Positions 1-64,000 of a stretch of DNA of 64,000 bases are shown here, piece after piece. A model generated the notes under the pieces. The model saw nothing but the letters and a program-made list of their open reading frames with translations. It did no database searches and had not been told where the DNA came from. Position numbers and translations under genes: made by a program. Each line of letters starts with the position of its first letter. Position 1 is the stretch's first letter. The stretch is from an uncultured Spirochaetales bacterium (GTDB lineage Bacteria; Spirochaetota; Spirochaetia; Sphaerochaetales; Sphaerochaetaceae): assembly GCA_949289305.1 (NCBI GenBank), contig CASENB010000008.1, positions 87,307 to 151,306 on the forward strand, in the 5' to 3' direction.

Positions 1-251
1 TAAATAAAGATGTCGCTGTCTATTATCCTTATAACATCTTCGGCAGTTGGTTCGAATGTATGAACTTCGCTTCCGGAAGGCATCAACATTGAAAGATCGG
101 CGTCTTCTCCTACAATGGCACGAGCGGCATCGAAACTAGGAAAATTCAGCGCAGTTATCTTAAGTCTTCCATCGTCTTCAATCTCTTCGTTTTTTTTGCA
201 GGAAGAGAATATTAACAAGACTGAAAGCATTATTATGAAAATTCTCTTCAC
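1..251 (-). CDS. Metal (Zn/Mn/Fe) ABC transporter substrate-binding lipoprotein, ZnuA/TroA family; N-terminal part only, gene runs off the window
   Basis: My own minus-strand translation from GTG at 251..249 gives (M)KRIFIIMLSVLLIFSSCKKNEE...SEVHTFEPTAEDVIRIIDSDIFI. It has a lipoprotein signal (K/R n-region, hydrophobic core, SSC lipobox) and the H-x-[FY]-E-P-T motif typical of cluster A-I metal SBPs. The GTG overlaps the Fur-family stop (GTGA). Absent from the ORF track because it is truncated. Confidence 0.7.
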   Translation of the reverse strand, partial: MKRIFIIMLSVLLIFSSCKKNEEIEDDGRLKITALNFPSFDAARAIVGEDADLSMLMPSGSEVHTFEPTAEDVIRIIDSDIFI

Positions 252-625
252 TTAACACACTCCTTACAAAGTCCCGTTGCAAGAATGTTTAAAGCTTCTA
301 AAGAAAAACCGGTCTCATCCTCTATGATTCTTATTATTTCGTCGCTTGCCTCTTTTGAAAGATGATAATACTTATTGCACTTCTCACATTTAAGATGAAG
401 ATGCCCATGGCATGATGAGCTTACGGCCGAATAACATTTTCTGCCGTCTTTTACAGAACATTTCAACTTCCCATCCCTTAAAAGCGTTTGAAGAATTCTG
501 TAGAAAGTCGATTTGCTTAGGCTTGGAAGGCTTTCTAATATTTCATCGCTTGTAAATTCCATATGGGAATTCTCATATAAAAAAGACATAAGCATCTCTT
601 TTTGCTTCGTATTATACTCTTTCAT
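248..625 (-). CDS. Fur-family metal-responsive transcriptional regulator (Zur/PerR/Fur-like)
   Basis: 125 aa. N-terminal winged-helix region (TKQKEMLMSFL...FTSDEILESL). C-terminal HGHLHLKCEKCNKYYHL has HxH plus CxxC metal-site motifs, and CKEC lies at the C-terminus. Translationally coupled to a ZnuA/TroA-type gene. Confidence 0.85.
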   Translation of the reverse strand: MKEYNTKQKEMLMSFLYENSHMEFTSDEILESLPSLSKSTFYRILQTLLRDGKLKCSVKDGRKCYSAVSSSCHGHLHLKCEKCNKYYHLSKEASDEIIRIIEDETGFSLEALNILATGLCKECVK

Positions 626-628
626 AAA

Positions 629-645
629 TTGGGAATTATTCCCAA
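629..645. promoter_or_regulatory. Perfect 8-1-8 inverted repeat TTGGGAAT-T-ATTCCCAA; candidate Fur-family operator
   Basis: Read directly from 629..645. It lies 4 nt upstream of the Fur-family start codon (625), inside the divergent region shared with the hydrolase gene at 705. The x-1-x AT-rich palindrome architecture resembles Fur/PerR/Zur boxes. Confidence 0.5.
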
Positions 646-704
646 ATTCTATTTTTAGTCAAGCTATTATTAATCTTTTTCATCATTATCTATATATTTA
701 GTAT

Positions 705-1580
705 ATGAAAATTTTAGCCATCGTAATTGCAGTCATAATCTTTTTGCTTTTCGCATTTTTAGAAAGCGTAATTAACTTTACTTTTTCTGCAAAAATAAAA
801 TACAAGGACAAAAGCAAAAAAGAGGATAGGATGGCAAAAGAGTTCTTAAATAGCGCTAAAGACGTATATACGAATGCAAATGATAATGTGAGACTGCATG
901 CATCACTAAAGGTAAATGATGAGAGAAAGTTTTTAATATCGCTTCATGGCTATAAAGGCAGTGCGGAAGAGAATGCTCTTTTATATCGACATATGTATGA
1001 AAATGGATATAGCGTACTCATTCCAGACATGAGAGGACATGGGAAAAGCGGCGGATCTTGGATTACTTTCGGCTATAAGGAAAAGGACGACCTCATTTCT
1101 TGGATAAATTACATTAACTCAAATTTCAAAAATGCAAAAATAACTTTGCATGGCGTTTCCATGGGGGCATCCACCATCGCACTTGCATTGAAAGACGTTA
1201 ACCAAACGGTAACAGCAGCTATACTTGACTGCGGGTATTCAAGCCTTTATGAAGAGCTAAGCATCAATGCAAAACATATGTGCCATCTTCCATCCCATCC
1301 CACTGTTGATTTAGCAAGCCTTTATAGCAAATTTCGCCTTGGCTTTAATTTTAAGGAGGTTAATCCAGAAGAGAGCATTAAAGACAATCATATCAAAACT
1401 CTGTTTATACATGGTTCTGACGATAAGTTTGTCCCAACATATATGGTCTATAGACTATATGATGCTGCAAAATGCGAAAAAGAGCTGTGGATTACAAATG
1501 GCGTAAAACATGCGAAATCACTTGAGACATATACGGACGAATATAGATCTAGAGTGCTGTCATTCATCGAAGAGAAATAA
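705..1580 (+). CDS. Alpha/beta-fold hydrolase with N-terminal membrane anchor
   Basis: 291 aa. N-terminal TM helix, HGYKGS oxyanion region, nucleophile elbow GVSMGAS (GxSxG), IHGSDDKFVP acid region and a late His (KHAKS). Confidence 0.75.
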   Translation: MKILAIVIAVIIFLLFAFLESVINFTFSAKIKYKDKSKKEDRMAKEFLNSAKDVYTNANDNVRLHASLKVNDERKFLISLHGYKGSAEENALLYRHMYENGYSVLIPDMRGHGKSGGSWITFGYKEKDDLISWINYINSNFKNAKITLHGVSMGASTIALALKDVNQTVTAAILDCGYSSLYEELSINAKHMCHLPSHPTVDLASLYSKFRLGFNFKEVNPEESIKDNHIKTLFIHGSDDKFVPTYMVYRLYDAAKCEKELWITNGVKHAKSLETYTDEYRSRVLSFIEEK

Positions 1581-2057
1581 CGCATCCTTAACTGCTTTCC
1601 AAGACTCAAGAAGACGATCAAAAGAATATCCTGCATTTGCACTTGATGTAGATGGAAGCTTTTCATAGCTGATAGCAATACCATCTTTCAAATAACGGCA
1701 AAAAAGATTATAAGCAGTTCCTCCGTTTAAAAAGATCTTCTCTATCTTCGCACTTTTAATAATCAAGCCAATATCATTTGCCTTTACATCCTTAATGCTT
1801 GAGTCTGAGCTTGCAGAGATATCGCACTCGCCTACAACGTCCCATAAAGCAATCCCCTTCTCATTTAAAAATCTTTTCTTCTCATCGACAGATGTCAAAG
1901 GCTCTGAAAAAAGGAATGACATTATAGGCCAAAACCTGTTCGACTTATGAGCATAATAGAAACCGCTTTCCCTTGATTTAACAGAAGGGAAAGAACCTAA
2001 AATCAAAATCCTTGAATCGCTCGTATATACCGGATCAAGTTCATGGTATGAATGCAT
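1560..2057 (-). CDS. DNA-deoxyinosine (hypoxanthine) glycosylase, uracil-DNA glycosylase superfamily family 6-like
   Basis: ILILGSFPSVKSRESGFYYAHKSNRFWPI matches the family-6 UDG signature as I remember it. I prefer the ATG at 2057 (MHSYHELDP...) to the track start at 2117, but either is possible. Confidence 0.6.
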   Translation of the reverse strand: MHSYHELDPVYTSDSRILILGSFPSVKSRESGFYYAHKSNRFWPIMSFLFSEPLTSVDEKKRFLNEKGIALWDVVGECDISASSDSSIKDVKANDIGLIIKSAKIEKIFLNGGTAYNLFCRYLKDGIAISYEKLPSTSSANAGYSFDRLLESWKAVKDALFLFDE

Positions 2058-2115
2058 ATTTACATTATAGACATTCTTTCTTGAAAAGATAGCCGTATTT
2101 ACATAGACTTTAAGC

Positions 2116-2853
2116 ATGGTTTACAAAGCATGTTTTTCCCCTACTTTTTCAACTAAGAAGGTTATCGATCTAATTTCAGACAGCACTAATGAAATCGATC
2201 TTTCAAAGCGAAATTACAACGAAAGCTATTTTCTAAAAAGCGACGATGTCCTATTTGTCGCCGTTCCTTCTTTTGGCGGAAGATGCCCTTCCCTTGCAAT
2301 AAAAAGGCTTGATAGCATTAAAGCAGATGGAGCGAAAGCCGTTTTAATAGTAACTTACGGAAACAGAGCCTATGAGGACACTCTTATCGAATTGTATGAT
2401 GAAATGAAAAAGAACGGCTTTAAAGTCGCAGCGGCCATTACTGCCGTCACAGAGCACTCAATGATAAGGGAGATTGCAAACGGACGTCCAGACAAGGACG
2501 ATGTAAAGACACTTGCCGAATATAAAAGAAATATAGGGGAACTGCTAAAAGAAAACCATGAGCTAAAAGAAGTTCCAGGCAGCAGGCCTTATAAGGAAAT
2601 TGGGAAATTCTTGCATCCAAATGCAAATATTAGCTGCATCGGATGTAAAAAATGTGCCATATCATGCCCGGCAGGTGCAATAGATTTCAATAACCCAATG
2701 CTAACAGACGATAGCCTATGCATAGGATGCGCAAGATGTATATGCATCTGTCCTTCAGGATCTAGAGGCTATCAGGAAGAAGCTCTTTCCTCCGTTAGAA
2801 AAAGAATAATGCCTCTCACTATTACAAGAAAAGAGGCAGAACTTTTCATTTAA
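2116..2853 (+). CDS. Flavodoxin-like domain protein fused to a 2x[4Fe-4S] ferredoxin domain
   Basis: 245 aa. Two ferredoxin motifs, CIGCKKCAISCP and CIGCARCICICP, in the C-terminal third. The N-terminal part is flavodoxin-like (VAVPSFGGRCP). Confidence 0.65.
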   Translation: MVYKACFSPTFSTKKVIDLISDSTNEIDLSKRNYNESYFLKSDDVLFVAVPSFGGRCPSLAIKRLDSIKADGAKAVLIVTYGNRAYEDTLIELYDEMKKNGFKVAAAITAVTEHSMIREIANGRPDKDDVKTLAEYKRNIGELLKENHELKEVPGSRPYKEIGKFLHPNANISCIGCKKCAISCPAGAIDFNNPMLTDDSLCIGCARCICICPSGSRGYQEEALSSVRKRIMPLTITRKEAELFI

Positions 2854-3512
2854 AATGCGCATAAAAGAGCGATTGAAGAGAAAAGAAGTATGTTTGCACC
2901 GACATATGTCGCCATAATCAGCAGATCGTCATCCACCCTCTCTTCCTCGCTTTGATCGCTCGTCTGTCTTATTATAACAAGGGCATCAGAGAATGCGAAA
3001 CAAAGCGTTCCTGCAACCGCAACCACTTTAGCAAGCCATGCACCGTTAAAATCAGCAGCTCCTACAGAGATTCCAAGCATGGCTACGAACGTTGCATAAA
3101 GGATGTACTTAGTCGAATTAGGTCGCGCTTTTACTAAAACAGGCTCAAAAAGGAATATGTAGATGAACATCCACAGCCCTATAAAGATAAGCCCCCAGCC
3201 CATACTGTATCCAAAAGAGAGGAATGCTGCAGAATAAAGAACATGTCCAATAGAAAAAGAAATTCCTCCGTATAAGAAGGCATTGTCAAACTCCAAAAGA
3301 AGATCGCCAATGGTATATAGAACCACGGTCGCCGCTAAAAAGCCGGAGCACGGAACATAAATGCCCTTGCTTCCTGTAAATGCGGAAAATGCAAGAAAAA
3401 GATACGGCATTATAAGAACTTTGCTGACGCTTTTTACGACTCGCCAGCCTTTTTTTATTGCAACTAAATGTAAGGCTATTATAAGTATAGGTAGTGCTAC
3501 GTATATGGCCAT
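2850..3512 (-). CDS. YhhN-family membrane protein (lysoplasmalogenase family)
   Basis: 220 aa, polytopic. Motifs recalled for YhhN/TMEM86: K-x-L-x-MP-x-L (SKVLIMPYL), GDLLLE, GHVLY and FAFSDAL. Confidence 0.6.
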   Translation of the reverse strand: MAIYVALPILIIALHLVAIKKGWRVVKSVSKVLIMPYLFLAFSAFTGSKGIYVPCSGFLAATVVLYTIGDLLLEFDNAFLYGGISFSIGHVLYSAAFLSFGYSMGWGLIFIGLWMFIYIFLFEPVLVKARPNSTKYILYATFVAMLGISVGAADFNGAWLAKVVAVAGTLCFAFSDALVIIRQTSDQSEEERVDDDLLIMATYVGANILLFSSIALLCAF

Positions 3513-3580
3513 GATAAAACTCCTAAAACCATTATAACAGAGAGGATGCGTTTTTCATTCAAAATTTTCAAAATATTCAT

Positions 3581-3737
3581 TTGACAACTTAGATTTTTGG
3601 CCTTAATCTTTAATTAGATTAAATAAGTTCTTGTTTTACTTTTGCTCCATGCAAAAGCAATCCCCAAGGAGAGGGATATCCCCTCTGCCTCCTCAAGATG
3701 GAGCCCACCTTAACTTGCTAGGTGGGCATTTTATTTA
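3581..3737 (+). ncRNA. Candidate orphan structured small RNA; the span includes its putative sigma70-like promoter and intrinsic terminator
   Basis: TTGACA (3581..3586), a 17-nt spacer, then TAATCT (3604..3609). Predicted stems: CTTTTGC 3639..3645 / GCAAAAG 3651..3657; GCTCCAT 3644..3650 / ATGGAGC 3698..3704 (mutually exclusive with the first); AGAGGG 3670..3675 / CCCTCT 3681..3686. A terminator hairpin at 3703..3727 is followed by ATTTTATTT. There is no plus-strand CDS downstream and no SD-preceded ORF inside. Confidence 0.35.
3703..3737 (+). terminator. Rho-independent terminator (T-tract only in the plus orientation)
   Basis: GCCCACCT / AGGTGGGC form an 8-bp stem with a 9-nt loop, followed by ATTTTATTT. 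In the minus orientation the stem is followed by CTCCATCTT, so it is at best a weak terminator for fic. Confidence 0.55.
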
Positions 3738-4505
3738 ATCCTCTTTAAGTGGAATTACTATCTCTTCAAGAACATCTATGAGGGGTTGGTAATCTCCCTC
3801 TACAGCCGCAATATTTGCTTCTAGGTACTTATCAGGATCGGTGGCGTTCCATACGATGTCGTACCCCGCTTTCTTAGCAAGATCCGTAAAGAAGTATCGT
3901 GTAGTTCTTCCATTTCCATCTAAGAACGGATGAAGAGCTTCCATCTCCGCCATAAAATATGCAAGTTCGTTTATAAAGTCATCGATATCGTCATAGATAG
4001 TAAGAAACTTCGCGCTCCTAAGCTTATCAAATATCTCTTCTGCGTATTTCTCAATATATATGCTTTTGCAGTACTCGCTCCTCTTGCCATCATCCTTTAC
4101 CCTTATCATTCCAGCTGATGGATAGATGTCTCCGAAGATATGGGAATGTATCGCCTTTAAATAATCGAAATTAAAAGGCATGTTCAGAGGTTTTACTAAA
4201 AGCCCTGCAACTCGCACAGATGAGATAAAGATCTCTATCTTCTTAAGCTCTGCTCTGTCTTTTATATTAAAATAATTAACAAGACATCTGGAATCGGGAT
4301 ATCGTCCAAGCTCATCGTAGGAAGCATCATACTCAATGCTCAGGTTATGTCGCTGAATAAATGTCTCAACGACCTCGTTTTCATCGCTCTCTTCTTCGAA
4401 TATCTTTCTAAAAACTTCTTCTGCAACCTCGGGAAAATCGATTCCGTCGAAGTCATATCCGAACTTCACATAGTTAATACAGCCCTCTATGAGAGGTTCT
4501 TTCAT
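3735..4505 (-). CDS. fic: Fic/DOC-family protein (probable AMPylase)
   Basis: 256 aa with a canonical Fic active-site motif, HPFLDGNGRTTR (HxFx[DE]GNGRxxR). Confidence 0.85.
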   Translation of the reverse strand: MKEPLIEGCINYVKFGYDFDGIDFPEVAEEVFRKIFEEESDENEVVETFIQRHNLSIEYDASYDELGRYPDSRCLVNYFNIKDRAELKKIEIFISSVRVAGLLVKPLNMPFNFDYLKAIHSHIFGDIYPSAGMIRVKDDGKRSEYCKSIYIEKYAEEIFDKLRSAKFLTIYDDIDDFINELAYFMAEMEALHPFLDGNGRTTRYFFTDLAKKAGYDIVWNATDPDKYLEANIAAVEGDYQPLIDVLEEIVIPLKED

Positions 4506-4567
4506 ACGTCTCCTTCCTAGCCTTCAGGCCCTATACAAATCTTTTCGACATATTAGCATAAAGAGAG

Positions 4568-5956
4568 TCAACTCTCAAGTTTATGCGCCTCGATAATTCC
4601 ATTATAGCCTGAAAACATCAATTCTCCATAAAGATGAAGTCGAAGGGTCACATCATTTTCCTGCCATACCGTTTCAAAAATCATTCCGCCATTGCATTCT
4701 CCTATGAACTGAATCCATACGATGAGGGCTCCGTCTTCTGTAATAGAGGCGGAAGATAAAGCAGGAGATGATGATTTTTGAGGTATGTCTATAATCTTAT
4801 TATTTCCGAAACAGAACGGATAAGCTTCTTCTTTACCATCTTTAAAAAGAACTATCTTCCCTTCTTTCGAATCAAACGATATGTCTACCTTGCTAATGTT
4901 CAAAGGATTATCTGAAACCACATAAGTGCCGCTTAATGGCCTTACTTGCGCATGGTTTTCCAATGCAAGCACAGATCTCTTCTTCTTTTGCACTCTGCAA
5001 GCTGGATCGAGGTTATCTGCAATATTTAGAAGCGAAGTCATAATCAATGCCGTATGCATTGCGCTTATCTGAGTGTCGGCAGTCGTTACCAAAGAGATCT
5101 TCTTTTCAGGAATTGATACTGCAAGCTGTCCGCCTAGGCCTAAGAACGCAAAAGCATCCTCCCTGACTCTCCATATCTGATAGCCGTAGCCGCATCTTCT
5201 CTCTCTGAGATCGCCAAGGCCTGGGATTCTATTGTCAGATAAAGGCTTTATAGCGTCTTTAATGAACTCTTCATCAATTATTCCGCATCCCCCGCGCGAT
5301 ACTGCATCAACGATTTTAAGCATATCTATAGGCCTCATCATAAGGCCAGATCCACCCTGAGGGTTTCCTGCAGGATCGCTTACGACATAAGCGTCCTTCA
5401 CGCCCAAATCTCTGAACATCTCATCGTATAGGAATTCCATAAAGCCCTTGCCGCTTGCCTTTTCCACGAGCTTTGCAAGAATAACGGATGCTCCCGTATC
5501 ATAAGAGAACGTTCCGCCCGGTTTTCTGTCTGACTTTGATAAGAAGAATGATTTGACATAGTCTTCTTGATAAGTAGACACATCGTTAGAATTCTTAGAT
5601 CCCCTCTTATAACAGGTTGAAACATAAGGGCTCTTCATCATTAAAAGATCTCTGACTGTCGCCTTTCTTATGTTTTCATCTTTTACAAGATCCTCATATT
5701 CAGAAAAATAAGACAATGCCGTCTTATTAATGTCTACAAGTCCTTTCTTAACAAGTATTCCGATTGCAATTGCAGTAATGCTCTTCGTCTCCGAATACAT
5801 TCTATGAAGAGTATCCCTATTAAACGGATCATAGTAGATCTCGGCAATAACATCGCCGTCATACATCGCAAGCAGCGAATGCATCTGAATTCCGATACTA
5901 TCTAGATAATCAAGCGTTTCTTCTATTTTCTTATTTGAATCTTCTCTAATTTCCAT
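4568..5956 (-). CDS. Serine hydrolase, beta-lactamase/transpeptidase fold (class C/esterase-like)
   Basis: SxxK motif SETK in YSETKSITAIAIG near the N-terminus, as in beta-lactamase-family hydrolases. Start moved from the TTG at 5992 to the ATG at 5956 because an intrinsic terminator (5961..5990) occupies the extension. Confidence 0.7.
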   Translation of the reverse strand: MEIREDSNKKIEETLDYLDSIGIQMHSLLAMYDGDVIAEIYYDPFNRDTLHRMYSETKSITAIAIGILVKKGLVDINKTALSYFSEYEDLVKDENIRKATVRDLLMMKSPYVSTCYKRGSKNSNDVSTYQEDYVKSFFLSKSDRKPGGTFSYDTGASVILAKLVEKASGKGFMEFLYDEMFRDLGVKDAYVVSDPAGNPQGGSGLMMRPIDMLKIVDAVSRGGCGIIDEEFIKDAIKPLSDNRIPGLGDLRERRCGYGYQIWRVREDAFAFLGLGGQLAVSIPEKKISLVTTADTQISAMHTALIMTSLLNIADNLDPACRVQKKKRSVLALENHAQVRPLSGTYVVSDNPLNISKVDISFDSKEGKIVLFKDGKEEAYPFCFGNNKIIDIPQKSSSPALSSASITEDGALIVWIQFIGECNGGMIFETVWQENDVTLRLHLYGELMFSGYNGIIEAHKLES

Positions 5957-5960
5957 AAGC

Positions 5961-5990
5961 AAAAAAATAAATGGCCGACATAAGCCGGCC
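5961..5990 (-). terminator. Intrinsic terminator/attenuator between the SBP gene and the hydrolase gene
   Basis: On the minus strand, GGCCG-gcttatgt-CGGCC is followed by ATTTATTTTTTT. It sits immediately after the SBP stop (5997). Confidence 0.55.
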
Positions 5991-5996
5991 AAATTG

Positions 5997-7574
5997 TCAG
6001 TCTGCGACTACAAGGTTGTTCTCCCTTGCGAATTCAATTCCCTGCTCATTCCAAGCTGCGCCGCCAATGCGCCCAAAGTCATCAAGGAATTTCTGCCAGT
6101 TCTCTGGTGTCAATTCTTTTGTTCCATTCAGGAACTCTGCTATTGACTGCTCATAGAATCTTGATACGTCCGCATTCGGCGTCGGCATCATTCCTGATCC
6201 TACAGCAAGAGTCCATGGCCTCTTCTCCATCTCTGCTAGATATCCTACAGGGGAGATTGTCTTTCCGGATGTGGATGTTACGTAATCCGGGAACCTTATG
6301 CTCGTCTCTTCATGGCTGTTAGTGAATACGAGGTTTCTTAGCTGAGTATATACCTGGCCCTGCTGTCCTGTATAAGACATCTCGCCAAGTCCTTCTGTTG
6401 AAGGATTTCCATTCTCGTCTAAGATGTATGTAACGCCTTCAACGCCGTATCCGAGCAGATGATATCCTTCATCAGATGCCATCCATTCAAAAAGCCTTGC
6501 GATAGCTTCAAGCTTTCCTTCATCCACTGCTTCCTGACTTACAGCATAGATTCTGTATGTCTTATCAAGAGAACCTGTGCTCTGATCTCCGTTTGGTCCA
6601 ATTGGAGGATCGATTACAACCCATTCGCCGTTTGGGAAGTTAGTATCGAACGGTGCATAGTTGCTCTCTGCAGAAAGTGCTGCCCACTGCTCATACATAA
6701 CGCCAAACCTTCCCTGCTTCCAAGCGGCTCTGAAATCATCCTTTCTGTAAGAAAGCCAGTTCGGATCGATAACGCCGTCGTTGCACATCTTTCTAAAGTA
6801 TACAAGGAAGTCATAGAAGCTGTCTTTATAAACAGTAAGACCGAGATCGCTTTCATTGAAAGTCCATAGTCCTGTTACACCGAATGCTCCCATAATAGGC
6901 CAGAGTCTTGATCCTGGGTATCCTTTGAGCATAGTATCGCTCTCTACGAATGCGCCATAACCCCATGTATCGTTTCTACCGTTTCCATCAGGGTCGTTAT
7001 ATGTAAAGGCATACATTACGTCATACAGCTCATCCAATGTGGTAGGAATTTCAAGTCCAAGGTTATCAAGCCAGTCCTTTCTGATTACAAGACCTTCGAT
7101 TGGAGTTGTAGAACTTGGAACTGCCATGCCGAAGTTCTCTCCGTCGAATGTAGTGTAATTCCTTGAAGCCGCGTCATGGTATTTCGCAGTACGATTCGGC
7201 ATCATATCGTAGATGTCATCAATTGCAGCTACAAGACCCTGACGGATCAAGTTGCTAAGTACAGGACGTGATACGAAGAATACGTCTGGCAGATCGTTAG
7301 CAGCACCTGCTGCCTGAATTCTTACGTCCTGATCGCTTTCATTTGAAGGAAGAGCCGTGATTGTCAATTCAATTCCAAGCTCATCCCTGATAATATCATA
7401 GCCTACCCAGTCTGATGGAATAGGACCAGCTTCTGTTACGGCTGCTCCATACCACATATTAATTGGAACTAATCCATTTTCTGTTAGTACTGGGCCTTCG
7501 TTATCGCTTCCACCCATTGCAAACAGGCTGAAAGATAGAAGAGCGACTAGTAAAATAGCAATAAGTTTTTTCAT
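5997..7574 (-). CDS. Extracellular solute-binding protein, ABC transporter family 1 (large LipO/YtcQ-type carbohydrate SBP)
   Basis: 525 aa. N-terminal signal peptide MKKLIAILLVALLSFSLFAMGGS. Size and composition (W/Y/D/G-rich) fit large sugar-oligomer SBPs. Confidence 0.7.
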   Translation of the reverse strand: MKKLIAILLVALLSFSLFAMGGSDNEGPVLTENGLVPINMWYGAAVTEAGPIPSDWVGYDIIRDELGIELTITALPSNESDQDVRIQAAGAANDLPDVFFVSRPVLSNLIRQGLVAAIDDIYDMMPNRTAKYHDAASRNYTTFDGENFGMAVPSSTTPIEGLVIRKDWLDNLGLEIPTTLDELYDVMYAFTYNDPDGNGRNDTWGYGAFVESDTMLKGYPGSRLWPIMGAFGVTGLWTFNESDLGLTVYKDSFYDFLVYFRKMCNDGVIDPNWLSYRKDDFRAAWKQGRFGVMYEQWAALSAESNYAPFDTNFPNGEWVVIDPPIGPNGDQSTGSLDKTYRIYAVSQEAVDEGKLEAIARLFEWMASDEGYHLLGYGVEGVTYILDENGNPSTEGLGEMSYTGQQGQVYTQLRNLVFTNSHEETSIRFPDYVTSTSGKTISPVGYLAEMEKRPWTLAVGSGMMPTPNADVSRFYEQSIAEFLNGTKELTPENWQKFLDDFGRIGGAAWNEQGIEFARENNLVVAD

Positions 7575-7597
7575 AGCTTTCTCCTATTGACAGTTTT

Positions 7598-8752
7598 CTA
7601 TATTAAATTCTCGTTAATATAATCAAAATCGAAATCTAGTCCGAGTCCAGGACCGTCTGGGATCTTTACAAAGCCATCGCTGTCCATCGGATCATAAATC
7701 TTCTTAAACCACGGCTTCGGCTTCTCATAATCAAGGAGAGGATGCAAAAGCCCTCTTTCAAAGTATTTTCCATCTATGCCCATAGCGCCAAGACAGTGAA
7801 GGTTTCCAATCGTATTTCCGTGCAGTTCAATACTCATGCCGAAAGATTCGTAGAGATGGATGCTCTTCATAACGCTCGTAATTCCGCCTGTGACTTCAGT
7901 TCCTGCTCGTCCGATATCAACAGCATCAGCCTTAATCCATTCAGCCCTTGCCCTGTTTTTCCCCTCTAACGTCTCTGGGCCGCAAATAGGGAGTTTCGTA
8001 TTTTCGCTAAGCCATTTATAAGACGACATTGAATGCTCGTCCATCGGCTCCTCAAGCCATAAAAAGTCAAGTTCCTTTAATGCGTCTGCAATATAAAGCG
8101 CCTGCTCTCTCGTATAGTCATGATAAGGATCAAGCATAAGTTCGATATCCGGTCCGACGGCATCTCTTACAGCCTGACATGCCTTAACGTCTAACTTCGG
8201 ATCTGGATTAGGAATGATTGGAGGCATCCATGTATGAAGCTTTACAGCCTTATAGCCTTTCTTCACAAGTTTCTTTGCAAATTCTGCATAGGCTTCAGGA
8301 CTGTCAAGACCGCCTTTGATATCATCACCTACCATAATTGACGCATATGCAGGCACTTTCTCCCTGTATCCTCCAAGAAGCTTATAGACAGGAACTCCGC
8401 ATTTCTTACCGCATATATCCCAAAGCGCCAAGTCAATTGCACATAGCGTTCTGTCGGAAAAGAGGGAATGAAGGCGCTGCCACGTCCTCATCCTCTGCCA
8501 GATGCGCTCATGCATAAAGGGATCTTCTCCGATTAGTGCAGGGCATATTATACTCTGCAGTATATCGACATTCATATTCCCGTCTACGGCATATCCAACA
8601 GTTCCATCGTCGCAAGTAAGGGCTAAAAATCCAACCGTCGCATCATGAGGAGCACCAGGATGGCTATGGCCCTCTTTATCTCTTACCATTACGGACTTGT
8701 ATCTTATTCTTTTTGCTTCTGCTTTTACGATTTTCATATTCTCTCTTCCCAA
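7598..8752 (-). CDS. Enolase-superfamily enzyme (mandelate racemase/muconate lactonizing family, probable acid-sugar dehydratase)
   Basis: 384 aa. Barrel-domain metal-ligand pattern (LMLDPYH, WLEEP, ICGPE) and a catalytic His region (ELHG). Confidence 0.7.
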   Translation of the reverse strand: MGRENMKIVKAEAKRIRYKSVMVRDKEGHSHPGAPHDATVGFLALTCDDGTVGYAVDGNMNVDILQSIICPALIGEDPFMHERIWQRMRTWQRLHSLFSDRTLCAIDLALWDICGKKCGVPVYKLLGGYREKVPAYASIMVGDDIKGGLDSPEAYAEFAKKLVKKGYKAVKLHTWMPPIIPNPDPKLDVKACQAVRDAVGPDIELMLDPYHDYTREQALYIADALKELDFLWLEEPMDEHSMSSYKWLSENTKLPICGPETLEGKNRARAEWIKADAVDIGRAGTEVTGGITSVMKSIHLYESFGMSIELHGNTIGNLHCLGAMGIDGKYFERGLLHPLLDYEKPKPWFKKIYDPMDSDGFVKIPDGPGLGLDFDFDYINENLI

Positions 8753-8828
8753 ATCCTCTTATATGATAGATACGTTTTAAATAACAATTCAAAACATTTT
8801 TTGAACAATTCAGACAATATATGAAATA

Positions 8829-10235
8829 TTATTTCAAAATTTTGTTAACGCTCTGACTAAGATCTTCTGCAACTTGCGCATTCATTTTTCCTTTCAGCTC
8901 TCTTAGATACGTAATGAAGAAATAGAGGCTGACTGCAAAAGTCAGAACATCAGCAAGGCTCTGTGCGATCTGAACTCCAAGCAATCCGATAAAATTAGGA
9001 AGGATCAATACAATCGGAATAAAGAAGAATCCTTGACGGCACATTGCAAGAAGCGTTGCGCGACCTGCCTGCCCTGTAGACTGAAGCGCCATATTAGTAA
9101 CTGTCGTTATTCCGGTTAGCGTCAAGGCAATGCATTGAGCCCTTAATGTTAAAATCCCGATGTTAATCACGTCTAGGTCGTCTTTTCTGAACACCATTAT
9201 CAGCGGCCTAGCGAAAACAAAACAGATAGCAGCAACTATAATCATTAAAAGAGTGCTTATAGAACTTGTAAATTTAGTAGCTTCCCTTACCCTGTCATAA
9301 CGTTTTGCACCATAGTTAAAGGATGCGACAGGCTGAAATCCCTGTCCAAGACCAAGCATTATGGAGAATAGGAAGAATGTGATTCTGTTTGCAATGCTCA
9401 TTGCGGCTATAGCGGCATCTCCATATCCAGAAGCCATTACGTTTAATGCAATGCTTGACAGGCTAGCAAGCCCCTGCCTCATAAGCGTTGGAAGTCCTGT
9501 AACTATTATGTTTCTGTAATAAACAGGTTTGAATGAGATGTATTTTATAGAAAGCTTCAAGTTGCTCTTTCCGCTTAAAAAGAATGCAAGAAGTATTAAG
9601 AACGATATGAACTGGGACAGGGCCGTAGCAATTGCCGCCCCTGCCGTACCAAGGCCAAAAACGAATATGAATATCGGATCCAGAATAATATTTAAAACAC
9701 CACCAATCGTTATGCCTATCATGCCGAAGAAAGCCTTTCCTTCCGCTCTGAAATAATTGTTCATAATAAATGAAAGGCACATTACAGGGGAAGCAAGAAG
9801 TATGTATGCCGCATAATCCCTTGCATAAGGAAGGATAGTCTCTGTTGCACCTAATAGGCGCATAAAATCATCAAGGAAAATCGTTCCAAAGACAGCAAGG
9901 AGAAGAGAAAGAACAAGACCTAAAAAGAAACCCGTAGATGCATACCTGCTTGCCTCTTCATCCTCCTTTGCCCCAAGTCTACGGGATGCGACGTTTCCAG
10001 CCCCCATTCCGATTGTAAATCCAATTGCCTGAATTACGGCCATTATCGAAAATACGATACCGACTGCTCCTGCCGCACTCGTTCCAATTTGAGAGACAAA
10101 GAAAGTATCGGCCATATTGTAAATGCTCGATACCAGCATTGATATAATAGTAGGGATTGCAAGTTTTATCACAAGACGCCTGACAGGAGTCCTTGTCATC
10201 ATATTAAAATGCTCTTCTCTAATGCTGTCTTCCAT
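8829..10235 (-). CDS. MATE-family efflux transporter
   Basis: 468 aa, about 12 TM helices. N-terminal pattern IPTIISMLVSSIYNMADTFFVSQIGTSAAGAVG is typical of MATE/NorM. Confidence 0.8.
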   Translation of the reverse strand: MEDSIREEHFNMMTRTPVRRLVIKLAIPTIISMLVSSIYNMADTFFVSQIGTSAAGAVGIVFSIMAVIQAIGFTIGMGAGNVASRRLGAKEDEEASRYASTGFFLGLVLSLLLAVFGTIFLDDFMRLLGATETILPYARDYAAYILLASPVMCLSFIMNNYFRAEGKAFFGMIGITIGGVLNIILDPIFIFVFGLGTAGAAIATALSQFISFLILLAFFLSGKSNLKLSIKYISFKPVYYRNIIVTGLPTLMRQGLASLSSIALNVMASGYGDAAIAAMSIANRITFFLFSIMLGLGQGFQPVASFNYGAKRYDRVREATKFTSSISTLLMIIVAAICFVFARPLIMVFRKDDLDVINIGILTLRAQCIALTLTGITTVTNMALQSTGQAGRATLLAMCRQGFFFIPIVLILPNFIGLLGVQIAQSLADVLTFAVSLYFFITYLRELKGKMNAQVAEDLSQSVNKILK

Positions 10236-10273
10236 AATTTTATCCGTCCTTCATATTAAAAAGAAAAAGAAGA

Positions 10274-12196
10274 TCATTCAAAGAGCTTTTTAATCTCTTC
10301 TTTATAAATTTCGTTTATGTCCTTTCTCTTTATCTCTTGTTTCAAAGAAAGCTCTTTTCCAACTTCAAAGCTCTTTGTGAGGATCTTAAAACGGCTGATC
10401 TGTTCAAACGGCTTAAAACCTCTCTTTGTAGATACATAGTTCTGTATCTCAGAGTTAATAAGGGATCTGACTTCGTCATTGTTCTCCAAACTCTCTCTGT
10501 TAACATATGGGATGTTCATATCTTTCATGTAAGTCTCGACATTCTTAACGTCTATTACGACCAATGCGGCAAGGAACTTCTTATCCTGTCCAACGACTAC
10601 GGCCGTTTCTATGTACTCGCTCTCCCCCATCGCCTTTTCAAGCGGTACTGGCTCAATGTTCTCCCCTCCTGAGAGTACGATAGTATCCTTCTCCCTTCCT
10701 CTGATCGTAAAGCGTCCGCTATACGTCATTACGGCAAGATCTCCTGTATTAATAAAACCATCTTCTGTAATTATCTGTTTTGTAAGCTCCGGGTTCTTAT
10801 AGTAGCCTTTCATTATCTGAGGACCTTTAAAATAGAGCACGCCTTTAACGCCGGGAGGAAGAATTTCACCATTTTCTCCGACGATCTTTATCTCCGAGCC
10901 CTTTAGAAGATCAAGACAGCCTTTCACCTTATGAACAACGCACTGAGCTGCAATCATAGGCGATGTCTCTGTAAGCCCGTAGCCGTCTATAATCTGAATT
11001 CCAATAGCATTGAAAAACTCCTCCACATCCCGACTCATTGTACCGCCGCCGGAAATTCCCAAAGAGAAATTAGGTCCGAGTTTCGATGTTACCTGAGAAA
11101 ACGCCGCTTTCTTTCCAAGGGCATTGACAGGTCTTAAAAAGATGTATGGAATAATCCCCTTCATCCAGTCCAAAACCCTGTTTCTTTTCTCATAATCAGG
11201 AGCTCTGTTCTCAACTAAGGCGGCAGAGCTGTTCCAGATCTTTCCAACTTTTAAAAAGAAATTGAACATGTTTCTTTCTAACGGCGTCTTATTCTTAAGA
11301 GTCTGATAAACTCCTGCCTTTACAGTTTCCCAGATTCGTGGAACAGAACACATGAAATGAGGCTTTACAGTCGCCATATCTACCAGCATGATTTTACCGA
11401 TAGGCTTTGAATATGCGATTATGTTCTCATATCTTAGAACTAGGTAGTTGATCATGCGTTCAAACGCATGCCAGATGGGAAGGACCGCAAGCCATATCAT
11501 CTGAGGCTTTATGTGAGGATAATACTGAATCATGCCATCAAGCTGGAAAAGTATGCCGCTATGGCTTATCATAACGCCTTTCGGCTTTCCGGTCGTACCG
11601 GATGTAAAAATAATGGTCGCAATATCATCCCCTTTACCTTTTTTTATCTCATCTGCAATATCTTCATAGACAGATCCGTCTTTTATTCTTTCCAATCCCT
11701 CTTTTAAAAGATCTTCATAAAATAAGAACTTTACTTCACTGTCGCTTTCATATTCGCTTTTGTCTTCGATTCCCCTTTCATCAATTATAATAATTGTCTC
11801 AAGAAGAGGAAGATTTCCCTTTAGAGCCCTTATTCGCCTTGCCATATCCTTATTCTCAGCAAATGCGATTTTGGCCTCGGTCTCTTTAATTATGTATTCA
11901 ATCTCGTAATCCATGGCGTCTCGTCCTCTTGGAGCATCGGCTGCTCCTAGTGAGAGAATCGCCATATCTACAACGAGCCACTCTGACCTGTTATCGCTAA
12001 TAAGGGCTAAAACATCATCTCTTTTTACACCGAGATTCTTTAGCGAGGCGGCAAATGCCCTTATCTTATCTTGAAGTTCCTTATAAGTAATCTCTTTGAA
12101 TTTCGAGCCGCCCTCTCGACTCAGCTGAGCGATATACTCAGGATGAGAACTTACCTTCTCATCGAACATTTGCACTAAAGTTTCATACATAATCAA
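10274..12196 (-). CDS. Long-chain fatty acid-CoA ligase (AMP-forming acyl-CoA synthetase)
   Basis: 640 aa. AMP-binding signature IIFTSGTTGKPKGVMISH, plus GYGLTET and TGDL motifs. Confidence 0.85.
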   Translation of the reverse strand: MIMYETLVQMFDEKVSSHPEYIAQLSREGGSKFKEITYKELQDKIRAFAASLKNLGVKRDDVLALISDNRSEWLVVDMAILSLGAADAPRGRDAMDYEIEYIIKETEAKIAFAENKDMARRIRALKGNLPLLETIIIIDERGIEDKSEYESDSEVKFLFYEDLLKEGLERIKDGSVYEDIADEIKKGKGDDIATIIFTSGTTGKPKGVMISHSGILFQLDGMIQYYPHIKPQMIWLAVLPIWHAFERMINYLVLRYENIIAYSKPIGKIMLVDMATVKPHFMCSVPRIWETVKAGVYQTLKNKTPLERNMFNFFLKVGKIWNSSAALVENRAPDYEKRNRVLDWMKGIIPYIFLRPVNALGKKAAFSQVTSKLGPNFSLGISGGGTMSRDVEEFFNAIGIQIIDGYGLTETSPMIAAQCVVHKVKGCLDLLKGSEIKIVGENGEILPPGVKGVLYFKGPQIMKGYYKNPELTKQIITEDGFINTGDLAVMTYSGRFTIRGREKDTIVLSGGENIEPVPLEKAMGESEYIETAVVVGQDKKFLAALVVIDVKNVETYMKDMNIPYVNRESLENNDEVRSLINSEIQNYVSTKRGFKPFEQISRFKILTKSFEVGKELSLKQEIKRKDINEIYKEEIKKLFE

Positions 12197-12724
12197 TCAC
12201 CACGCAATATCGTCAATTTTTCTATAGGCCCTTCTTACTGCAAGAGAAAGAGGAAGGCCGATGATTACTCCAACGATTGCCTGGACTAAGTTTGCCGGAA
12301 CCTCTGCAAGGGAAGCTGAGAACCCAATCAGAAATGCCCCTGTAAGTAAGAAATACCCTCCCGCAACGATTATAGCCGCGATAATTGCTGAAATAATCTT
12401 ATAAATAAAACTAGCAGGGTTTTTTCTAACTATCAAGGCTATTGCCAACGCTTCAAAGCCATGTGTAATAAAAGAAATCGGAGCCCACTGCCCATATCCT
12501 CCTATCAAATCGGCAATTGCAGTGCCAAGCCCTGATGCAATAAAGCCTGTAAAGGGTCCAAATGAATACGCTACGAAAGTGACTGCGGCATCGCAAAGGC
12601 TTACATATCCTCCAATAGGAGTAGGAATTCTAAGTGCGATTGTAAAAACCGCAACGATTGCAGTTGTTACAGCAATAAGACTTATTCTTAAAGCGGTAGA
12701 TGTCTTTTTCTCTTTTTCTGCCAT
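12197..12724 (-). CDS. ECF transporter S (substrate-capture) component, specificity unknown
   Basis: 175 aa, about 6 TM helices, Gly-rich helices (GLGTAIADLIGGYG). Lies directly downstream of the EcfT and EcfA-A genes. Confidence 0.6.
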   Translation of the reverse strand: MAEKEKKTSTALRISLIAVTTAIVAVFTIALRIPTPIGGYVSLCDAAVTFVAYSFGPFTGFIASGLGTAIADLIGGYGQWAPISFITHGFEALAIALIVRKNPASFIYKIISAIIAAIIVAGGYFLLTGAFLIGFSASLAEVPANLVQAIVGVIIGLPLSLAVRRAYRKIDDIAW

Positions 12725-12726
12725 TT

Positions 12727-13482
12727 TTATCTCCCGATAATAAAGATTATCGGGATTATGACACTAAGCACTATTTCTGTAAATATCTTAGCGTCCATAG
12801 AAAGCACTCTATACCTTGTTTTTATTTTTCCATCAAAGCCTCTCTCCTCTAAAGATGAAGCAGTTTCAGGTATCATTTTAATCGCGCTGACTATCAATGA
12901 AGTCAGAATCGCAATAAGTCCGTCTCTTTTGGATTCATTATTCTCTCTTAAAGCAATTGCATCCTTAATCTCTGAATACCTTGATGCTAAACGGGGAATG
13001 AAAGACAGCGTCATTGAGAACGTCAAGCTGAAACTGTATGGAAGATGGAAATACAAAAGGGCGGAGATTATACTCTCAAGCCTTTCTGTCTCTAAAAGAA
13101 GTGAAAACAAAAAAGAGATTGAAACGAACTTGAAAAGCGTCAACAGAGTATTATAAAGCCCCCCATAGGAAAGCACCATGAAACTGTTAATGCTTAAGAG
13201 CGCATCTCCGCTTCTATTTTGCAAAGGCGCAAAAATAAGAATGAAAAATACTATAAGCCTAATGCGTTTGAAATTATTAAAGCTCTCTCTCTTTCCAACA
13301 GAGAAAAAAGATAGGATCATGAGAAAAAAAGCCAGTAACGACACTTTCAAAAGAGAGTAAGTAATAATTGATGCAAGAGAAAGAAGAAGAGTGAATACTA
13401 GCTTCGCCCTTACATCAATATTATGATAAAAGCTTTCTCTATAAATATACGTGCTATAGCTCATGGAGAGTCCCCTTATCAA
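12727..13482 (-). CDS. ecfT: Energy-coupling factor transporter transmembrane (T) component
   Basis: 251 aa polytopic protein with an Arg-containing coupling-helix region (ALRENNESKRDG...SLEERGFD). Sits between the ATPase and S-component genes. Confidence 0.65.
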   Translation of the reverse strand: MIRGLSMSYSTYIYRESFYHNIDVRAKLVFTLLLSLASIITYSLLKVSLLAFFLMILSFFSVGKRESFNNFKRIRLIVFFILIFAPLQNRSGDALLSINSFMVLSYGGLYNTLLTLFKFVSISFLFSLLLETERLESIISALLYFHLPYSFSLTFSMTLSFIPRLASRYSEIKDAIALRENNESKRDGLIAILTSLIVSAIKMIPETASSLEERGFDGKIKTRYRVLSMDAKIFTEIVLSVIIPIIFIIGR

Positions 13483-14782
13483 GAGAATAACGAATACCGT
13501 TAAAAGCAGAGATTATTCTCTCATCATGGCTTATCAAGAGTATGCCCACATTCTTTTTCAAATAAAGCGAGAGCACTCTCATCATATCGTTATAGCTTAT
13601 TGCGCTGTCAAGTTCGTCAAATATCGTATAAGGCCTCTCTAAAAGATAGAAGATTGCAGCTTGAACCATCTTCGCCTTCCCAAAAGAGAGTTCCTGTATG
13701 TAGCCGTCTAGCGGAATTGAAAACAGCTCTGAGGCCTCTTCTATCCTCTTCATATCTCCCGATACCGTCTTTAATTCATCTAAAACAGTTGGACAATAAA
13801 GCTGAATGAATGGATTTTGAAAGAGGTAAGAAACATTCTTTCTTCTATCTTTTGCTCCAATAGACTTTCCATCGATTCTAATCTCACCTTCGTCTTCTTT
13901 GTTAAGTCCCACTATGATTTTAGACAGCGTACTCTTTCCAGATCCATTCTCCCCTGTTAGAAGAGTTATCTCTCCTCTCTTTATTTTCATATCTCTGACA
14001 TCAAGATCGAATTCCTTCTTAATCTTTGAGGCCTTATGGATCTGGCTGAATTTAACGTTTTCAATGCTTAATGCATTATATGACGATTCTTTTTTTACAC
14101 AGAAGGAGAAAGATATGTCTTTTTTTTCATATGGAACGAGTTTTTTATCCTTTATCTCGTAAACGGCAGAATAAAACCCTTCGAACTCTTTTAAATAATG
14201 GGATGAAAGTGTTATCGAATACTCCTTCTTCCTTATTATTTCAAGCAGCCTCTTTCTCCAGTAAAGCGAAAGCTCGTCAAATGCTTCATCATATATGAAA
14301 AGTCTTGGATTTACAGCATCAAGAGTCGCAAGAGAAAGCCTTCTTTTTTCGCCTCCTGAAAGTTCTGATGTCTCTGCATCCTCATATTTCTCAAGATCAT
14401 AAAGGACTAATAAACGCTTAAGTTCTTCAACAAGGTCATCCCTCTTTAAATTTCTCTCTTCCAAAGCGAATGCAATTTCATCGGCGACTGTAGGCATTAT
14501 AATTGATTCATCCGTGCTCTGAGCCGAACGGGCTACGTAATTCTTTCTTTTATCCATGTCAATGGAAAAAAGATCGATATCGTCATATCTGAAATTGCCG
14601 CTTAGCCTTGCACCAAAGTATTTTGTCGCTGAACCGATCATAAGGCGCGCAAGGCTCGTCTTACCACAGGATGGGTCGGCTAGGATTAAAACAGGATTGT
14701 TTTTCTCTACATTCAAAGAAAGGGAAGAAAAAACATCTTCCCCTTCTTCATAACCGAAACATATATCTGTAAGTTCTATCAT
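13454..14782 (-). CDS. Fused double ABC ATPase (EcfA-EcfA'-like)
   Basis: 442 aa. Domain 1: Walker A variant ADPSCGKTS, signature LSGGEKRR, Walker B LFIYDEAFD. Domain 2: Walker A GENGSGKST, degenerate signature LSFGKAKM, Walker B TIFDELDS. Confidence 0.75.
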   Translation of the reverse strand: MIELTDICFGYEEGEDVFSSLSLNVEKNNPVLILADPSCGKTSLARLMIGSATKYFGARLSGNFRYDDIDLFSIDMDKRKNYVARSAQSTDESIIMPTVADEIAFALEERNLKRDDLVEELKRLLVLYDLEKYEDAETSELSGGEKRRLSLATLDAVNPRLFIYDEAFDELSLYWRKRLLEIIRKKEYSITLSSHYLKEFEGFYSAVYEIKDKKLVPYEKKDISFSFCVKKESSYNALSIENVKFSQIHKASKIKKEFDLDVRDMKIKRGEITLLTGENGSGKSTLSKIIVGLNKEDEGEIRIDGKSIGAKDRRKNVSYLFQNPFIQLYCPTVLDELKTVSGDMKRIEEASELFSIPLDGYIQELSFGKAKMVQAAIFYLLERPYTIFDELDSAISYNDMMRVLSLYLKKNVGILLISHDERIISAFNGIRYSLDKGTLHEL

Positions 14783-15519
14783 CTCTTTTCGTCTGGAAGA
14801 ACTTTATACTCTTCTCTGATCATGTTCTCAACTTTTACAGAGAGATCTTTCAATTCCTCATCGCTCAGTTTCGATGTATCAATCGGAGAAAGTATGCTGA
14901 CAGTTACAGGGATGCGTCGGAATGTATGGGCGTTCTCAAGAAGAGATCTGGTGTTCTTTATCGCAACTGGAACGATTATGGCTTTCGCTTTCGTAGCCAT
15001 CTTCAAAGCACCTGCCTTAAACTCTGCAATCTCCCCTGTCTTACTCCTTGTTCCTTCAGGATATATTGCCATAGCAAGTCCTGAGTTAAGATTATCAACA
15101 CCTTTCAATATCGCCTTAAGGGATTGCCTTATATCCTTTCTGTCGATATAGACGCAACCAAGCTCTTTCATAAGGATATTAAGCCCCGGAACCTTTCTAA
15201 GCTCCTTCTTCGCAATGATTCCTCCCCACAGCCCTGATCCAAACAAAGCAGGAATATCCATCATCGACTGATGGTTGGCAACATAACAGATCTTGCTTCC
15301 TTTAGCAGGAAGATTCTCACGCCCCTTTACGCGGAATTTCGCACCAAAAGATACCCAGATCCACCATACCGTAATGGAAAGCCAGAAATAGAGCCATGCC
15401 CGCCCTGCTTTTTTAAGTCTTAAAAGATAAAACACCTCACATAGCATCGCAAGAAGCGCTGTTGGAACAAATATAGGGATACAAATTATCAACGAAACTA
15501 TTATCTTAAGCTTTTTCAC
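14779..15519 (-). CDS. plsC: 1-acyl-sn-glycerol-3-phosphate acyltransferase
   Basis: 246 aa. HX4D motif NHQSMMD and the YPEGTRS motif. GTG start overlaps the upstream stop (GTGA). Confidence 0.85.
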   Translation of the reverse strand: MKKLKIIVSLIICIPIFVPTALLAMLCEVFYLLRLKKAGRAWLYFWLSITVWWIWVSFGAKFRVKGRENLPAKGSKICYVANHQSMMDIPALFGSGLWGGIIAKKELRKVPGLNILMKELGCVYIDRKDIRQSLKAILKGVDNLNSGLAMAIYPEGTRSKTGEIAEFKAGALKMATKAKAIIVPVAIKNTRSLLENAHTFRRIPVTVSILSPIDTSKLSDEELKDLSVKVENMIREEYKVLPDEKR

Positions 15520-17243
15520 GCTTCCACTCCTTTGCTATAAAGACGGCTGTAAATCCCGCCTTTTTTAATAAGGCTATGATGATCGCCCTCTTCTACAAGC
15601 CTTCCTTTGTCGATTACGAATATTATATCACTATCGATTACAGTTGATAAGCGATGAGCAATCGTAATGCTCGTCCTTCCGTTTCTAAGGCTCTTGAACG
15701 CTTCGTCAATCAGGGCCTCGCTCTCAGTATCTAAGCTGCTTGTAGCCTCGTCAAATACGATAATCGGAGGATCTTTTAAGAAACAACGAGCAATGGAGAG
15801 TCTCTGCTTCTGACCTCCTGAAAGTCTTGTTCCTCGCTCTCCTACTTCGGTATCTAATCCTTTAGGAAGAGAGAGAACGAAGTCAAGCAAGTTGGCCTTC
15901 TTAAGTGCAAGCAGAAGCTCCTCATCGCTTGCATCGCTCTTTCCATATCTTAAATTCTCACGAATTGATGCGTCGAATAAGAACACATCCTGACGTACAA
16001 ACCCGACTGCATCGTGAAGGCTTTTCTGAGTAACGTCCTTTATGTCTACCCCGTCAATAGTGATCCTTCCTCCATCGAGTTCATAGTAACGTGCAATAAG
16101 GCTTGCAATGGTACTTTTTCCAGCACCCGATTCACCTACGAATGCAACGTGCTTAGAGCCAGGAATCGTCATATTCAGGTTATCTATGGTCCTGCTATCT
16201 CCTTCTTTCTGATAAGAGAATGAGACGTTTTCAAATTTGATAGTACCCTCTTTTACCTCGATATCTTTTGCACCCTCTTTATCTTTAATCTCCGCCTCGC
16301 ACTCCATGACCTCTACAAAGCGCTCAAAAGATGCAACGCCCTGGCTGAACTGCTCTGTGAAATTAATAAGCCTATCAATCGGAGGAAGTACGACCGATAC
16401 GAACAAAACGAATGAAAGAAGATCTGCGACGCTTACATAGCCAAGGCTTATTAAAAGAGATCCTCCTGCAACCGTTATGAAGTAATACATCTCCCTCATA
16501 AAGCTTATTCCGCTTTGATAGCTCGCCATTGTCGCATAGTACTTTTCTCTTGTCTCTTTTAGTTTGGCGTTTGAAAAACCAAATTTCTTCTTTTGAAACT
16601 CCTCTTGGCTATATCCTTTTACTTCCCTTATTCCTTGAATTGAATTCTCAACGTCGACTGCGATATCTGCAACAGTCCTTCTTACAGCCCTGTTCTTACT
16701 CTTAAGCCTCTTATTAAAAATAATTCCATATACAAGCATAACAGGAAGAGGAATCAGCGTTATAAGCGCAAGAGGGGCTGAGAATGAGAACATTGCCACA
16801 TACGATGCTGCAATTGTTAAAATGGAGATTAAGAAATCTTCAGGACAGTGATGTGCGACCTCTGCAATATTGAAAAGGTCGTTCGTTATCCTGCTCATCA
16901 AAGAGCCGGTCTTAGTCTTATCAAAATATGAAAAAGACAGGCTCTGAAGATGCGAGAAGATATCACGGCGCATATCGTTCTCAATCCAGACGCCAAGAAT
17001 ATGTCCCCACTTAATCCTGATCCAGGTACAGAACATCTGAACAAGATAGATAACTAGCATCAATGCAAAAATCTTAAGCATTAATGTAATATTCTGGCTT
17101 GGAATCACATCGTTTAAAAGGAATCTAGTAAGGGATGGAAATGCAACAGATAAAAGCGATGCGATAGCCGCTGCAATCATATCAAGTGCAAAAAGGCCCT
17201 TATACGGCTTGTAATAGGATGCGAAAAGCTTTAATAATTTCAT
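15516..17243 (-). CDS. ABC exporter, fused permease/ATPase (MsbA/lipid-multidrug type)
   Basis: 575 aa. 6-TM N-terminal domain, Walker A GESGAGKST, signature LSGGQKQR, Walker B IVFDEATSSLD. Confidence 0.85.
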   Translation of the reverse strand: MKLLKLFASYYKPYKGLFALDMIAAAIASLLSVAFPSLTRFLLNDVIPSQNITLMLKIFALMLVIYLVQMFCTWIRIKWGHILGVWIENDMRRDIFSHLQSLSFSYFDKTKTGSLMSRITNDLFNIAEVAHHCPEDFLISILTIAASYVAMFSFSAPLALITLIPLPVMLVYGIIFNKRLKSKNRAVRRTVADIAVDVENSIQGIREVKGYSQEEFQKKKFGFSNAKLKETREKYYATMASYQSGISFMREMYYFITVAGGSLLISLGYVSVADLLSFVLFVSVVLPPIDRLINFTEQFSQGVASFERFVEVMECEAEIKDKEGAKDIEVKEGTIKFENVSFSYQKEGDSRTIDNLNMTIPGSKHVAFVGESGAGKSTIASLIARYYELDGGRITIDGVDIKDVTQKSLHDAVGFVRQDVFLFDASIRENLRYGKSDASDEELLLALKKANLLDFVLSLPKGLDTEVGERGTRLSGGQKQRLSIARCFLKDPPIIVFDEATSSLDTESEALIDEAFKSLRNGRTSITIAHRLSTVIDSDIIFVIDKGRLVEEGDHHSLIKKGGIYSRLYSKGVEA

Positions 17244-18631
17244 CTCTTAAACATCCTCTTAAGCAGCGAAATAAATCTATTTTCCCTCTTTTGCTCAGCA
17301 ATGTCGCTCAGGCTGATTTTCTTAACGTTTTTACCGTTGATCTCTTTCTTAAGCTTATCTTCAGCACTCTCTTTCTTTGCCTGTTTCTTAGAAGAAGACG
17401 GCTTTTTATAATCCTTCTTTTTCTCTTTAGCTTCCTTCTTAGCGCTAAAGTCCTTTTCCCTTATATTCTTTCTTATCTTCTGTCCTTTGCTCTTGTCTTC
17501 CACCTCTACAAGACCGCACTCATCAGGCCAGAGTACTGGAATTTTCATATGTATGAACTCTTCTATCGCCTCAAGACCGTAGATGTATGTCTCATCTGCA
17601 AGCGTTATAGCCTTGCCGCTCTTTCCTGCCCTTGCAGTACGTCCGATACGGTGTACGTAGTTCTCATAATCTTCTGGGATATCATAATTCACTACGAGTT
17701 CTAAATCGTCTATCTGAAGCCCTCTTGCTGCGACATCAGTTGCAACCAAGATCTCAATCTTTCTGTCTTTAAACTTATCTAAAGTCTCAAGGCGCTGACT
17801 CTGACTCATATCCCCCATCAGATACTTTGCCTTATAGCCGTTCATCTTAAGGCGCATTGCAACTTCTACAGCACTATCTTTTGTGTTTGTAAAGATAATC
17901 GTACTCTCTGCTTTAAGCTTATTTAAAATTGAAAGCAGGAGTGAGAACTTTTCATCTTTTGTGACGTGGAAAAGCTCCTGGGTTATCTCCTTTACTGTGA
18001 CCTCTTCCGGCCTAACCTCTATCTCTACAGGTTCATTCATAAACGCCCAAGCAAGGTTCCTTACCTTCAGAGAGAGCGTTGCAGAGAACAGCATAGTCTG
18101 CCTATCGAGTGCCGGTCTCATAGAATTAAACATTCTCTCAATGTCCTGATAGAACCCCATGTCGAACATTCTGTCGGCCTCATCAAGAACGACGATGTCA
18201 AAATCTTTAAAGTTAAGCTTCTTGGAAATAAGGAAATCTAAAAGACGGCCTGGAGTGCCAACGGCAAGACTGAGCCCCTCTTCGACCTCTTCAAGCTGTT
18301 TCTTATAACCTACTCCGCCATAAAAACATCCGACTTTAAATCCCTCTATGTGTTTTGAAAAAGATATGGCATCCTCTTCTATCTGAATTGCAAGCTCTCG
18401 CGTAGGAGCAACAACCAACGCCTTACTCTTTTTATCTCTTAAAAAGTGTTCGAATATCGTAAGAAGGAATACAAGTGTCTTTCCAGATCCCGTTTTCGAT
18501 TGCACCATAACATCTTTACCGGCTAAAGAGATCGGCAATACCCTTTCCTGCACTTCAGTCGGCGCACTAAAGCCATGATCTGCTATGGCTTCAATAGACT
18601 CTTTTGAGAGCCATAAGTCATTAAAATCCAT
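17240..18631 (-). CDS. DEAD-box ATP-dependent RNA helicase with Lys-rich C-terminal tail
   Basis: 463 aa. Motif I SKTGSGKT, motif II VLDEAD, SAT, motif VI HRIGRTARAG, and a K-rich tail. Confidence 0.9.
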   Translation of the reverse strand: MDFNDLWLSKESIEAIADHGFSAPTEVQERVLPISLAGKDVMVQSKTGSGKTLVFLLTIFEHFLRDKKSKALVVAPTRELAIQIEEDAISFSKHIEGFKVGCFYGGVGYKKQLEEVEEGLSLAVGTPGRLLDFLISKKLNFKDFDIVVLDEADRMFDMGFYQDIERMFNSMRPALDRQTMLFSATLSLKVRNLAWAFMNEPVEIEVRPEEVTVKEITQELFHVTKDEKFSLLLSILNKLKAESTIIFTNTKDSAVEVAMRLKMNGYKAKYLMGDMSQSQRLETLDKFKDRKIEILVATDVAARGLQIDDLELVVNYDIPEDYENYVHRIGRTARAGKSGKAITLADETYIYGLEAIEEFIHMKIPVLWPDECGLVEVEDKSKGQKIRKNIREKDFSAKKEAKEKKKDYKKPSSSKKQAKKESAEDKLKKEINGKNVKKISLSDIAEQKRENRFISLLKRMFKR

Positions 18632-18692
18632 ACATATATCCCATAAATAATTATTTAAGCCAATATAGCGTAATGTAATTAAGCCTCAATGT

Positions 18693-19484
18693 CTATTCCC
18701 ATGAGGCAACATAATCTTTAAAGCGTAGGACCATCGTATTCATAACCCTTTTTACGCTCTTTCCATTGATGCTTTTTATCGGGAGGGCTTTCATACTCGT
18801 CGAAGAGATGAAAAGAGAATCGAAAGAAAACAAATCCTCGGCTTTTATCGCATCGTATACGATCTCAAGATCCATGCTTTTTGCCGCCTCTATTACCCCG
18901 ATCCTCGTTACCCCTAGAAGAACATCCTTGTCAGGGGCTGTATAGAGCTTATTGCCTTTTAAAGCATAGAAATTGCTTCTTGTTCCTTCTGTAACATATC
19001 CGTCTCTGTTAATTAAAAGAGCTTCGAATGCCCCCTTATTCTCTGCGTCCTCAAGAGCCAGATAAGACAGAAGCAGATTGCTAGTTTTATAATTTGGAAG
19101 AAAGCGCTCCCCTTTGTAGGTCGTAACATCCACCCCTTCGCTATAATAATGATCTGGATAGCTCTTTGTCTCATTATGAGTTATGAAAAGGTCGTTCTCT
19201 TTTCCAACTAATAATATCCTGAACGTCTCATTGTAAAGGCCGTCCTTCTCTTTTAACATATTCAGGTATCTCTTAATGTCATCAAAAGAGTACTTAAGCT
19301 CTATATTAATGCCACGAGCAGACTCTTTTAGTCTCTCATAGTGCTCTTCAAGATGTACGAACTCGCCGTTCTTAAGCTTTAAAGCCTCATATACAGAGTA
19401 TGCATACTGCATGCTTCTAGAAGTAACAGGAAGGGTCGCATCTTCCTCGTTTATCAATATGCCGTTTTTAATAGCACTTCTCAT
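18693..19484 (-). CDS. Class IV (fold-type IV) PLP aminotransferase family (BCAT / D-amino-acid AT / ADC lyase)
   Basis: 263 aa. VTEGTRSNFYALKGNKLYTAP matches the E-x-x-x-x-N-F...TP motif of class IV aminotransferases. Confidence 0.7.
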   Translation of the reverse strand: MRSAIKNGILINEEDATLPVTSRSMQYAYSVYEALKLKNGEFVHLEEHYERLKESARGINIELKYSFDDIKRYLNMLKEKDGLYNETFRILLVGKENDLFITHNETKSYPDHYYSEGVDVTTYKGERFLPNYKTSNLLLSYLALEDAENKGAFEALLINRDGYVTEGTRSNFYALKGNKLYTAPDKDVLLGVTRIGVIEAAKSMDLEIVYDAIKAEDLFSFDSLFISSTSMKALPIKSINGKSVKRVMNTMVLRFKDYVASWE

Positions 19485-19536
19485 AATATTTCCTCACGGC
19501 ACACTATAATACAAAGAATAAAATCCTTGCAATAAT

Positions 19537-20733
19537 TCAACCTTTTTTAAAAGAGTGCAGAACTTCATGGTATTTCGCTAAAAGTTCTTTTACTGCATCT
19601 TCTCTTGAAAAATAAAGATCTCTTTTCGCATTCTCCCCTACAAGGCTTCTCTTATCTTCATTTTCAATAATTTTTCTAATGCTCGCTGCATATGTCTCAG
19701 GATCATTTTCACTATAAAATGAATTGATGTTCTCGCATGTTCCGTCTGTGCACGTTGCTCCCCTAAGCAGAAGGGAAGGGACAGAAAAGCATGCGGCTTC
19801 AATCTTCACAAGAGAGAACGTATCATAAAGGGAAGGGAAAGTTAAAAGATCAGATGCAGCATAAATTTTCTTAAGTACATCTCTATCATCAATGCGACCA
19901 GTGAAGATAACATCCTTTTCCAAGTCGTACTCTTTTGCTTTCTCTTTATACTTTATCTCATCAGGACCTTTGCCAACTGCCACAAGTTTTAAAGCACTCA
20001 TCGCCTTGTCATTTTTAAGAAGCTTTAAAGACTGCATAACAAGAGGGAAATTCTTCTCATCTCTAAGCTGTCCTACGAATAGGAGAACCTTATCAGCATC
20101 ATTCAGCCCTAAAATGGAACGCCCTTCTCTTTTTAAAGAAATAAGTTCTTCTTGTGATGGCACATTGAATTCTGTGAAATTATTCAATACTTCAATCTTT
20201 CCTTTATAGCCATAGCTTCTTAAAACATCTGCACTCATTTTATTAACTGCAAAGACATAATCGGACAGGTTAAAACTTCTAACAACATATTTTAAAACAA
20301 GGTTCGTAATAAAATCGCTTTTTGCAACCCTTTTTATATCATCTCTGTATTTTGAGTGGAACGTCATTACACACGGTATTTTCTTCTTTCTTGCAGTTTT
20401 TATCGCATAACGGCCAAGCATGAACGGAGAGTGTGCGTGTACGATGTCAAAAGGTATTTCATTAACCTTTTCCTTCACCTCTTTTTTTATTTTCGTATAA
20501 CCATATGGTGAAATTATCTTTATCACATGCATTATACTTCTTAGGACTTTATCATCCTTATGTTGTTCGTCGTAAGCGATAGCCTCCTTTTCGCCAGAAA
20601 CAACGGCATATACATCCTCACCTAATGCTCTTAGGCCTTCAACATAACCATATACGATAGTAGAAACTCCATCTTTTAATGGAGGATAAGACTCACTGAA
20701 TTCACCAATAACCATAGAAAGATAGTAGAACAA
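19537..20733 (-). CDS. Glycosyltransferase family 4 (GT-B fold)
   Basis: 398 aa. C-terminal E-x7-E-like region DTFSLVKIEAACFSVPSLLL. Confidence 0.75.
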   Translation of the reverse strand: MFYYLSMVIGEFSESYPPLKDGVSTIVYGYVEGLRALGEDVYAVVSGEKEAIAYDEQHKDDKVLRSIMHVIKIISPYGYTKIKKEVKEKVNEIPFDIVHAHSPFMLGRYAIKTARKKKIPCVMTFHSKYRDDIKRVAKSDFITNLVLKYVVRSFNLSDYVFAVNKMSADVLRSYGYKGKIEVLNNFTEFNVPSQEELISLKREGRSILGLNDADKVLLFVGQLRDEKNFPLVMQSLKLLKNDKAMSALKLVAVGKGPDEIKYKEKAKEYDLEKDVIFTGRIDDRDVLKKIYAASDLLTFPSLYDTFSLVKIEAACFSVPSLLLRGATCTDGTCENINSFYSENDPETYAASIRKIIENEDKRSLVGENAKRDLYFSREDAVKELLAKYHEVLHSFKKG

Positions 20734-20790
20734 TCAGATTTTAAGGAAAAGAGATTTTTTATTTTTCCCCTATTCATGTAAAATAGTGTT

Positions 20791-21924
20791 ATGAAAACGG
20801 CTTTTGTTTATATCGATGCGGGCAAAGGACACTACATTCCTGCTAAGGCACTATCGGATGCATATTTAGATCTGAATATGGGAGAGTCGCGCTTAGTAAA
20901 TCTATTTGACATCTACGCTTCAAAAAAGCAGAAGATATTCATAGAAGACGGATGGAGAATGGCGCTTAAGTTTCCACGTCTTGAGAGATTTCTTTTTCCT
21001 CTTATAGACAACAGCCTGAACCGCTTCATGCTTGAAAAAGTACTCGATAATAAAAAGCACATGAAGCATTTCAGAGAATTCGTTGAAAAAGAACAAATAG
21101 ATCTCTTTATCTCAACGAATTTCATTACAGGACTCTCTCTTGCATTTGCAATCGAGAAGATAGGAAAAAACATACCTGTATTCCAATATGCTGCAGATGC
21201 CGTCTCTACGCAGAGAATCGGAGTGACAAACAAACTAAAAATGATGTACCTAGCATCCCCTGTAGGAACAGCAGAGGCGATAAAACGCGGCATGGAAAAG
21301 GATAAAGTAAAACTCTGTCCATTTCCGCTTCAATACAAAATGGAGAATGCGGTAAAGCGAAGTAAAAAAGAGGAAAGAATAGACCTAGGACTTGATGAAG
21401 ATGGCTTTATAATAGCGTTTTCACTAGGAGGAGAGGGAATAACGCGATTAAGCGTCTTAAAAGAGGTCGATAAAAAAGGACTCGATGTAACTTTCATCCT
21501 CTTAGGCCGTATGAGAAAAAAGACGGAAAAAGAACTGAAGCAGATTTTAAAAGAGACGAAACATATTAAGGTCATAACACCAGGCTTCGTAGATAACATA
21601 CATCAGTACTTCCTATCTTCAGATATCACAATGGGAAAGGCTGGCGCAAACAGCGTTATGGAATCCATATATCTAAAGCGCTATACGATAATCTCAGATC
21701 AGCTCTATCCTTTTGAGAACATAAAGCCCACCCTAGAGAATAACAAGATCGGATGCGTTGAGAATAATGCAAAGAAGCAGGCTGATATTATAGAATATTT
21801 CTATTTCAATAGAGAAGAACTGGATAAAGGAAACTACAGCGGCCTTGGAATCACATTCAGCGCTAAAGATTGCATATCGCTCATGATTGAGGACTATCGT
21901 AAAATGACTCTTGCAAAGAATTGA
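20791..21924 (+). CDS. Diacylglycerol glycosyltransferase, MGDG-synthase/UgtP-like (GT28)
   Basis: 377 aa. N-terminal GKGHYIPAKAL and C-terminal ITMGKAGANSVMES resemble the MGDG_synth plus Glyco_tran_28_C architecture. Confidence 0.6.
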   Translation: MKTAFVYIDAGKGHYIPAKALSDAYLDLNMGESRLVNLFDIYASKKQKIFIEDGWRMALKFPRLERFLFPLIDNSLNRFMLEKVLDNKKHMKHFREFVEKEQIDLFISTNFITGLSLAFAIEKIGKNIPVFQYAADAVSTQRIGVTNKLKMMYLASPVGTAEAIKRGMEKDKVKLCPFPLQYKMENAVKRSKKEERIDLGLDEDGFIIAFSLGGEGITRLSVLKEVDKKGLDVTFILLGRMRKKTEKELKQILKETKHIKVITPGFVDNIHQYFLSSDITMGKAGANSVMESIYLKRYTIISDQLYPFENIKPTLENNKIGCVENNAKKQADIIEYFYFNREELDKGNYSGLGITFSAKDCISLMIEDYRKMTLAKN

Positions 21925-21948
21925 ATTTTTCTCTATAAAACTTGACTT

Positions 21949-22623
21949 ATGAACAAGGTACCGGAAAACCCTTTAAAAAACCGGAAGGGAGAATTCAGCC
22001 CCCTAACAGTAATTTCTGCCCTTCTGGTAATGCTTTATATCACATCGAATGTCATGGCGGTCAAAGTCATAAGCATCGCAGGACTCTCACTATTTGACGC
22101 AGGAACGATAACCTTTCCATTTGCATACATGCTTGGAGATGTACTAGCCGAAATCTGGGGGTATAAGACGGCGAAAAAAGTCATTATACTCACGTTCTTC
22201 TGCAATCTGTGTTTCATAATCTTTACTAGCATCGGAATAGTCTTACCCTACCCAGATTATATGCAAGAGACGCAGGATGCCTATGCATATATCTTCACAT
22301 ACGTTCCACGCATCGTATTTTCATCCCTAGTTGCGTTCTTATCAGGGGAAATAGTGAACGCAAAAGTCCTTGTGAAGATAAAAGAGAGGCAGAAAGACGG
22401 GAAAAAACTATTTATAAGGACGATTGCATCGTCCCTCGTCGCATATCTTTTCGACACGGTTCTTTTTGTCCTTCTTGCCTTTGCAGGAACTGTTCCAGCA
22501 TCTGCACTTCTTTCTATGATAGCCGTTCAATATGTGGCAAAAGCGATTATAGAGGCCCTTTTAGGAACTCCTTTGGCATATCTTCTAATCAACTTTTTAA
22601 AGAGGCATTATGATACGTTATAG
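21949..22623 (+). CDS. yhhQ: Queuosine-precursor transporter, YhhQ/VUT (DUF165) family
   Basis: 224 aa, about 6 TM helices. ITFPFAYMLGDVLAEIWGYK is the hallmark YhhQ motif. Confidence 0.8.
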   Translation: MNKVPENPLKNRKGEFSPLTVISALLVMLYITSNVMAVKVISIAGLSLFDAGTITFPFAYMLGDVLAEIWGYKTAKKVIILTFFCNLCFIIFTSIGIVLPYPDYMQETQDAYAYIFTYVPRIVFSSLVAFLSGEIVNAKVLVKIKERQKDGKKLFIRTIASSLVAYLFDTVLFVLLAFAGTVPASALLSMIAVQYVAKAIIEALLGTPLAYLLINFLKRHYDTL

Positions 22624-23293
22624 CTTAATAAATAGTGGAATGAAGAGGGAGTTCATTCTTCTTCAGGGCAAAGGGTGCAAATGGAAAAAATGCACTTTCT
22701 GTGATTATTACGAGGACTACTCAGACGATCCATATGTTGTAAATGAGGAAGTCTTAAATAAAGTAACTGGAGTTTATAAAACACTTGATATTATAAACTC
22801 AGGATCGTGTTTTGAATTCGATGGTAAAACGATAAGCAAGATCCAAGATGTCATAAAAGAGAAAAACATAGAGACCCTCTGGTTCGAGTGCCACTATATG
22901 TATAAAGATCGCCTCAACGGATTCAGATCTCTTTTCCCAAATACCACTGTAAAATTCAGATGCGGTGTTGAGACGTTCAATGCCGAAGTCAGAGCATCAT
23001 GGAATAAGGGAATAGGAAAAGACGTTAAGCCTGAAGAGATTGCAAAATATTTTAACGGCATCTGCCTTCTAACAGGAATCAAAGGACAGAGCATAGAAGA
23101 CTTAAAAAATGATATTGATATAGCTGAAAAGTATTTTGAATACTACTCATTGAACCTGTTTTGCAAAAATTCAACAGATACGGTAATAGATGAAGAACTT
23201 GCCTCTTATGTAAGAGAAAACGCAAAAAATCTTATAAAAGGAAGGGCGATTGCAGAACTTCTTATTGAAAACACGGATTTAGGAGTTGGTTAG
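22610..23293 (+). CDS. Small radical-SAM-like Fe-S protein (possible queuine lyase-like enzyme)
   Basis: 227 aa. Cys cluster GCKWKKCTFCDYY (Cx4Cx2C followed by an aromatic residue) near the N-terminus, with a TIM-barrel-like remainder. Overlaps the yhhQ 3' end by 14 nt. Confidence 0.5.
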   Translation: MIRYSLINSGMKREFILLQGKGCKWKKCTFCDYYEDYSDDPYVVNEEVLNKVTGVYKTLDIINSGSCFEFDGKTISKIQDVIKEKNIETLWFECHYMYKDRLNGFRSLFPNTTVKFRCGVETFNAEVRASWNKGIGKDVKPEEIAKYFNGICLLTGIKGQSIEDLKNDIDIAEKYFEYYSLNLFCKNSTDTVIDEELASYVRENAKNLIKGRAIAELLIENTDLGVG

Positions 23294-23374
23294 AAATTGA
23301 CAGATAACTCTTAATAATGCTAACTTTACTAAAGCTGTTTTTCAGCAAAATATGTTATAAAAAAGGAAATAGAA

Positions 23375-24871
23375 ATGAGTTCAGATGAAAACAAGAGCTT
23401 AAGTTTCGATAAACCTAAAAAAAACAAGAACAGAAAATCTATTGGATGGATTATCGGAGTAGTAGTTCTCATCCTAATTTCAATCACTTTCATTCTCCCT
23501 ACTACATTCTTAGCAGGAAATAACGATATCGTATTCGGTTCTATCAGGGGTAAGGACATCTCTTACACAAACCAGTACTTCCAGACCCAGGCTTCTTTTG
23601 CTCAGGCACAGCTTGGAAGTAATGCGAACTCCTTACAGGGAATGTATCAGGTATTCAATCAGGCATTCTTATCTACTGCCGCTACTATCGCTCTTAACGA
23701 TATGGCAGATGAAGTTGGAATCGCAGTTACAGACAATTATGTAGACAGAGCAATTGTAAACTCAGGCTTCTATAACAATGCTGATGGTGTTTTTGACGCA
23801 GAGCTATACAACAATGCAGACAGGTATCAGAGAGATACTTTCCGTGCTTTTGCTGAAGAATCTGTAGCTTCCGGCATGGTAACAAGAGACATCATGAGCG
23901 CCCACTCATCTAATGACGAGGTAGCTTTGATTCAGGATCTCGGATCAAGAGGAAGAACATTCGACTACGTAACAGTATCAAGCGCTATTTATCCAAGGGA
24001 GAGCGTAATCTCTTATGCATTAGAACATCAGGACAACTTCTTAAAAGTTGGACTTAACTCAGCCTCTTATGCAACAGAGGAAGAGGCAAATACAGCCCTT
24101 TCTGCAATTAACGACGGAAGCAGCACACTCTTAGAGCAGGCAGAAACAACAACATCTACAACAGACGGAGAGATCGGAGGCCAGTATGTTTTCGCTCTTC
24201 AGGGTAATTTAGTCACGCCAGAAGATATCGAAAGCTTTAAGAATGCCGCAGTAGGCGACATTATTGGTCCTGTTCAGACAGTCGATGGTTACACGATTTA
24301 CGAAGTAACAAGCGCTCCAGTTCTTGATGAGAACGCAACAGAGGAAGAACTTAATGCCGCAAGATCATATATCGCAACAGCAGAGCCTGAGATGATGAGC
24401 ACATTCTTAGACGAGAAGACTGCGGAGTTTGAAGCTAGAATTTCTAATGGCGAAGATTTCTTCACTGTAGCAGAGGATATGGGACTTAGCGTAACAACAG
24501 TAGCATCTACTACTGCAAACCCGAATTCATTCCCGCTATTTTCAACATTCCAGATGACAGATCCTGCACAAAACTTATTTACTGCAACATACTTCAATGC
24601 AAACTACATCAATGATCTCTACCAGGGCACAGAGGGAGACGTACTTGCAGCCGAGAATCTTGCAAACGGCAACAGGCTGATTACAAGAATCGGAGAAGAT
24701 ACAGTAAATAATTCCAGTTCCACTTATGTTGAGACTATGTACGGCTATTTAAAGCCTCAGATGGCAACAGTCGATCTTCAGACAGCGATTTTCAATGATC
24801 CTACATTTGAAGACAACTTCGCATCCACATTCTTCTCAAGGATGCTACAGACGCCAACGGCTTCAAATTAA
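23375..24871 (+). CDS. Membrane-anchored periplasmic chaperone, PpiD/SurA-N-like with a parvulin-like segment
   Basis: 498 aa. N-terminal TM helix (IGWIIGVVVLILISITFIL), then a SurA-N-like start (VFGSIRGKDISYTNQYF) and a parvulin-like GDIIGPVQTVDGYTIYEV. Confidence 0.5.
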   Translation: MSSDENKSLSFDKPKKNKNRKSIGWIIGVVVLILISITFILPTTFLAGNNDIVFGSIRGKDISYTNQYFQTQASFAQAQLGSNANSLQGMYQVFNQAFLSTAATIALNDMADEVGIAVTDNYVDRAIVNSGFYNNADGVFDAELYNNADRYQRDTFRAFAEESVASGMVTRDIMSAHSSNDEVALIQDLGSRGRTFDYVTVSSAIYPRESVISYALEHQDNFLKVGLNSASYATEEEANTALSAINDGSSTLLEQAETTTSTTDGEIGGQYVFALQGNLVTPEDIESFKNAAVGDIIGPVQTVDGYTIYEVTSAPVLDENATEEELNAARSYIATAEPEMMSTFLDEKTAEFEARISNGEDFFTVAEDMGLSVTTVASTTANPNSFPLFSTFQMTDPAQNLFTATYFNANYINDLYQGTEGDVLAAENLANGNRLITRIGEDTVNNSSSTYVETMYGYLKPQMATVDLQTAIFNDPTFEDNFASTFFSRMLQTPTASN

Positions 24872-24906
24872 CCTTTGATATACTCAACTTAAGAAATACA
24901 TCCACC

Positions 24907-24938
24907 GGGGAGGTTTAAATGCCTCCCCTCTTTTTTTA
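24907..24938 (+). terminator. Rho-independent terminator of the PpiD-like gene
   Basis: GGGGAGG (24907..24913), loop TTTAAATG, CCTCCCC (24922..24928), then TCTTTTTTT. Confidence 0.8.
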
Positions 24939-24948
24939 TAATGAGGCC

Positions 24949-25908
24949 ATGGAAAAAGAGATTAAAGAAAAATCATATTATCAGAACAAACCATTCTTTG
25001 ATTACAGCAGGCCTAAAGGGAAAAAGAACGAATTAAAGATAAAAGAATGGGATTACTACGAGATAGTCAGCGATGATGACACTTTTGTAATAAACATCAC
25101 TTTTTCGCGCTTAGGGCTTTCTACTCTCGTCTCTTTATCCTATGTAGACAGAATAAACAATAAAAGCTCCATCGCTAAAGCTTTTAAAGTAATTGCGAAA
25201 AATAGAACCCTATTAGCTGAAAACTCAGAGCAGGAATATTATGCTACATTCGCAAATGAAGATTTAACGGTAAGCGTCGTAAAGAAAGGGATAAAAGCAC
25301 AGATAATCGCAAACGCACCTGCTCTGCCCTTACAAGACGGGAAGAAAGGAATACTTCTTGATATTGTGATCTATGACGAAGCAGAAGAAAGCATTAACAC
25401 ATATAAGTCGGACGAAGAAGGTAAAAAAGTATTCTTCAATGAAAAAAGAGGCCCTCTAAAATGCGAAGGAACGATAAGAAGAGATCTTGAGATAAAACCT
25501 TTAAAAGGCTGTGCATTGATCAACAGATTAAGAGGCCTTTTCTTCAGGGAGTCTGTAAGACTATGGGGCGCCATTGTCGATGAAGATTATATGTTATGCC
25601 TTTCAAAAGACGATGAGAATGCGAATGCCATAGTACACGGCGGCAAAGCCTTTAAATTGGAAAACGTAAATTTTACTGTTCCACAGATAAAAGAGAAAGA
25701 GGAATGGATCATAAAAGACCAAGCAGGAAGGCTCTCGCTAACCTTCTCTCCCCTTCTTCAGAACAACAGTGACGGAAGAAGCAGACTTATAAGTTACAGA
25801 AAAAACCAGATATTCGGCCTGTTCAACGGGTATGTGAAAATAGAAGAAAAAGAAATTGAGATAAAAAACAAGTTCGCATTTCTTGAAGAGTCTAAAATTC
25901 GGTGGTAA
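24949..25908 (+). CDS. Hypothetical protein (possibly DUF2804-like)
   Basis: ORF. Start moved from 24919 to the ATG at 24949 (MEKEIKEK..., GAGG 3 nt upstream) because the track start lies inside the upstream terminator hairpin. The DUF2804 assignment rests only on size and a KEWDYYE segment. Confidence 0.35.
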   Translation: MEKEIKEKSYYQNKPFFDYSRPKGKKNELKIKEWDYYEIVSDDDTFVINITFSRLGLSTLVSLSYVDRINNKSSIAKAFKVIAKNRTLLAENSEQEYYATFANEDLTVSVVKKGIKAQIIANAPALPLQDGKKGILLDIVIYDEAEESINTYKSDEEGKKVFFNEKRGPLKCEGTIRRDLEIKPLKGCALINRLRGLFFRESVRLWGAIVDEDYMLCLSKDDENANAIVHGGKAFKLENVNFTVPQIKEKEEWIIKDQAGRLSLTFSPLLQNNSDGRSRLISYRKNQIFGLFNGYVKIEEKEIEIKNKFAFLEESKIRW

Positions 25909-25933
25909 TTTATTTCCATCTTAGGAGGACTTT

Positions 25934-26488
25934 ATGATAACAAGAGATCAAGCTGAAACGCTTTTTAAAAAGTACAACGACAGCGTCAGCCTATACCATC
26001 ATGCACTCTCTGTTGAGGCTGTGATGAGGGAGTTCGCAAAAAAATACGGCGAGGACGAAGAATATTGGGGCATAGTCGGCTTTCTTCACGACATAGACTG
26101 GCAGATGTTCCCTGAAGAGCATTGTAAAAAAGCTCCGGAACTTTTAAAAGAGATAGATACCCCAGATGACATGATTCACGCAATCTGCTCCCACGGCTAC
26201 GGCCTTGTAACAGATGTAAAGCCAGAGAGACAGATGGAGAAGATTCTATATACTGTAGATGAGCTAACAGGACTTGTAAACGCTACAGCCCTTATGAGGC
26301 CGACAAAGATAGAAGGGATGGAAGTAAAGAGCGTGAAGAAGAAATGGAAGGACAAGAGATTTGCCGCAGGAGTTAACAGAGAGGTTATAGAAAAAGGCTC
26401 TGAGATGTGCGGTTTAGACATGAACGAACTTATAGAGACTACAATAAAGGCGATGGAAAAAATCGCTGATAAGATCGACTTAAAATAA
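25934..26488 (+). CDS. HD-domain (HDIG-type) phosphohydrolase
   Basis: 184 aa. H...HD metal motif (LYHHALSVEAV...GFLHDID). Strong RBS TAGGAGGA upstream. Confidence 0.8.
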   Translation: MITRDQAETLFKKYNDSVSLYHHALSVEAVMREFAKKYGEDEEYWGIVGFLHDIDWQMFPEEHCKKAPELLKEIDTPDDMIHAICSHGYGLVTDVKPERQMEKILYTVDELTGLVNATALMRPTKIEGMEVKSVKKKWKDKRFAAGVNREVIEKGSEMCGLDMNELIETTIKAMEKIADKIDLK

Positions 26489-26544
26489 TATAGTTTTCCT
26501 AATTTGTTTTATAGGAAATAATAATCATTTAGAAAACCAAAGAA

Positions 26545-26596
26545 GTTTGTATATAAACCAATAATTTTGTATACAAACTTCAAATTTGTATAAAAT
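26545..26596. promoter_or_regulatory. Three phased TTTGTATA operator-like repeats, including a perfect 12-bp palindrome TTTGTATACAAA
   Basis: TTTGTATA begins at 26546, 26566 and 26585, about two helical turns apart. TTTGTATACAAA at 26566..26577 is a perfect palindrome of the GT-N-AC type used by GntR/FadR regulators. GTTTGTATATAAAC at 26545..26558 is a near-palindrome. All lie directly upstream of the GntR-kduI-kduD operon. Confidence 0.6.
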
Positions 26597-26636
26597 TTTT
26601 CTTTACAACTCTTACTTTTCAGTTTATTCTATATCT

Positions 26637-27323
26637 ATGGCAGGAAAGGTAGACACAGCACAATACATTTTCGATACGCTGAAAGACGAAATCCTATCTC
26701 TGGAACTTAAGCCTAGCGATGAGATATCAGAAGCAGATCTCTGTAAAAGATTCGATGCCTCCAGAACTCCTGTGCGTACTGCCATACAACGTTTATCAGA
26801 TATAGATCTTGTAGAGATTGCACCATATCAGTATACGAGGGTTAGTCTAATAGACTATTCATGTGCAAAGCAGATGATATTCATGCGAATCGTAATGGAG
26901 AGCAGGATATTATCAGACTTCATAGACAAGGCCGATGAATTTCTAATTGAAGATTTAGATCATATTATCAGAAAACAAGATATACTACTAAAGGGAAGTT
27001 TTGTCGCAGAAGACTTCTACAAGCTCGATACCGCTTTCCATAGCACGTTTTTCCGCGTTATGGATGCGCTTGAGATCTGGCGTCTTATGCAGGAATCCGT
27101 TCACTATACGAGACTGAGGATGCTAGATATCGTGGAAGTCAGAGACTTTCTTACCATCGTTGAAGAACACAAAGAGATTCTTAACATGGTAAGGGAGAAG
27201 AGAAAAGACGGAATATCTACCCTGCTATCAGCCCATTTGAATGGAGGACTTATCCGAATAAAGGAGCGAAGCGGCGGCAGATATGAGAAATATTTTAGAA
27301 ACTATAAAGAAGGAGAAATATAG
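26637..27323 (+). CDS. GntR-family transcriptional regulator (FadR/FCD subfamily)
   Basis: N-terminal wHTH (LKPSDEISEADLCKRFDASRTPVRTAIQRL) and a helical FCD-like C-terminus. I prefer the ATG at 26637 (MAGKVD) to the TTG at 26586, which lies inside the operator repeats. Confidence 0.8.
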   Translation: MAGKVDTAQYIFDTLKDEILSLELKPSDEISEADLCKRFDASRTPVRTAIQRLSDIDLVEIAPYQYTRVSLIDYSCAKQMIFMRIVMESRILSDFIDKADEFLIEDLDHIIRKQDILLKGSFVAEDFYKLDTAFHSTFFRVMDALEIWRLMQESVHYTRLRMLDIVEVRDFLTIVEEHKEILNMVREKRKDGISTLLSAHLNGGLIRIKERSGGRYEKYFRNYKEGEI

Positions 27324-27325
27324 TT

Positions 27326-28168
27326 ATGGACATTCGCTATTCAACAGGAAAAGAGCCATTTAAGAGAATGACGACAGATGAGCTCAGGGACGAGTTCCTC
27401 ATCCAGAACATCTTTAAAGCAGATGACATCTCATGTGTTTACTCACACGTAGACAGAATCGTAGTAATGGGATGCATGCCGGTAAAAGAAGAAGTCAGTG
27501 CAGATAAGGGCATCGACACATGGAAGAACTTCGGAGCTCACTACCTACTCGAAAGAAGAGAGATGGGCGTTATCAACATCGCAGAAAAAGGAACTGTAAA
27601 AGTAGACGGAAAAGAGTACGAGATGAATCATTTCGACTGCATTTACATCCCAATGGGAACAAAGGAAGTAACTTTCAAGAGCGCAGATGCTGCAGCTCCT
27701 GCAAAGTTCTATATCATTACAGTTCCAGCACACAAGCCATGCCCGATTGCACATATTCCATTCGAGAAGGCAATTCACAAGCACCTCGGATCTCAGGCAA
27801 CAAGCAACGAGAGGACAATCAACCAGTACATCCATCCAGATGTTCTTGAGACATGCCAGCTCTCAATGGGACTAACACATCTTGAAGAGGGATCTGTATG
27901 GAACACGATGCCTGTTCACACACACGAAAGAAGAATGGAAGTCTACTTCTATTTCGACATGAAGGATGACAACGTAGTATTCCACTTCATGGGCGAGCCT
28001 ACAGAGACAAAGCACATCATCATGCACAACGATGAGGCTGTTATCAACCCAAGCTGGTCAATTCATGCTGGATGCGGCACATCCAACTACACATTCATCT
28101 GGGCTATGTGCGGCGAAAACAGAGCATACGACGATCAGGATTGGATCAACACACAAGATCTTAGATAA
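27326..28168 (+). CDS. kduI: 5-dehydro-4-deoxy-D-glucuronate isomerase
   Basis: 280 aa. Collinear with my recollection of E. coli KduI (MD[IV]R...DELR[DN]EFL[IV]...VYSH[VI]DRI[IV]V.G..P) and has cupin His residues. Confidence 0.88.
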   Translation: MDIRYSTGKEPFKRMTTDELRDEFLIQNIFKADDISCVYSHVDRIVVMGCMPVKEEVSADKGIDTWKNFGAHYLLERREMGVINIAEKGTVKVDGKEYEMNHFDCIYIPMGTKEVTFKSADAAAPAKFYIITVPAHKPCPIAHIPFEKAIHKHLGSQATSNERTINQYIHPDVLETCQLSMGLTHLEEGSVWNTMPVHTHERRMEVYFYFDMKDDNVVFHFMGEPTETKHIIMHNDEAVINPSWSIHAGCGTSNYTFIWAMCGENRAYDDQDWINTQDLR

Positions 28169-28190
28169 ATAATATTAGGAGGAAAAGAAA

Positions 28191-28976
28191 ATGGAAATGA
28201 AAGATTTCTCCCTAGAGGGAAAGGTAGCATGGGTTACAGGCGCTAGCTACGGAATCGGTTTTGCAATCGCATCTGCTTATGCAACAGCTGGTGCAAAGAT
28301 CGTTTTCAACGATATCAAGCAGGAACTCGTAGACAAGGGACTTCAGGCTTACAAAGAAGCAGGAATTGAAGCAGCAGGTTATGTTTGCGACGTTACAAAC
28401 GAAGAAGCTGTAGAAAAGACAACAGCAGAAATTCTTGAGAAGTTCGGCAAGATCGACATTCTTGTAAACAACGCAGGTATCATCAAGAGAATCCCAATGC
28501 TTGAGATGAAGGCATCTGAGTTCAGACAGGTTATCGACGTAGACCTAAACGCTCCATTCATCGTATCAAAGGCAGTCATTCCATCAATGATCAAGAATGG
28601 CCATGGAAAGATCATCAACATCTGTTCTATGATGAGCGAGCTTGGAAGAGAGACTGTAAGCGCTTATGCAGCTGCTAAGGGCGGATTGAAGATGCTTACA
28701 AGGAACATCGCAAGCGAATACGGCCAGTACAACATCCAGTGCAATGGCATTGGACCTGGATATATCGAAACACCTCAAACAGCTCCTCTAAGAGTTCCAG
28801 GACATCCTTTCAACGAATTCATTCTCGCAAAGACTCCTGCAAACCGCTGGGGAAAGCCAGAGGATCTTCAGGGACCTGCAGTATTCTTAGCATCAGATGC
28901 ATCCAACTTCGTAAACGGACACGTTCTATACGTAGACGGAGGTATCCTTGCTTACATTGGAAAGCAGCCTCAGTAA
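28191..28976 (+). CDS. kduD: 2-dehydro-3-deoxy-D-gluconate 5-dehydrogenase / gluconate 5-dehydrogenase-type SDR
   Basis: 261 aa. TGASYGIG cofactor motif, NNAG, and the YAAAK catalytic Y-x3-K. Immediately downstream of kduI. Confidence 0.75.
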   Translation: MEMKDFSLEGKVAWVTGASYGIGFAIASAYATAGAKIVFNDIKQELVDKGLQAYKEAGIEAAGYVCDVTNEEAVEKTTAEILEKFGKIDILVNNAGIIKRIPMLEMKASEFRQVIDVDLNAPFIVSKAVIPSMIKNGHGKIINICSMMSELGRETVSAYAAAKGGLKMLTRNIASEYGQYNIQCNGIGPGYIETPQTAPLRVPGHPFNEFILAKTPANRWGKPEDLQGPAVFLASDASNFVNGHVLYVDGGILAYIGKQPQ

Positions 28977-28995
28977 GAAGATCTGACGATCTAAT

Positions 28996-29024
28996 GCGCA
29001 CTCTTTTCAGGGTGCGCTTTTTTA
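28996..29024 (+). terminator. Rho-independent terminator of the kdu operon
   Basis: GCGCAC (28996..29001), loop, GTGCGC (29012..29017), then TTTTTT. Confidence 0.75.
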
Positions 29025-29081
29025 TTCAACAAAAAAGGCTACCGAATCCTCGATAGCCACAAGGTTTTGATTATTTTTCTA

Positions 29082-29663
29082 TTAAACTTCTGTCGGTTGA
29101 ACAGTGTTTCTAATGTAATCGATGAAGTATGTTACAGCATATGCCTGAGGAAGCGTCATATCATATACGTACTCATCGTTATAACGGATTCTGATGTAGT
29201 CAAGATTCTCAGCATCGCTGAATACCTGATAGAGAGCTGGAATCTCATCATCGTCCAATATCATTCCGCCAGATGTCTCCGTGTCGCTAGGCTGGGCCAT
29301 TAATCCGTTAAGATTCTCTGCTGTGAACCTGTCGCCACGGCTGTTCATGATTGCAACCGAATTGAGGAAGTATACCGTTCCAAATCCCATGGAATCATAC
29401 ACAGTCGCATCAAAATGCCAGTCAGGGCTGTCCCCGATATCCTCATCCCCTGTCGTGTAAGAGAGCTTTATAGGCAGCATCGAGTAGTACAGTCCGCTTT
29501 CAGTCATTGAATACTCAGTCTCAAGAGTAAAGTCGTCGTGCTCTACAGAAAGAGTGTTTACCACATCAGCCTTGTAATCCCCACCGCCAAAAAGGGAGGA
29601 GCAGGAAGTGAATGCGAAAACTAAAAGTGCCAAAGACAATGCCATGATTAGTTTTTTTCTCAT
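29082..29663 (-). CDS. Hypothetical lipoprotein
   Basis: 193 aa. Signal peptide MRKKLIMALSLALLVFAFTSC with Cys at the lipobox position. No recognisable domain. Confidence 0.6.
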   Translation of the reverse strand: MRKKLIMALSLALLVFAFTSCSSLFGGGDYKADVVNTLSVEHDDFTLETEYSMTESGLYYSMLPIKLSYTTGDEDIGDSPDWHFDATVYDSMGFGTVYFLNSVAIMNSRGDRFTAENLNGLMAQPSDTETSGGMILDDDEIPALYQVFSDAENLDYIRIRYNDEYVYDMTLPQAYAVTYFIDYIRNTVQPTEV

Positions 29664-29886
29664 GAAAATTCCTCCAAAATAATTAATGTGTTTGATTATT
29701 TGTCAATATTTTATATTATAATCATACTTTTAGTCAATTTAATTTATATTTAAAATTCCTCACGCTTTTTTGAGGTATTTTTTTGGGATTTCCTCGCTTC
29801 CCTTCTTTTCCCATTAAAGTCCAATTTCATAATAATTATGTTTTCTTATTGCATTAATTTCTTTAATAATATAGACTTCACGGGTT

Positions 29887-31698
29887 ATGAGTAATTTAGA
29901 AGCATTTAAGGAATTAGGTCTAAGCGATAAGACCATTGAGGCCCTAAGGGCGAAGGGATTTGTTGAGCCTACAGAGATTCAGAGGCTATGTATACCACTA
30001 TTATTACAAGAGAATACGGAAGTAATAGGACAGGCGCAGACTGGAACGGGAAAGACAGCGGCCTTCGCACTTCCAATAATAGAAAGCATTGACGGGGGAT
30101 CGAGGTTTCCAGAAGCCTTGATACTATGCCCTACAAGAGAGCTGGCACTCCAAGTTGCAGATGAGATAAAAAGCTTAAAAGGCGAAAAGAAAATAGAAGT
30201 TCTTACAGTATATGGCGGGGCAAGCATGGAGACCCAGCTTAAAGCGCTTAAAAAAGGCGTTGACGTAGTAGTAGGAACTCCTGGAAGGGTTCTAGACCAT
30301 ATAAAAAGAGGGACTCTCAAACTTGAGAAGCTGAAATTCGCTGTTCTTGACGAAGCTGACGAGATGCTCGACATGGGCTTTATCGAGGACATTGAAGCAA
30401 TCCTTTCTGAAACACCAGAGAACAAAAGAATGCTTATGTTCTCCGCGACAATGCCAAAACCCGTATTGTCCATAGCTGAGAGATTCATGCATGATTATCA
30501 GCTCATAAGAACTGAGATAAAAGACACGTCAAGCAAGAATACGCATCAGATCTATTTCCAGGTAAGGGAATCAGACAAGCTCGAAGCGCTATCACGTATT
30601 ATCGACAGAGAAGTTGGATTTTATGGCGTAATATTCTGCCGTACAAAACTTCAGTGCGAAGAGATTGCAAACAAACTGATAAGCCGCGGCTATGACGCAC
30701 AGGCTCTGCACGGGGATCTTTCTCAGAGAGAGAGGGAAGTAATACTAAAAAGGATGAGAGAAAAAAGACTCTCGATATTAGTTGCGACAGACGTTGCATC
30801 ACGCGGCCTCGACATACAGGAGCTTACGCACGTAATCAACTACTCTATCCCCGAAGATCCTGAAATCTATATCCACAGAGTCGGACGCACAGGAAGAGCA
30901 GGACACGAGGGAACGGCAATCACGCTAATCACTCCTCGCGAAGAGAGACGATTCAACTTCATTAAGAAAGCTACAAGCAGCGAGATAGTAAAAGAAGAAG
31001 TTCCAACGCCAGAAGAAGTAATTGACGCAAAAAGGCGTAGGATCCTTTCAGATTTGAAAGAGAAGGTAAAAAGAGAACCTAAAGAGGATTATCTTGCAAT
31101 AGCTTATGCTGTCCTAAAAGAGGCAAAAGATCCTCTCAAGGCGTTTGCAGCCCTTCTTAACTCAATCTATAAGGACGAGCTTGAAGTAAGCCAGTACAAG
31201 AAGATTACGAGCGCATCTTCGGACAAGGCAAAGTCAAGAAGAGAAAAGATCAGAGAAAAAGAGAGGAAAGACGGCCTTGTAAGACTCTTTGTCGCAAGAG
31301 GAAAGAGGGACGGCCTTAATAAGAAGAAGCTTGCAGAAGCCATCTGCAGCGAAGTAAAAGGTGTTAAGGACGAGGATTTGCAGGGAATTGAAATAATGGA
31401 GAACTTCTCATTTTTAAACGTCCCTTCCTCTTTGGCAGATAAAATAATAAACTATTATTCAAGCGTTGGCAGATCCATCATCTCAAGAGCACATACGGAT
31501 GAAGAGAGGGAGGATGCTAAAATTGAAAGGAGCATGAAGAAAAAAGATAATGCGCTCACATCAAGAAGCAGAAGGAGAAGAGAAAGGGATTACGACGATC
31601 AGCCTTACGGAAGAGATCTTCGCCTAGACGGCTCTCCAAAGCCAAGCGTAAATAAGAAGAGAAAAGAAAAAACAAAAGGAAAAAGGAAGAAGAAATAA
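29887..31698 (+). CDS. DEAD-box RNA helicase, DeaD/CsdA-like with a DbpA-type and basic C-terminal extension
   Basis: 603 aa. AQTGTGKT, VLDEADEM, SAT, HRVGRTGRAG. The C-terminal region has a DbpA-like segment (RLFVARGKRDGLNKKKL) and an R/K-rich tail. Preceded by a 220-nt AT-rich upstream region. Confidence 0.9.
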   Translation: MSNLEAFKELGLSDKTIEALRAKGFVEPTEIQRLCIPLLLQENTEVIGQAQTGTGKTAAFALPIIESIDGGSRFPEALILCPTRELALQVADEIKSLKGEKKIEVLTVYGGASMETQLKALKKGVDVVVGTPGRVLDHIKRGTLKLEKLKFAVLDEADEMLDMGFIEDIEAILSETPENKRMLMFSATMPKPVLSIAERFMHDYQLIRTEIKDTSSKNTHQIYFQVRESDKLEALSRIIDREVGFYGVIFCRTKLQCEEIANKLISRGYDAQALHGDLSQREREVILKRMREKRLSILVATDVASRGLDIQELTHVINYSIPEDPEIYIHRVGRTGRAGHEGTAITLITPREERRFNFIKKATSSEIVKEEVPTPEEVIDAKRRRILSDLKEKVKREPKEDYLAIAYAVLKEAKDPLKAFAALLNSIYKDELEVSQYKKITSASSDKAKSRREKIREKERKDGLVRLFVARGKRDGLNKKKLAEAICSEVKGVKDEDLQGIEIMENFSFLNVPSSLADKIINYYSSVGRSIISRAHTDEEREDAKIERSMKKKDNALTSRSRRRRERDYDDQPYGRDLRLDGSPKPSVNKKRKEKTKGKRKKK

Positions 31699-32798
31699 TG
31701 AGTAAGACCTACGATTATCTTGTTGTCGGATCGGGGCTATTCGGAGCGACATTCACATACCTTGCAACAGAGGAAGGAAAGAGAGTACTCGTACTTGAAA
31801 AGAGGGATCATCAGGGAGGAAACGTCTATCAGGAGAAAAGGGACGGGATATCCATTCATAAATACGGCGCGCACATATTCCATACGTCAAACAAGGACGT
31901 ATGGGATTTTGTAAACAAATTCACAAGTTTCAACAATTATATAAACAGCCCTATAGCGTACTATCATGGCCAAGTTTATAACATGCCTTTTAATATGAAC
32001 ACGTTCTCAAAAATGTTCTCCGTAGTCACCCCTGCTGAGGCAAAAAAGGTAATCGAGGACGAAAAAAAAGAGATTAGCAGAGAACCTGAGAACCTTGAAG
32101 AGCAGGCCATCAGCCTTGTCGGAAGAACCATATACGAAAAGCTTGTAAAGGAATATACGGAAAAGCAATGGGGAAAGAGCTGCAAGGAACTTCCCCCTTC
32201 TATTATAAAACGCCTTCCCGTGCGCTTTACATACGATAACAACTATTTCAGCGACCGCTACCAAGGAATTCCAGAGCATGGATACAATTCGATAATAGAT
32301 AAGATGCTTGAAAAAGCAGATGTCATTCTAAATACAGATTATCTGAAAGACCGTGAAAAATGGAGTGCCCTGGCAGAAAGAATCCTTTACACGGGCTGCC
32401 TTGACGAGTTCTATGGATACAAATACGGAAAGCTTGAATACAGATCAGAAATATTCGAACATGAAAAAGTCGAATGCGAGAACTACCAGGGCAATGCAGT
32501 CGTAAACTATACGAGCCATGAAGTGCCTTATACAAGGATAATTGAGCACAAGCACTTTTTAAGAGAGGACAGCCCTGTCTCCTGGATAAGCAGGGAGTAT
32601 CCCGTCTCTTTTGAAGAGACTGGGGAGCCATACTACCCTATAAACGATGAGAAGAACAGCACCCTCTATAAAAAATACAGAGCTGATGCTGATGCAGAGA
32701 GCAAGCTAATAATCGGCGGACGCCTTGCCGAATACAAGTACTACGATATGGATAAGACGATAGAAAGCGCTATGGCAACCTATCAAAGATGCAGATGA
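31698..32798 (+). CDS. glf: UDP-galactopyranose mutase
   Basis: 366 aa. N-terminus YDYLVVGSGLFGA...GGN is near-identical in pattern to Glf. The start overlaps the helicase stop (TAATG). Confidence 0.9.
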   Translation: MSKTYDYLVVGSGLFGATFTYLATEEGKRVLVLEKRDHQGGNVYQEKRDGISIHKYGAHIFHTSNKDVWDFVNKFTSFNNYINSPIAYYHGQVYNMPFNMNTFSKMFSVVTPAEAKKVIEDEKKEISREPENLEEQAISLVGRTIYEKLVKEYTEKQWGKSCKELPPSIIKRLPVRFTYDNNYFSDRYQGIPEHGYNSIIDKMLEKADVILNTDYLKDREKWSALAERILYTGCLDEFYGYKYGKLEYRSEIFEHEKVECENYQGNAVVNYTSHEVPYTRIIEHKHFLREDSPVSWISREYPVSFEETGEPYYPINDEKNSTLYKKYRADADAESKLIIGGRLAEYKYYDMDKTIESAMATYQRCR

Positions 32799-33103
32799 TC
32801 GTCATATCGTTCAGAAAGAAGGGTGCGCATGAAGCCGTCCTTCTTTTTTAACATCTGAGAACCGCGTGTTATCTTACATAAACTGATATTCCTATTTTTT
32901 GCAATCTCCCTCTGGCTCTTGCCACGCTTTAAATCATCCATTAAAAGCCATCTGAGAACGAAGTCCGAAATCTCCGCTTCTGTAAAGAGATCGTCGAAAA
33001 GACGTCTCATATCTTCCTTGTTATCGATATCGACAGCAACTGAGAGAATATCATCTAGGGCTTTTTTGCCCTCTTCTGTTTTCATTACATCATTCTTTTT
33101 CAT
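32783..33103 (-). CDS. TrpR-family (YerC/YecD-like) DNA-binding protein
   Basis: 106 aa. SQREIAKNRNISLCKITRGSQMLKK matches the TrpR HTH (SQRE...I.TITRGSN.LK). Confidence 0.75.
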   Translation of the reverse strand: MKKNDVMKTEEGKKALDDILSVAVDIDNKEDMRRLFDDLFTEAEISDFVLRWLLMDDLKRGKSQREIAKNRNISLCKITRGSQMLKKKDGFMRTLLSERYDDHLHL

Positions 33104-33125
33104 AGTATCAATATATTAACACAAA

Positions 33126-34682
33126 TCAGAGCGCAGGTGAAAATAGCTTATAAAAATACCTGAACGCTTTCCTTATTATGCTTATCTTATCTGCATCTCC
33201 CGCCCTTATCTCCTTCGACAGAGAGAAGATCTTATCAAAGTCCTCCTTGATCGGAGATAGGACGGACGAACCGTAGAATGCGACAGAAAGTTCAAAATGC
33301 AAAAAGAACGATCTATAATCAAGATTCGTAGTTCCAACAATCGCACGAGAATCATCGGAGAGAAACATCTTAGAGTGGACGAATCCCGGTGTAAACTCAT
33401 AAATCTTTACTCCTGACATTATAAGACTCTCGTAATTGCTTCTTGTAACTTCATGGACCTGAACCTTATCAGGATAGTTCGGAGTCACGATCCTGACATC
33501 GATTCCGCTCTCTGCCGCCATTGAAAGGGCTGAGAGGAGCTTGTCGTCAGGTATCAAATAAGGAGTTGCTATCCAGATGTATTTCTTTGCGCTGTTGATA
33601 ATATTTAAATATGCGTTCTCCCCCATCTGCACAGGAAAGAAAGGGCTTGCGCCGAACACCTGCACAAGGCCGTCGTTTTCGGCTTTGTAGCTTGGAAGGT
33701 AGCACTCAAGATCTATCTCCTTTTCTCTCGTAAGAGAAAGCCATGTCTCTAAAAAGAGCCTTGTCAAAGAGAAGCAAGCATCACCTTTGAGCTTTATTGC
33801 ATTGTCTTTCCAGTATCCGAATCTTATAGTTCTATTCGCATACTCGTCAGATAAATTAAGGCCTCCCGTATAGCACACGTTTCCGTCTATGGATAATATC
33901 TTCCTATGATCTCTGAAGTTAATTCTCGGATTAACATGAATCTTCACAGGATTAAAAGCATAGGCTTTTATACCCATCTGCCTAAGGGTCTTGTCATATT
34001 GAAAAGGTATGGCGTTAATAGATCCCATATCGTCGTAAATAACCCTTACGTCCACGCCCTCTTTTGTTTTTCTTTTTAATATATCAAGCGTCTTATCCCA
34101 GATCTCGCCTTTTCCGATTATGAAATACTCTATGAAAATGTACTTCTCAGCCTTTTCTAGCTCGCCAAAAACATCAGCAAAGAAGTCCTCTCCTGTCGGG
34201 TAGTAATAGACTTCAGTGTTATCATACGCTGGAAGGCCCGTCATATTGTATATGTAGTTAGCCATCCTGACGTCTTCATCGTTCGTCATCAGCCTTCTTG
34301 CGTTCTCCATCTCTTTGACATCCCTTGAGAGCGTTAAATGGCTGTTAATATAATCCTGAAGACGACGCTCTGCCCTATGTCCGATCTTCTTGTTTCCAAA
34401 TATCAGATATAATATTCCGCCAAAGGTGGGAAAAACAGAGGCAAGAGCGATCCATACGACCTTATACGACGGATTTTCATTTCTAGTTAAAACGAAGATA
34501 GTAACAGCTGCTGATAGCAGATAAAAATATAGATAGTACCCCTTCACATAAGATGCCCAGAATACCAAATATCCCATTAGAAAAAGTTCCAAGGCAATAA
34601 GAAAAATAGACCATACCAGGCGCGATGTGACTATCTTAAATAACTTTCTAACCATGACTCCTCTTTGAGAATTCGCATCCAC
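33126..34682 (-). CDS. cls: Cardiolipin synthase (PLD superfamily)
   Basis: 518 aa. Two N-terminal TM helices and two HKD motifs (HRKILSIDG and HSKMFLSDD). Confidence 0.9.
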   Translation of the reverse strand: MDANSQRGVMVRKLFKIVTSRLVWSIFLIALELFLMGYLVFWASYVKGYYLYFYLLSAAVTIFVLTRNENPSYKVVWIALASVFPTFGGILYLIFGNKKIGHRAERRLQDYINSHLTLSRDVKEMENARRLMTNDEDVRMANYIYNMTGLPAYDNTEVYYYPTGEDFFADVFGELEKAEKYIFIEYFIIGKGEIWDKTLDILKRKTKEGVDVRVIYDDMGSINAIPFQYDKTLRQMGIKAYAFNPVKIHVNPRINFRDHRKILSIDGNVCYTGGLNLSDEYANRTIRFGYWKDNAIKLKGDACFSLTRLFLETWLSLTREKEIDLECYLPSYKAENDGLVQVFGASPFFPVQMGENAYLNIINSAKKYIWIATPYLIPDDKLLSALSMAAESGIDVRIVTPNYPDKVQVHEVTRSNYESLIMSGVKIYEFTPGFVHSKMFLSDDSRAIVGTTNLDYRSFFLHFELSVAFYGSSVLSPIKEDFDKIFSLSKEIRAGDADKISIIRKAFRYFYKLFSPAL

Positions 34683-35196
34683 AGTAGTTCTGCCTATAGA
34701 GATTCATCTCTTTAGAGAGCACTATGGATCTGTTAAATCCATCTTTTTTCTTAAAGTCTATCTCCTCAAAACCTTCGTATTTCTTACCTATAGAAAAAAT
34801 TTTAGCAGAATTTTTGAATCTTGAGACAGTCAGCGTCGTAGTAAAATATTTTATTCCAAGCTCTTTAGCCTTCAAATAAGCCCTGTTAAGGTTAAAGTCA
34901 AAGCAGTGAGAACAACGCACTCCCCCTTCCCTTTCATTTTCATATCCCCTGACAGCCTCCCTCCACGATGCATGGTCGTAATCATCTTTGATTACACTAA
35001 GATTATTCAGCTTTGCAACCTTCAAAAGTTCCGAGTATCTTTTCTCAAACTCTTCGTGCGTGTCTATATTGCTGTTTGAAAAATATAATACCGGCCTATA
35101 GTCTAAAGAGAGCAGACGTTCAATAGAACTTGTTGAACATGGGCCGCAACATACGTGAAGCAGAATCTTTTCACCTTTTTCCATATAGATTATCAT
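34648..35196 (-). CDS. queH: Epoxyqueuosine reductase QueH (DUF208)
   Basis: 182 aa. LLHVCCGPCS near the N-terminus and YRQNYCGCEFS near the C-terminus are QueH hallmarks. Confidence 0.85.
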   Translation of the reverse strand: MIIYMEKGEKILLHVCCGPCSTSSIERLLSLDYRPVLYFSNSNIDTHEEFEKRYSELLKVAKLNNLSVIKDDYDHASWREAVRGYENEREGGVRCSHCFDFNLNRAYLKAKELGIKYFTTTLTVSRFKNSAKIFSIGKKYEGFEEIDFKKKDGFNRSIVLSKEMNLYRQNYCGCEFSKRSHG

Positions 35197-35229
35197 AGAA
35201 TATATCGTTTATTTTTTGTAGGTGATTAC

Positions 35230-36306
35230 ATGAGAAAATACAAGATGGCTCTATGCCTTGTGCTTGCAGTAATGATGGCAGGCTTTACGTTCTTTACAGA
35301 TTATTCAAATCAGGCAAAACTGCTTTTTCTGGTAGTAGGACTTCTTGCTATTGCTTTTCTAAGCAGAGGAAACGCAGTATATGCGAAAGCAAGCAAGATC
35401 ATCGCAAGAAGAAATCCTAATGAGCTTGCCCATGCCATCTCTCTGATGGAGAAAGCCCTCGATCTAGGATGTTCTGAAAACTATACGGTAATTGCAGCAA
35501 CACTCGTTCTTCAGCATGGGGATATGGAGAAAGCAAGAGAAAATCTTGAAGAAAAGACTAATAGCGGATCTAAGAACATCAGAAGCAGCGCAAAGTCTTC
35601 CCTTTCGATGTATTACTACATGAAAGGCGATATTGATAAAGCAATAAAGCTTGCAGAAGAGGCAAAGCAAGAGAGAAGCAAAAATGCGAACCTGTATGCA
35701 AATCTCTGCCTATACTATCTTGCAAACAACGACAAGAGGAACTACAGAAGAACTCTTAACGAAGCATTCGGCAAAGATGCGACGAGCCTTGCGTTAATAG
35801 ACATTCAAGCAACGTATTTCATACTTCAAGGTGAATATGCGAAAGCAGGCTATACGCTGAACAAGCTTTTTTCTCAGATGACACCTACATACCCCGATCC
35901 ATATATCCATTTTGCAATGGTCTATTTAAAATACGGCCATGTCGGTGATGCAATAAAAATGCTTGAAGACTCTCTTTATTCATCGTTTACAAACACATCT
36001 CTTCTTCAGAAAGAGGATATTGAGACTATGATAAGAGGCCTCGAAGATCCAAAAAGCAGAATGAAATGGACGCTTGCGATAAATTCAGACAAGACGCTCT
36101 CAATAAAGCATCATCTGCCAAGAATTAAAGAGGAAGAAAAAACAGAAGAGACGTCTGCTCCAGTTCTTCCAGGCTTTCCAAGTCTTCCTAACTTTAATGA
36201 TGAAAGCCTAGAAAAAGAGATTGCAAAAAGAAAGCTCGATGAAGACGAAGTCAACACAGCCTTAACAGAAGAGGATGATGAGTGGCTTAAAAAGCACAAC
36301 CTTTAA
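35230..36306 (+). CDS. Membrane-anchored TPR-repeat protein
   Basis: Start moved to the ATG at 35230 (MRKYKMALCL..., GGTGA upstream). Two N-terminal TM helices, TPR-like helical repeats and an acidic C-terminal tail. Confidence 0.6.
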   Translation: MRKYKMALCLVLAVMMAGFTFFTDYSNQAKLLFLVVGLLAIAFLSRGNAVYAKASKIIARRNPNELAHAISLMEKALDLGCSENYTVIAATLVLQHGDMEKARENLEEKTNSGSKNIRSSAKSSLSMYYYMKGDIDKAIKLAEEAKQERSKNANLYANLCLYYLANNDKRNYRRTLNEAFGKDATSLALIDIQATYFILQGEYAKAGYTLNKLFSQMTPTYPDPYIHFAMVYLKYGHVGDAIKMLEDSLYSSFTNTSLLQKEDIETMIRGLEDPKSRMKWTLAINSDKTLSIKHHLPRIKEEEKTEETSAPVLPGFPSLPNFNDESLEKEIAKRKLDEDEVNTALTEEDDEWLKKHNL

Positions 36307-38279
36307 AACGAAGGGCAAAATAGTAGAGATCCTATAAAGCCGTCATTGGCGCTTGAATAGCCAAGGCGGATACGGAGGGGAAGATCTATAAGCCCTATAA
36401 GGCTTAGATTGCTCTCAATTTCAACCCCTGTCGTATAATAAAACTCCGCATCTGCTAAAAGCATATCGAAGAATGCTGAGATCCTGCTGTCTTTAAATAT
36501 TAAGAACTCGCCGATCGTATATGCATTGAACTTATAACCGAATGCAGTATTTATGACAAAGATGTTGTATGCATTTCTATAGAACTCACCAAAGAATGGA
36601 TTTATCGTACTGTTTTCAAAACCATCTCTGAAATAAAGGTAGCTTCCACTCTGGCCATCGATCCTTACCCTGTCAGTCAGTCCAATATCTATGAAAAGCG
36701 ACAAAGGAAGATTGAAACGGTTCTTAACGGAAAGATTCAAGTAGTTTGCAACATTCCTTGAGCCGTCTTTTATCAGCATATAGGAAAGTTCTGCTTTAGT
36801 CTGATAGAAAGATACGGAATAACTTAGATCCGAACCAAGAGAGAAAAGCACCTGATAGTCGCCATCACTTGCCCTATTGTACTCGATACGTTCAAACGGA
36901 GTGACTCTCAGATCGCTTTGATCTGTATATGCGACATAATCAAGGCTCTGACTGGCGTTAACAAAAGGAGTCCATACCCAGTCATACCATATTACAGAGC
37001 TGTCGATTGCGATCTTGAGGTTATCAAGAGGGTAAAGCTCAAGTCCGACATTAATGGCAGGGCCGTTATAAGAGAATGTGCTGTCATGGGTATTAAATGC
37101 CCATCCTGCCGACACATCTAGCTCGACAAGATCATATAGGAATCTGTATTGAACACCTATAAGCTCCATCTCGTTTAAGTATGTAGAATCCCCTTGCCTG
37201 TTCTCCCCTCCCAGGGTTAACAGGTTTGTAGGGCTAATAGCCTCAACTCTGTCAAAATAAAAGAGATTGCTTCTCGTATTCTCTATGTTCGCCTGAATCT
37301 GGCTTCTTATCTCTCTAAATTCATCGTTTCCACTTTTATAAAGCAATGAAAGCGCATCAGACTGTTCTTTTGCAGACTCATACCCTATCCTCATCATCTC
37401 AGAAGCCGATGAGAAATCCATGAAAGAAAACTGCTCTACCGCACAGCGTATCCAAATGAAATCGGATCTCTTTTTCATGTCGCTTGCTGCCCTCTGCCTC
37501 TTTCCAACGTCAAAAGCACTGTTGAGTATCGTGATCGGATTTAAAAGATTTATTGAATCAAGATCGTAGAATGTTGTGGAAACGATAAGAGTATCAGTAT
37601 ATTCATATGCAGCATCAAGCGGTACGAGAGTCTTTACACCTCCGTCTAAAAGCAGATGTCCATTATAAACAGACGGAGAAAAATATACGGGAAGGGCAAA
37701 AGATGCAATAAGAACGTCTATGAAAGAGCCTTCGCAAACTCTTATCTCGCGCTTTGTAACAAGATCATCGCAGATAACCATTACAGGAATCGGAAGATCT
37801 TCAAGCCTTAGCTCCTCGCCAACAACAGAGCTGATAAGACTCTTAAAACCAGTGAGATCTAACATACCCCCGCGTGTCGGGAGCGTCAAAGAAAAATAAT
37901 TTGAAAGATCTGACATCATCATGAGTTCTGAAATCTGCTGACACTCAAGACCTGCAGCATATAAAAGCCCGATAATAGATCCCATTGAATTGCTTATGAT
38001 GAAATCCGGCACGATTGAGTTCTCTTCTAAATATTCAAGTACTCCCAAATGGGCTAAAGCCCTGGCGCTTCCTCCAGTAAGGACAAGCCCAATAGGATCT
38101 CTTTCTCCTTTAGTACGCTCTAATATCCTCTCTCTAAAGCCCAATTCACCATATGTAATTGGAACGTCGCTTAAAAGCAGATAATCATCATCGGTAAATG
38201 ATTTTTCATCAGCAGAAGCAAAAGCGAAAGATATTAAAACAAGAGTTAGGAATACTACTACCAAGGCCTTTTTAAACAT
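36303..38279 (-). CDS. Patatin-like phospholipase fused to a C-terminal outer-membrane beta-barrel (PlpD/type Vd-like architecture)
   Basis: 658 aa. Signal peptide, oxyanion GGSARA, nucleophile elbow SNSMG (variant of GxSxG), catalytic DGG (LLLDGGV). The C-terminal ~300 aa have alternating-hydrophobic beta strands ending in ...CPSF with a terminal Phe. Confidence 0.7.
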   Translation of the reverse strand: MFKKALVVVFLTLVLISFAFASADEKSFTDDDYLLLSDVPITYGELGFRERILERTKGERDPIGLVLTGGSARALAHLGVLEYLEENSIVPDFIISNSMGSIIGLLYAAGLECQQISELMMMSDLSNYFSLTLPTRGGMLDLTGFKSLISSVVGEELRLEDLPIPVMVICDDLVTKREIRVCEGSFIDVLIASFALPVYFSPSVYNGHLLLDGGVKTLVPLDAAYEYTDTLIVSTTFYDLDSINLLNPITILNSAFDVGKRQRAASDMKKRSDFIWIRCAVEQFSFMDFSSASEMMRIGYESAKEQSDALSLLYKSGNDEFREIRSQIQANIENTRSNLFYFDRVEAISPTNLLTLGGENRQGDSTYLNEMELIGVQYRFLYDLVELDVSAGWAFNTHDSTFSYNGPAINVGLELYPLDNLKIAIDSSVIWYDWVWTPFVNASQSLDYVAYTDQSDLRVTPFERIEYNRASDGDYQVLFSLGSDLSYSVSFYQTKAELSYMLIKDGSRNVANYLNLSVKNRFNLPLSLFIDIGLTDRVRIDGQSGSYLYFRDGFENSTINPFFGEFYRNAYNIFVINTAFGYKFNAYTIGEFLIFKDSRISAFFDMLLADAEFYYTTGVEIESNLSLIGLIDLPLRIRLGYSSANDGFIGSLLFCPSF

Positions 38280-38335
38280 GGCTTAAGGATATAACAAAAG
38301 TTTTTTTATCTCAATTGAATTGCATGGACTCTTCA

Positions 38336-39229
38336 TTATTTTTGGAGATCATTTCCTTCTATCTCATCTTTTAGGAACGAAATAAAGCGTGTGCTCGCCT
38401 TGCTTAAAGCGACATCCTTTTTCCATGAGACGATTGAAGATGTAGTAAGAGGAGGAGAAAGCGGAATGAGCTTAATCTTCTCTCTATCCCAATACTTTGC
38501 AGATCCTTCAATAATTAAAGCTTTCATATCTGCTTTTTCAATTGCCTCAGGACAGGCAGAGGGAAGATTGCTAAGCATCTTTACATTGAGCTTTTTATAA
38601 GAGTCTCCAAAATACGATGCAATTTCATTCTGTACCACAGTCCTTCGAGGGAGTATTAACTTCTCCCCTATAAGATCTTCCCTTCTTATCTCGCTTTTGA
38701 AAGAGAGTGGATCTCCATTTTTAACAGCGACAACGAAATGCTCTACAAAGCCAAGTCTTATGAACTCATATTTATCCTTATTTACAGGTTCAAGCATAAT
38801 ACCCAAATCTAAAAGGCCCTGATCTATCTTGTCCTTGATATCATCCGCTGTTGCTATATAGAAGTCAAAAATGACCTTATCATATTTCTCTTGGAATTTA
38901 CTTATCGCACTATATAAGATGCCTTCAGCGCTTAAGTCCCCCATTCCGATACTTATAGTCCCTTCTAAGCTATCAGAACGCTGAAGCTCTGACTCGCTCT
39001 TTTTAACAAGTTCAAGTATCTCCTCAGCTCTTCGTTTAAATAAAAGTCCTTCGCTTGTAAGCCTTATTTTTCTCTGCCCTCTTTCAAAGAGAGTAACGCC
39101 AAGCTCCTCTTCAAGTTCTTTAAGCTGACGGCTAAGAGTTGGCTGCGTCAAATACAATGTTTCTGCGGCTTTGGTAATGTTCTCTTCCCTTGCTACGGCC
39201 AAAAAGTATCTTAAGCCCCTTAATTCCAT
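38336..39229 (-). CDS. LysR-family transcriptional regulator
   Basis: 297 aa. N-terminal HTH LRYFLAVAREENITKAAETLYLTQPTLSRQLKELE. Confidence 0.9.
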   Translation of the reverse strand: MELRGLRYFLAVAREENITKAAETLYLTQPTLSRQLKELEEELGVTLFERGQRKIRLTSEGLLFKRRAEEILELVKKSESELQRSDSLEGTISIGMGDLSAEGILYSAISKFQEKYDKVIFDFYIATADDIKDKIDQGLLDLGIMLEPVNKDKYEFIRLGFVEHFVVAVKNGDPLSFKSEIRREDLIGEKLILPRRTVVQNEIASYFGDSYKKLNVKMLSNLPSACPEAIEKADMKALIIEGSAKYWDREKIKLIPLSPPLTTSSIVSWKKDVALSKASTRFISFLKDEIEGNDLQK

Positions 39230-39268
39230 AATCAGATTTTAAGTCGTAATGGATCAAAGTTGTCAAGT

Positions 39269-40141
39269 TTAAGTAATTACAGGGATAAGTAGAAGGATTG
39301 TTCCTGCAACAAGAAGGGAAAGGCCAAGCATAGACTTTTTCGTCTGTTTTTCCTTAAAAACGATATAAGAGAACAAAATCGTAAAGAGTATGCTAAGGCG
39401 GTCTATGGAGACTACGACGCTAGAAAGTCCTGTTTGAAGCGCTCTGTAATAGCAAAGCCACGATGCACCTGTTGCAACGCCAGATAGGAGTATGAATACA
39501 AGCTCCTTTTTACTTATCTCTTTGATCTTATCGCCTTTCTTCTCAACGAAGACTAAAAGCCATGCCATAATTAGTACGACAAACGTCCTGATTGTAGATC
39601 CGATATTCGAATCAATATTTTCTACCCCGATCTTACCAAGGATTGTAGTAAGACTTGCAAATAAAGCACTTAAGATGGCATATATAAGCCATGATCTGCT
39701 AGATGTGGCAATCTCTCCATCCCCGGCTTTCTGTACCATCAGATAAGTTCCAAGTGATACTAAGATAACTGCCATAAAGCTTAATGATGTAAAAGGTTCT
39801 TTAAAGATTATAAAAGAGAGAATCATGGTTATTACCGTACTAGACTTATCAAGCACGGCAACCTTTGATGCAGGTCCTGTAAAGAGTGCTTTAAAGTAAC
39901 ATAGCCATGATGCGCCTGTAGCAAGTCCTGAAAGGATTAAGAATATCCAAGTACGGCCGTCTATTCCGTTAACAGGAAGTTTCGATCCCGTAACGACTAT
40001 CATCAGAGCTGAAAACAAAAGAACCACTATCGTTCTAATGGCAGTTGCGACAGTTGAGTCGGCTTTTTTTATTCCACACTTTGCAAGAATTGCCGTAAGC
40101 GATGCAAAGACAGCAGAAAGAAATGCAAATACAAGCCACAT
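39269..40141 (-). CDS. EamA/DMT-family transporter
   Basis: 290 aa, 10 TM helices as two internally repeated EamA halves. Confidence 0.8.
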   Translation of the reverse strand: MWLVFAFLSAVFASLTAILAKCGIKKADSTVATAIRTIVVLLFSALMIVVTGSKLPVNGIDGRTWIFLILSGLATGASWLCYFKALFTGPASKVAVLDKSSTVITMILSFIIFKEPFTSLSFMAVILVSLGTYLMVQKAGDGEIATSSRSWLIYAILSALFASLTTILGKIGVENIDSNIGSTIRTFVVLIMAWLLVFVEKKGDKIKEISKKELVFILLSGVATGASWLCYYRALQTGLSSVVVSIDRLSILFTILFSYIVFKEKQTKKSMLGLSLLVAGTILLLIPVIT

Positions 40142-40238
40142 AATCTCCCCCTTTTCTAGATTTAATACATCTATATAGAAAGAAAAGACATAAATATTAA
40201 ATATTTCTAAAACAGGCTTTTTTTGCTATAAATTTCTT

Positions 40239-40631
40239 ATGCGATCGTTTCTTATCTATATGGTATTCGGTTTCATGGCAACTCTTATAAATATGATAAG
40301 TTATGAAATCCTATATGCCAATTTACACATCATAAATGTAATATCTGTAGCGCTTTCATGGTTTCTTGCCGTTACGTTCGCATTCTTTACAAACAAATAC
40401 ATCGTTTTCAGAGAAAAAGGAAAGAAAGCAAAGAGAAGCTTTCTCTCAGAACTCTCGTATTTCTATCTATGCCGCATATTAAGCGGCATATTGGATGTAA
40501 TTATAATGTTCATAGCAGTAGACCTGCTCGATCTTAACCATACAATATGGAAGTTCGTTTCAAATCTAGCTGTAGGAATCTGCAATTTCTTAACAGGAAA
40601 GCTGTTTATCTTTAAAAAAGAAGATCAGTGA
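40239..40631 (+). CDS. GtrA-family membrane protein
   Basis: 130 aa, 4 TM helices. NKYIVFR and GKLFIFKK motifs are characteristic of GtrA. Confidence 0.75.
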   Translation: MRSFLIYMVFGFMATLINMISYEILYANLHIINVISVALSWFLAVTFAFFTNKYIVFREKGKKAKRSFLSELSYFYLCRILSGILDVIIMFIAVDLLDLNHTIWKFVSNLAVGICNFLTGKLFIFKKEDQ

Positions 40632-41722
40632 TCCCAAGAAAATCTGGAAAATACAGGAGATCCCGTATACTTATTTGCCTTTTTCTCTCCTCTTAAAACC
40701 TTCAGTGCCTCATAGCATAGCTCTTCCTGTTCGACCTCACCTTTATAGACGTAAATCGGAGCAATAAAAGAACAGTGCTCTTTAATACCGTCCACGATAT
40801 CTGAAAAACGCACAAGACCTCCGGTCAAAAGGATTGCATCGACTTTTCCTTTTAATACCGCCGCCATGGATCCGACAGATTTCGCTATCTGGTATATCAT
40901 GGCATTCCAAACGAGTGTCGCATGCTCATCGCCATTCTCCATCAGAGCATGTACTTTATTAGCATCGCTTGTTCCAAAATGGCTTACAAAACCGCCAGAA
41001 CGGGAACACATCGCCTCAACTTCTTTCATTCCGTGATTCTCAACAAAACGAGCAAACTCAAGAAGCGGAATGCTTCCAAGTCTTGTAGGAGTGAACGGCC
41101 CGTCTCCGCCTGCCCCCTCTGTTCCATCTATCATACGACCTTCCGTATGGGCTGCTATCGTAATTCCACCGTCTATATGGCATACGATGAAAGAACATTC
41201 TTCATAAGGCCTTCCTATCTTTTTTGCATGAAGGCGGGCAATACCCTTCTGATTTAAAACATGGGATTGTGCTCTTCTATAAACCTCTTTTATTCCCGTT
41301 ATTCTTGCAATATCCTGAAACTCATCGACATTCGTGGGATTTAAAGTATACATCGGCTTATTATATTTAGTGCCAAGGACGTATGCCATCATAACCCCGA
41401 GTTTCGCAGGATGATCGCTTCCTCCCTTATCGTCTTTAGTATCTTCATAAAGGCGTTCATCTATATCCATAACACCTTCGCTTTGGCTGTAAGCACAGCC
41501 TCCGCGGCCTACAAAGCAATCTATATCTTCAATCTTTATTCCATGTTTTTTTAACAGGCTCAGCGTCACTTCTGTTCTAAATGGAAGCTGGTCATTCGTC
41601 GTTTCATACTTTAAAAGCTCAGGAGCGTCATGGAATACGCTCTCTGTAAAAACATTTTTCTCATCTTCAAACACACTGATTTTAGTAGATGTCGATCCTG
41701 GATTTATTATTAACAGTTTCAT
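40625..41722 (-). CDS. buk: Butyrate kinase
   Basis: Acetate/butyrate kinase N-terminus MKLLIINPGSTSTK. Start set at this ATG (41722) rather than 41758. Length and the GGL...GG motifs fit Buk. Confidence 0.88.
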   Translation of the reverse strand: MKLLIINPGSTSTKISVFEDEKNVFTESVFHDAPELLKYETTNDQLPFRTEVTLSLLKKHGIKIEDIDCFVGRGGCAYSQSEGVMDIDERLYEDTKDDKGGSDHPAKLGVMMAYVLGTKYNKPMYTLNPTNVDEFQDIARITGIKEVYRRAQSHVLNQKGIARLHAKKIGRPYEECSFIVCHIDGGITIAAHTEGRMIDGTEGAGGDGPFTPTRLGSIPLLEFARFVENHGMKEVEAMCSRSGGFVSHFGTSDANKVHALMENGDEHATLVWNAMIYQIAKSVGSMAAVLKGKVDAILLTGGLVRFSDIVDGIKEHCSFIAPIYVYKGEVEQEELCYEALKVLRGEKKANKYTGSPVFSRFSWDH

Positions 41723-41779
41723 GCCTTCATTATATTCAATTTTGTTTTTTCTTTGCACCTTTTCTGCTAAGCTTTAACC

Positions 41780-44377
41780 ATGATAAAAGCAGTACTTAAT
41801 AAGGATGGCCTTATAACATTAAATACTGAAAAGAAGTCATCTCTTGATTACAAAACTTTTAGTGGAAAAGAAAGACTGCTTTTAAGAAGTTATAACGATT
41901 TAAAAGATAATGCAGATGGACATTTTCTAAATCTTGCCTCATCTCTTTGCCTTCTTACAGACTGGGATGGAAATGAAATAAAGCTGAAAGACGGAATATA
42001 TTCGTTAACGCTAAATTTAAAGAAGATAGGCAATGGGTATCGCTCATCACTATGTTTTGAAAGCTTAAATGATGAAATTAGATGCTACATAAAAGATATG
42101 GTTCTTGTTAATAACTCACTTTTTAGAACAAGGACAAGAGATGTAAAAAAGCTTTTTATGCTCAATCAAAAAGAGATAAAAAGAGAGGATCTTGAATCGC
42201 TCTTATCGATCGCTTTATCTGAATACGAAGGGCTTAAGATAAACGTCGAAGGCTATAAGACAATATTGAAAAGTCCAATAAACGTCAAAAGCGCATTAAT
42301 CTTTTCAGAAATCGATGAGTATAACTATCTTCATTTGAAAACGGATTTATATCTAGATGATTATGGTCTGATTAAAAGCGAATTAACGACATCCGTAAGG
42401 ATTGATGAAGAAGATAAAACTTTAGAAATAAGAGAGATCGTAATAAAAGAGAGTCCATCAGAACGCCTTAAAAAGATTTTAAACAAAATTGATAAAACAG
42501 GATATTACGAAGAGAAAGGGATATTCATCATTGAAAGCGATACTGCAAAGAATTTGATAGAAAATCATTTCAAAGAACTTCTATCATCTTTTGTCATACT
42601 TCAAAGCGAGGTAATAAGAAACTATAAAGTCAGATACGCAAAGCCTGTCTTAGCTCTCAGTGTACATTACGGTATCTCCTACCTTGAAACGGATGGGAAT
42701 ATAGAAATAGACGATCAAAGCATAAGGCTTAAAGACTTTTTCTCATCCATTAAAAGAAATGGAGATTTCGTAGTACTGCCAGATGGAAGCAAAGCATACA
42801 TAGATATAAGTTTCATATCTCGCATTAAACGGCTTATTACTGAAAATAATGGAAAATTTTACATAACGAAAGCGGATCTTCCATATATCGAATCATTACC
42901 AGATGTCGCTTTAAAAGCGGAAGAAAAGGAAACACTTTTAAAATTCTACAAAGACTATAACCGCATAAATGATGATAATAGAGATGGAAAGCTGAAAACA
43001 TCAAAACTCAGAGATTATCAGAATTACGGCTATAAGTGGCTTAAATATCTGTCTGATAACAATATGGGATCATGTCTTGCAGATGATATGGGACTTGGAA
43101 AGACAGTCCAGGTTATCGCACTTTTAAATAGCGAGGCAGTAAAAACAGAAAAACCAAATCTAATAGTCTCCCCTAAAAGCCTCATATTCAACTGGATGCG
43201 TGAAATTGAAAGGTTTGCAATAGATATTCCTACTTATATCTACTATGCAGATGAAAAGAGCGTTGAAAAAGTGATAGATATGAAAAAAGGGATTGTCCTT
43301 ACAAGCTACGGAACGCTCAGAAGTGATATCTCTAAATTGAAAGACATAGATTTTAATTACCTTATCCTAGATGAAGCACAAAGCCTCAAGAACTTTAATA
43401 CAGCTACGGCGAAAGCGGCCTCTGAGATAAAGGCAGAACATAAGACAGCGCTATCAGGGACGGTAATAGAGAATAATCTTAGTGAAATCTATTCCCTTTT
43501 TAAAATAATAAACCCTTCCCTATTTAAATCCTTTGCTGCTTTTAACAGAGAGTATATCAAACCCATATACAATCAAGATAGCGATGCCCTTAAAGAACTT
43601 AAAATGAAGATAAAACCATTCATCTTAAGACGAGTTAAAGAGGACGTTCTAAAAGATCTGCCAGAGAAAAGCGAACAGACTGTGATCATTGAGATGAAGG
43701 ATGAACACTTCTCATATTATAGAGAAAGGCAAAAAGAGATAAGAAAGCTTTTAAATGAAAGGATAGAAAGCGATGGGATAAATATATCGTCTTTCATGAT
43801 TCTCCAAGCCTTAAACGAACTTAGAATTCTATCCTCATCCCCTGAAATAAAGAGCCAAATCTCGTTAATAAACTCAAAGAGGGAGTATCTTAAAGAGACG
43901 ATTCCAGAAATAGTTAAGAGCGGCCACAAATGCCTTATATTCACATTTTTTTTAGACTCTCTTAGCCTTATAGCAGAAGATATGGCATCACTTGGAATAG
44001 GCTGCTTAAAGCTCAGCGGATCAAGTGAGAACAGAGAAGAGATCATAGACCGATTCACTTTTGATGACAGCATAAACGTTTTGATTATGACGCTTAAGAC
44101 AGGAGGTGTCGGATTAAACCTTACGAAAGCCGATTATGTCTTCATATCCGATCCTTGGTGGAACAGTGCGGCAGAAGAGCAGGCAATATCTAGAAGCCAT
44201 AGGATCGGGCAGAAAAACCCTGTATTCGTATACCGCCTAATATCAAAAGATACGATAGAAGAGAAAATTCTGGCCCTTCAAGAGAAAAAGAGGGAAATCT
44301 CTAAAGAGGTATTTGAATCGGATAATACCCTAATAAAGAGTTTAAGCAAAGAAGATATAGAGATGTTAATCGGGTGA
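41780..44377 (+). CDS. SNF2-family helicase/translocase with ~400-aa uncharacterised N-terminal region
   Basis: 865 aa. Motif I DDMGLGKT, motif II LILDEAQSLKN, motif V GGVGLNLT, motif VI QAISRSHRIGQ. The helicase core starts at about residue 410. Confidence 0.88.
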   Translation: MIKAVLNKDGLITLNTEKKSSLDYKTFSGKERLLLRSYNDLKDNADGHFLNLASSLCLLTDWDGNEIKLKDGIYSLTLNLKKIGNGYRSSLCFESLNDEIRCYIKDMVLVNNSLFRTRTRDVKKLFMLNQKEIKREDLESLLSIALSEYEGLKINVEGYKTILKSPINVKSALIFSEIDEYNYLHLKTDLYLDDYGLIKSELTTSVRIDEEDKTLEIREIVIKESPSERLKKILNKIDKTGYYEEKGIFIIESDTAKNLIENHFKELLSSFVILQSEVIRNYKVRYAKPVLALSVHYGISYLETDGNIEIDDQSIRLKDFFSSIKRNGDFVVLPDGSKAYIDISFISRIKRLITENNGKFYITKADLPYIESLPDVALKAEEKETLLKFYKDYNRINDDNRDGKLKTSKLRDYQNYGYKWLKYLSDNNMGSCLADDMGLGKTVQVIALLNSEAVKTEKPNLIVSPKSLIFNWMREIERFAIDIPTYIYYADEKSVEKVIDMKKGIVLTSYGTLRSDISKLKDIDFNYLILDEAQSLKNFNTATAKAASEIKAEHKTALSGTVIENNLSEIYSLFKIINPSLFKSFAAFNREYIKPIYNQDSDALKELKMKIKPFILRRVKEDVLKDLPEKSEQTVIIEMKDEHFSYYRERQKEIRKLLNERIESDGINISSFMILQALNELRILSSSPEIKSQISLINSKREYLKETIPEIVKSGHKCLIFTFFLDSLSLIAEDMASLGIGCLKLSGSSENREEIIDRFTFDDSINVLIMTLKTGGVGLNLTKADYVFISDPWWNSAAEEQAISRSHRIGQKNPVFVYRLISKDTIEEKILALQEKKREISKEVFESDNTLIKSLSKEDIEMLIG

Positions 44378-44380
44378 ATT

Positions 44381-45880
44381 ATGATAGAAGAATCTGAATA
44401 CGGCGCTTTTATTAAAATGGAGATAGAAAACATCAGGGATTACGATTACTTTTTCCCTTACGATGCGTTATGTGAAAGCATTGCCCAAAAGAGATGCAAC
44501 AATCAAAAAGAAGCACTAAAAGAGATATGCTGCTTTTTATCTGAAAACAGGGAAAAGACGAAAAAGATAATAAAAGGGACAAAGTTAGATAACACTCTTC
44601 CACCTTTTGAAAAGATTCTTTTTGAAACATCAATATACAAACAAAAGGAAATGCCGTCTTCTGAGGAAATTGAAAATAAAGATACCGTTTCCTTTTCATC
44701 TGAAATAGAAGAGACAGTAAACGTAATACTGAACTTAAATGGCAGAAAAGATCCAAAAGGCCTGGTACTTCAGAGAAAACTCACCTCCCAAAAGTTAGGC
44801 TTTGCTAAAGACATATACTTTTCTAGCCTCATAAACAGACTCTACCTGAAATCTGGAAGCAAAGATGTTAAGACTCTCTTTTCATCATGGTTATGGCTTA
44901 AGGAAGAGAGTACGCTGCAATTCTTTTTAAAAGTTCTTAATCCGCCAAAAGAGGGAAGCGAAAGGTTCTATGAATCAAAGCTTACCTACCCTTCTCCATA
45001 CTATAAGATATCGATAAAGAACATTATAAAAAGGCTCAATTCCAACTCTTGGTATTCTGTTGACGATCTCTTTTCATATTGTAAAGAGGTAACTGCGCCA
45101 TTTAAGTTCTGCATAAAAAATGAAAATAGATTCGACTTCATAAAAAACGACGATTTAAGAACACTGGATAAAAAAGACATAACTGCAGAAATTGAAAAAT
45201 ACGAAGAAGATATAATAATAAAACCATACTTTCTAGCGTACTTATACGTATTCTCATTCTTTGGCGTCATAGATATCGTTGAAGAAGAACCTGAGCTCAA
45301 GATAATTACAAAAGGGAAAAAACTACCCTACAGCCCTTTTCACGCTCTTAAATACATATCACTTACAGAATACGGAAGATACATACTTGGCCTAAGAGAT
45401 GATAAGCCGGAAATTAAAAGGGATTTCTCACTTCCCATCCTTGATAAAGACTTACTTTTAATAACCTACAAAGGAGAGAGTGTAGAGTTGAGAAGTTTCT
45501 TTTCTTCTATTGCAGATCCGCTTGGACTCGTCAGATATAAAGTAAGCCTAAAGTCTTTTACAAAGAACATAGAGACAGAGGATGAGGCAAAAGCCCTTAT
45601 AGAAAAATTTAAAGAGGTCTTTCCTTTTCTGCCTCCTCTCTGGACTTCATTCTTTTCTTCGGTTCTTTCATCTTTTAAGATTTTTACCCGCGTCTCATCA
45701 GGATCTGTCTACTCAATAAAGGACTCTGATAAGATCTATGACCTCTTAAAAGAGGAAGAGATTAGAAAATATGTCGTTTTTCTTGAAGACGGCTTTATCT
45801 ATATCGCAAATAAGGATTATAAAAGACTTGTTCAAGAACTAGAGAAGAGGGGGTATAAGGACTCTTTCGTCCTGTCCTGA
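44381..45880 (+). CDS. Hypothetical protein tightly coupled to the SNF2 helicase
   Basis: 499-aa ORF starting 3 nt after the SNF2 stop. No motif I can recognise. Confidence 0.5.
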   Translation: MIEESEYGAFIKMEIENIRDYDYFFPYDALCESIAQKRCNNQKEALKEICCFLSENREKTKKIIKGTKLDNTLPPFEKILFETSIYKQKEMPSSEEIENKDTVSFSSEIEETVNVILNLNGRKDPKGLVLQRKLTSQKLGFAKDIYFSSLINRLYLKSGSKDVKTLFSSWLWLKEESTLQFFLKVLNPPKEGSERFYESKLTYPSPYYKISIKNIIKRLNSNSWYSVDDLFSYCKEVTAPFKFCIKNENRFDFIKNDDLRTLDKKDITAEIEKYEEDIIIKPYFLAYLYVFSFFGVIDIVEEEPELKIITKGKKLPYSPFHALKYISLTEYGRYILGLRDDKPEIKRDFSLPILDKDLLLITYKGESVELRSFFSSIADPLGLVRYKVSLKSFTKNIETEDEAKALIEKFKEVFPFLPPLWTSFFSSVLSSFKIFTRVSSGSVYSIKDSDKIYDLLKEEEIRKYVVFLEDGFIYIANKDYKRLVQELEKRGYKDSFVLS

Positions 45881-45881
45881 T

Positions 45882-46433
45882 ATGGAGAAAAAAGAGCATA
45901 AGCTTCTAACGCTTTTTATAACGTGTTTTAAGATCAGCGCATTCACTTTCGGAGGAGGATATGTAATTATCCCATTAATGAGGGATACTTTCGTAAACAA
46001 GCTAAAGTGGATAGATGAGAATGAGATGCTTGATCTTACGGCAATTGCGCAATCAAGTCCTGGAGCGATCGCAGTTAACGCATCCATTCTTACTGGATTT
46101 AAAGTCGCACGCTTAAAAGGTGCGCTTATAAGCACTATTGCAACAGTACTTCCTCCGTTTATCATAATTTCGATTATATCGATGTTCTATACGGCGTTCA
46201 GAGATAATAAATACGTGTCTTCTGCAATGACGGCAATGAGCGCAGCGGTAGCCGCAGTCGTAATCGATGTCGTATTTTCCATGATATTAGACATCATAAA
46301 GAAGAAAAAACTTACCTCAATATTAGTTTTAATAATATCGTTTATTCTTCTTGAGGCTTTTAATTTGAACATCATCATTTTAATTTTCCTTGCAATTCTT
46401 TTGGGAATTGCAGAATACAGGAGGTCAAAATGA
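45882..46433 (+). CDS. chrA: Chromate transporter, short-chain CHR family (N-half type)
   Basis: 183 aa. FKISAFTFGGGYVIIPLM...SPGAIAVN is typical of the CHR domain. Confidence 0.85.
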   Translation: MEKKEHKLLTLFITCFKISAFTFGGGYVIIPLMRDTFVNKLKWIDENEMLDLTAIAQSSPGAIAVNASILTGFKVARLKGALISTIATVLPPFIIISIISMFYTAFRDNKYVSSAMTAMSAAVAAVVIDVVFSMILDIIKKKKLTSILVLIISFILLEAFNLNIIILIFLAILLGIAEYRRSK

Positions 46434-46969
46434 TATACATTGAACTATTATTCGCATTTATTCAGATAGGCCTGTTTTCAATAGGCGGAGGATATGCGGC
46501 TCTTCCTCTGATCGAAAAGCAAGCAGTAGATATCCACTCGTGGCTTACAGCAGAAGGCTTTTCAGATATTATGACGATATCGGAAATGACTCCAGGCCCT
46601 ATTACCATAAACAGCGCAACATTTGTCGGCATGCAGGTGGCAGGAGTCCCTGGGGCAATATGCGCAACCCTTGGTGCGATTATCCCCTCCTCTATCATCG
46701 TAACGCTTCTCGCTTACCTATATTACCGCTATAAAGGACTTAAAGCGCTAGAGTGCGTATTATCATCGCTTCGCCCTGCAGTAGTTGCCATGATTGCAAC
46801 AGCGGCTATCACACTAAGCCGCACCGCTTTATTTGCTACGGGAAGCCTGTCGATTTTTAACCTTGTACTGCTTGCCATCTCTCTTGTCCTTTTAAAGGCA
46901 TTCCACTTAAGCCCGATTACCGTTATCGCGCTATCAGGAGGAATAGGAATTATTACTGCTTTAGTTTGA
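46430..46969 (+). CDS. chrA: Chromate transporter, short-chain CHR family (C-half type)
   Basis: 179 aa. IGLFSIGGGYAALPLI...TPGPITINSATFVG. Overlaps the upstream partner by 4 nt. Confidence 0.85.
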   Translation: MIYIELLFAFIQIGLFSIGGGYAALPLIEKQAVDIHSWLTAEGFSDIMTISEMTPGPITINSATFVGMQVAGVPGAICATLGAIIPSSIIVTLLAYLYYRYKGLKALECVLSSLRPAVVAMIATAAITLSRTALFATGSLSIFNLVLLAISLVLLKAFHLSPITVIALSGGIGIITALV

Positions 46970-47455
46970 AATGAGCGTACTTCCGCATTTAGCACTTAAA
47001 TGCTCTATTTTAAACTCAATCATAACAAGATGGTCAAATCCGCTTTCTATCTCTTTAGCTTTAGCGTCCTTGCTGACGCTAAAGCAATAACGCTCTGAGA
47101 GCTTATGTAGCGCCTCAAGTTTCTTTTTCTCATCTTCGATTATGGAAATTTTTCCAAAGGCTATCACGCTTTTATATGCTGTTGTAAATTTTTCTGGAAT
47201 CACATCATCTTTCGTAACAACAGAAAACGAAGCCTTGTCAGAATACCTTATAGAGTCTATCTTATGTCCTTCTATTGCAGAGTGAAAATATATTGCGCAT
47301 TCACTCTCATCAAAGACATAGCTAAGCGGAAGAGAGTACGGATAACCATCATCCGATAAAAGGGCAAGAGTTCCATGACTGGCCTCTTTAAGAATAGCAA
47401 TGGCTTCCTCTTTTCCCAGCTCCTGTTTAAAGCGTCTCATTTTTCTAAAGCTCAT
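46961..47455 (-). CDS. Pyridoxamine 5'-phosphate oxidase-family flavoprotein (NimA-like)
   Basis: 164 aa. MRRFKQEL...EAIAILKEASHGTLALLSDDGYPYSLPLSYVF is the typical split-barrel N-terminus. Confidence 0.75.
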   Translation of the reverse strand: MSFRKMRRFKQELGKEEAIAILKEASHGTLALLSDDGYPYSLPLSYVFDESECAIYFHSAIEGHKIDSIRYSDKASFSVVTKDDVIPEKFTTAYKSVIAFGKISIIEDEKKKLEALHKLSERYCFSVSKDAKAKEIESGFDHLVMIEFKIEHLSAKCGSTLISN

Positions 47456-47931
47456 AAAGTCTTCCTAAGATACACCATTCCCTCTTTTACAGGATTGTCA
47501 TTATACTTTTCTATCTCGTAAAAACCGTTTTTCTTATATAGTTTGATTGCGCTCTCAAGATTTGAAAGCGTATCTAATAAGATCTCTGTTGCACCCGACA
47601 CTTTTGCATCGTTTAGGATCTTGTGAAGCATTATATTTGAAATTCCATAACCTCTGAACTTCGGCCTGAGGTACATTCTTTTTAATTCGGCAGTCCTCTC
47701 ATCAAGCTTTTTAAAACCCACAGTTCCAGCAACTTCACCATCTACAAGGACAAGATAGAGCTTGCCAGAATTGTATTTGACATCAGGGTGCTCCTCTTCC
47801 TCGCTGTAATGCTGAAGTTCAAAGTAGGCCTTGAAATCGCTATTTGAGTTTATCAAAAGCTCTGTGTACTCTCTGAAAACCTCTTTTAAATCATCAAGCC
47901 TATCGGAGGCATTGATAAAACGAACATCCAT
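47452..47931 (-). CDS. GNAT-family N-acetyltransferase
   Basis: 159 aa. Acetyl-CoA motif A: LRPKFRGYGISNIMLHKIL. Confidence 0.8.
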   Translation of the reverse strand: MDVRFINASDRLDDLKEVFREYTELLINSNSDFKAYFELQHYSEEEEHPDVKYNSGKLYLVLVDGEVAGTVGFKKLDERTAELKRMYLRPKFRGYGISNIMLHKILNDAKVSGATEILLDTLSNLESAIKLYKKNGFYEIEKYNDNPVKEGMVYLRKTL

Positions 47932-50504
47932 CAGTTTTTCTTTCTTCTCCTAAAAGTGCTTTTCTTCTCAGGAGCTGAGGCGCAAAGCTCTTCCGCCCTC
48001 TGCTGAGTAAGGGATGAAGGATCTTTTTTATCTTCCTTTTGAAGAGCGACATTCTTATCTCCCCACTTCAGATATGGGCCATAACGTCCATCTACTAATT
48101 CAAGAGTGTTTCCCTCATAAGATTCAAAGCTTTTTATTACGCTTTTCTCACTCTTCTTCTCATCCTCTTCAAGCTCAGCCTTAAAACTTTCAAAGCTTAC
48201 TGTCTTAGGATCTTTTACACCTTTATTCTTCCCATTATAAGCGACGTAATAGCCATATGGGCCAAGACGTAGTTCTGCACATCCCCCTTCATCTTCCCCT
48301 AGCACTTTAGGAAGGCTCATGATAAACAGTGCATCGTCAGTGCCAAGCTCTTCAGCCTTTATGCTTTTGGGAAGGCTTACGCTTTTTTTATCGCTCTGCC
48401 TGTAAAGATAAGTATTAGTCCTTGAATGTCTGATCTCAATATCAGTTCCGCTTATGCATTCGGCCTTCTTGTTCTTGTTCTCAAATATCCTTTTCGCATC
48501 TTCATCTGTGAATGTGCCAGGGAAATAGATGCTCTGATCTAATGATGCGAAAGATGAAGCTCCATCGCTATCGGTCAACTCAAGATAAGGACCATACTTT
48601 CCGTTTTTTATTTGGTAGTCGTACTCTTTTCCATCGGATGAGAATTTATATGCAAGCTTATCTAAATGAAGAGTTTTTGCTTCGCTTATTCTAACTCCTC
48701 TGCTTACCTCGCTTACATCTTCTTTAAGACCTTTGTACTTACCGCCGCCTTTCCAGAACTGATCTAGATACTCCTTTTTATCCTCTTCTCCTCTTGCGAT
48801 CTTATCAAGGCCTTCCTCCATTCTTGATGTGAAGTCATAACCGACATAGAGAGGGAACTGTGAATCTAGGAAATCGGAAACGAAAAAACCTAAGAAAGTC
48901 GGGACTAAAGAGTTCTTCTGTTTCACAGCATACCCTTTGCTTAATATGGTTGTAATGATCTGAGCATATGTGCTAGGTCTTCCAATACCTTTTTCTTCAA
49001 GCATTCTGACAAGGGTTGCCTCATTGAATCTCTGCTTAGGCTCCGTTCTATGGGATAGGCACGCAGCATCTACGACAGTTCTTTTTTCTCCGACGTTTAA
49101 ATGTGGAAGCATGTTGGCATTCTCAGCCTCATCTTCTTCCCCCTGTACATCGTTTGACTCGGAATAGACTTTTAAAAATCCGTCAAATAGGATTTCGCTT
49201 CCGCTTGCGCTTATTCCATATTCTCCACATTCGAGGCTTAACTTAGTTGTTGCTTTTTCTGCCTCTTTCATCTGGGTTGCAAGCGTTCTTTTCCAGATCA
49301 AAGTATATAGTTTAAGCTCATCTCCAGAAAGTCCAGTATCCTTTGGGGTTCTGAAAGTGTCCCCTGCAGGACGGATCGCCTCATGCGCTTCCTGGGCAGA
49401 TTCGCTCTTAGCTTTGTAATTTCGTTCCTTATTTGATAGATATGCTTGACCGTAAAGCTCTTTTATTTGTGCCCTTGATGCTTTAATACATTCTGTCGAA
49501 AGATTCGGGCTGTCCGTTCTCATATATGTTATAAAGCCTTTTTCGTAAAGGCTCTGAGCAATGCTCATGATCTCCCTTACGCTCTTATTCAACTTTCTTG
49601 AGGCATCCTGCTGAAGAGTACTTGTAATAAATGGATACGAAGGAAATACTTTGCTCTCTTTTCTGTCTACACTTTTAACGGTAGCCTCTTTCCCACGTAA
49701 ATCGTTAATAATTGATACGGTATCGGCCTCAGTAAGCACTCGATAGCCTTTCTTTACAGATCCGTCAGAACCATCGAAACTATTCTTTGTCGCGATATCC
49801 ACATCACCGATGGAATCCAATCTAGCCTTAAAATCATCGAAGAATATGTTAACGCTCGCATAATCGTTAGAAACAAAAGATCTCCTTTCTTTCTCACGCT
49901 CTACGATGAGTTTAAGCCCTGGAGACTGAACGCGCCCAGCAGAGGCTTTAGAAAAACCGATCTTGCGAGCAAGAATTGGACTTATCTCGTAGCCTTGAAG
50001 ACGGTCGATAGCCCTTCTTGCTTCCTGAGCGGATACGAGATTCATGTCAATTTCCCTGCAATTGTTAAATGCGTTCTCTATCGCGCTTTTAGTAATCTCA
50101 TGGAATACCATCCTATAACATGGAACCTGAGGTTTTAAATTGTTATAAAGATGCCATGCGATAGACTCTCCTTCCCTATCCTCATCACTTGCAAGTATTA
50201 GCTGCTCCGAGTTTTTAAGCTCCTTTTTCATCTCGTTAATGAGCTTTTTCTTCTCATCGCTTATCTCATACTCAAGATCATAAGAGTTATCTACATTAAC
50301 ACCATGAACGCCGGTCTTAGGCTGTACGGCGAGATCTTCAATGTGTCCCCTGCTCGCCATAACAGTGCAAGAACTGCCTAAATATTTTTTTATCGTCTTT
50401 GCCTTAGTAGGTGACTCTACTATTATCAGACTCTTCTTATTCGGATCTGCTTTCACTTTATTTTCCCTCTTTGAGAAAATATTAGCATAAAAACAGTTTG
50501 TCAA
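47931..50504 (-). CDS. topA: DNA topoisomerase I
   Basis: 857 aa. TOPRIM start LIIVESPTKAKTI, active-site ITYMRTDS, and Cys-free C-terminal GxYGPY repeats. Confidence 0.92.
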   Translation of the reverse strand: MTNCFYANIFSKRENKVKADPNKKSLIIVESPTKAKTIKKYLGSSCTVMASRGHIEDLAVQPKTGVHGVNVDNSYDLEYEISDEKKKLINEMKKELKNSEQLILASDEDREGESIAWHLYNNLKPQVPCYRMVFHEITKSAIENAFNNCREIDMNLVSAQEARRAIDRLQGYEISPILARKIGFSKASAGRVQSPGLKLIVEREKERRSFVSNDYASVNIFFDDFKARLDSIGDVDIATKNSFDGSDGSVKKGYRVLTEADTVSIINDLRGKEATVKSVDRKESKVFPSYPFITSTLQQDASRKLNKSVREIMSIAQSLYEKGFITYMRTDSPNLSTECIKASRAQIKELYGQAYLSNKERNYKAKSESAQEAHEAIRPAGDTFRTPKDTGLSGDELKLYTLIWKRTLATQMKEAEKATTKLSLECGEYGISASGSEILFDGFLKVYSESNDVQGEEDEAENANMLPHLNVGEKRTVVDAACLSHRTEPKQRFNEATLVRMLEEKGIGRPSTYAQIITTILSKGYAVKQKNSLVPTFLGFFVSDFLDSQFPLYVGYDFTSRMEEGLDKIARGEEDKKEYLDQFWKGGGKYKGLKEDVSEVSRGVRISEAKTLHLDKLAYKFSSDGKEYDYQIKNGKYGPYLELTDSDGASSFASLDQSIYFPGTFTDEDAKRIFENKNKKAECISGTDIEIRHSRTNTYLYRQSDKKSVSLPKSIKAEELGTDDALFIMSLPKVLGEDEGGCAELRLGPYGYYVAYNGKNKGVKDPKTVSFESFKAELEEDEKKSEKSVIKSFESYEGNTLELVDGRYGPYLKWGDKNVALQKEDKKDPSSLTQQRAEELCASAPEKKSTFRRRKKN

Positions 50505-50549
50505 CCTTCAAAAAGGGCTTTTGCCAATTTCCCCTAAAGGGGAAGAATT

Positions 50550-51353
50550 TTACTCGATATTTTTCAAGATAAAAGAACCGTCAGTACTGTTTTCATCTGG
50601 ACAGGAGAAGTAGAAAGAACTTAAAATTGACGGCCCAGTAACTAGAAATGCCATTGACTTAACGCCATTTTCATCCAAGAAGAACGTAAATGATGTAATT
50701 GCTTCAATAGTAAGTCCGAACGCCCTAGTATCAACATAGCTCACGGTCTTTAATGGAGAGACTTCCATGCTCTTAAGTATCCAGCGGCTCGGGTCTATCG
50801 AGCTCTTATTGAAAAGTTCTGCATTCTCTCTATAGATAACGGCCTGATCGCTTGTCCCTTTATAGTCTACCCATGAGACAGGCGTATTTAAATCAAAAAG
50901 AGGAAAAAGACGAAGTTCCCTTCCGTCTTTCGATTTCATATATATCTCATTGTACTGTCCGTAAGTCTCATCCTCTACGGTCTTGACTTTGAGCCGAATC
51001 TCTCGCACTCTGCCTTTATTGTCCTCGTCCGTAGTGTTTACCCAAAGATATATGCCGTCCCAGTTGGTTGTTTTAAAACTATCAAACTCCGCACTTATGT
51101 CTGAATTATCAGCACGTCTATATGCAATGGAAAGAGCATAATCTGTATTTGATTTTAAATTAGTCAGTTCGTAACAAGTTGCAGTTCCGTCAAGTCGAGC
51201 TTGGAATATATTATCTATATAGATATCTATATAGACGGTATCTTCAGGCGCTTTAAAATTTAGTTCAGCACCATACGGACTTGGGCTAAGCTCTAGCGCA
51301 TATGCCGTACTTAGCAAAAAAAACATAATTAATACAAATGCAGCCTTTTTCAC
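50550..51353 (-). CDS. Hypothetical secreted protein with an N-terminal FN3-like segment
   Basis: 267 aa. Signal peptide MKKAAFVLIMFFLLSTAYA. The segment YELTNLKSNTDYALSI resembles the FN3 strand F/G signature. Confidence 0.5.
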   Translation of the reverse strand: MKKAAFVLIMFFLLSTAYALELSPSPYGAELNFKAPEDTVYIDIYIDNIFQARLDGTATCYELTNLKSNTDYALSIAYRRADNSDISAEFDSFKTTNWDGIYLWVNTTDEDNKGRVREIRLKVKTVEDETYGQYNEIYMKSKDGRELRLFPLFDLNTPVSWVDYKGTSDQAVIYRENAELFNKSSIDPSRWILKSMEVSPLKTVSYVDTRAFGLTIEAITSFTFFLDENGVKSMAFLVTGPSILSSFYFSCPDENSTDGSFILKNIE

Positions 51354-51393
51354 TTGCCTTGCTCCTTACTCAAATTAACTGTATCCTTAAAGT

Positions 51394-52095
51394 ATGAAAA
51401 AATTGTTAACATCAATACTATTATTAACTCTTATTCTCATATCTTCATGTCAAGTTAGTGAAAATATTACCATCAAAGATAATATTAGCACTAGTGAGAC
51501 AAATATCGAAGTATACGATTTTTTTATTGCAGTTCTGAATGACTTCTCTCAATTTATGGACAATCCTAACGATGCTTCAATTGTAAATACCGCTTTTAGC
51601 GATTTTGCGAACGGCTTAGCTTCAAACGAAAACAACAGCAACGTCGTCTATATGGCAAACGAAGGAAATAAATACTACCTGTCATTCGATTTTGTAAGCA
51701 TTAGCAATGCACTCTCTTCAATTTCTGCAAGCGACAACACAATATTAAAACAGGATGGAAATTCGATTGACTTCTATCTGGATATCAACAACTATCCAGA
51801 ATTAAAGGCCATGATACCATTTTTATCAGATCCTAACTTTGAAGTATATGGACCAGAGTACAATCAGGGCATGAGCGAAGCAGATTACCTCGACATGATC
51901 TTCTATCTGCTTGGAGAGGAAGCTCCGGATGCAATCAGAAACAGTACGATTGAAATCAACTTCGCTCTCCCAGGAACAATAACAGAGAGTTCCGGGGTAA
52001 CCGTCACTGGGGATAATACATGCACATACTCATTCCCCCTAATCGATTTTCTTCTCCTAAACGAGCCTATGAGCTTCTCTATAACTTGGAATTGA
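51394..52095 (+). CDS. Hypothetical lipoprotein
   Basis: 233 aa. Signal plus lipobox LILISSC. No recognisable domain. Confidence 0.55.
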   Translation: MKKLLTSILLLTLILISSCQVSENITIKDNISTSETNIEVYDFFIAVLNDFSQFMDNPNDASIVNTAFSDFANGLASNENNSNVVYMANEGNKYYLSFDFVSISNALSSISASDNTILKQDGNSIDFYLDINNYPELKAMIPFLSDPNFEVYGPEYNQGMSEADYLDMIFYLLGEEAPDAIRNSTIEINFALPGTITESSGVTVTGDNTCTYSFPLIDFLLLNEPMSFSITWN

Positions 52096-52424
52096 AAGCA
52101 TTAGATTACATAGTTGCAATCATATTCATATCTCTAATCGTCCTTTCTTTCTTCTTATATGAAGGAGGGGACGATGTTATTATCAATGCAAATGGCATTG
52201 AATACAGCTATCCTTTAAGCGAAGACAGGACGTTTTCTGTCATCGGCCCTCTTGGCGAGACGACAATAGAAATAAAGGACGGCTCTGTCAGGATAATAGA
52301 CTCCCCATGCCCAAACAAGACCTGTTTGAACACCAGTTTGGGAAGAAGCATTTGCTGCCTGCCAAACAGGGTGCTTATCACAATAAGCGAAAAAGATGGA
52401 GATATAGATGCCTATGCTTACTAA
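52092..52424 (+). CDS. NusG domain II-containing protein (formerly DUF1312)
   Basis: TM helix followed by GETTIEIKDGSVRIIDSPCPNKTC...ICCLPNRVLI, the conserved Cys-containing beta-domain of this family. I prefer the in-frame TTG at 52092, which overlaps the upstream stop, to the ATG at 52020 inside the previous gene. Confidence 0.65.
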   Translation: MKALDYIVAIIFISLIVLSFFLYEGGDDVIINANGIEYSYPLSEDRTFSVIGPLGETTIEIKDGSVRIIDSPCPNKTCLNTSLGRSICCLPNRVLITISEKDGDIDAYAY

Positions 52425-53454
52425 AAGGATTATTAATCTTTCTGCATTATCGCTTTTTCTCGCACTTATCGAAAACTTCATCCCTCGCCCACTTCCATTT
52501 TTTCGTCTCGGGCTGGCAAATATTTCAATGCTTATCGCATTAAAAGATTTTAATGCAAAAGAATACTTTACGCTCTCCGTTTTTAAAGCGCTATCGACAT
52601 CTTACATATCAGGAACATTAATATCGCCATTCTTCTTACTTTCGCTTTCTCAAAGCATAGCAAGTTCTTTTCTTATGTATGTCTCGTATAAAACGCTAAA
52701 AGAGAAAATTAGCGTCTACGGGATTTCCCTGATCGGCGCACTCACATCTACGATAGTCCAGATAGCACTGGCAAGTCTTATGCTTGGAAGAGGAATATTC
52801 TCGTTTTTATCCATAATGCTAATTATTTCATTCTGTTCCGCTTTCATAACGGCATTCATCTCAAAGAAGATAAATTTCGATTATAATAAAGACACAAAAG
52901 ACAATGGCAGAACTGATATAAAAAAAGGATATGGCATAATTCTTTTTTTAATAATACTGATCGCAGTTTCTTTAGAAAACATCGCTGCTCTAATCACCGC
53001 ATTCGTCTTCACTATAATTATGAACTGCCATATGGGAGGGAAGTTCAAGCCATTAAATTACATTGTTTTAATTTTAGTCTGCACTTTCAGCGCACTCATT
53101 ACCCCCAGAGGGGAAGTGCTGGCCAGAATATTCGGTTTTCCAATCACTGCGCTTTCATTATCTGAAGGAATTCAAAACGGGTTAAGGCTGTCGCTTTTAA
53201 TGGCGCTTAGCCTAAGCCTATCAAAATACCTCATAAAAGGAGGCGCCATATCATCAATATTAAATAAGTTTTTCATCATGGAAAGTTCTTTCTATACAAA
53301 AGATGGCGCTTTATTAGCTAGAGTGAAGTATGCTCTTAATGCAGATGAAGTAGATAATGTGAAAGAAAACTCTTATAATGTACCATACTTCACTTCAATT
53401 TTAATTTTAATTGTTTTAAGTGCACTCAAACTCATAGAAATCTCATTTTTATAA
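52408..53454 (+). CDS. Gx transporter family protein (heptaprenyl diphosphate synthase component I-like, PF07456-type)
   Basis: 348 aa polytopic. N-terminal LIENFIPRPLPFFRLGLANI hallmark. Usual genomic partner of NusG-II proteins. Confidence 0.65.
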   Translation: MPMLTKRIINLSALSLFLALIENFIPRPLPFFRLGLANISMLIALKDFNAKEYFTLSVFKALSTSYISGTLISPFFLLSLSQSIASSFLMYVSYKTLKEKISVYGISLIGALTSTIVQIALASLMLGRGIFSFLSIMLIISFCSAFITAFISKKINFDYNKDTKDNGRTDIKKGYGIILFLIILIAVSLENIAALITAFVFTIIMNCHMGGKFKPLNYIVLILVCTFSALITPRGEVLARIFGFPITALSLSEGIQNGLRLSLLMALSLSLSKYLIKGGAISSILNKFFIMESSFYTKDGALLARVKYALNADEVDNVKENSYNVPYFTSILILIVLSALKLIEISFL

Positions 53455-53540
53455 GTGGTTTTATTGTATTTTTTCTAATGCATTGACATTCGACAAAGAA
53501 TTATATAAATTTTTATCGATAACTAATAAGGAGAACCAAA

Positions 53541-56201
53541 ATGGCTGAAGTTATTGAACAGTTTGCTGGAGAGAAAGAACTCCAGGAGATGATTGAAAAA
53601 GTAAAGAGAGCCCAGCTTGTATACGCAAACTATCCACAAGAGAAAGTTGACGCTATCTTCCGTGCGGCATCCATTGCAGCAAACAATGCGCGTATCAGCC
53701 TTGCTCAAGATGCTGTAGAAGAGACAGGAATGGGCATTGTTGAGGATAAGGTTATAAAGAACCACTTCTCAGCCGAATACATCTTCCATAAATACAAGGA
53801 TGACAAGACATGCGGGATTATAGAGAACGATCCGGCATTCGGAATTAAAAAGATCGCAGAGCCAAAAGGCGTTATCTGCGGTATCATACCAACGACAAAC
53901 CCAACAAGTACGGCAATCTTTAAATCCCTTATTGCGCTTAAGACAAGAAACGCAATTATTTTCAGCCCGCACCCAAGGGCAAAGAAATGCACATGCGACG
54001 CTGCAAGAATCGTACTTGAGGCAGCTGTAGCTGCAGGTGCTCCAGAGAACATTATCGGCTGGATCGAAGAGCCTTCAATGGAAAAGACAAATTACCTTAT
54101 GCACCATCCGCATGTAAATCTTATTCTTGCAACAGGCGGACCAGGAATGGTTAAGTCAGCATACTCATCAGGAAAGCCTGCAATCGGAGTTGGAGCCGGC
54201 AACACGCCTGCCCTACTCGACAAGAGCTGCAATATAAAGATGGCTGTAGCATCCATTTTAATGAGTAAGACTTTCGACAATGGTGTTGTTTGTGCTTCCG
54301 AGCAGTGCATTATCGCACACAAGGACATCTATCAGGAAGTAAAGAAGGAGCTCAAAGAACAGGGAGCACATTTCCTGACAAAAGATGAGATGGCAAAACT
54401 GAGCCCGATCATCCTTGATCCTCAGCGCGGATCTGTAAACCCGAAGATCGTAGGACAGCCTGCATATAAGATTGCAGAGATTGCAGGATTCTCAGTACCA
54501 AAGAATACGAAAGTATTAATCGGAGAGGTTAAGAAGGTAGCAGCAGAAGAGCCGTTTGCACACGAAAAGCTCTCTCCTGTTCTTGGAATGTATTCATGCG
54601 ACAACTTCGGCGAAGGAGCTATGATGGCAGCTCAGCTTATCGCACTTGGCGGTTTCGGACACACATCAGTTCTATATATCGACGAAAAAGAGCAGGATAA
54701 GATCGACACGTACGGAAAGACTGTTAAGACAAGCAGAGTCCTGATCAACATGCCTGCAAGCCAGGGCGCTATCGGAGACATCTACAACTTCCGTCTAGAA
54801 CCATCGCTTACCCTCGGTTGCGGATCATGGGGCAACAACAGCATCAGCGAAAACGTAGGCCCTAAGCACTTACTTAACATCAAGACAGTAGCAGAGAGGA
54901 GGGAGAACATGCTCTGGTTCAAGTTGCCGCCAAAAATCTATTTCAAGTATGGCTGTCTGCCTGTAGCTCTTCAGGAGCTGGAAGGAAAGAAGAGAGCATT
55001 CATCGTTACAGACAGTTTCCTCTTCTCCACAGGCATGATCGATCGAATTCAGGACTCCCTTGCTCAGATCGGAGTTGAGACGGAAGTATTCCATCAGGTA
55101 AAACCAGATCCGACGCTTGGAACGATTAACACTGCAATGCAGCTCGTTAACGCTTATAAGCCTGATGTAATCATCGCTGTCGGAGGTGGTTCTCCAATGG
55201 ATGCAGCAAAGATCATCTGGCTGCTTTACGAGCATCCAGAAGTACAGTTCGAAGGACTTGCCCTACGCTTCATGGATATCAGAAAGAGAATCTACGCATT
55301 CCCTAACATGGGTAAGAAAGCAGAACTCGTATGTATTCCAACCACAAGCGGAACAGGAAGCGAAGTAACGCCATTTGCTATCATCACGGATGAAAAGACC
55401 GGAATGAAGTGGGCTATTGCAGACTATGCATTAACTCCAAGCATGGCTATCGTAGACAGCGAACTTGCAATGGGACAGCCAAAAGGACTTACTGCAAGCT
55501 GCGGTATCGACGTACTGACACACGCACTTGAGGCTCTTGCATCAAGCATGAGTACAGACTATACGAACTCCCTGTCTCTTGAGGCTGCAAGAATCATCTT
55601 CAAATACCTGCCGCAGGCATATGAGGATGGAACGAATAAGAAAGCTAGAGAGAAAGTTCATGATGCATCAACTATGGCAGGCATGGCATTTAGCAACGCG
55701 TTCTTAGGTCTATGTCACTCAATGGCGCATAAGCTTGGAGCTCAGTTCCATGTACCACACGGAATGGCAAACGCTCTGCTTCTAACGAACATCATCCGCT
55801 TCAATGCGAATGACAATCCAACAAAGCAGGCTTCATTCCCTCAGTACGAATTCCCATCTGCAATCAGCAGATATGCAAGAGTTGCCGACTATATCTCAAC
55901 TCCTGTAAACAACGAGAAGAATACCGATTTGATGGATAGCAGAAATGCTAAGACATTGGAAGAAAAGGTAGAGATCCTCATTGATGGAATTGAAAAGCTC
56001 AAGAAGCAGCTTAACGTTCCATCTTCCATTCAGGAATGGGGCGTAAGCGAAGAGGACTTCCTCGCTGTAGTCGATGATCTTTCAGTGAAAGCATTTGACG
56101 ATCAGTGCACAGGATCAAACCCACGCTATCCGCTTATAAGCCAGATCAAGCAGCTCTATCTAGATTCATTCTACGGCAGAGCATGGAAAGAAGAAGTTTA
56201 A
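53541..56201 (+). CDS. adhE: Bifunctional acetaldehyde-CoA/alcohol dehydrogenase
   Basis: 886 aa. N-terminal ALDH domain (catalytic Cys in FDNGVVCASEQ) and a C-terminal Fe-ADH domain (GGGSPMDAAK, HSMAHKLG). TTGACA promoter and AAGGAGA RBS upstream. Confidence 0.95.
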   Translation: MAEVIEQFAGEKELQEMIEKVKRAQLVYANYPQEKVDAIFRAASIAANNARISLAQDAVEETGMGIVEDKVIKNHFSAEYIFHKYKDDKTCGIIENDPAFGIKKIAEPKGVICGIIPTTNPTSTAIFKSLIALKTRNAIIFSPHPRAKKCTCDAARIVLEAAVAAGAPENIIGWIEEPSMEKTNYLMHHPHVNLILATGGPGMVKSAYSSGKPAIGVGAGNTPALLDKSCNIKMAVASILMSKTFDNGVVCASEQCIIAHKDIYQEVKKELKEQGAHFLTKDEMAKLSPIILDPQRGSVNPKIVGQPAYKIAEIAGFSVPKNTKVLIGEVKKVAAEEPFAHEKLSPVLGMYSCDNFGEGAMMAAQLIALGGFGHTSVLYIDEKEQDKIDTYGKTVKTSRVLINMPASQGAIGDIYNFRLEPSLTLGCGSWGNNSISENVGPKHLLNIKTVAERRENMLWFKLPPKIYFKYGCLPVALQELEGKKRAFIVTDSFLFSTGMIDRIQDSLAQIGVETEVFHQVKPDPTLGTINTAMQLVNAYKPDVIIAVGGGSPMDAAKIIWLLYEHPEVQFEGLALRFMDIRKRIYAFPNMGKKAELVCIPTTSGTGSEVTPFAIITDEKTGMKWAIADYALTPSMAIVDSELAMGQPKGLTASCGIDVLTHALEALASSMSTDYTNSLSLEAARIIFKYLPQAYEDGTNKKAREKVHDASTMAGMAFSNAFLGLCHSMAHKLGAQFHVPHGMANALLLTNIIRFNANDNPTKQASFPQYEFPSAISRYARVADYISTPVNNEKNTDLMDSRNAKTLEEKVEILIDGIEKLKKQLNVPSSIQEWGVSEEDFLAVVDDLSVKAFDDQCTGSNPRYPLISQIKQLYLDSFYGRAWKEEV

Positions 56202-56221
56202 CTTCAACGACTATCATAAAG

Positions 56222-56250
56222 CCCACGCAAGAAACTGCGTGGGTTTTTCT
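56222..56250 (+). terminator. Rho-independent terminator of adhE
   Basis: CCCACGCA (56222..56229), loop AGAAAC, TGCGTGGG (56236..56243), then TTTTTCTTT. Confidence 0.85.
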
Positions 56251-56384
56251 TTAAAATAATCATTAGCATATTATAAATTATACGTAATTTTTATTTCCGT
56301 ATTAGGAATAATAATTTTAATTTTTAATTTTATATATCAATATTTTTCTTAGCTTTTAAATCTTTTTTGTCTTACAATATAAGC

Positions 56385-58439
56385 ATGGATAAAAAATTAG
56401 AATCATTATTTACACCTTGGCACATTGGAAAGTGCGAAATAAAAAACAGGATCGTTCTAACTAGCATGGGAGGAACGGATCTTTTCGGATGGATGGAGAA
56501 AAACCATTTCGATAAGGAAGGCGCTAACTTCATACTAAGCGTAGCAAAGAATAACGTCGGCCTTGTTCTACCTGGCTGCCAGCCCGTGCTGAACCCGATG
56601 TTAGGACAGTGGCTTCATAAGAATAAGAAGATGTTTAAAGACCTTGGGGACTGGATGCCGACATTCCATGAGACCGGGGCAAAACTGTTCGTTCAGCTGA
56701 CAGCAGGATTCGGAAGGTCTTTTCCAATAAGCAAGATGATGGAAGCTCTTCATACGACACCTATCATAAGAACGCTTGCAAAACCTGTCATGAATTTCGA
56801 CAGAATTACTGCAACGGCGTCTGCCTGCCCTAACAGGTGGTCTGACAAGGTTCCATCGAGAGAAATGACGAAAGACGAGATAAAAGCGATTATAAACTCA
56901 TTCGCTGAGAGCTCCGCCCTACTCCAGGATGCAGGAGTAGACGGGGTTGAGATTCACGCCGTTCATGAAGGATACGTTCTTGATCAGTTCGCACTTAAAT
57001 ATATAAACAAGAGAAGCGATGAATACGGAGGATCGCTTGAGAACAGATACCGTTTCGCAATCGAGATAGTCGAAGCAATAAAAAATAAGTGCGGAAAAGA
57101 TTTTCCAGTCTCCCTGCGCTACAGCGTAGTGTCAAAAACAAAAGGACTAAGGCAGGGCGCACTGCCGGGAGAAGAATATACGGAAGTCGGAAGGGACATG
57201 GAGGAATCTGAAGCAGCTGTAAAACTTCTCGAGAACGCGGGATACGACATGCTTAACTGCGACAACGGCACATATGACGCATGGTACTGGGCGCACCCTC
57301 CTATCTATATGCCGGAAAATTGCAATCTTGAAGATGTCGAGCACATAAAGAACTTTGTAAACATTCCTGTGGTATCGGCAGGAAGGATGGACCCGTATGT
57401 GGCGGCAGAAGAAATTGGAAAAGGCAAGATTGATGCGGTCGGTTTTGCACGTCAGTTCCTTGCAGATCAAGAATGGGTAACGAAACTCATAAACGACAGG
57501 AAAGAAGACATAAGGCCATGCATACTCTGCCATAACGCATGCTTCACTATGGCGCACTACAATGGAGTGCCGAACGATCAGGATCTCTCTGACAGCCTAA
57601 ACATGTCGCGCTGTGCGGTAAACGCAGAGACGATGCAGAGCAAGAAGCACTATATCAAGAAGACCGACAGACCTAAGAGCGTTGCGATAATCGGAGGGGG
57701 AATAGGCGGAATGGAAGCTGCTAGAGTTTTAAAACTCAGAGGACATCAGCCGATAATCTATGAGAAGACTAATATTCTTGGAGGCACATTCATTCCTGCA
57801 AGCAGCGAAAGCTATAAAGGAAGGCTGCGAGATCTTCTTGCTTGGTATAGAAGAAAGATGGAAGAATTAAATATTGAGATTCATTTCAATAGCAAAGTTA
57901 ATAATATTGATAGCTTAAAAGAAGATGCAATAATAATAGCAACAGGAGCAAAGGCCAAGAAGATCAATATCCCAGGTTTTGATAAGACGATAGAAGCTTG
58001 CGATTACTTAAACGGAAAAAAGAATGCAGAAGGAGAGATTGTAATTTTAGGCGGCGGCTTAACAGGCTGCGAAATAGCCTACGATCTTGCGTTAAGCGGA
58101 AAGAACGTAAGTATTGTCGAGATGAAAGATGATATCATAGCACAAAAGGGCGTATGTCTTGCAAACAGCTCTTATCTAAGAGAATGGTTTGCTCTCAATG
58201 GCACAAAGATATATCTATCTAGTTGTGTTAAAGAGATTAAGGATGGTTTCGTCGTCATAGAGAATAAGGGAGGGGAGAAAAAAGAAATTAAAGCAGATAC
58301 TGTAATCAGTTCGCTTGGCTACAATCCAGATCCGATAAAAGGAGGATCTAAGAAGACATACCTTGTCGGTGATTGTCTAAAGGTTGGAAATCTTAGAAGC
58401 GTAATCTGGAGAGCATACGAAGTAGCAATGAAAATATGA
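56385..58439 (+). CDS. Enoate reductase / 2,4-dienoyl-CoA reductase-family flavoprotein (OYE FMN domain + 4Fe-4S + FAD/NAD(P) domain)
   Basis: OYE-like N-terminus (IKNRIVLTSMG, HAVHEGYVLDQF), Cys cluster CILCHNAC...C, and Rossmann GGGIGGMEAA and GGGLTGCE motifs. I prefer the ATG at 56385 to the TTG at 56367. Confidence 0.85.
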   Translation: MDKKLESLFTPWHIGKCEIKNRIVLTSMGGTDLFGWMEKNHFDKEGANFILSVAKNNVGLVLPGCQPVLNPMLGQWLHKNKKMFKDLGDWMPTFHETGAKLFVQLTAGFGRSFPISKMMEALHTTPIIRTLAKPVMNFDRITATASACPNRWSDKVPSREMTKDEIKAIINSFAESSALLQDAGVDGVEIHAVHEGYVLDQFALKYINKRSDEYGGSLENRYRFAIEIVEAIKNKCGKDFPVSLRYSVVSKTKGLRQGALPGEEYTEVGRDMEESEAAVKLLENAGYDMLNCDNGTYDAWYWAHPPIYMPENCNLEDVEHIKNFVNIPVVSAGRMDPYVAAEEIGKGKIDAVGFARQFLADQEWVTKLINDRKEDIRPCILCHNACFTMAHYNGVPNDQDLSDSLNMSRCAVNAETMQSKKHYIKKTDRPKSVAIIGGGIGGMEAARVLKLRGHQPIIYEKTNILGGTFIPASSESYKGRLRDLLAWYRRKMEELNIEIHFNSKVNNIDSLKEDAIIIATGAKAKKINIPGFDKTIEACDYLNGKKNAEGEIVILGGGLTGCEIAYDLALSGKNVSIVEMKDDIIAQKGVCLANSSYLREWFALNGTKIYLSSCVKEIKDGFVVIENKGGEKKEIKADTVISSLGYNPDPIKGGSKKTYLVGDCLKVGNLRSVIWRAYEVAMKI

Positions 58440-58455
58440 AAACACAAAAACAAAG

Positions 58456-58492
58456 GATGCACAGTTCAATACGATCTGTGCATCTTTTTTTT
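58456..58492. terminator. Bidirectional intrinsic terminator between convergent genes
   Basis: GATGCACAG (58456..58464) / CTGTGCATC (58476..58484) form a 9-bp stem. T8 follows on the plus strand and an A-rich tract precedes it, giving a T-rich tract on the minus strand. Confidence 0.8.
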
Positions 58493-58509
58493 ATTGAATA
58501 AAAATTATA

Positions 58510-58959
58510 TTATCTTTCGACTGTTACTGTTCCGTCTTCGTCAACTGTAATTTTATCACCAGTTTGAACATAGGATAGAAATTCATCCCCAAGATTATCT
58601 ATGGTAGGCATACTCTGAGTAGTCCATACATCGGCTAGTATCGCCCCTGCTGCCGCAAGAGAGTCTATCTCTTTTGAAAATAGCAGAGCTGCAGGCTGGC
58701 GATCCATACATGCGGCACAATACAATACAAGGCCTCCTGTTGTGGATCCTATCGTCTGAGGAAGACAGAGAACTTTATGAGCCATTTCTTTTTTATAGAT
58801 GTCGGCATTGTTCTGATCCGAGCATTTTCCTTTCTTATCGCCGAACATTAGAGAATGCTGGTAACTTGCAAGAGTGTTAAAACCACCTTTGGAAACCAAA
58901 GCCTCGCTAGATACTTTTCCTTTTACAACGACTCTTCCCTTAAACACTTTAATGCTCAT
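58510..58959 (-). CDS. Aconitase X swivel-domain subunit (DUF126)
   Basis: 149 aa. N-terminal GRVVVKGKVSSEALVSKGGFN and LCLPQTIGSTTG match the AcnX small subunit pattern. Overlaps the large subunit by 4 nt. Confidence 0.7.
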   Translation of the reverse strand: MSIKVFKGRVVVKGKVSSEALVSKGGFNTLASYQHSLMFGDKKGKCSDQNNADIYKKEMAHKVLCLPQTIGSTTGGLVLYCAACMDRQPAALLFSKEIDSLAAAGAILADVWTTQSMPTIDNLGDEFLSYVQTGDKITVDEDGTVTVER

Positions 58960-60224
58960 ACGCTTCCTCCTGTTATAAGACAGAGAATATCATCCTCCTG
59001 ATAGTATCTTGCGCTTGTGTATGTCCTCAGTTTATTAGAACACGTTATTACAGGCATTGAAGCGCACATCGGATTATTCATATACATTAACGGACAGATG
59101 TAAGAAAGGATAACGCCGCAATCCTTGAGCGTTTTGACTTCAGAACTGTTAGCCATAGCTTTCAGAACATCAGGCGCTGCCGTCATGACAGTTGGTATTT
59201 CAACCTTCTTCTTCCCGTTTTTAACAAGCTCATTTGCAATTCTGCGGCTCCATGAGATTATCTGATTTTTAGATAGATGCGGACAACCAATAAAGCAGAG
59301 CTTAGGCTTTGCATTCTTGTCTTTCCAAATAATAGGATAATTCCGCTCAGTCTCTTTTAGGACATCATCATCTATTATGTATGTCTTATAGCCTTCTTTC
59401 AAAAGGCTCCTTCCAAGCCTTTTTGCCTCTGGCGTAAGATTCTCAATATGATAAAGGCCGACAGCTCCATTGGATGCAGTTGCAGCTCCGAAATCCTTAA
59501 AGTATGATTTAGCATCATCATCCAGAGTGCTGAAGTACTTATCCATACCGACGACAAACGGAACATCCTCCATAACTTTCATCCCGATTGCAGACCCAAG
59601 AAGCTGCGCCTCAGGCTTTTTTGTCGTCCTGACTTCAATCAGCCAATCCGCTTTCCTTCCCTCATCTGTTAAAAGCCCAAAGTAAGGCACACAGCCGACA
59701 ATCGATCCGAAAAGATCTAGAATTCCGCTGTTTCTATTGCATCTTGCTCCTAAGATAGAGTTCGCATAAACGACTGCAGAACTCTCAGCCCATGAGAGTA
59801 TCTCACCTTCTTTGGGCGTGTTGCCAACCTCATCCAAGTAACAAGTACACGTATAAGCATCCTTATCGAGAAGTCCGAGCTTCAAAAGCTGTTTATCATA
59901 ATCATTCTGTTTTGAATACATTACAGAAAAGAAAATGTTCTGTATGAAATTCTTCGGAACATTCTTATCCAATGGTCTTGGATCTACGGAGAAATGCTGA
60001 CTTGAAATCGCATTAGCCTCTATAAGCTGATCCATAAGATCATATACCGGTTTCATAACGGAAAGGCCGAAGCTTGTTACAAGGTGTCCGCATTCGCTTG
60101 TGATATCTACCATGCGATCAGATCCGAAAGTCTCTCCATACATTATGAGGGTCTTCATGATCTTGGCCTTTACTTCTCCTTCTTTTCCGCTCAGTATGTC
60201 TTCTTGCCGTTTTGTTAAAGTCAT
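58956..60224 (-). CDS. Aconitase X catalytic-domain subunit (DUF521)
   Basis: Start set at the ATG at 60224 (MTLTKRQEDILSGKEGE..., AGAGGA RBS), the typical DUF521 N-terminus. The track start at 60317 would run through the rubredoxin terminator. Confidence 0.7.
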   Translation of the reverse strand: MTLTKRQEDILSGKEGEVKAKIMKTLIMYGETFGSDRMVDITSECGHLVTSFGLSVMKPVYDLMDQLIEANAISSQHFSVDPRPLDKNVPKNFIQNIFFSVMYSKQNDYDKQLLKLGLLDKDAYTCTCYLDEVGNTPKEGEILSWAESSAVVYANSILGARCNRNSGILDLFGSIVGCVPYFGLLTDEGRKADWLIEVRTTKKPEAQLLGSAIGMKVMEDVPFVVGMDKYFSTLDDDAKSYFKDFGAATASNGAVGLYHIENLTPEAKRLGRSLLKEGYKTYIIDDDVLKETERNYPIIWKDKNAKPKLCFIGCPHLSKNQIISWSRRIANELVKNGKKKVEIPTVMTAAPDVLKAMANSSEVKTLKDCGVILSYICPLMYMNNPMCASMPVITCSNKLRTYTSARYYQEDDILCLITGGSV

Positions 60225-60289
60225 AATTAATTCCTCTTTTTTTATGATAACACAAGAGGAAATGGAAAATAAAACTATATTTGCTGATG

Positions 60290-60314
60290 AAAAAAAAAGC
60301 GGCTCAATGGCCGC
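60290..60314 (-). terminator. Rho-independent terminator of the mini-rubredoxin gene
   Basis: On the minus strand, GCGGC-cattga-GCCGC is followed by T9 (plus-strand A-run 60290..60298). Confidence 0.6.
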
Positions 60315-60322
60315 CAATAAAA

Positions 60323-60439
60323 TTAGTCTTCCTGCTTCTCAAATGCATCAGCACCTGCTCCGCAAAGAGGACATACGAAATCTTCAGGAAGAGAATCTCC
60401 CTCATATTCATAACCGCATAGAGTGCAAACCCACTTCAT
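60323..60439 (-). CDS. 38-aa rubredoxin-like protein (short-loop rubredoxin)
   Basis: My own translation: [38 protein letters not shown]. It has two rubredoxin knuckles (V-C-x2-C-G-Y and C-P-x-C-G), an AAGGAGA RBS 7 nt upstream and its own terminator. Too short for the ORF track. Confidence 0.8.
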
Positions 60440-60540
60440 AGTTATATCTCCTTATTAATTAATATATGTTGAGTATAAACTATTTGACACATATTTGCAC
60501 GAGTTTTCATTAGTGCCATAATTGTAGAAAGGGAGAATAT

Positions 60541-61635
60541 ATGGAATACAGAACAAACAAACGCACAGGCGATAAGATAAGCATAATCGGATTAGGCGCT
60601 TCATACATAGGATCAAAAAGCGAAAAAGATGCTCTTGAGACAATAGAATACGCACTTGAAAACGGTATCAACTACTTTGATCTTGCATCGGGACATGCTG
60701 CGACATTTCCATACTACGGAAAGGCATTTAAAGGAGTAAGGGACAAGGTGATGTTTCAGATACATTTTGGCGCAGACTATACGACAGGCGTATATGGATG
60801 GAGCCTTGATCTAGAGACGATAAAAAGATCTGTCTCATGGCAGCTTGAAAATTTAAAGACCGATTATATCGACTATGGTTTTATCCACTGCATTGACGAA
60901 GTAAAAGACTTTGAGACATATGAGAAGAATGGCGTATTGGATTACATTCTCTCATTAAAAGAGAAAGGCATGGTAAAGCATATAGGACTTTCATCCCATA
61001 CCCCGAAAGCTATCAACAAGGTATTGGATTTAGGCATTGTAGATATGCTTATGTTCTCAGTTAATCCGCTTTATGATGACGGACTTGGAGAGTATGCAAG
61101 AGGAAACAGAGACGAAAGGAACGTATTGTATCTTAGATGCGAAAAGGAAAATGTAGGCATATCTTGTATGAAACCGTTCTCTGGAGGACAGCTATTAGAT
61201 GCAGCAAAGTCTCCTTACTCAGAGGCGTTAAGTAAAGTTCAATGCATATCATATGCGCTTTCCCGCCCATCTGTTTTGACAGTACTTCCAGGCACTTCAA
61301 GCGTCAAAGAATTGAAAGAGTGTCTTGAATATTTAAATGCGACTGCAGAAGAAAAAGACTTTTCAGTCATAGCAGGACTAAAAAAGAGAAGCTATAGGCT
61401 GTCATGCACATATTGCCAGCACTGCCATCCATGCCCTAAAGGCCTAGATATCGCACTAATAAACAAATACTACGACCTGTCTCTTCTTGGAGATGATATG
61501 GCAAAGGAACATTATCTAAGCCTTGAAAAGAAAGCAGGAGACTGCATAAGCTGCGGACACTGTGACAGACGCTGTCCATTCCATGTAAAGCAATCAGAGA
61601 GAATGAGCGAGATAGAGAACTATTTTGGGCAATAA
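60541..61635 (+). CDS. Aldo/keto reductase with C-terminal 4Fe-4S ferredoxin-like domain
   Basis: 364 aa. AKR barrel (GINYFDLASGH, GLSSH) and C-terminal CTYCQHCHPCP and CISCGHCDRRCP motifs. Confidence 0.85.
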   Translation: MEYRTNKRTGDKISIIGLGASYIGSKSEKDALETIEYALENGINYFDLASGHAATFPYYGKAFKGVRDKVMFQIHFGADYTTGVYGWSLDLETIKRSVSWQLENLKTDYIDYGFIHCIDEVKDFETYEKNGVLDYILSLKEKGMVKHIGLSSHTPKAINKVLDLGIVDMLMFSVNPLYDDGLGEYARGNRDERNVLYLRCEKENVGISCMKPFSGGQLLDAAKSPYSEALSKVQCISYALSRPSVLTVLPGTSSVKELKECLEYLNATAEEKDFSVIAGLKKRSYRLSCTYCQHCHPCPKGLDIALINKYYDLSLLGDDMAKEHYLSLEKKAGDCISCGHCDRRCPFHVKQSERMSEIENYFGQ

Positions 61636-61686
61636 GAACAATGCGTGCTCATTTAAACCGTTTTTGCACTATTTTCTCCCTCAGTG

Positions 61687-62976
61687 CTAAATAATCTGAT
61701 CTTCACATTCAAGCATTCTATAATATATATCTCTGAGATTGCTTCTTTTATTAAGACAGTTTATTTCAGAGTATTGATTAGTCTTGTTATCATCGTTTTT
61801 TTTCTCTTCTTTATTAAGAATAGCAAAACGTATGCTTCCATGCTCAAGACTTTGAAGGGGTCTAAGATTATGAGCTGTAAAGATAAACTGTCCTATTGCT
61901 TTTTCTTCAATTGCTAATAAAATTGAGCTTAAAAGATGTTCAAAAATTCCTTCATCTAGTTCGTCAAAGACCAACATGTAAGAAGGAGAATGAAACAAAA
62001 TAGGAAGATAACAAGAAAGATAAAGCAGCTTTTTAGTTCCATATGATTCATTTGCAAAAGGCAAGGAAATGCCATTTTTTTCAACATATAAATCGATATT
62101 ATTCTTTTCATTTTTAATAAATAATTTTGTGTTAGGAAGCAAAGTCTCAAGAGTATTTCCAAGGTGAAAGATATGCCGAGAAAGTACTTCTAAATCGGAT
62201 TGTTTGCACTCTGTGATCAAATTATCTTTATTTATTATGCGACCATTCTTCAGATCAAGAAAATAAGGATTCTCAGTAAATGGCACAAGAGGAATTAGCA
62301 TCTCTTGCTCCAAATCGCTTCTTTGCATCTCTTTTTCCAAATCACAATAAAGCACATGCAGAAATTTATTTATATTGTTAGCAAACAGATTGAATGCAAC
62401 TCTCGCCTCTTGTGACTTAGAGATAGGAAAAGCCTCATTGAATTGTAACAATAACGACATGTCGTCACTTGGAGAGAAACAATTCGATAATAATCCATCA
62501 TTATATATCTCTTTTGCTGATAGCTGACAAATAATTTTTCCTTCTCCATTAAGGACTTGAAATAATTCGCTTTCTATCTTTAAAGGATTCTCGCTTGTAA
62601 TAGAGAAAGAATATCTAATGCTTTTTCTAAGAGGACCTTCAGGTGTGCAGCAATGAAAAATATATGACAATTTCGCCTCTTTAGCACCAAGACGAACATA
62701 TTTCTTTACTGGCAATTCTTCGAACAATTGCTTTCTCCATTGCGATTTTATTTTAGTACTATTAACATTGAGAATATTTCTTAGAAGCTTAAGAGCTTCA
62801 ACAATTGTAGTTTTTCCAGACCCGTTTGGGCCGTATAGACCAATAACATTGGATTTCCAATATTCTTCCTCGCTCCAATCTCGTTTTAAACGTGAGAATA
62901 CGATACATCCATATTTAACACACATAAAATCATTTAATGTAATTGCTGCAAGTCTGAGAAAATTAATTTTACTCAT
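61687..62976 (-). CDS. ABC-type AAA ATPase of the AAA_15/AAA_21 (OLD/AriA/AbiLi/RloA-like) kind
   Basis: 429 aa. Walker A GLYGPNGSGKTT about 50 aa from the N-terminus, a long non-conserved insert, then Walker B LVFDELDEGI, D-loop and H-loop FTAHN near the C-terminus. ATG overlaps the upstream stop (ATGA). Confidence 0.75.
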   Translation of the reverse strand: MSKINFLRLAAITLNDFMCVKYGCIVFSRLKRDWSEEEYWKSNVIGLYGPNGSGKTTIVEALKLLRNILNVNSTKIKSQWRKQLFEELPVKKYVRLGAKEAKLSYIFHCCTPEGPLRKSIRYSFSITSENPLKIESELFQVLNGEGKIICQLSAKEIYNDGLLSNCFSPSDDMSLLLQFNEAFPISKSQEARVAFNLFANNINKFLHVLYCDLEKEMQRSDLEQEMLIPLVPFTENPYFLDLKNGRIINKDNLITECKQSDLEVLSRHIFHLGNTLETLLPNTKLFIKNEKNNIDLYVEKNGISLPFANESYGTKKLLYLSCYLPILFHSPSYMLVFDELDEGIFEHLLSSILLAIEEKAIGQFIFTAHNLRPLQSLEHGSIRFAILNKEEKKNDDNKTNQYSEINCLNKRSNLRDIYYRMLECEDQII

Positions 62977-63806
62977 TTAATCTCTCCGTTTTTATTTGTT
63001 TTTGAAGAAAGTTTCTCAAGCGCATCAAGAACAAGCCTGAAATTAGAAGATCTCTTCAGCGTCCTAAAAGTTCCCTCTTCCATGATATATTGCCATGATC
63101 TTTCATATGTTGGTTTACAAGGAAGAAGATTCGAAAAAAATTCTTTAATTGCTTTTGGTCCATTTGAAGCAATTTCATTACACCATTTTACAGCTAGATA
63201 GTCTTTTTCCTTTTGTTCAGCCTGTCTTATATTCACAGTCACATGTTCAAGATTAGTTGACATATAGAAAATTGAGATTGGAACATCTACTGTCTCGTTA
63301 TCAACACGTAGAGTGATATCATGGCCTTGGAGAATGTAATTTATATTGCGTCTTTTTCTACTATTTCTATCTATAGCATCGGCTAAGGCATCCCTCTTTT
63401 TATCGTATTTCACTAATATTTCAGTCTCTGTATAAGTGAGGTTTGATGTCGGATTTGGGTCGGAGTTTAATCTTATAGAAGAATCGGGAATGCATACTCC
63501 ATCCATATCGGTAAGAAATAAAACTGCTGTAATATCTTTCAGCTTTATAGGATTGTCGGACTTGCTAAACCAAGCATCAAGGTGGATTTCAATTTCTTCC
63601 GAAATAAAATCCAAACAATCCTGTTCTAATCTGTAAATTCCTCTTTTTTCATCCCTTTTCGTCAGCCTATCTCCAATTGTATAAATCACTTTTATTTTAG
63701 CAGAGCCTATATTAGGAAGTACAGTCGTATACGTTTGTAGGATTTTATCAATAACTTTAAAATCCGTCGGCCCTTCTACTATAGCTATTACAACTGGACG
63801 TTTCAT
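62973..63806 (-). CDS. TOPRIM-like (RloB/DUF4435/OLD-nuclease-like) protein
   Basis: 277 aa. N-terminal beta-strand plus IVEGPTD (TOPRIM Glu), LFLTDMDGV (DxD), and YMSTNLEHV, which resembles the RloB SNPxFE segment. Family-level assignment is from memory only. Confidence 0.55.
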   Translation of the reverse strand: MKRPVVIAIVEGPTDFKVIDKILQTYTTVLPNIGSAKIKVIYTIGDRLTKRDEKRGIYRLEQDCLDFISEEIEIHLDAWFSKSDNPIKLKDITAVLFLTDMDGVCIPDSSIRLNSDPNPTSNLTYTETEILVKYDKKRDALADAIDRNSRKRRNINYILQGHDITLRVDNETVDVPISIFYMSTNLEHVTVNIRQAEQKEKDYLAVKWCNEIASNGPKAIKEFFSNLLPCKPTYERSWQYIMEEGTFRTLKRSSNFRLVLDALEKLSSKTNKNGEIK

Positions 63807-64000
63807 TTTTCATCCCCATAATTTCTATATGCAGCTAGGCTGAACGCATTGGCTATCCTGTCAGAATCAATGTCATAATTAAACGGCGGATTCTCATCAT
63901 CTTCTCCGACAGTTAGCAATCGATAGTACTTATCGCGCATATTCGTTCTTTTTTTCACACATCTCATAGTAGAATAAAGCTTCTTCTGTTCTACTGTCGT
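63803..64000 (-). CDS. Hypothetical protein, C-terminal part only (gene continues beyond the window, or starts at the ATG at 63967)
   Basis: My own translation of the open minus frame: ...TTVEQKKLYSTMRCVKKRTNMRDKYYRLLTVGEDDENPPFNYDIDSDRIANAFSLAAYRNYGDEK*. The stop overlaps the TOPRIM-like start (ATGA). Confidence 0.45.
   Translation of the reverse strand, partial: TTVEQKKLYSTMRCVKKRTNMRDKYYRLLTVGEDDENPPFNYDIDSDRIANAFSLAAYRNYGDEK

What the first reader, a model, noticed from the sequence alone, without database searches (positions are those of the whole stretch)
61687..64000. AT-rich three-gene module with 4-nt overlaps (unknown ORF, TOPRIM/RloB-like protein, ABC-type AAA ATPase): candidate defence system with non-canonical gene order
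Seen in the sequence:
- Three minus-strand ORFs are chained by ATGA stop/start overlaps at 63803..63806 and 62973..62976.
- The last ORF has Walker A GPNGSGKTT, a long insert, then Walker B LVFDELDEG and an H-loop TAHN.
- The middle ORF has IVEGPTD and LTDMDG, the Glu and DxD of a TOPRIM fold.
- Two 60-nt lines I counted here have 17 and 23 G+C out of 60, against roughly the mid-40s percent for a line inside adhE. This suggests foreign origin.
- The segment directly follows ordinary redox metabolism genes.

Established knowledge: a split or fused ATPase plus TOPRIM is the architecture of OLD nucleases, Gabija GajA, PARIS (AriA/AriB), AbiL (AbiLi/AbiLii) and the RloA/RloB pairs in R-M loci.

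Inference: in the versions I know the ATPase gene comes first and the system has two genes. Here the TOPRIM gene precedes the ATPase, and a third coupled ORF of unknown function lies upstream and runs off the window. This may therefore be an undescribed variant rather than a textbook member.
Basis: partly seen in the sequence, partly recalled or inferred. Interest (0 to 1): 0.75.

Follow-up and report, generated by a model that had tools for sequence, protein, structure and literature searches.

The report
PARIS/AbiL-like defence cassette, two ATPases
The window ends inside a horizontally acquired cassette of at least five genes, built on the familiar "ABC ATPase plus TOPRIM-like nuclease" anti-phage pair in its normal gene order, so the "unusual order" was a cut-off artefact, but the second ATPase copy and two uncharacterised genes make it an undescribed variant.

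Summary
The sequence observations hold: three minus-strand ORFs with ATGA overlaps, intact ABC-ATPase motifs, VEGPTD and LTDMDG in the middle protein, and GC 0.334 against 0.401 for the rest of the window.

An identical 258-kb metagenome scaffold extends the window. On it, the "unknown upstream ORF" is a 442-aa ABC ATPase (A1), a 27%-identical paralogue of the downstream ATPase (A2). The order is therefore ATPase then TOPRIM-like protein Y, as in AbiL and PARIS. In 96 of 100 related loci an ATPase lies directly upstream of Y.

The full unit is: promoter, small hydrophobic peptide (38-42 aa), X (285 aa, no detectable relatives), A1, Y, A2. It recurs in four lineages and four genomic contexts, and all five genes are under purifying selection. 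Here a diverged ~200-bp duplication of the neighbouring reductase gene's 3' end brackets it, which marks an insertion.

Y matches no curated model. The TOPRIM assignment rests on family-invariant DxD and near-invariant Glu, plus convergent sub-threshold hits (DUF4276, Toprim_4, PDB 2p62). Both structure predictions failed.

Most likely function: PARIS/AbiL-like abortive-infection defence. Verdict: new variant of a known kind, moderate interest.

The parts
61687..62976 (-). ATPase2 (A2), 429 aa. ABC-type ATPase and second paralogue; last gene of the cassette.
   Evidence: Pfam AAA_21 1.7e-15 (above cut-off), SMC_N and AAA_23. PADLOC AbiLi 3.9e-24 and AriA 4.3e-16. Walker A GPNGSGKTT, signature-like SYG, Walker B DELDEG and H-loop FTAHN are conserved across the A2 clade. 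pN/pS is about 0.38 against lineage L006.
62973..63806 (-). Y, 277 aa. TOPRIM-like putative nuclease effector, translationally coupled to both ATPase genes.
   Evidence: No Pfam, NCBIfam or PADLOC hit on its own. The exhaustive HMMER search found 489 relatives. In the 69-member alignment G12, D100 and D102 are invariant, and E11, G103, N185 and H188 are conserved in at least 90%. The family consensus hits DUF4276 (1.9e-4), Toprim_4 (3.4e-3) and OLD-like_TOPRIM (0.086), all below cut-off. The family profile hits PDB 2p62 at E 0.0017 across the EG..DxD region. 2p62 is also the top HHpred hit listed for lactococcal AriB (PMC11381338).
63803..64000 (-). C-terminal 65 codons of ATPase1 (A1, 442 aa in full). 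This is the cognate ABC ATPase upstream of Y; the rest lies beyond the window end.
   Evidence: The frame is open to the window edge. The full gene is at L001 8676..10004, on a scaffold with 0 mismatches to the window over 11,028 nt. Pfam AAA_23 and AAA_21 are above cut-off; PADLOC AbiLi 5.8e-26 and mad3 1.2e-19. It is a paralogue of A2.
61410..61626 (.). Right copy of a ~200-bp direct repeat, formed by the 3' end of the aldo/keto reductase gene. Its partner lies just upstream of the cassette promoter, outside the window (L001 7238..7438).
   Evidence: the repeat finder D1 (132 nt, 92%) and D2 (63 nt, 76%). The alignment shows a 16-nt indel in the left copy. Coordinates were converted with w = 73807 - p, which the exact identity verifies.

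Best explanation
The window's last 2.3 kb is the 3' part of a mobile cassette of about 4.7 kb with at least five genes. Its order is: promoter, small hydrophobic peptide (38-42 aa), X (285 aa, no detectable relatives), ABC ATPase A1, TOPRIM-like protein Y, ABC ATPase A2.

The core, A1 then Y, is an AbiL/PARIS-type pair. By analogy with PARIS (inferred, not shown here), the ATPase oligomer holds the TOPRIM-like nuclease inactive. It senses a phage-derived trigger and then, depending on ATP, releases or activates Y. Y cleaves a nucleic acid (tRNA or DNA), and the infection is aborted.

A2 is an old duplicate that keeps all catalytic motifs. It most likely forms mixed ATPase assemblies with A1 or adds a second trigger specificity. 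X and the peptide are conserved accessory parts of unknown role, possibly a sensor and a membrane-acting effector or regulator.

Shown here: gene content, gene order, paralogy, conservation, purifying selection, the insertion signature, and the mobile-element and defence-island contexts. Inferred: nuclease activity of Y, the anti-phage role and the activation mechanism.
For: Extension of the window:
- An identical scaffold extends the window.

ATPases:
- A1 and A2 are ABC ATPases whose best PADLOC model is AbiLi.
- They are 27% identical.
- The A1, A2 and two-gene ATPase clades are each monophyletic, with all catalytic motifs conserved.

Y:
- The family has an invariant DxD (D100, D102) and a Glu (E11) conserved in at least 90% of 69 members.
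- Sub-threshold hits converge on TOPRIM-clan models and on the 'B' partners of ABC ATPases: DUF4276, Toprim_4, OLD-like_TOPRIM, RloB, HEC-01B, mad4, AbiLii and PDB 2p62.
- An ATPase is immediately upstream of Y in 96 of 100 loci.

Cassette:
- X-A1-Y-A2 recurs in four lineages and four unrelated genomic contexts, one of them next to a NikA-like relaxosome gene.
- The peptide ORF and the promoter region are conserved.
- pN is far below pS for all five genes.
- The cassette has lower GC than at least one flank in all four lineages, and than both flanks in three.
- Here it is bracketed by a duplicated target-gene 3' end.

Context:
- A SoFic-type Fic gene lies next to it (9e-43).
- Two-gene relatives sit beside a full Gabija system, beside a type I REase fragment, on Bacillus and Lysinibacillus plasmids, and in phage or viral records.

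Mechanistic precedent:
- PARIS and AbiL (PMC11464382; PMC13064643).
Against: - No experiment exists for this family.
- Y reaches no curated Pfam, NCBIfam or PADLOC threshold.
- The AlphaFold model of Y is poor (pLDDT 54.9), and Foldseek found nothing significant.
- HEC-01, another ABC ATPase + TOPRIM pair to which Y-family members hit weakly, gave no defence in the only published test (bioRxiv 10.1101/2024.01.29.577857).
- The roles of A2, X and the peptide are guesses.
- Many of the 100 loci are near-identical gut-metagenome contigs, so 96 of 100 counts contigs, not independent lineages.
Confidence: 0.6

Rival explanations
1. The cassette is two 'effector-first' pairs, X+A1 and Y+A2. In that case Y's working partner is the downstream ATPase.
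For: All four genes are translationally coupled: a 13-nt overlap and two 4-nt overlaps. The sizes repeat (285/442 and 277/429 aa). A2 is about as distant from the two-gene ATPases as A1 is.
Against: X and Y show no similarity. Every two-gene relative has the ATPase upstream of Y and none downstream (76 loci with enough flank). Two-gene ATPases score slightly closer to A1 than to A2 (for example 6e-31 against 4e-26).
Confidence: 0.1
2. The cassette acts mainly as an addiction or stabilisation module, or as an anti-plasmid module, for mobile elements rather than as anti-phage immunity.
For: Relatives lie on plasmids, near a NikA-like relaxosome gene and conjugal-transfer genes, and in a phage-collection record. 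PARIS itself behaves like a toxin-antitoxin pair (PMC13064643).
Against: In the window and in L003 the cassette sits alone in chromosomal metabolic neighbourhoods with no mobile-element backbone. Relatives co-localise with Gabija, a type I REase fragment and SoFic.
Confidence: 0.15
3. [quoted passage not shown]
For: SMC_N/RecF-type ATPase hits. RecR is a TOPRIM protein (established knowledge).
Against: The family is extremely rare and patchy: 9 clusters for Y and 13 for X among 5.8 billion clusters. It occurs in four different genomic contexts, is AT-rich and shows an insertion scar.
Confidence: 0.03

Closest known systems
AbiL (AbiLi ATPase + AbiLii TOPRIM-like protein) of Lactococcus
   Same: AbiLi is the best PADLOC model for both ATPases and for all two-gene relatives (E 1e-23 to 1e-31). 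The order ATPase then small TOPRIM-like protein is the same, with overlapping genes. A few Y-family members touch the AbiLii model (3 of 69, best 0.0021).
   Different: The window's Y gives no AbiLii hit. The ATPase matches cover only part of the AbiLi profile (about positions 50-280 of 326). The cassette has three further conserved genes: A2, X and the peptide.
PARIS (AriA ABC ATPase + AriB DUF4435 TOPRIM nuclease)
   Same: A split ABC ATPase and a TOPRIM-like effector in the same order. AriA models hit at 4e-16 and 2e-12. The only PDB sequence hit of the Y family, 2p62, is the same structure that lactococcal AriB maps to. PARIS is the best available mechanistic template.
   Different: No DUF4435 or AriB model hit. 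The PARIS structures in the PDB are not detected by the Y profile. The extra genes are absent from PARIS. The trigger and the nuclease substrate are unknown here.
HEC-01 / PDC-M38 / PDC-M12 (PADLOC candidate ABC ATPase + TOPRIM-like pairs) and mad3-mad4 of MADS
   Same: The weak but recurrent hits of Y-family members go to the 'B' partners of these pairs and to mad4 (DUF4276). A1 hits mad3 at 1.2e-19 and also mad8.
   Different: All the B-partner hits are sub-threshold. There is no methyltransferase and there are no other MADS genes. The cassette is not embedded in an Hma system. HEC-01 showed no defence when tested.
OLD-family nucleases and Gabija GajA
   Same: The combination of ABC ATPase and TOPRIM chemistry.
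   Different: In those systems the two domains are fused in one polypeptide, and GajA and class 2 OLD have a UvrD-type helicase partner. Here the proteins are separate and there is no helicase.

Membership tests
TOPRIM fold (protein Y) | A conserved acidic Glu after strand 1 and a DxD after strand 3. | tested here: met
   D100 and D102 are invariant and E11 is at least 90% conserved in the 69-member family alignment. In the low-confidence model E11 ends strand 5-11 and D100 ends strand 92-100.
TOPRIM fold (protein Y) | A significant match to a TOPRIM-clan profile or structure. | tested here: inconclusive
   Only sub-threshold matches were found. Family consensus: DUF4276 1.9e-4 (22 bits against a cut-off of 30.2), Toprim_4 3.4e-3, OLD-like_TOPRIM 0.086. 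Family members: Toprim 4 of 69, OLD-like_TOPRIM 3 of 69, RloB 1 of 69. PDB 2p62 at E 0.0017. AlphaFold pLDDT was 54.9 and the best Foldseek E-value was 0.055.
ABC (SMC/Rad50/OLD-type) ATPase (A1, A2) | Walker A, signature-like motif, Walker B D-E and H-loop, plus family HMM hits. | tested here: met
   AAA_21 and AAA_23 score above the Pfam cut-offs. The motifs are conserved in all A1 and A2 sequences.
AbiL | An AbiLi-type ATPase. | tested here: met
   PDLC02335 AbiLi is the best PADLOC hit for both: 5.8e-26 (A1) and 3.9e-24 (A2). Coverage of the profile is partial.
AbiL | An AbiLii-type partner protein. | tested here: not met
   The window's Y gives no AbiLii hit even at E <= 1. Only 3 of 69 family members hit (best 0.0021), and the L010 homologue hits at 0.003.
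AbiL / PARIS | A two-gene operon with the ATPase first. | tested here: inconclusive
   The order ATPase then Y is met. However, the conserved unit here has at least five genes.
PARIS | AriB with a DUF4435 TOPRIM domain. | tested here: not met
   No DUF4435 or AriB hit for Y or for its family. The only link is indirect, through 2p62.
PARIS | Trigger-induced release of the nuclease and tRNA cleavage. | not testable with these tools
   This needs biochemistry and phage assays.
OLD / Gabija GajA | ATPase and TOPRIM fused in one protein, and for Gabija a UvrD-like GajB. | tested here: not met
   The ATPase and Y are separate proteins, and there is no helicase in the cassette. GajA models hit only weakly (1e-4 to 1e-6).
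RloA/RloB | An RloB (PF13707) protein inside a type I R-M locus. | tested here: not met
   Y gives no RloB hit. One of 69 family members hits at 0.0065. There are no R-M genes in L001.
MADS | mad3/mad4/mad8 together with a methyltransferase and the other mad genes. | tested here: not met
   mad3 and mad8 models hit A1, and mad4 hits a few Y relatives. No methyltransferase or other mad genes lie in or near the cassette.
UDG superfamily (protein X) | Detectable profile or fold similarity to uracil-DNA glycosylases. | tested here: not met
   hhalign of the X family against E. coli Ung and Mug gives probabilities below 1%. There is no Pfam or PDB hit. TDG/MUG appear only at Foldseek ranks 32-48 with E about 1, from a model with pLDDT 43.6.

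The most novel reading that the evidence does not exclude
The cassette (peptide, X, A1, Y, A2) is a distinct, still unnamed multi-component immune system. In this reading the two paralogous ABC ATPases form an obligate mixed sensor complex controlling a new branch of TOPRIM-like nucleases. X, an orphan family, and the conserved 40-aa membrane peptide are both required, for example as a trigger receptor and a second membrane-acting effector. That would make it functionally different from two-gene PARIS and AbiL.
Probability: 0.35. Interest if true: 0.6.

Novelty: new variant of a known kind. Interest (0 to 1): 0.42.

Why it matters
ABC ATPase + TOPRIM pairs (OLD, Gabija, PARIS, AbiL, HEC-01) are one of the most diversified themes in prokaryotic immunity. 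How the ATPase senses infection remains open for most of them.

This cassette offers a natural comparison. The same Y family occurs as a plain two-gene pair, common in human-gut metagenome contigs and on Bacillus plasmids. It also occurs as a rare expanded unit with a second, catalytically intact ATPase paralogue, an orphan protein and a small membrane peptide. Comparing the two forms could show what extra components add to such sensors, for example trigger range, heteromeric regulation or a second effector.

The Y family has 489 representative clusters at E <= 1e-3, no curated model, and 'hypothetical protein' annotation in the RefSeq plasmid records examined. It would be worth adding to the defence-finder libraries.

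Tried and rejected
- **Structure of Y.** AlphaFold2 with the 9-sequence alignment gave pLDDT 54.9. Foldseek against the PDB found nothing significant.
- **Structure of X.** AlphaFold2 gave pLDDT 43.6 and Foldseek was not significant.
- **X as a UDG-superfamily glycosylase.** I considered this because GREAYG, PDVIITQG and DVPHFSG resemble UDG motif A, strand 3 and motif B. hhalign against E. coli Ung and Mug gave probabilities below 1%, so it is not supported.
- **X and Y as paralogues** (a tandem duplication of a pair). BLASTP found no similarity.
- **Profile searches for X.** Searches against PDB, Pfam, PHROGs and PADLOC returned nothing.
- **Word-indexed search with the 69-member Y alignment.** It returned only unnamed proteins with no domains.
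- **Looking for an empty site.** An exact look-up of the reductase protein found only the same scaffold.
- **Cluster look-up for names or accessions.** None were found, so the host organism remains unidentified.
- **Rfam on the whole window.** No hits.
- **First genome scan with A3.** It failed because no stretch was conserved enough. It was repeated with A4.
Full report
**1. Observation**

The three minus-strand ORFs exist as described: 61687..62976 (429 aa), 62973..63806 (277 aa), and a frame open from 63803 to the window edge. The two 4-nt ATGA overlaps are real. The quoted motifs (GPNGSGKTT, LVFDELDEG, TAHN; IVEGPTD, LTDMDG) are in the translations.

GC of 61687..64000 is 0.334, against 0.401 for the rest of the window. 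Among 2314-nt windows (mean 0.401, sd 0.024) it ties for the lowest value with a patch near 41.6 kb. There is no excess of internal promoter-like sites and no terminator-like site, which fits one operon.

**2. What lies beyond the window**

An exact-protein look-up found the same locus on a 258-kb metagenome scaffold (L001). It has 0 mismatches to the window over 11,028 nt. Window coordinate = 73807 minus L001 coordinate.

The ORF that runs off the window is a 442-aa ABC ATPase, A1 (L001 8676..10004). It scores above cut-off on Pfam AAA_23 and AAA_21, and its best PADLOC hits are AbiLi 5.8e-26 and mad3 1.2e-19. It is a paralogue of the downstream ATPase A2 (27% identity, E 1e-26). The two even share a C-terminal N-x-R-D-x-Y-Y-R motif, which is visible inside the window.

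Upstream of A1, overlapping it by 13 nt, is X (285 aa; L001 7831..8688). X has no Pfam, PADLOC, PHROG or PDB match and is unrelated to Y.

Upstream of X is a 40-aa ORF with a strong Shine-Dalgarno sequence and a hydrophobic core.

**3. The unit is conserved and mobile**

X-A1-Y-A2 recurs in four lineages (Y identity 34-70%) and in four unrelated contexts:
- here, between a Fic gene and an aldo/keto reductase;
- between a glycogen phosphorylase gene and dehydrogenase fragments (L003-5);
- next to NikA-like and RadC genes and a giant LRR surface-protein gene (L006-9);
- in a Spirochaetaceae MAG (L010).

The small peptide ORF is present in all four lineages and shares the motif ETA-x6-GTVxxGI. 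The promoter-like region upstream is also conserved. Between the peptide ORF and X there is either a stable hairpin or a 73-aa ORF. The hairpin has different sequences in L001 and L006 but the same stem (z-scores -2.8 and -4.2).

All five genes show pN far below pS in both lineage pairs: pN 0.09-0.27 against pS 0.50-0.79. They are therefore real, selected genes.

The cassette has lower GC than at least one flank in every lineage, and than both flanks in three of the four.

In L001 the cassette is bracketed by a direct repeat of the reductase gene's 3' end. The repeat is 132 nt at 92% identity plus 63 nt at 76%, with a 16-nt indel in the displaced copy. It ends within about 15 nt of the point where similarity to the other lineages begins. 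This is the pattern left when inserted DNA carries a replacement 3' end for its target gene, and it defines the inserted unit as L001 ~7439..12397. No integrase lies inside that unit.

**4. Gene order in the wider family**

A profile of Y searched exhaustively found 489 representative clusters at E <= 1e-3. Scans of genomes, metagenomes and viral contigs fetched about 90 further loci.

Of 100 loci carrying a Y-family gene, 96 have an ABC ATPase immediately upstream on the same strand. Of the other four, two do have an upstream ATPase that fell outside the distance tolerance, one lacks enough upstream flank, and one shows none. Only the 10 loci with X (four lineages) also have an ATPase downstream. 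76 loci with enough downstream flank have none.

Many of these contigs are near-identical, so the count is of contigs, not lineages. The set does include Bacillus thuringiensis and Lysinibacillus plasmids, where RefSeq annotates the pair as 'AAA family ATPase' (or 'ATP-binding protein') followed by 'hypothetical protein', and a record in the phage collection.

The ancestral unit is therefore ATPase then Y, the AbiL/PARIS order. The apparent TOPRIM-first order in the window is a truncation artefact.

In a tree, the A1, A2 and two-gene ATPases form three separate clades, 23-31% identical to each other. The duplication therefore predates the split of the four lineages. Walker A, the SYG/SEG signature, Walker B, the H-loop and the C-terminal motif are intact in both paralogues.

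**5. Is Y a TOPRIM protein?**

Y alone hits nothing. Across 69 diverse relatives, G12, D46, D100, D102, Y125, K201, W238 and N255 are invariant. E11, G103, N148, K151, S183, N185 and H188 are conserved in at least 90%. This is the Glu ... DxD pattern of TOPRIM.

The other evidence converges but stays below threshold:
- The family consensus hits DUF4276 (1.9e-4, 22 bits against a cut-off of 30.2), Toprim_4 (3.4e-3), OLD-like_TOPRIM (0.086) and Toprim (0.26), all over residues ~10-120.
- Individual members hit Toprim (4 of 69), OLD-like_TOPRIM (3) and RloB (1).
- In PADLOC, members hit PDC-M38B, HEC-01B, mad4 and AbiLii.
- The family profile hits PDB 2p62 (PH0156) at E 0.0017, aligning both the VEG and DxD regions. 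Grafakou et al. list 2p62 as the top HHpred hit of lactococcal AriB, a DUF4435 TOPRIM protein (PMC11381338).

The AlphaFold model was poor (pLDDT 54.9 from only nine sequences), and Foldseek was uninformative. In that model the N-terminal strands place E11 and D100 at strand ends, as TOPRIM requires.

I regard the TOPRIM-like assignment as probable but not proven.

**6. Function and mechanism**

Several observations point to an accessory defence role:
- the best matches are to AbiL and PARIS ATPases;
- the partner is TOPRIM-like;
- the distribution is sporadic and associated with mobile elements;
- the cassette shows an insertion scar;
- a SoFic-type Fic gene lies next to it (PADLOC SoFic 9e-43);
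- two-gene relatives sit beside a complete Gabija system (GajA 9e-210, GajB 1e-172), a type I REase fragment and PDC-M04A.

By analogy with PARIS, the ATPase assembly sequesters the nuclease and releases or activates it when a phage trigger appears, which aborts the infection (PMC11464382; PMC13064643). That step is inference.

Three cautions apply. No member has been tested. HEC-01, a related candidate pair, gave no defence in its only test. The roles of A2, X and the peptide are unknown.

**7. Comparison and novelty**

The module works like AbiL and PARIS, but it fails membership on the partner protein: there is no AbiLii, AriB/DUF4435 or RloB hit. It differs from OLD and Gabija (fused proteins, helicase partner) and from MADS (no methyltransferase).

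The two-gene form is an unannotated branch of a known kind. The form with at least five genes, a duplicated ATPase, an orphan protein and a membrane peptide is a new variant of that kind. It is rare: 9 clusters for Y and 13 for X among 5.8 billion.

**8. Verdict**

- Observation: confirmed.
- Interpretation: partly supported. It is a defence-type ABC ATPase/TOPRIM-like module of foreign origin. The 'non-canonical order' and the 'unknown third ORF' are not supported.
- Interest: moderate (0.42). A specialist would not be surprised by another ABC ATPase/TOPRIM variant. The two-paralogue architecture with two orphan components is a tidy, testable system.

Noticed in passing
outside the window: L001 7641..7763 (also L006 7806..7922, L003 7673..7801, L010 4487..4615): A conserved 38-42-aa hydrophobic, Gly-rich peptide ORF with a strong Shine-Dalgarno sequence precedes X in all four cassette lineages. 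It carries the shared motif ETA-x6-GTVxxGI. pN/pS is about 0.17-0.19. It could be a membrane effector or regulator.
   Followed up: partly
outside the window: L001 7760..7835 and L006 7920..8005: A stable hairpin lies between the peptide ORF and X. The stem sequences differ between the two lineages but the stem is kept (MFE -20.7 and -26.4 kcal/mol; z -2.8 and -4.2). L003 and L010 have a 73-aa ORF at this position instead.
   Followed up: partly
window 61410..61626 and L001 7238..7438 (outside the window): A ~200-bp direct duplication of the aldo/keto reductase 3' end (92% and 76% identity, with a 16-nt indel in the displaced copy) brackets exactly the cassette. This is an insertion scar, yet no integrase lies inside the unit.
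   Followed up: yes
outside the window: L001 6109..7128: A Fic/DOC protein (Pfam Fic 4e-22, Fic-like_C 6e-27) matches the PADLOC SoFic single-gene defence model at 9e-43. It lies directly beside the cassette and is also AT-rich (GC 0.343).
   Followed up: partly
outside the window: L001 5224..5959: Two overlapping short ORFs, the first with a weak PDDEXK_2 (PD-(D/E)XK transposase-like) hit. They look like a frameshifted remnant of a mobile-element gene.
   Followed up: no
window 41780..45880: This is the second AT-rich patch of the window (GC ~0.34-0.36). It encodes an 865-aa protein whose sequence reads like an SNF2-family helicase with a long N-terminal extension, directly followed by a 499-aa protein. 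Neither was run against any family library. It may be another accessory or defence-type module.
   Followed up: no
L013 2135..3433 and 8222..9815: In a Clostridia MAG, the two-gene ATPase-Y unit together with an extra AbiLi-like ATPase (383 aa, 8.6e-30) is flanked by near-identical duplicated copies of a two-gene pair (176-aa and 112-aa ORFs). This is another duplication-bracketed insertion.
   Followed up: no
L104 7454..11321 (IMG/VR contig): A complete Gabija system (GajA 8.7e-210, GajB 1.3e-172) lies about 0.7 kb downstream of a two-gene ATPase-Y relative on a viral contig.
   Followed up: partly
window 1..64000: No Rfam family reaches its gathering score anywhere in the window. The host organism could not be identified with the tools left.
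   Followed up: no
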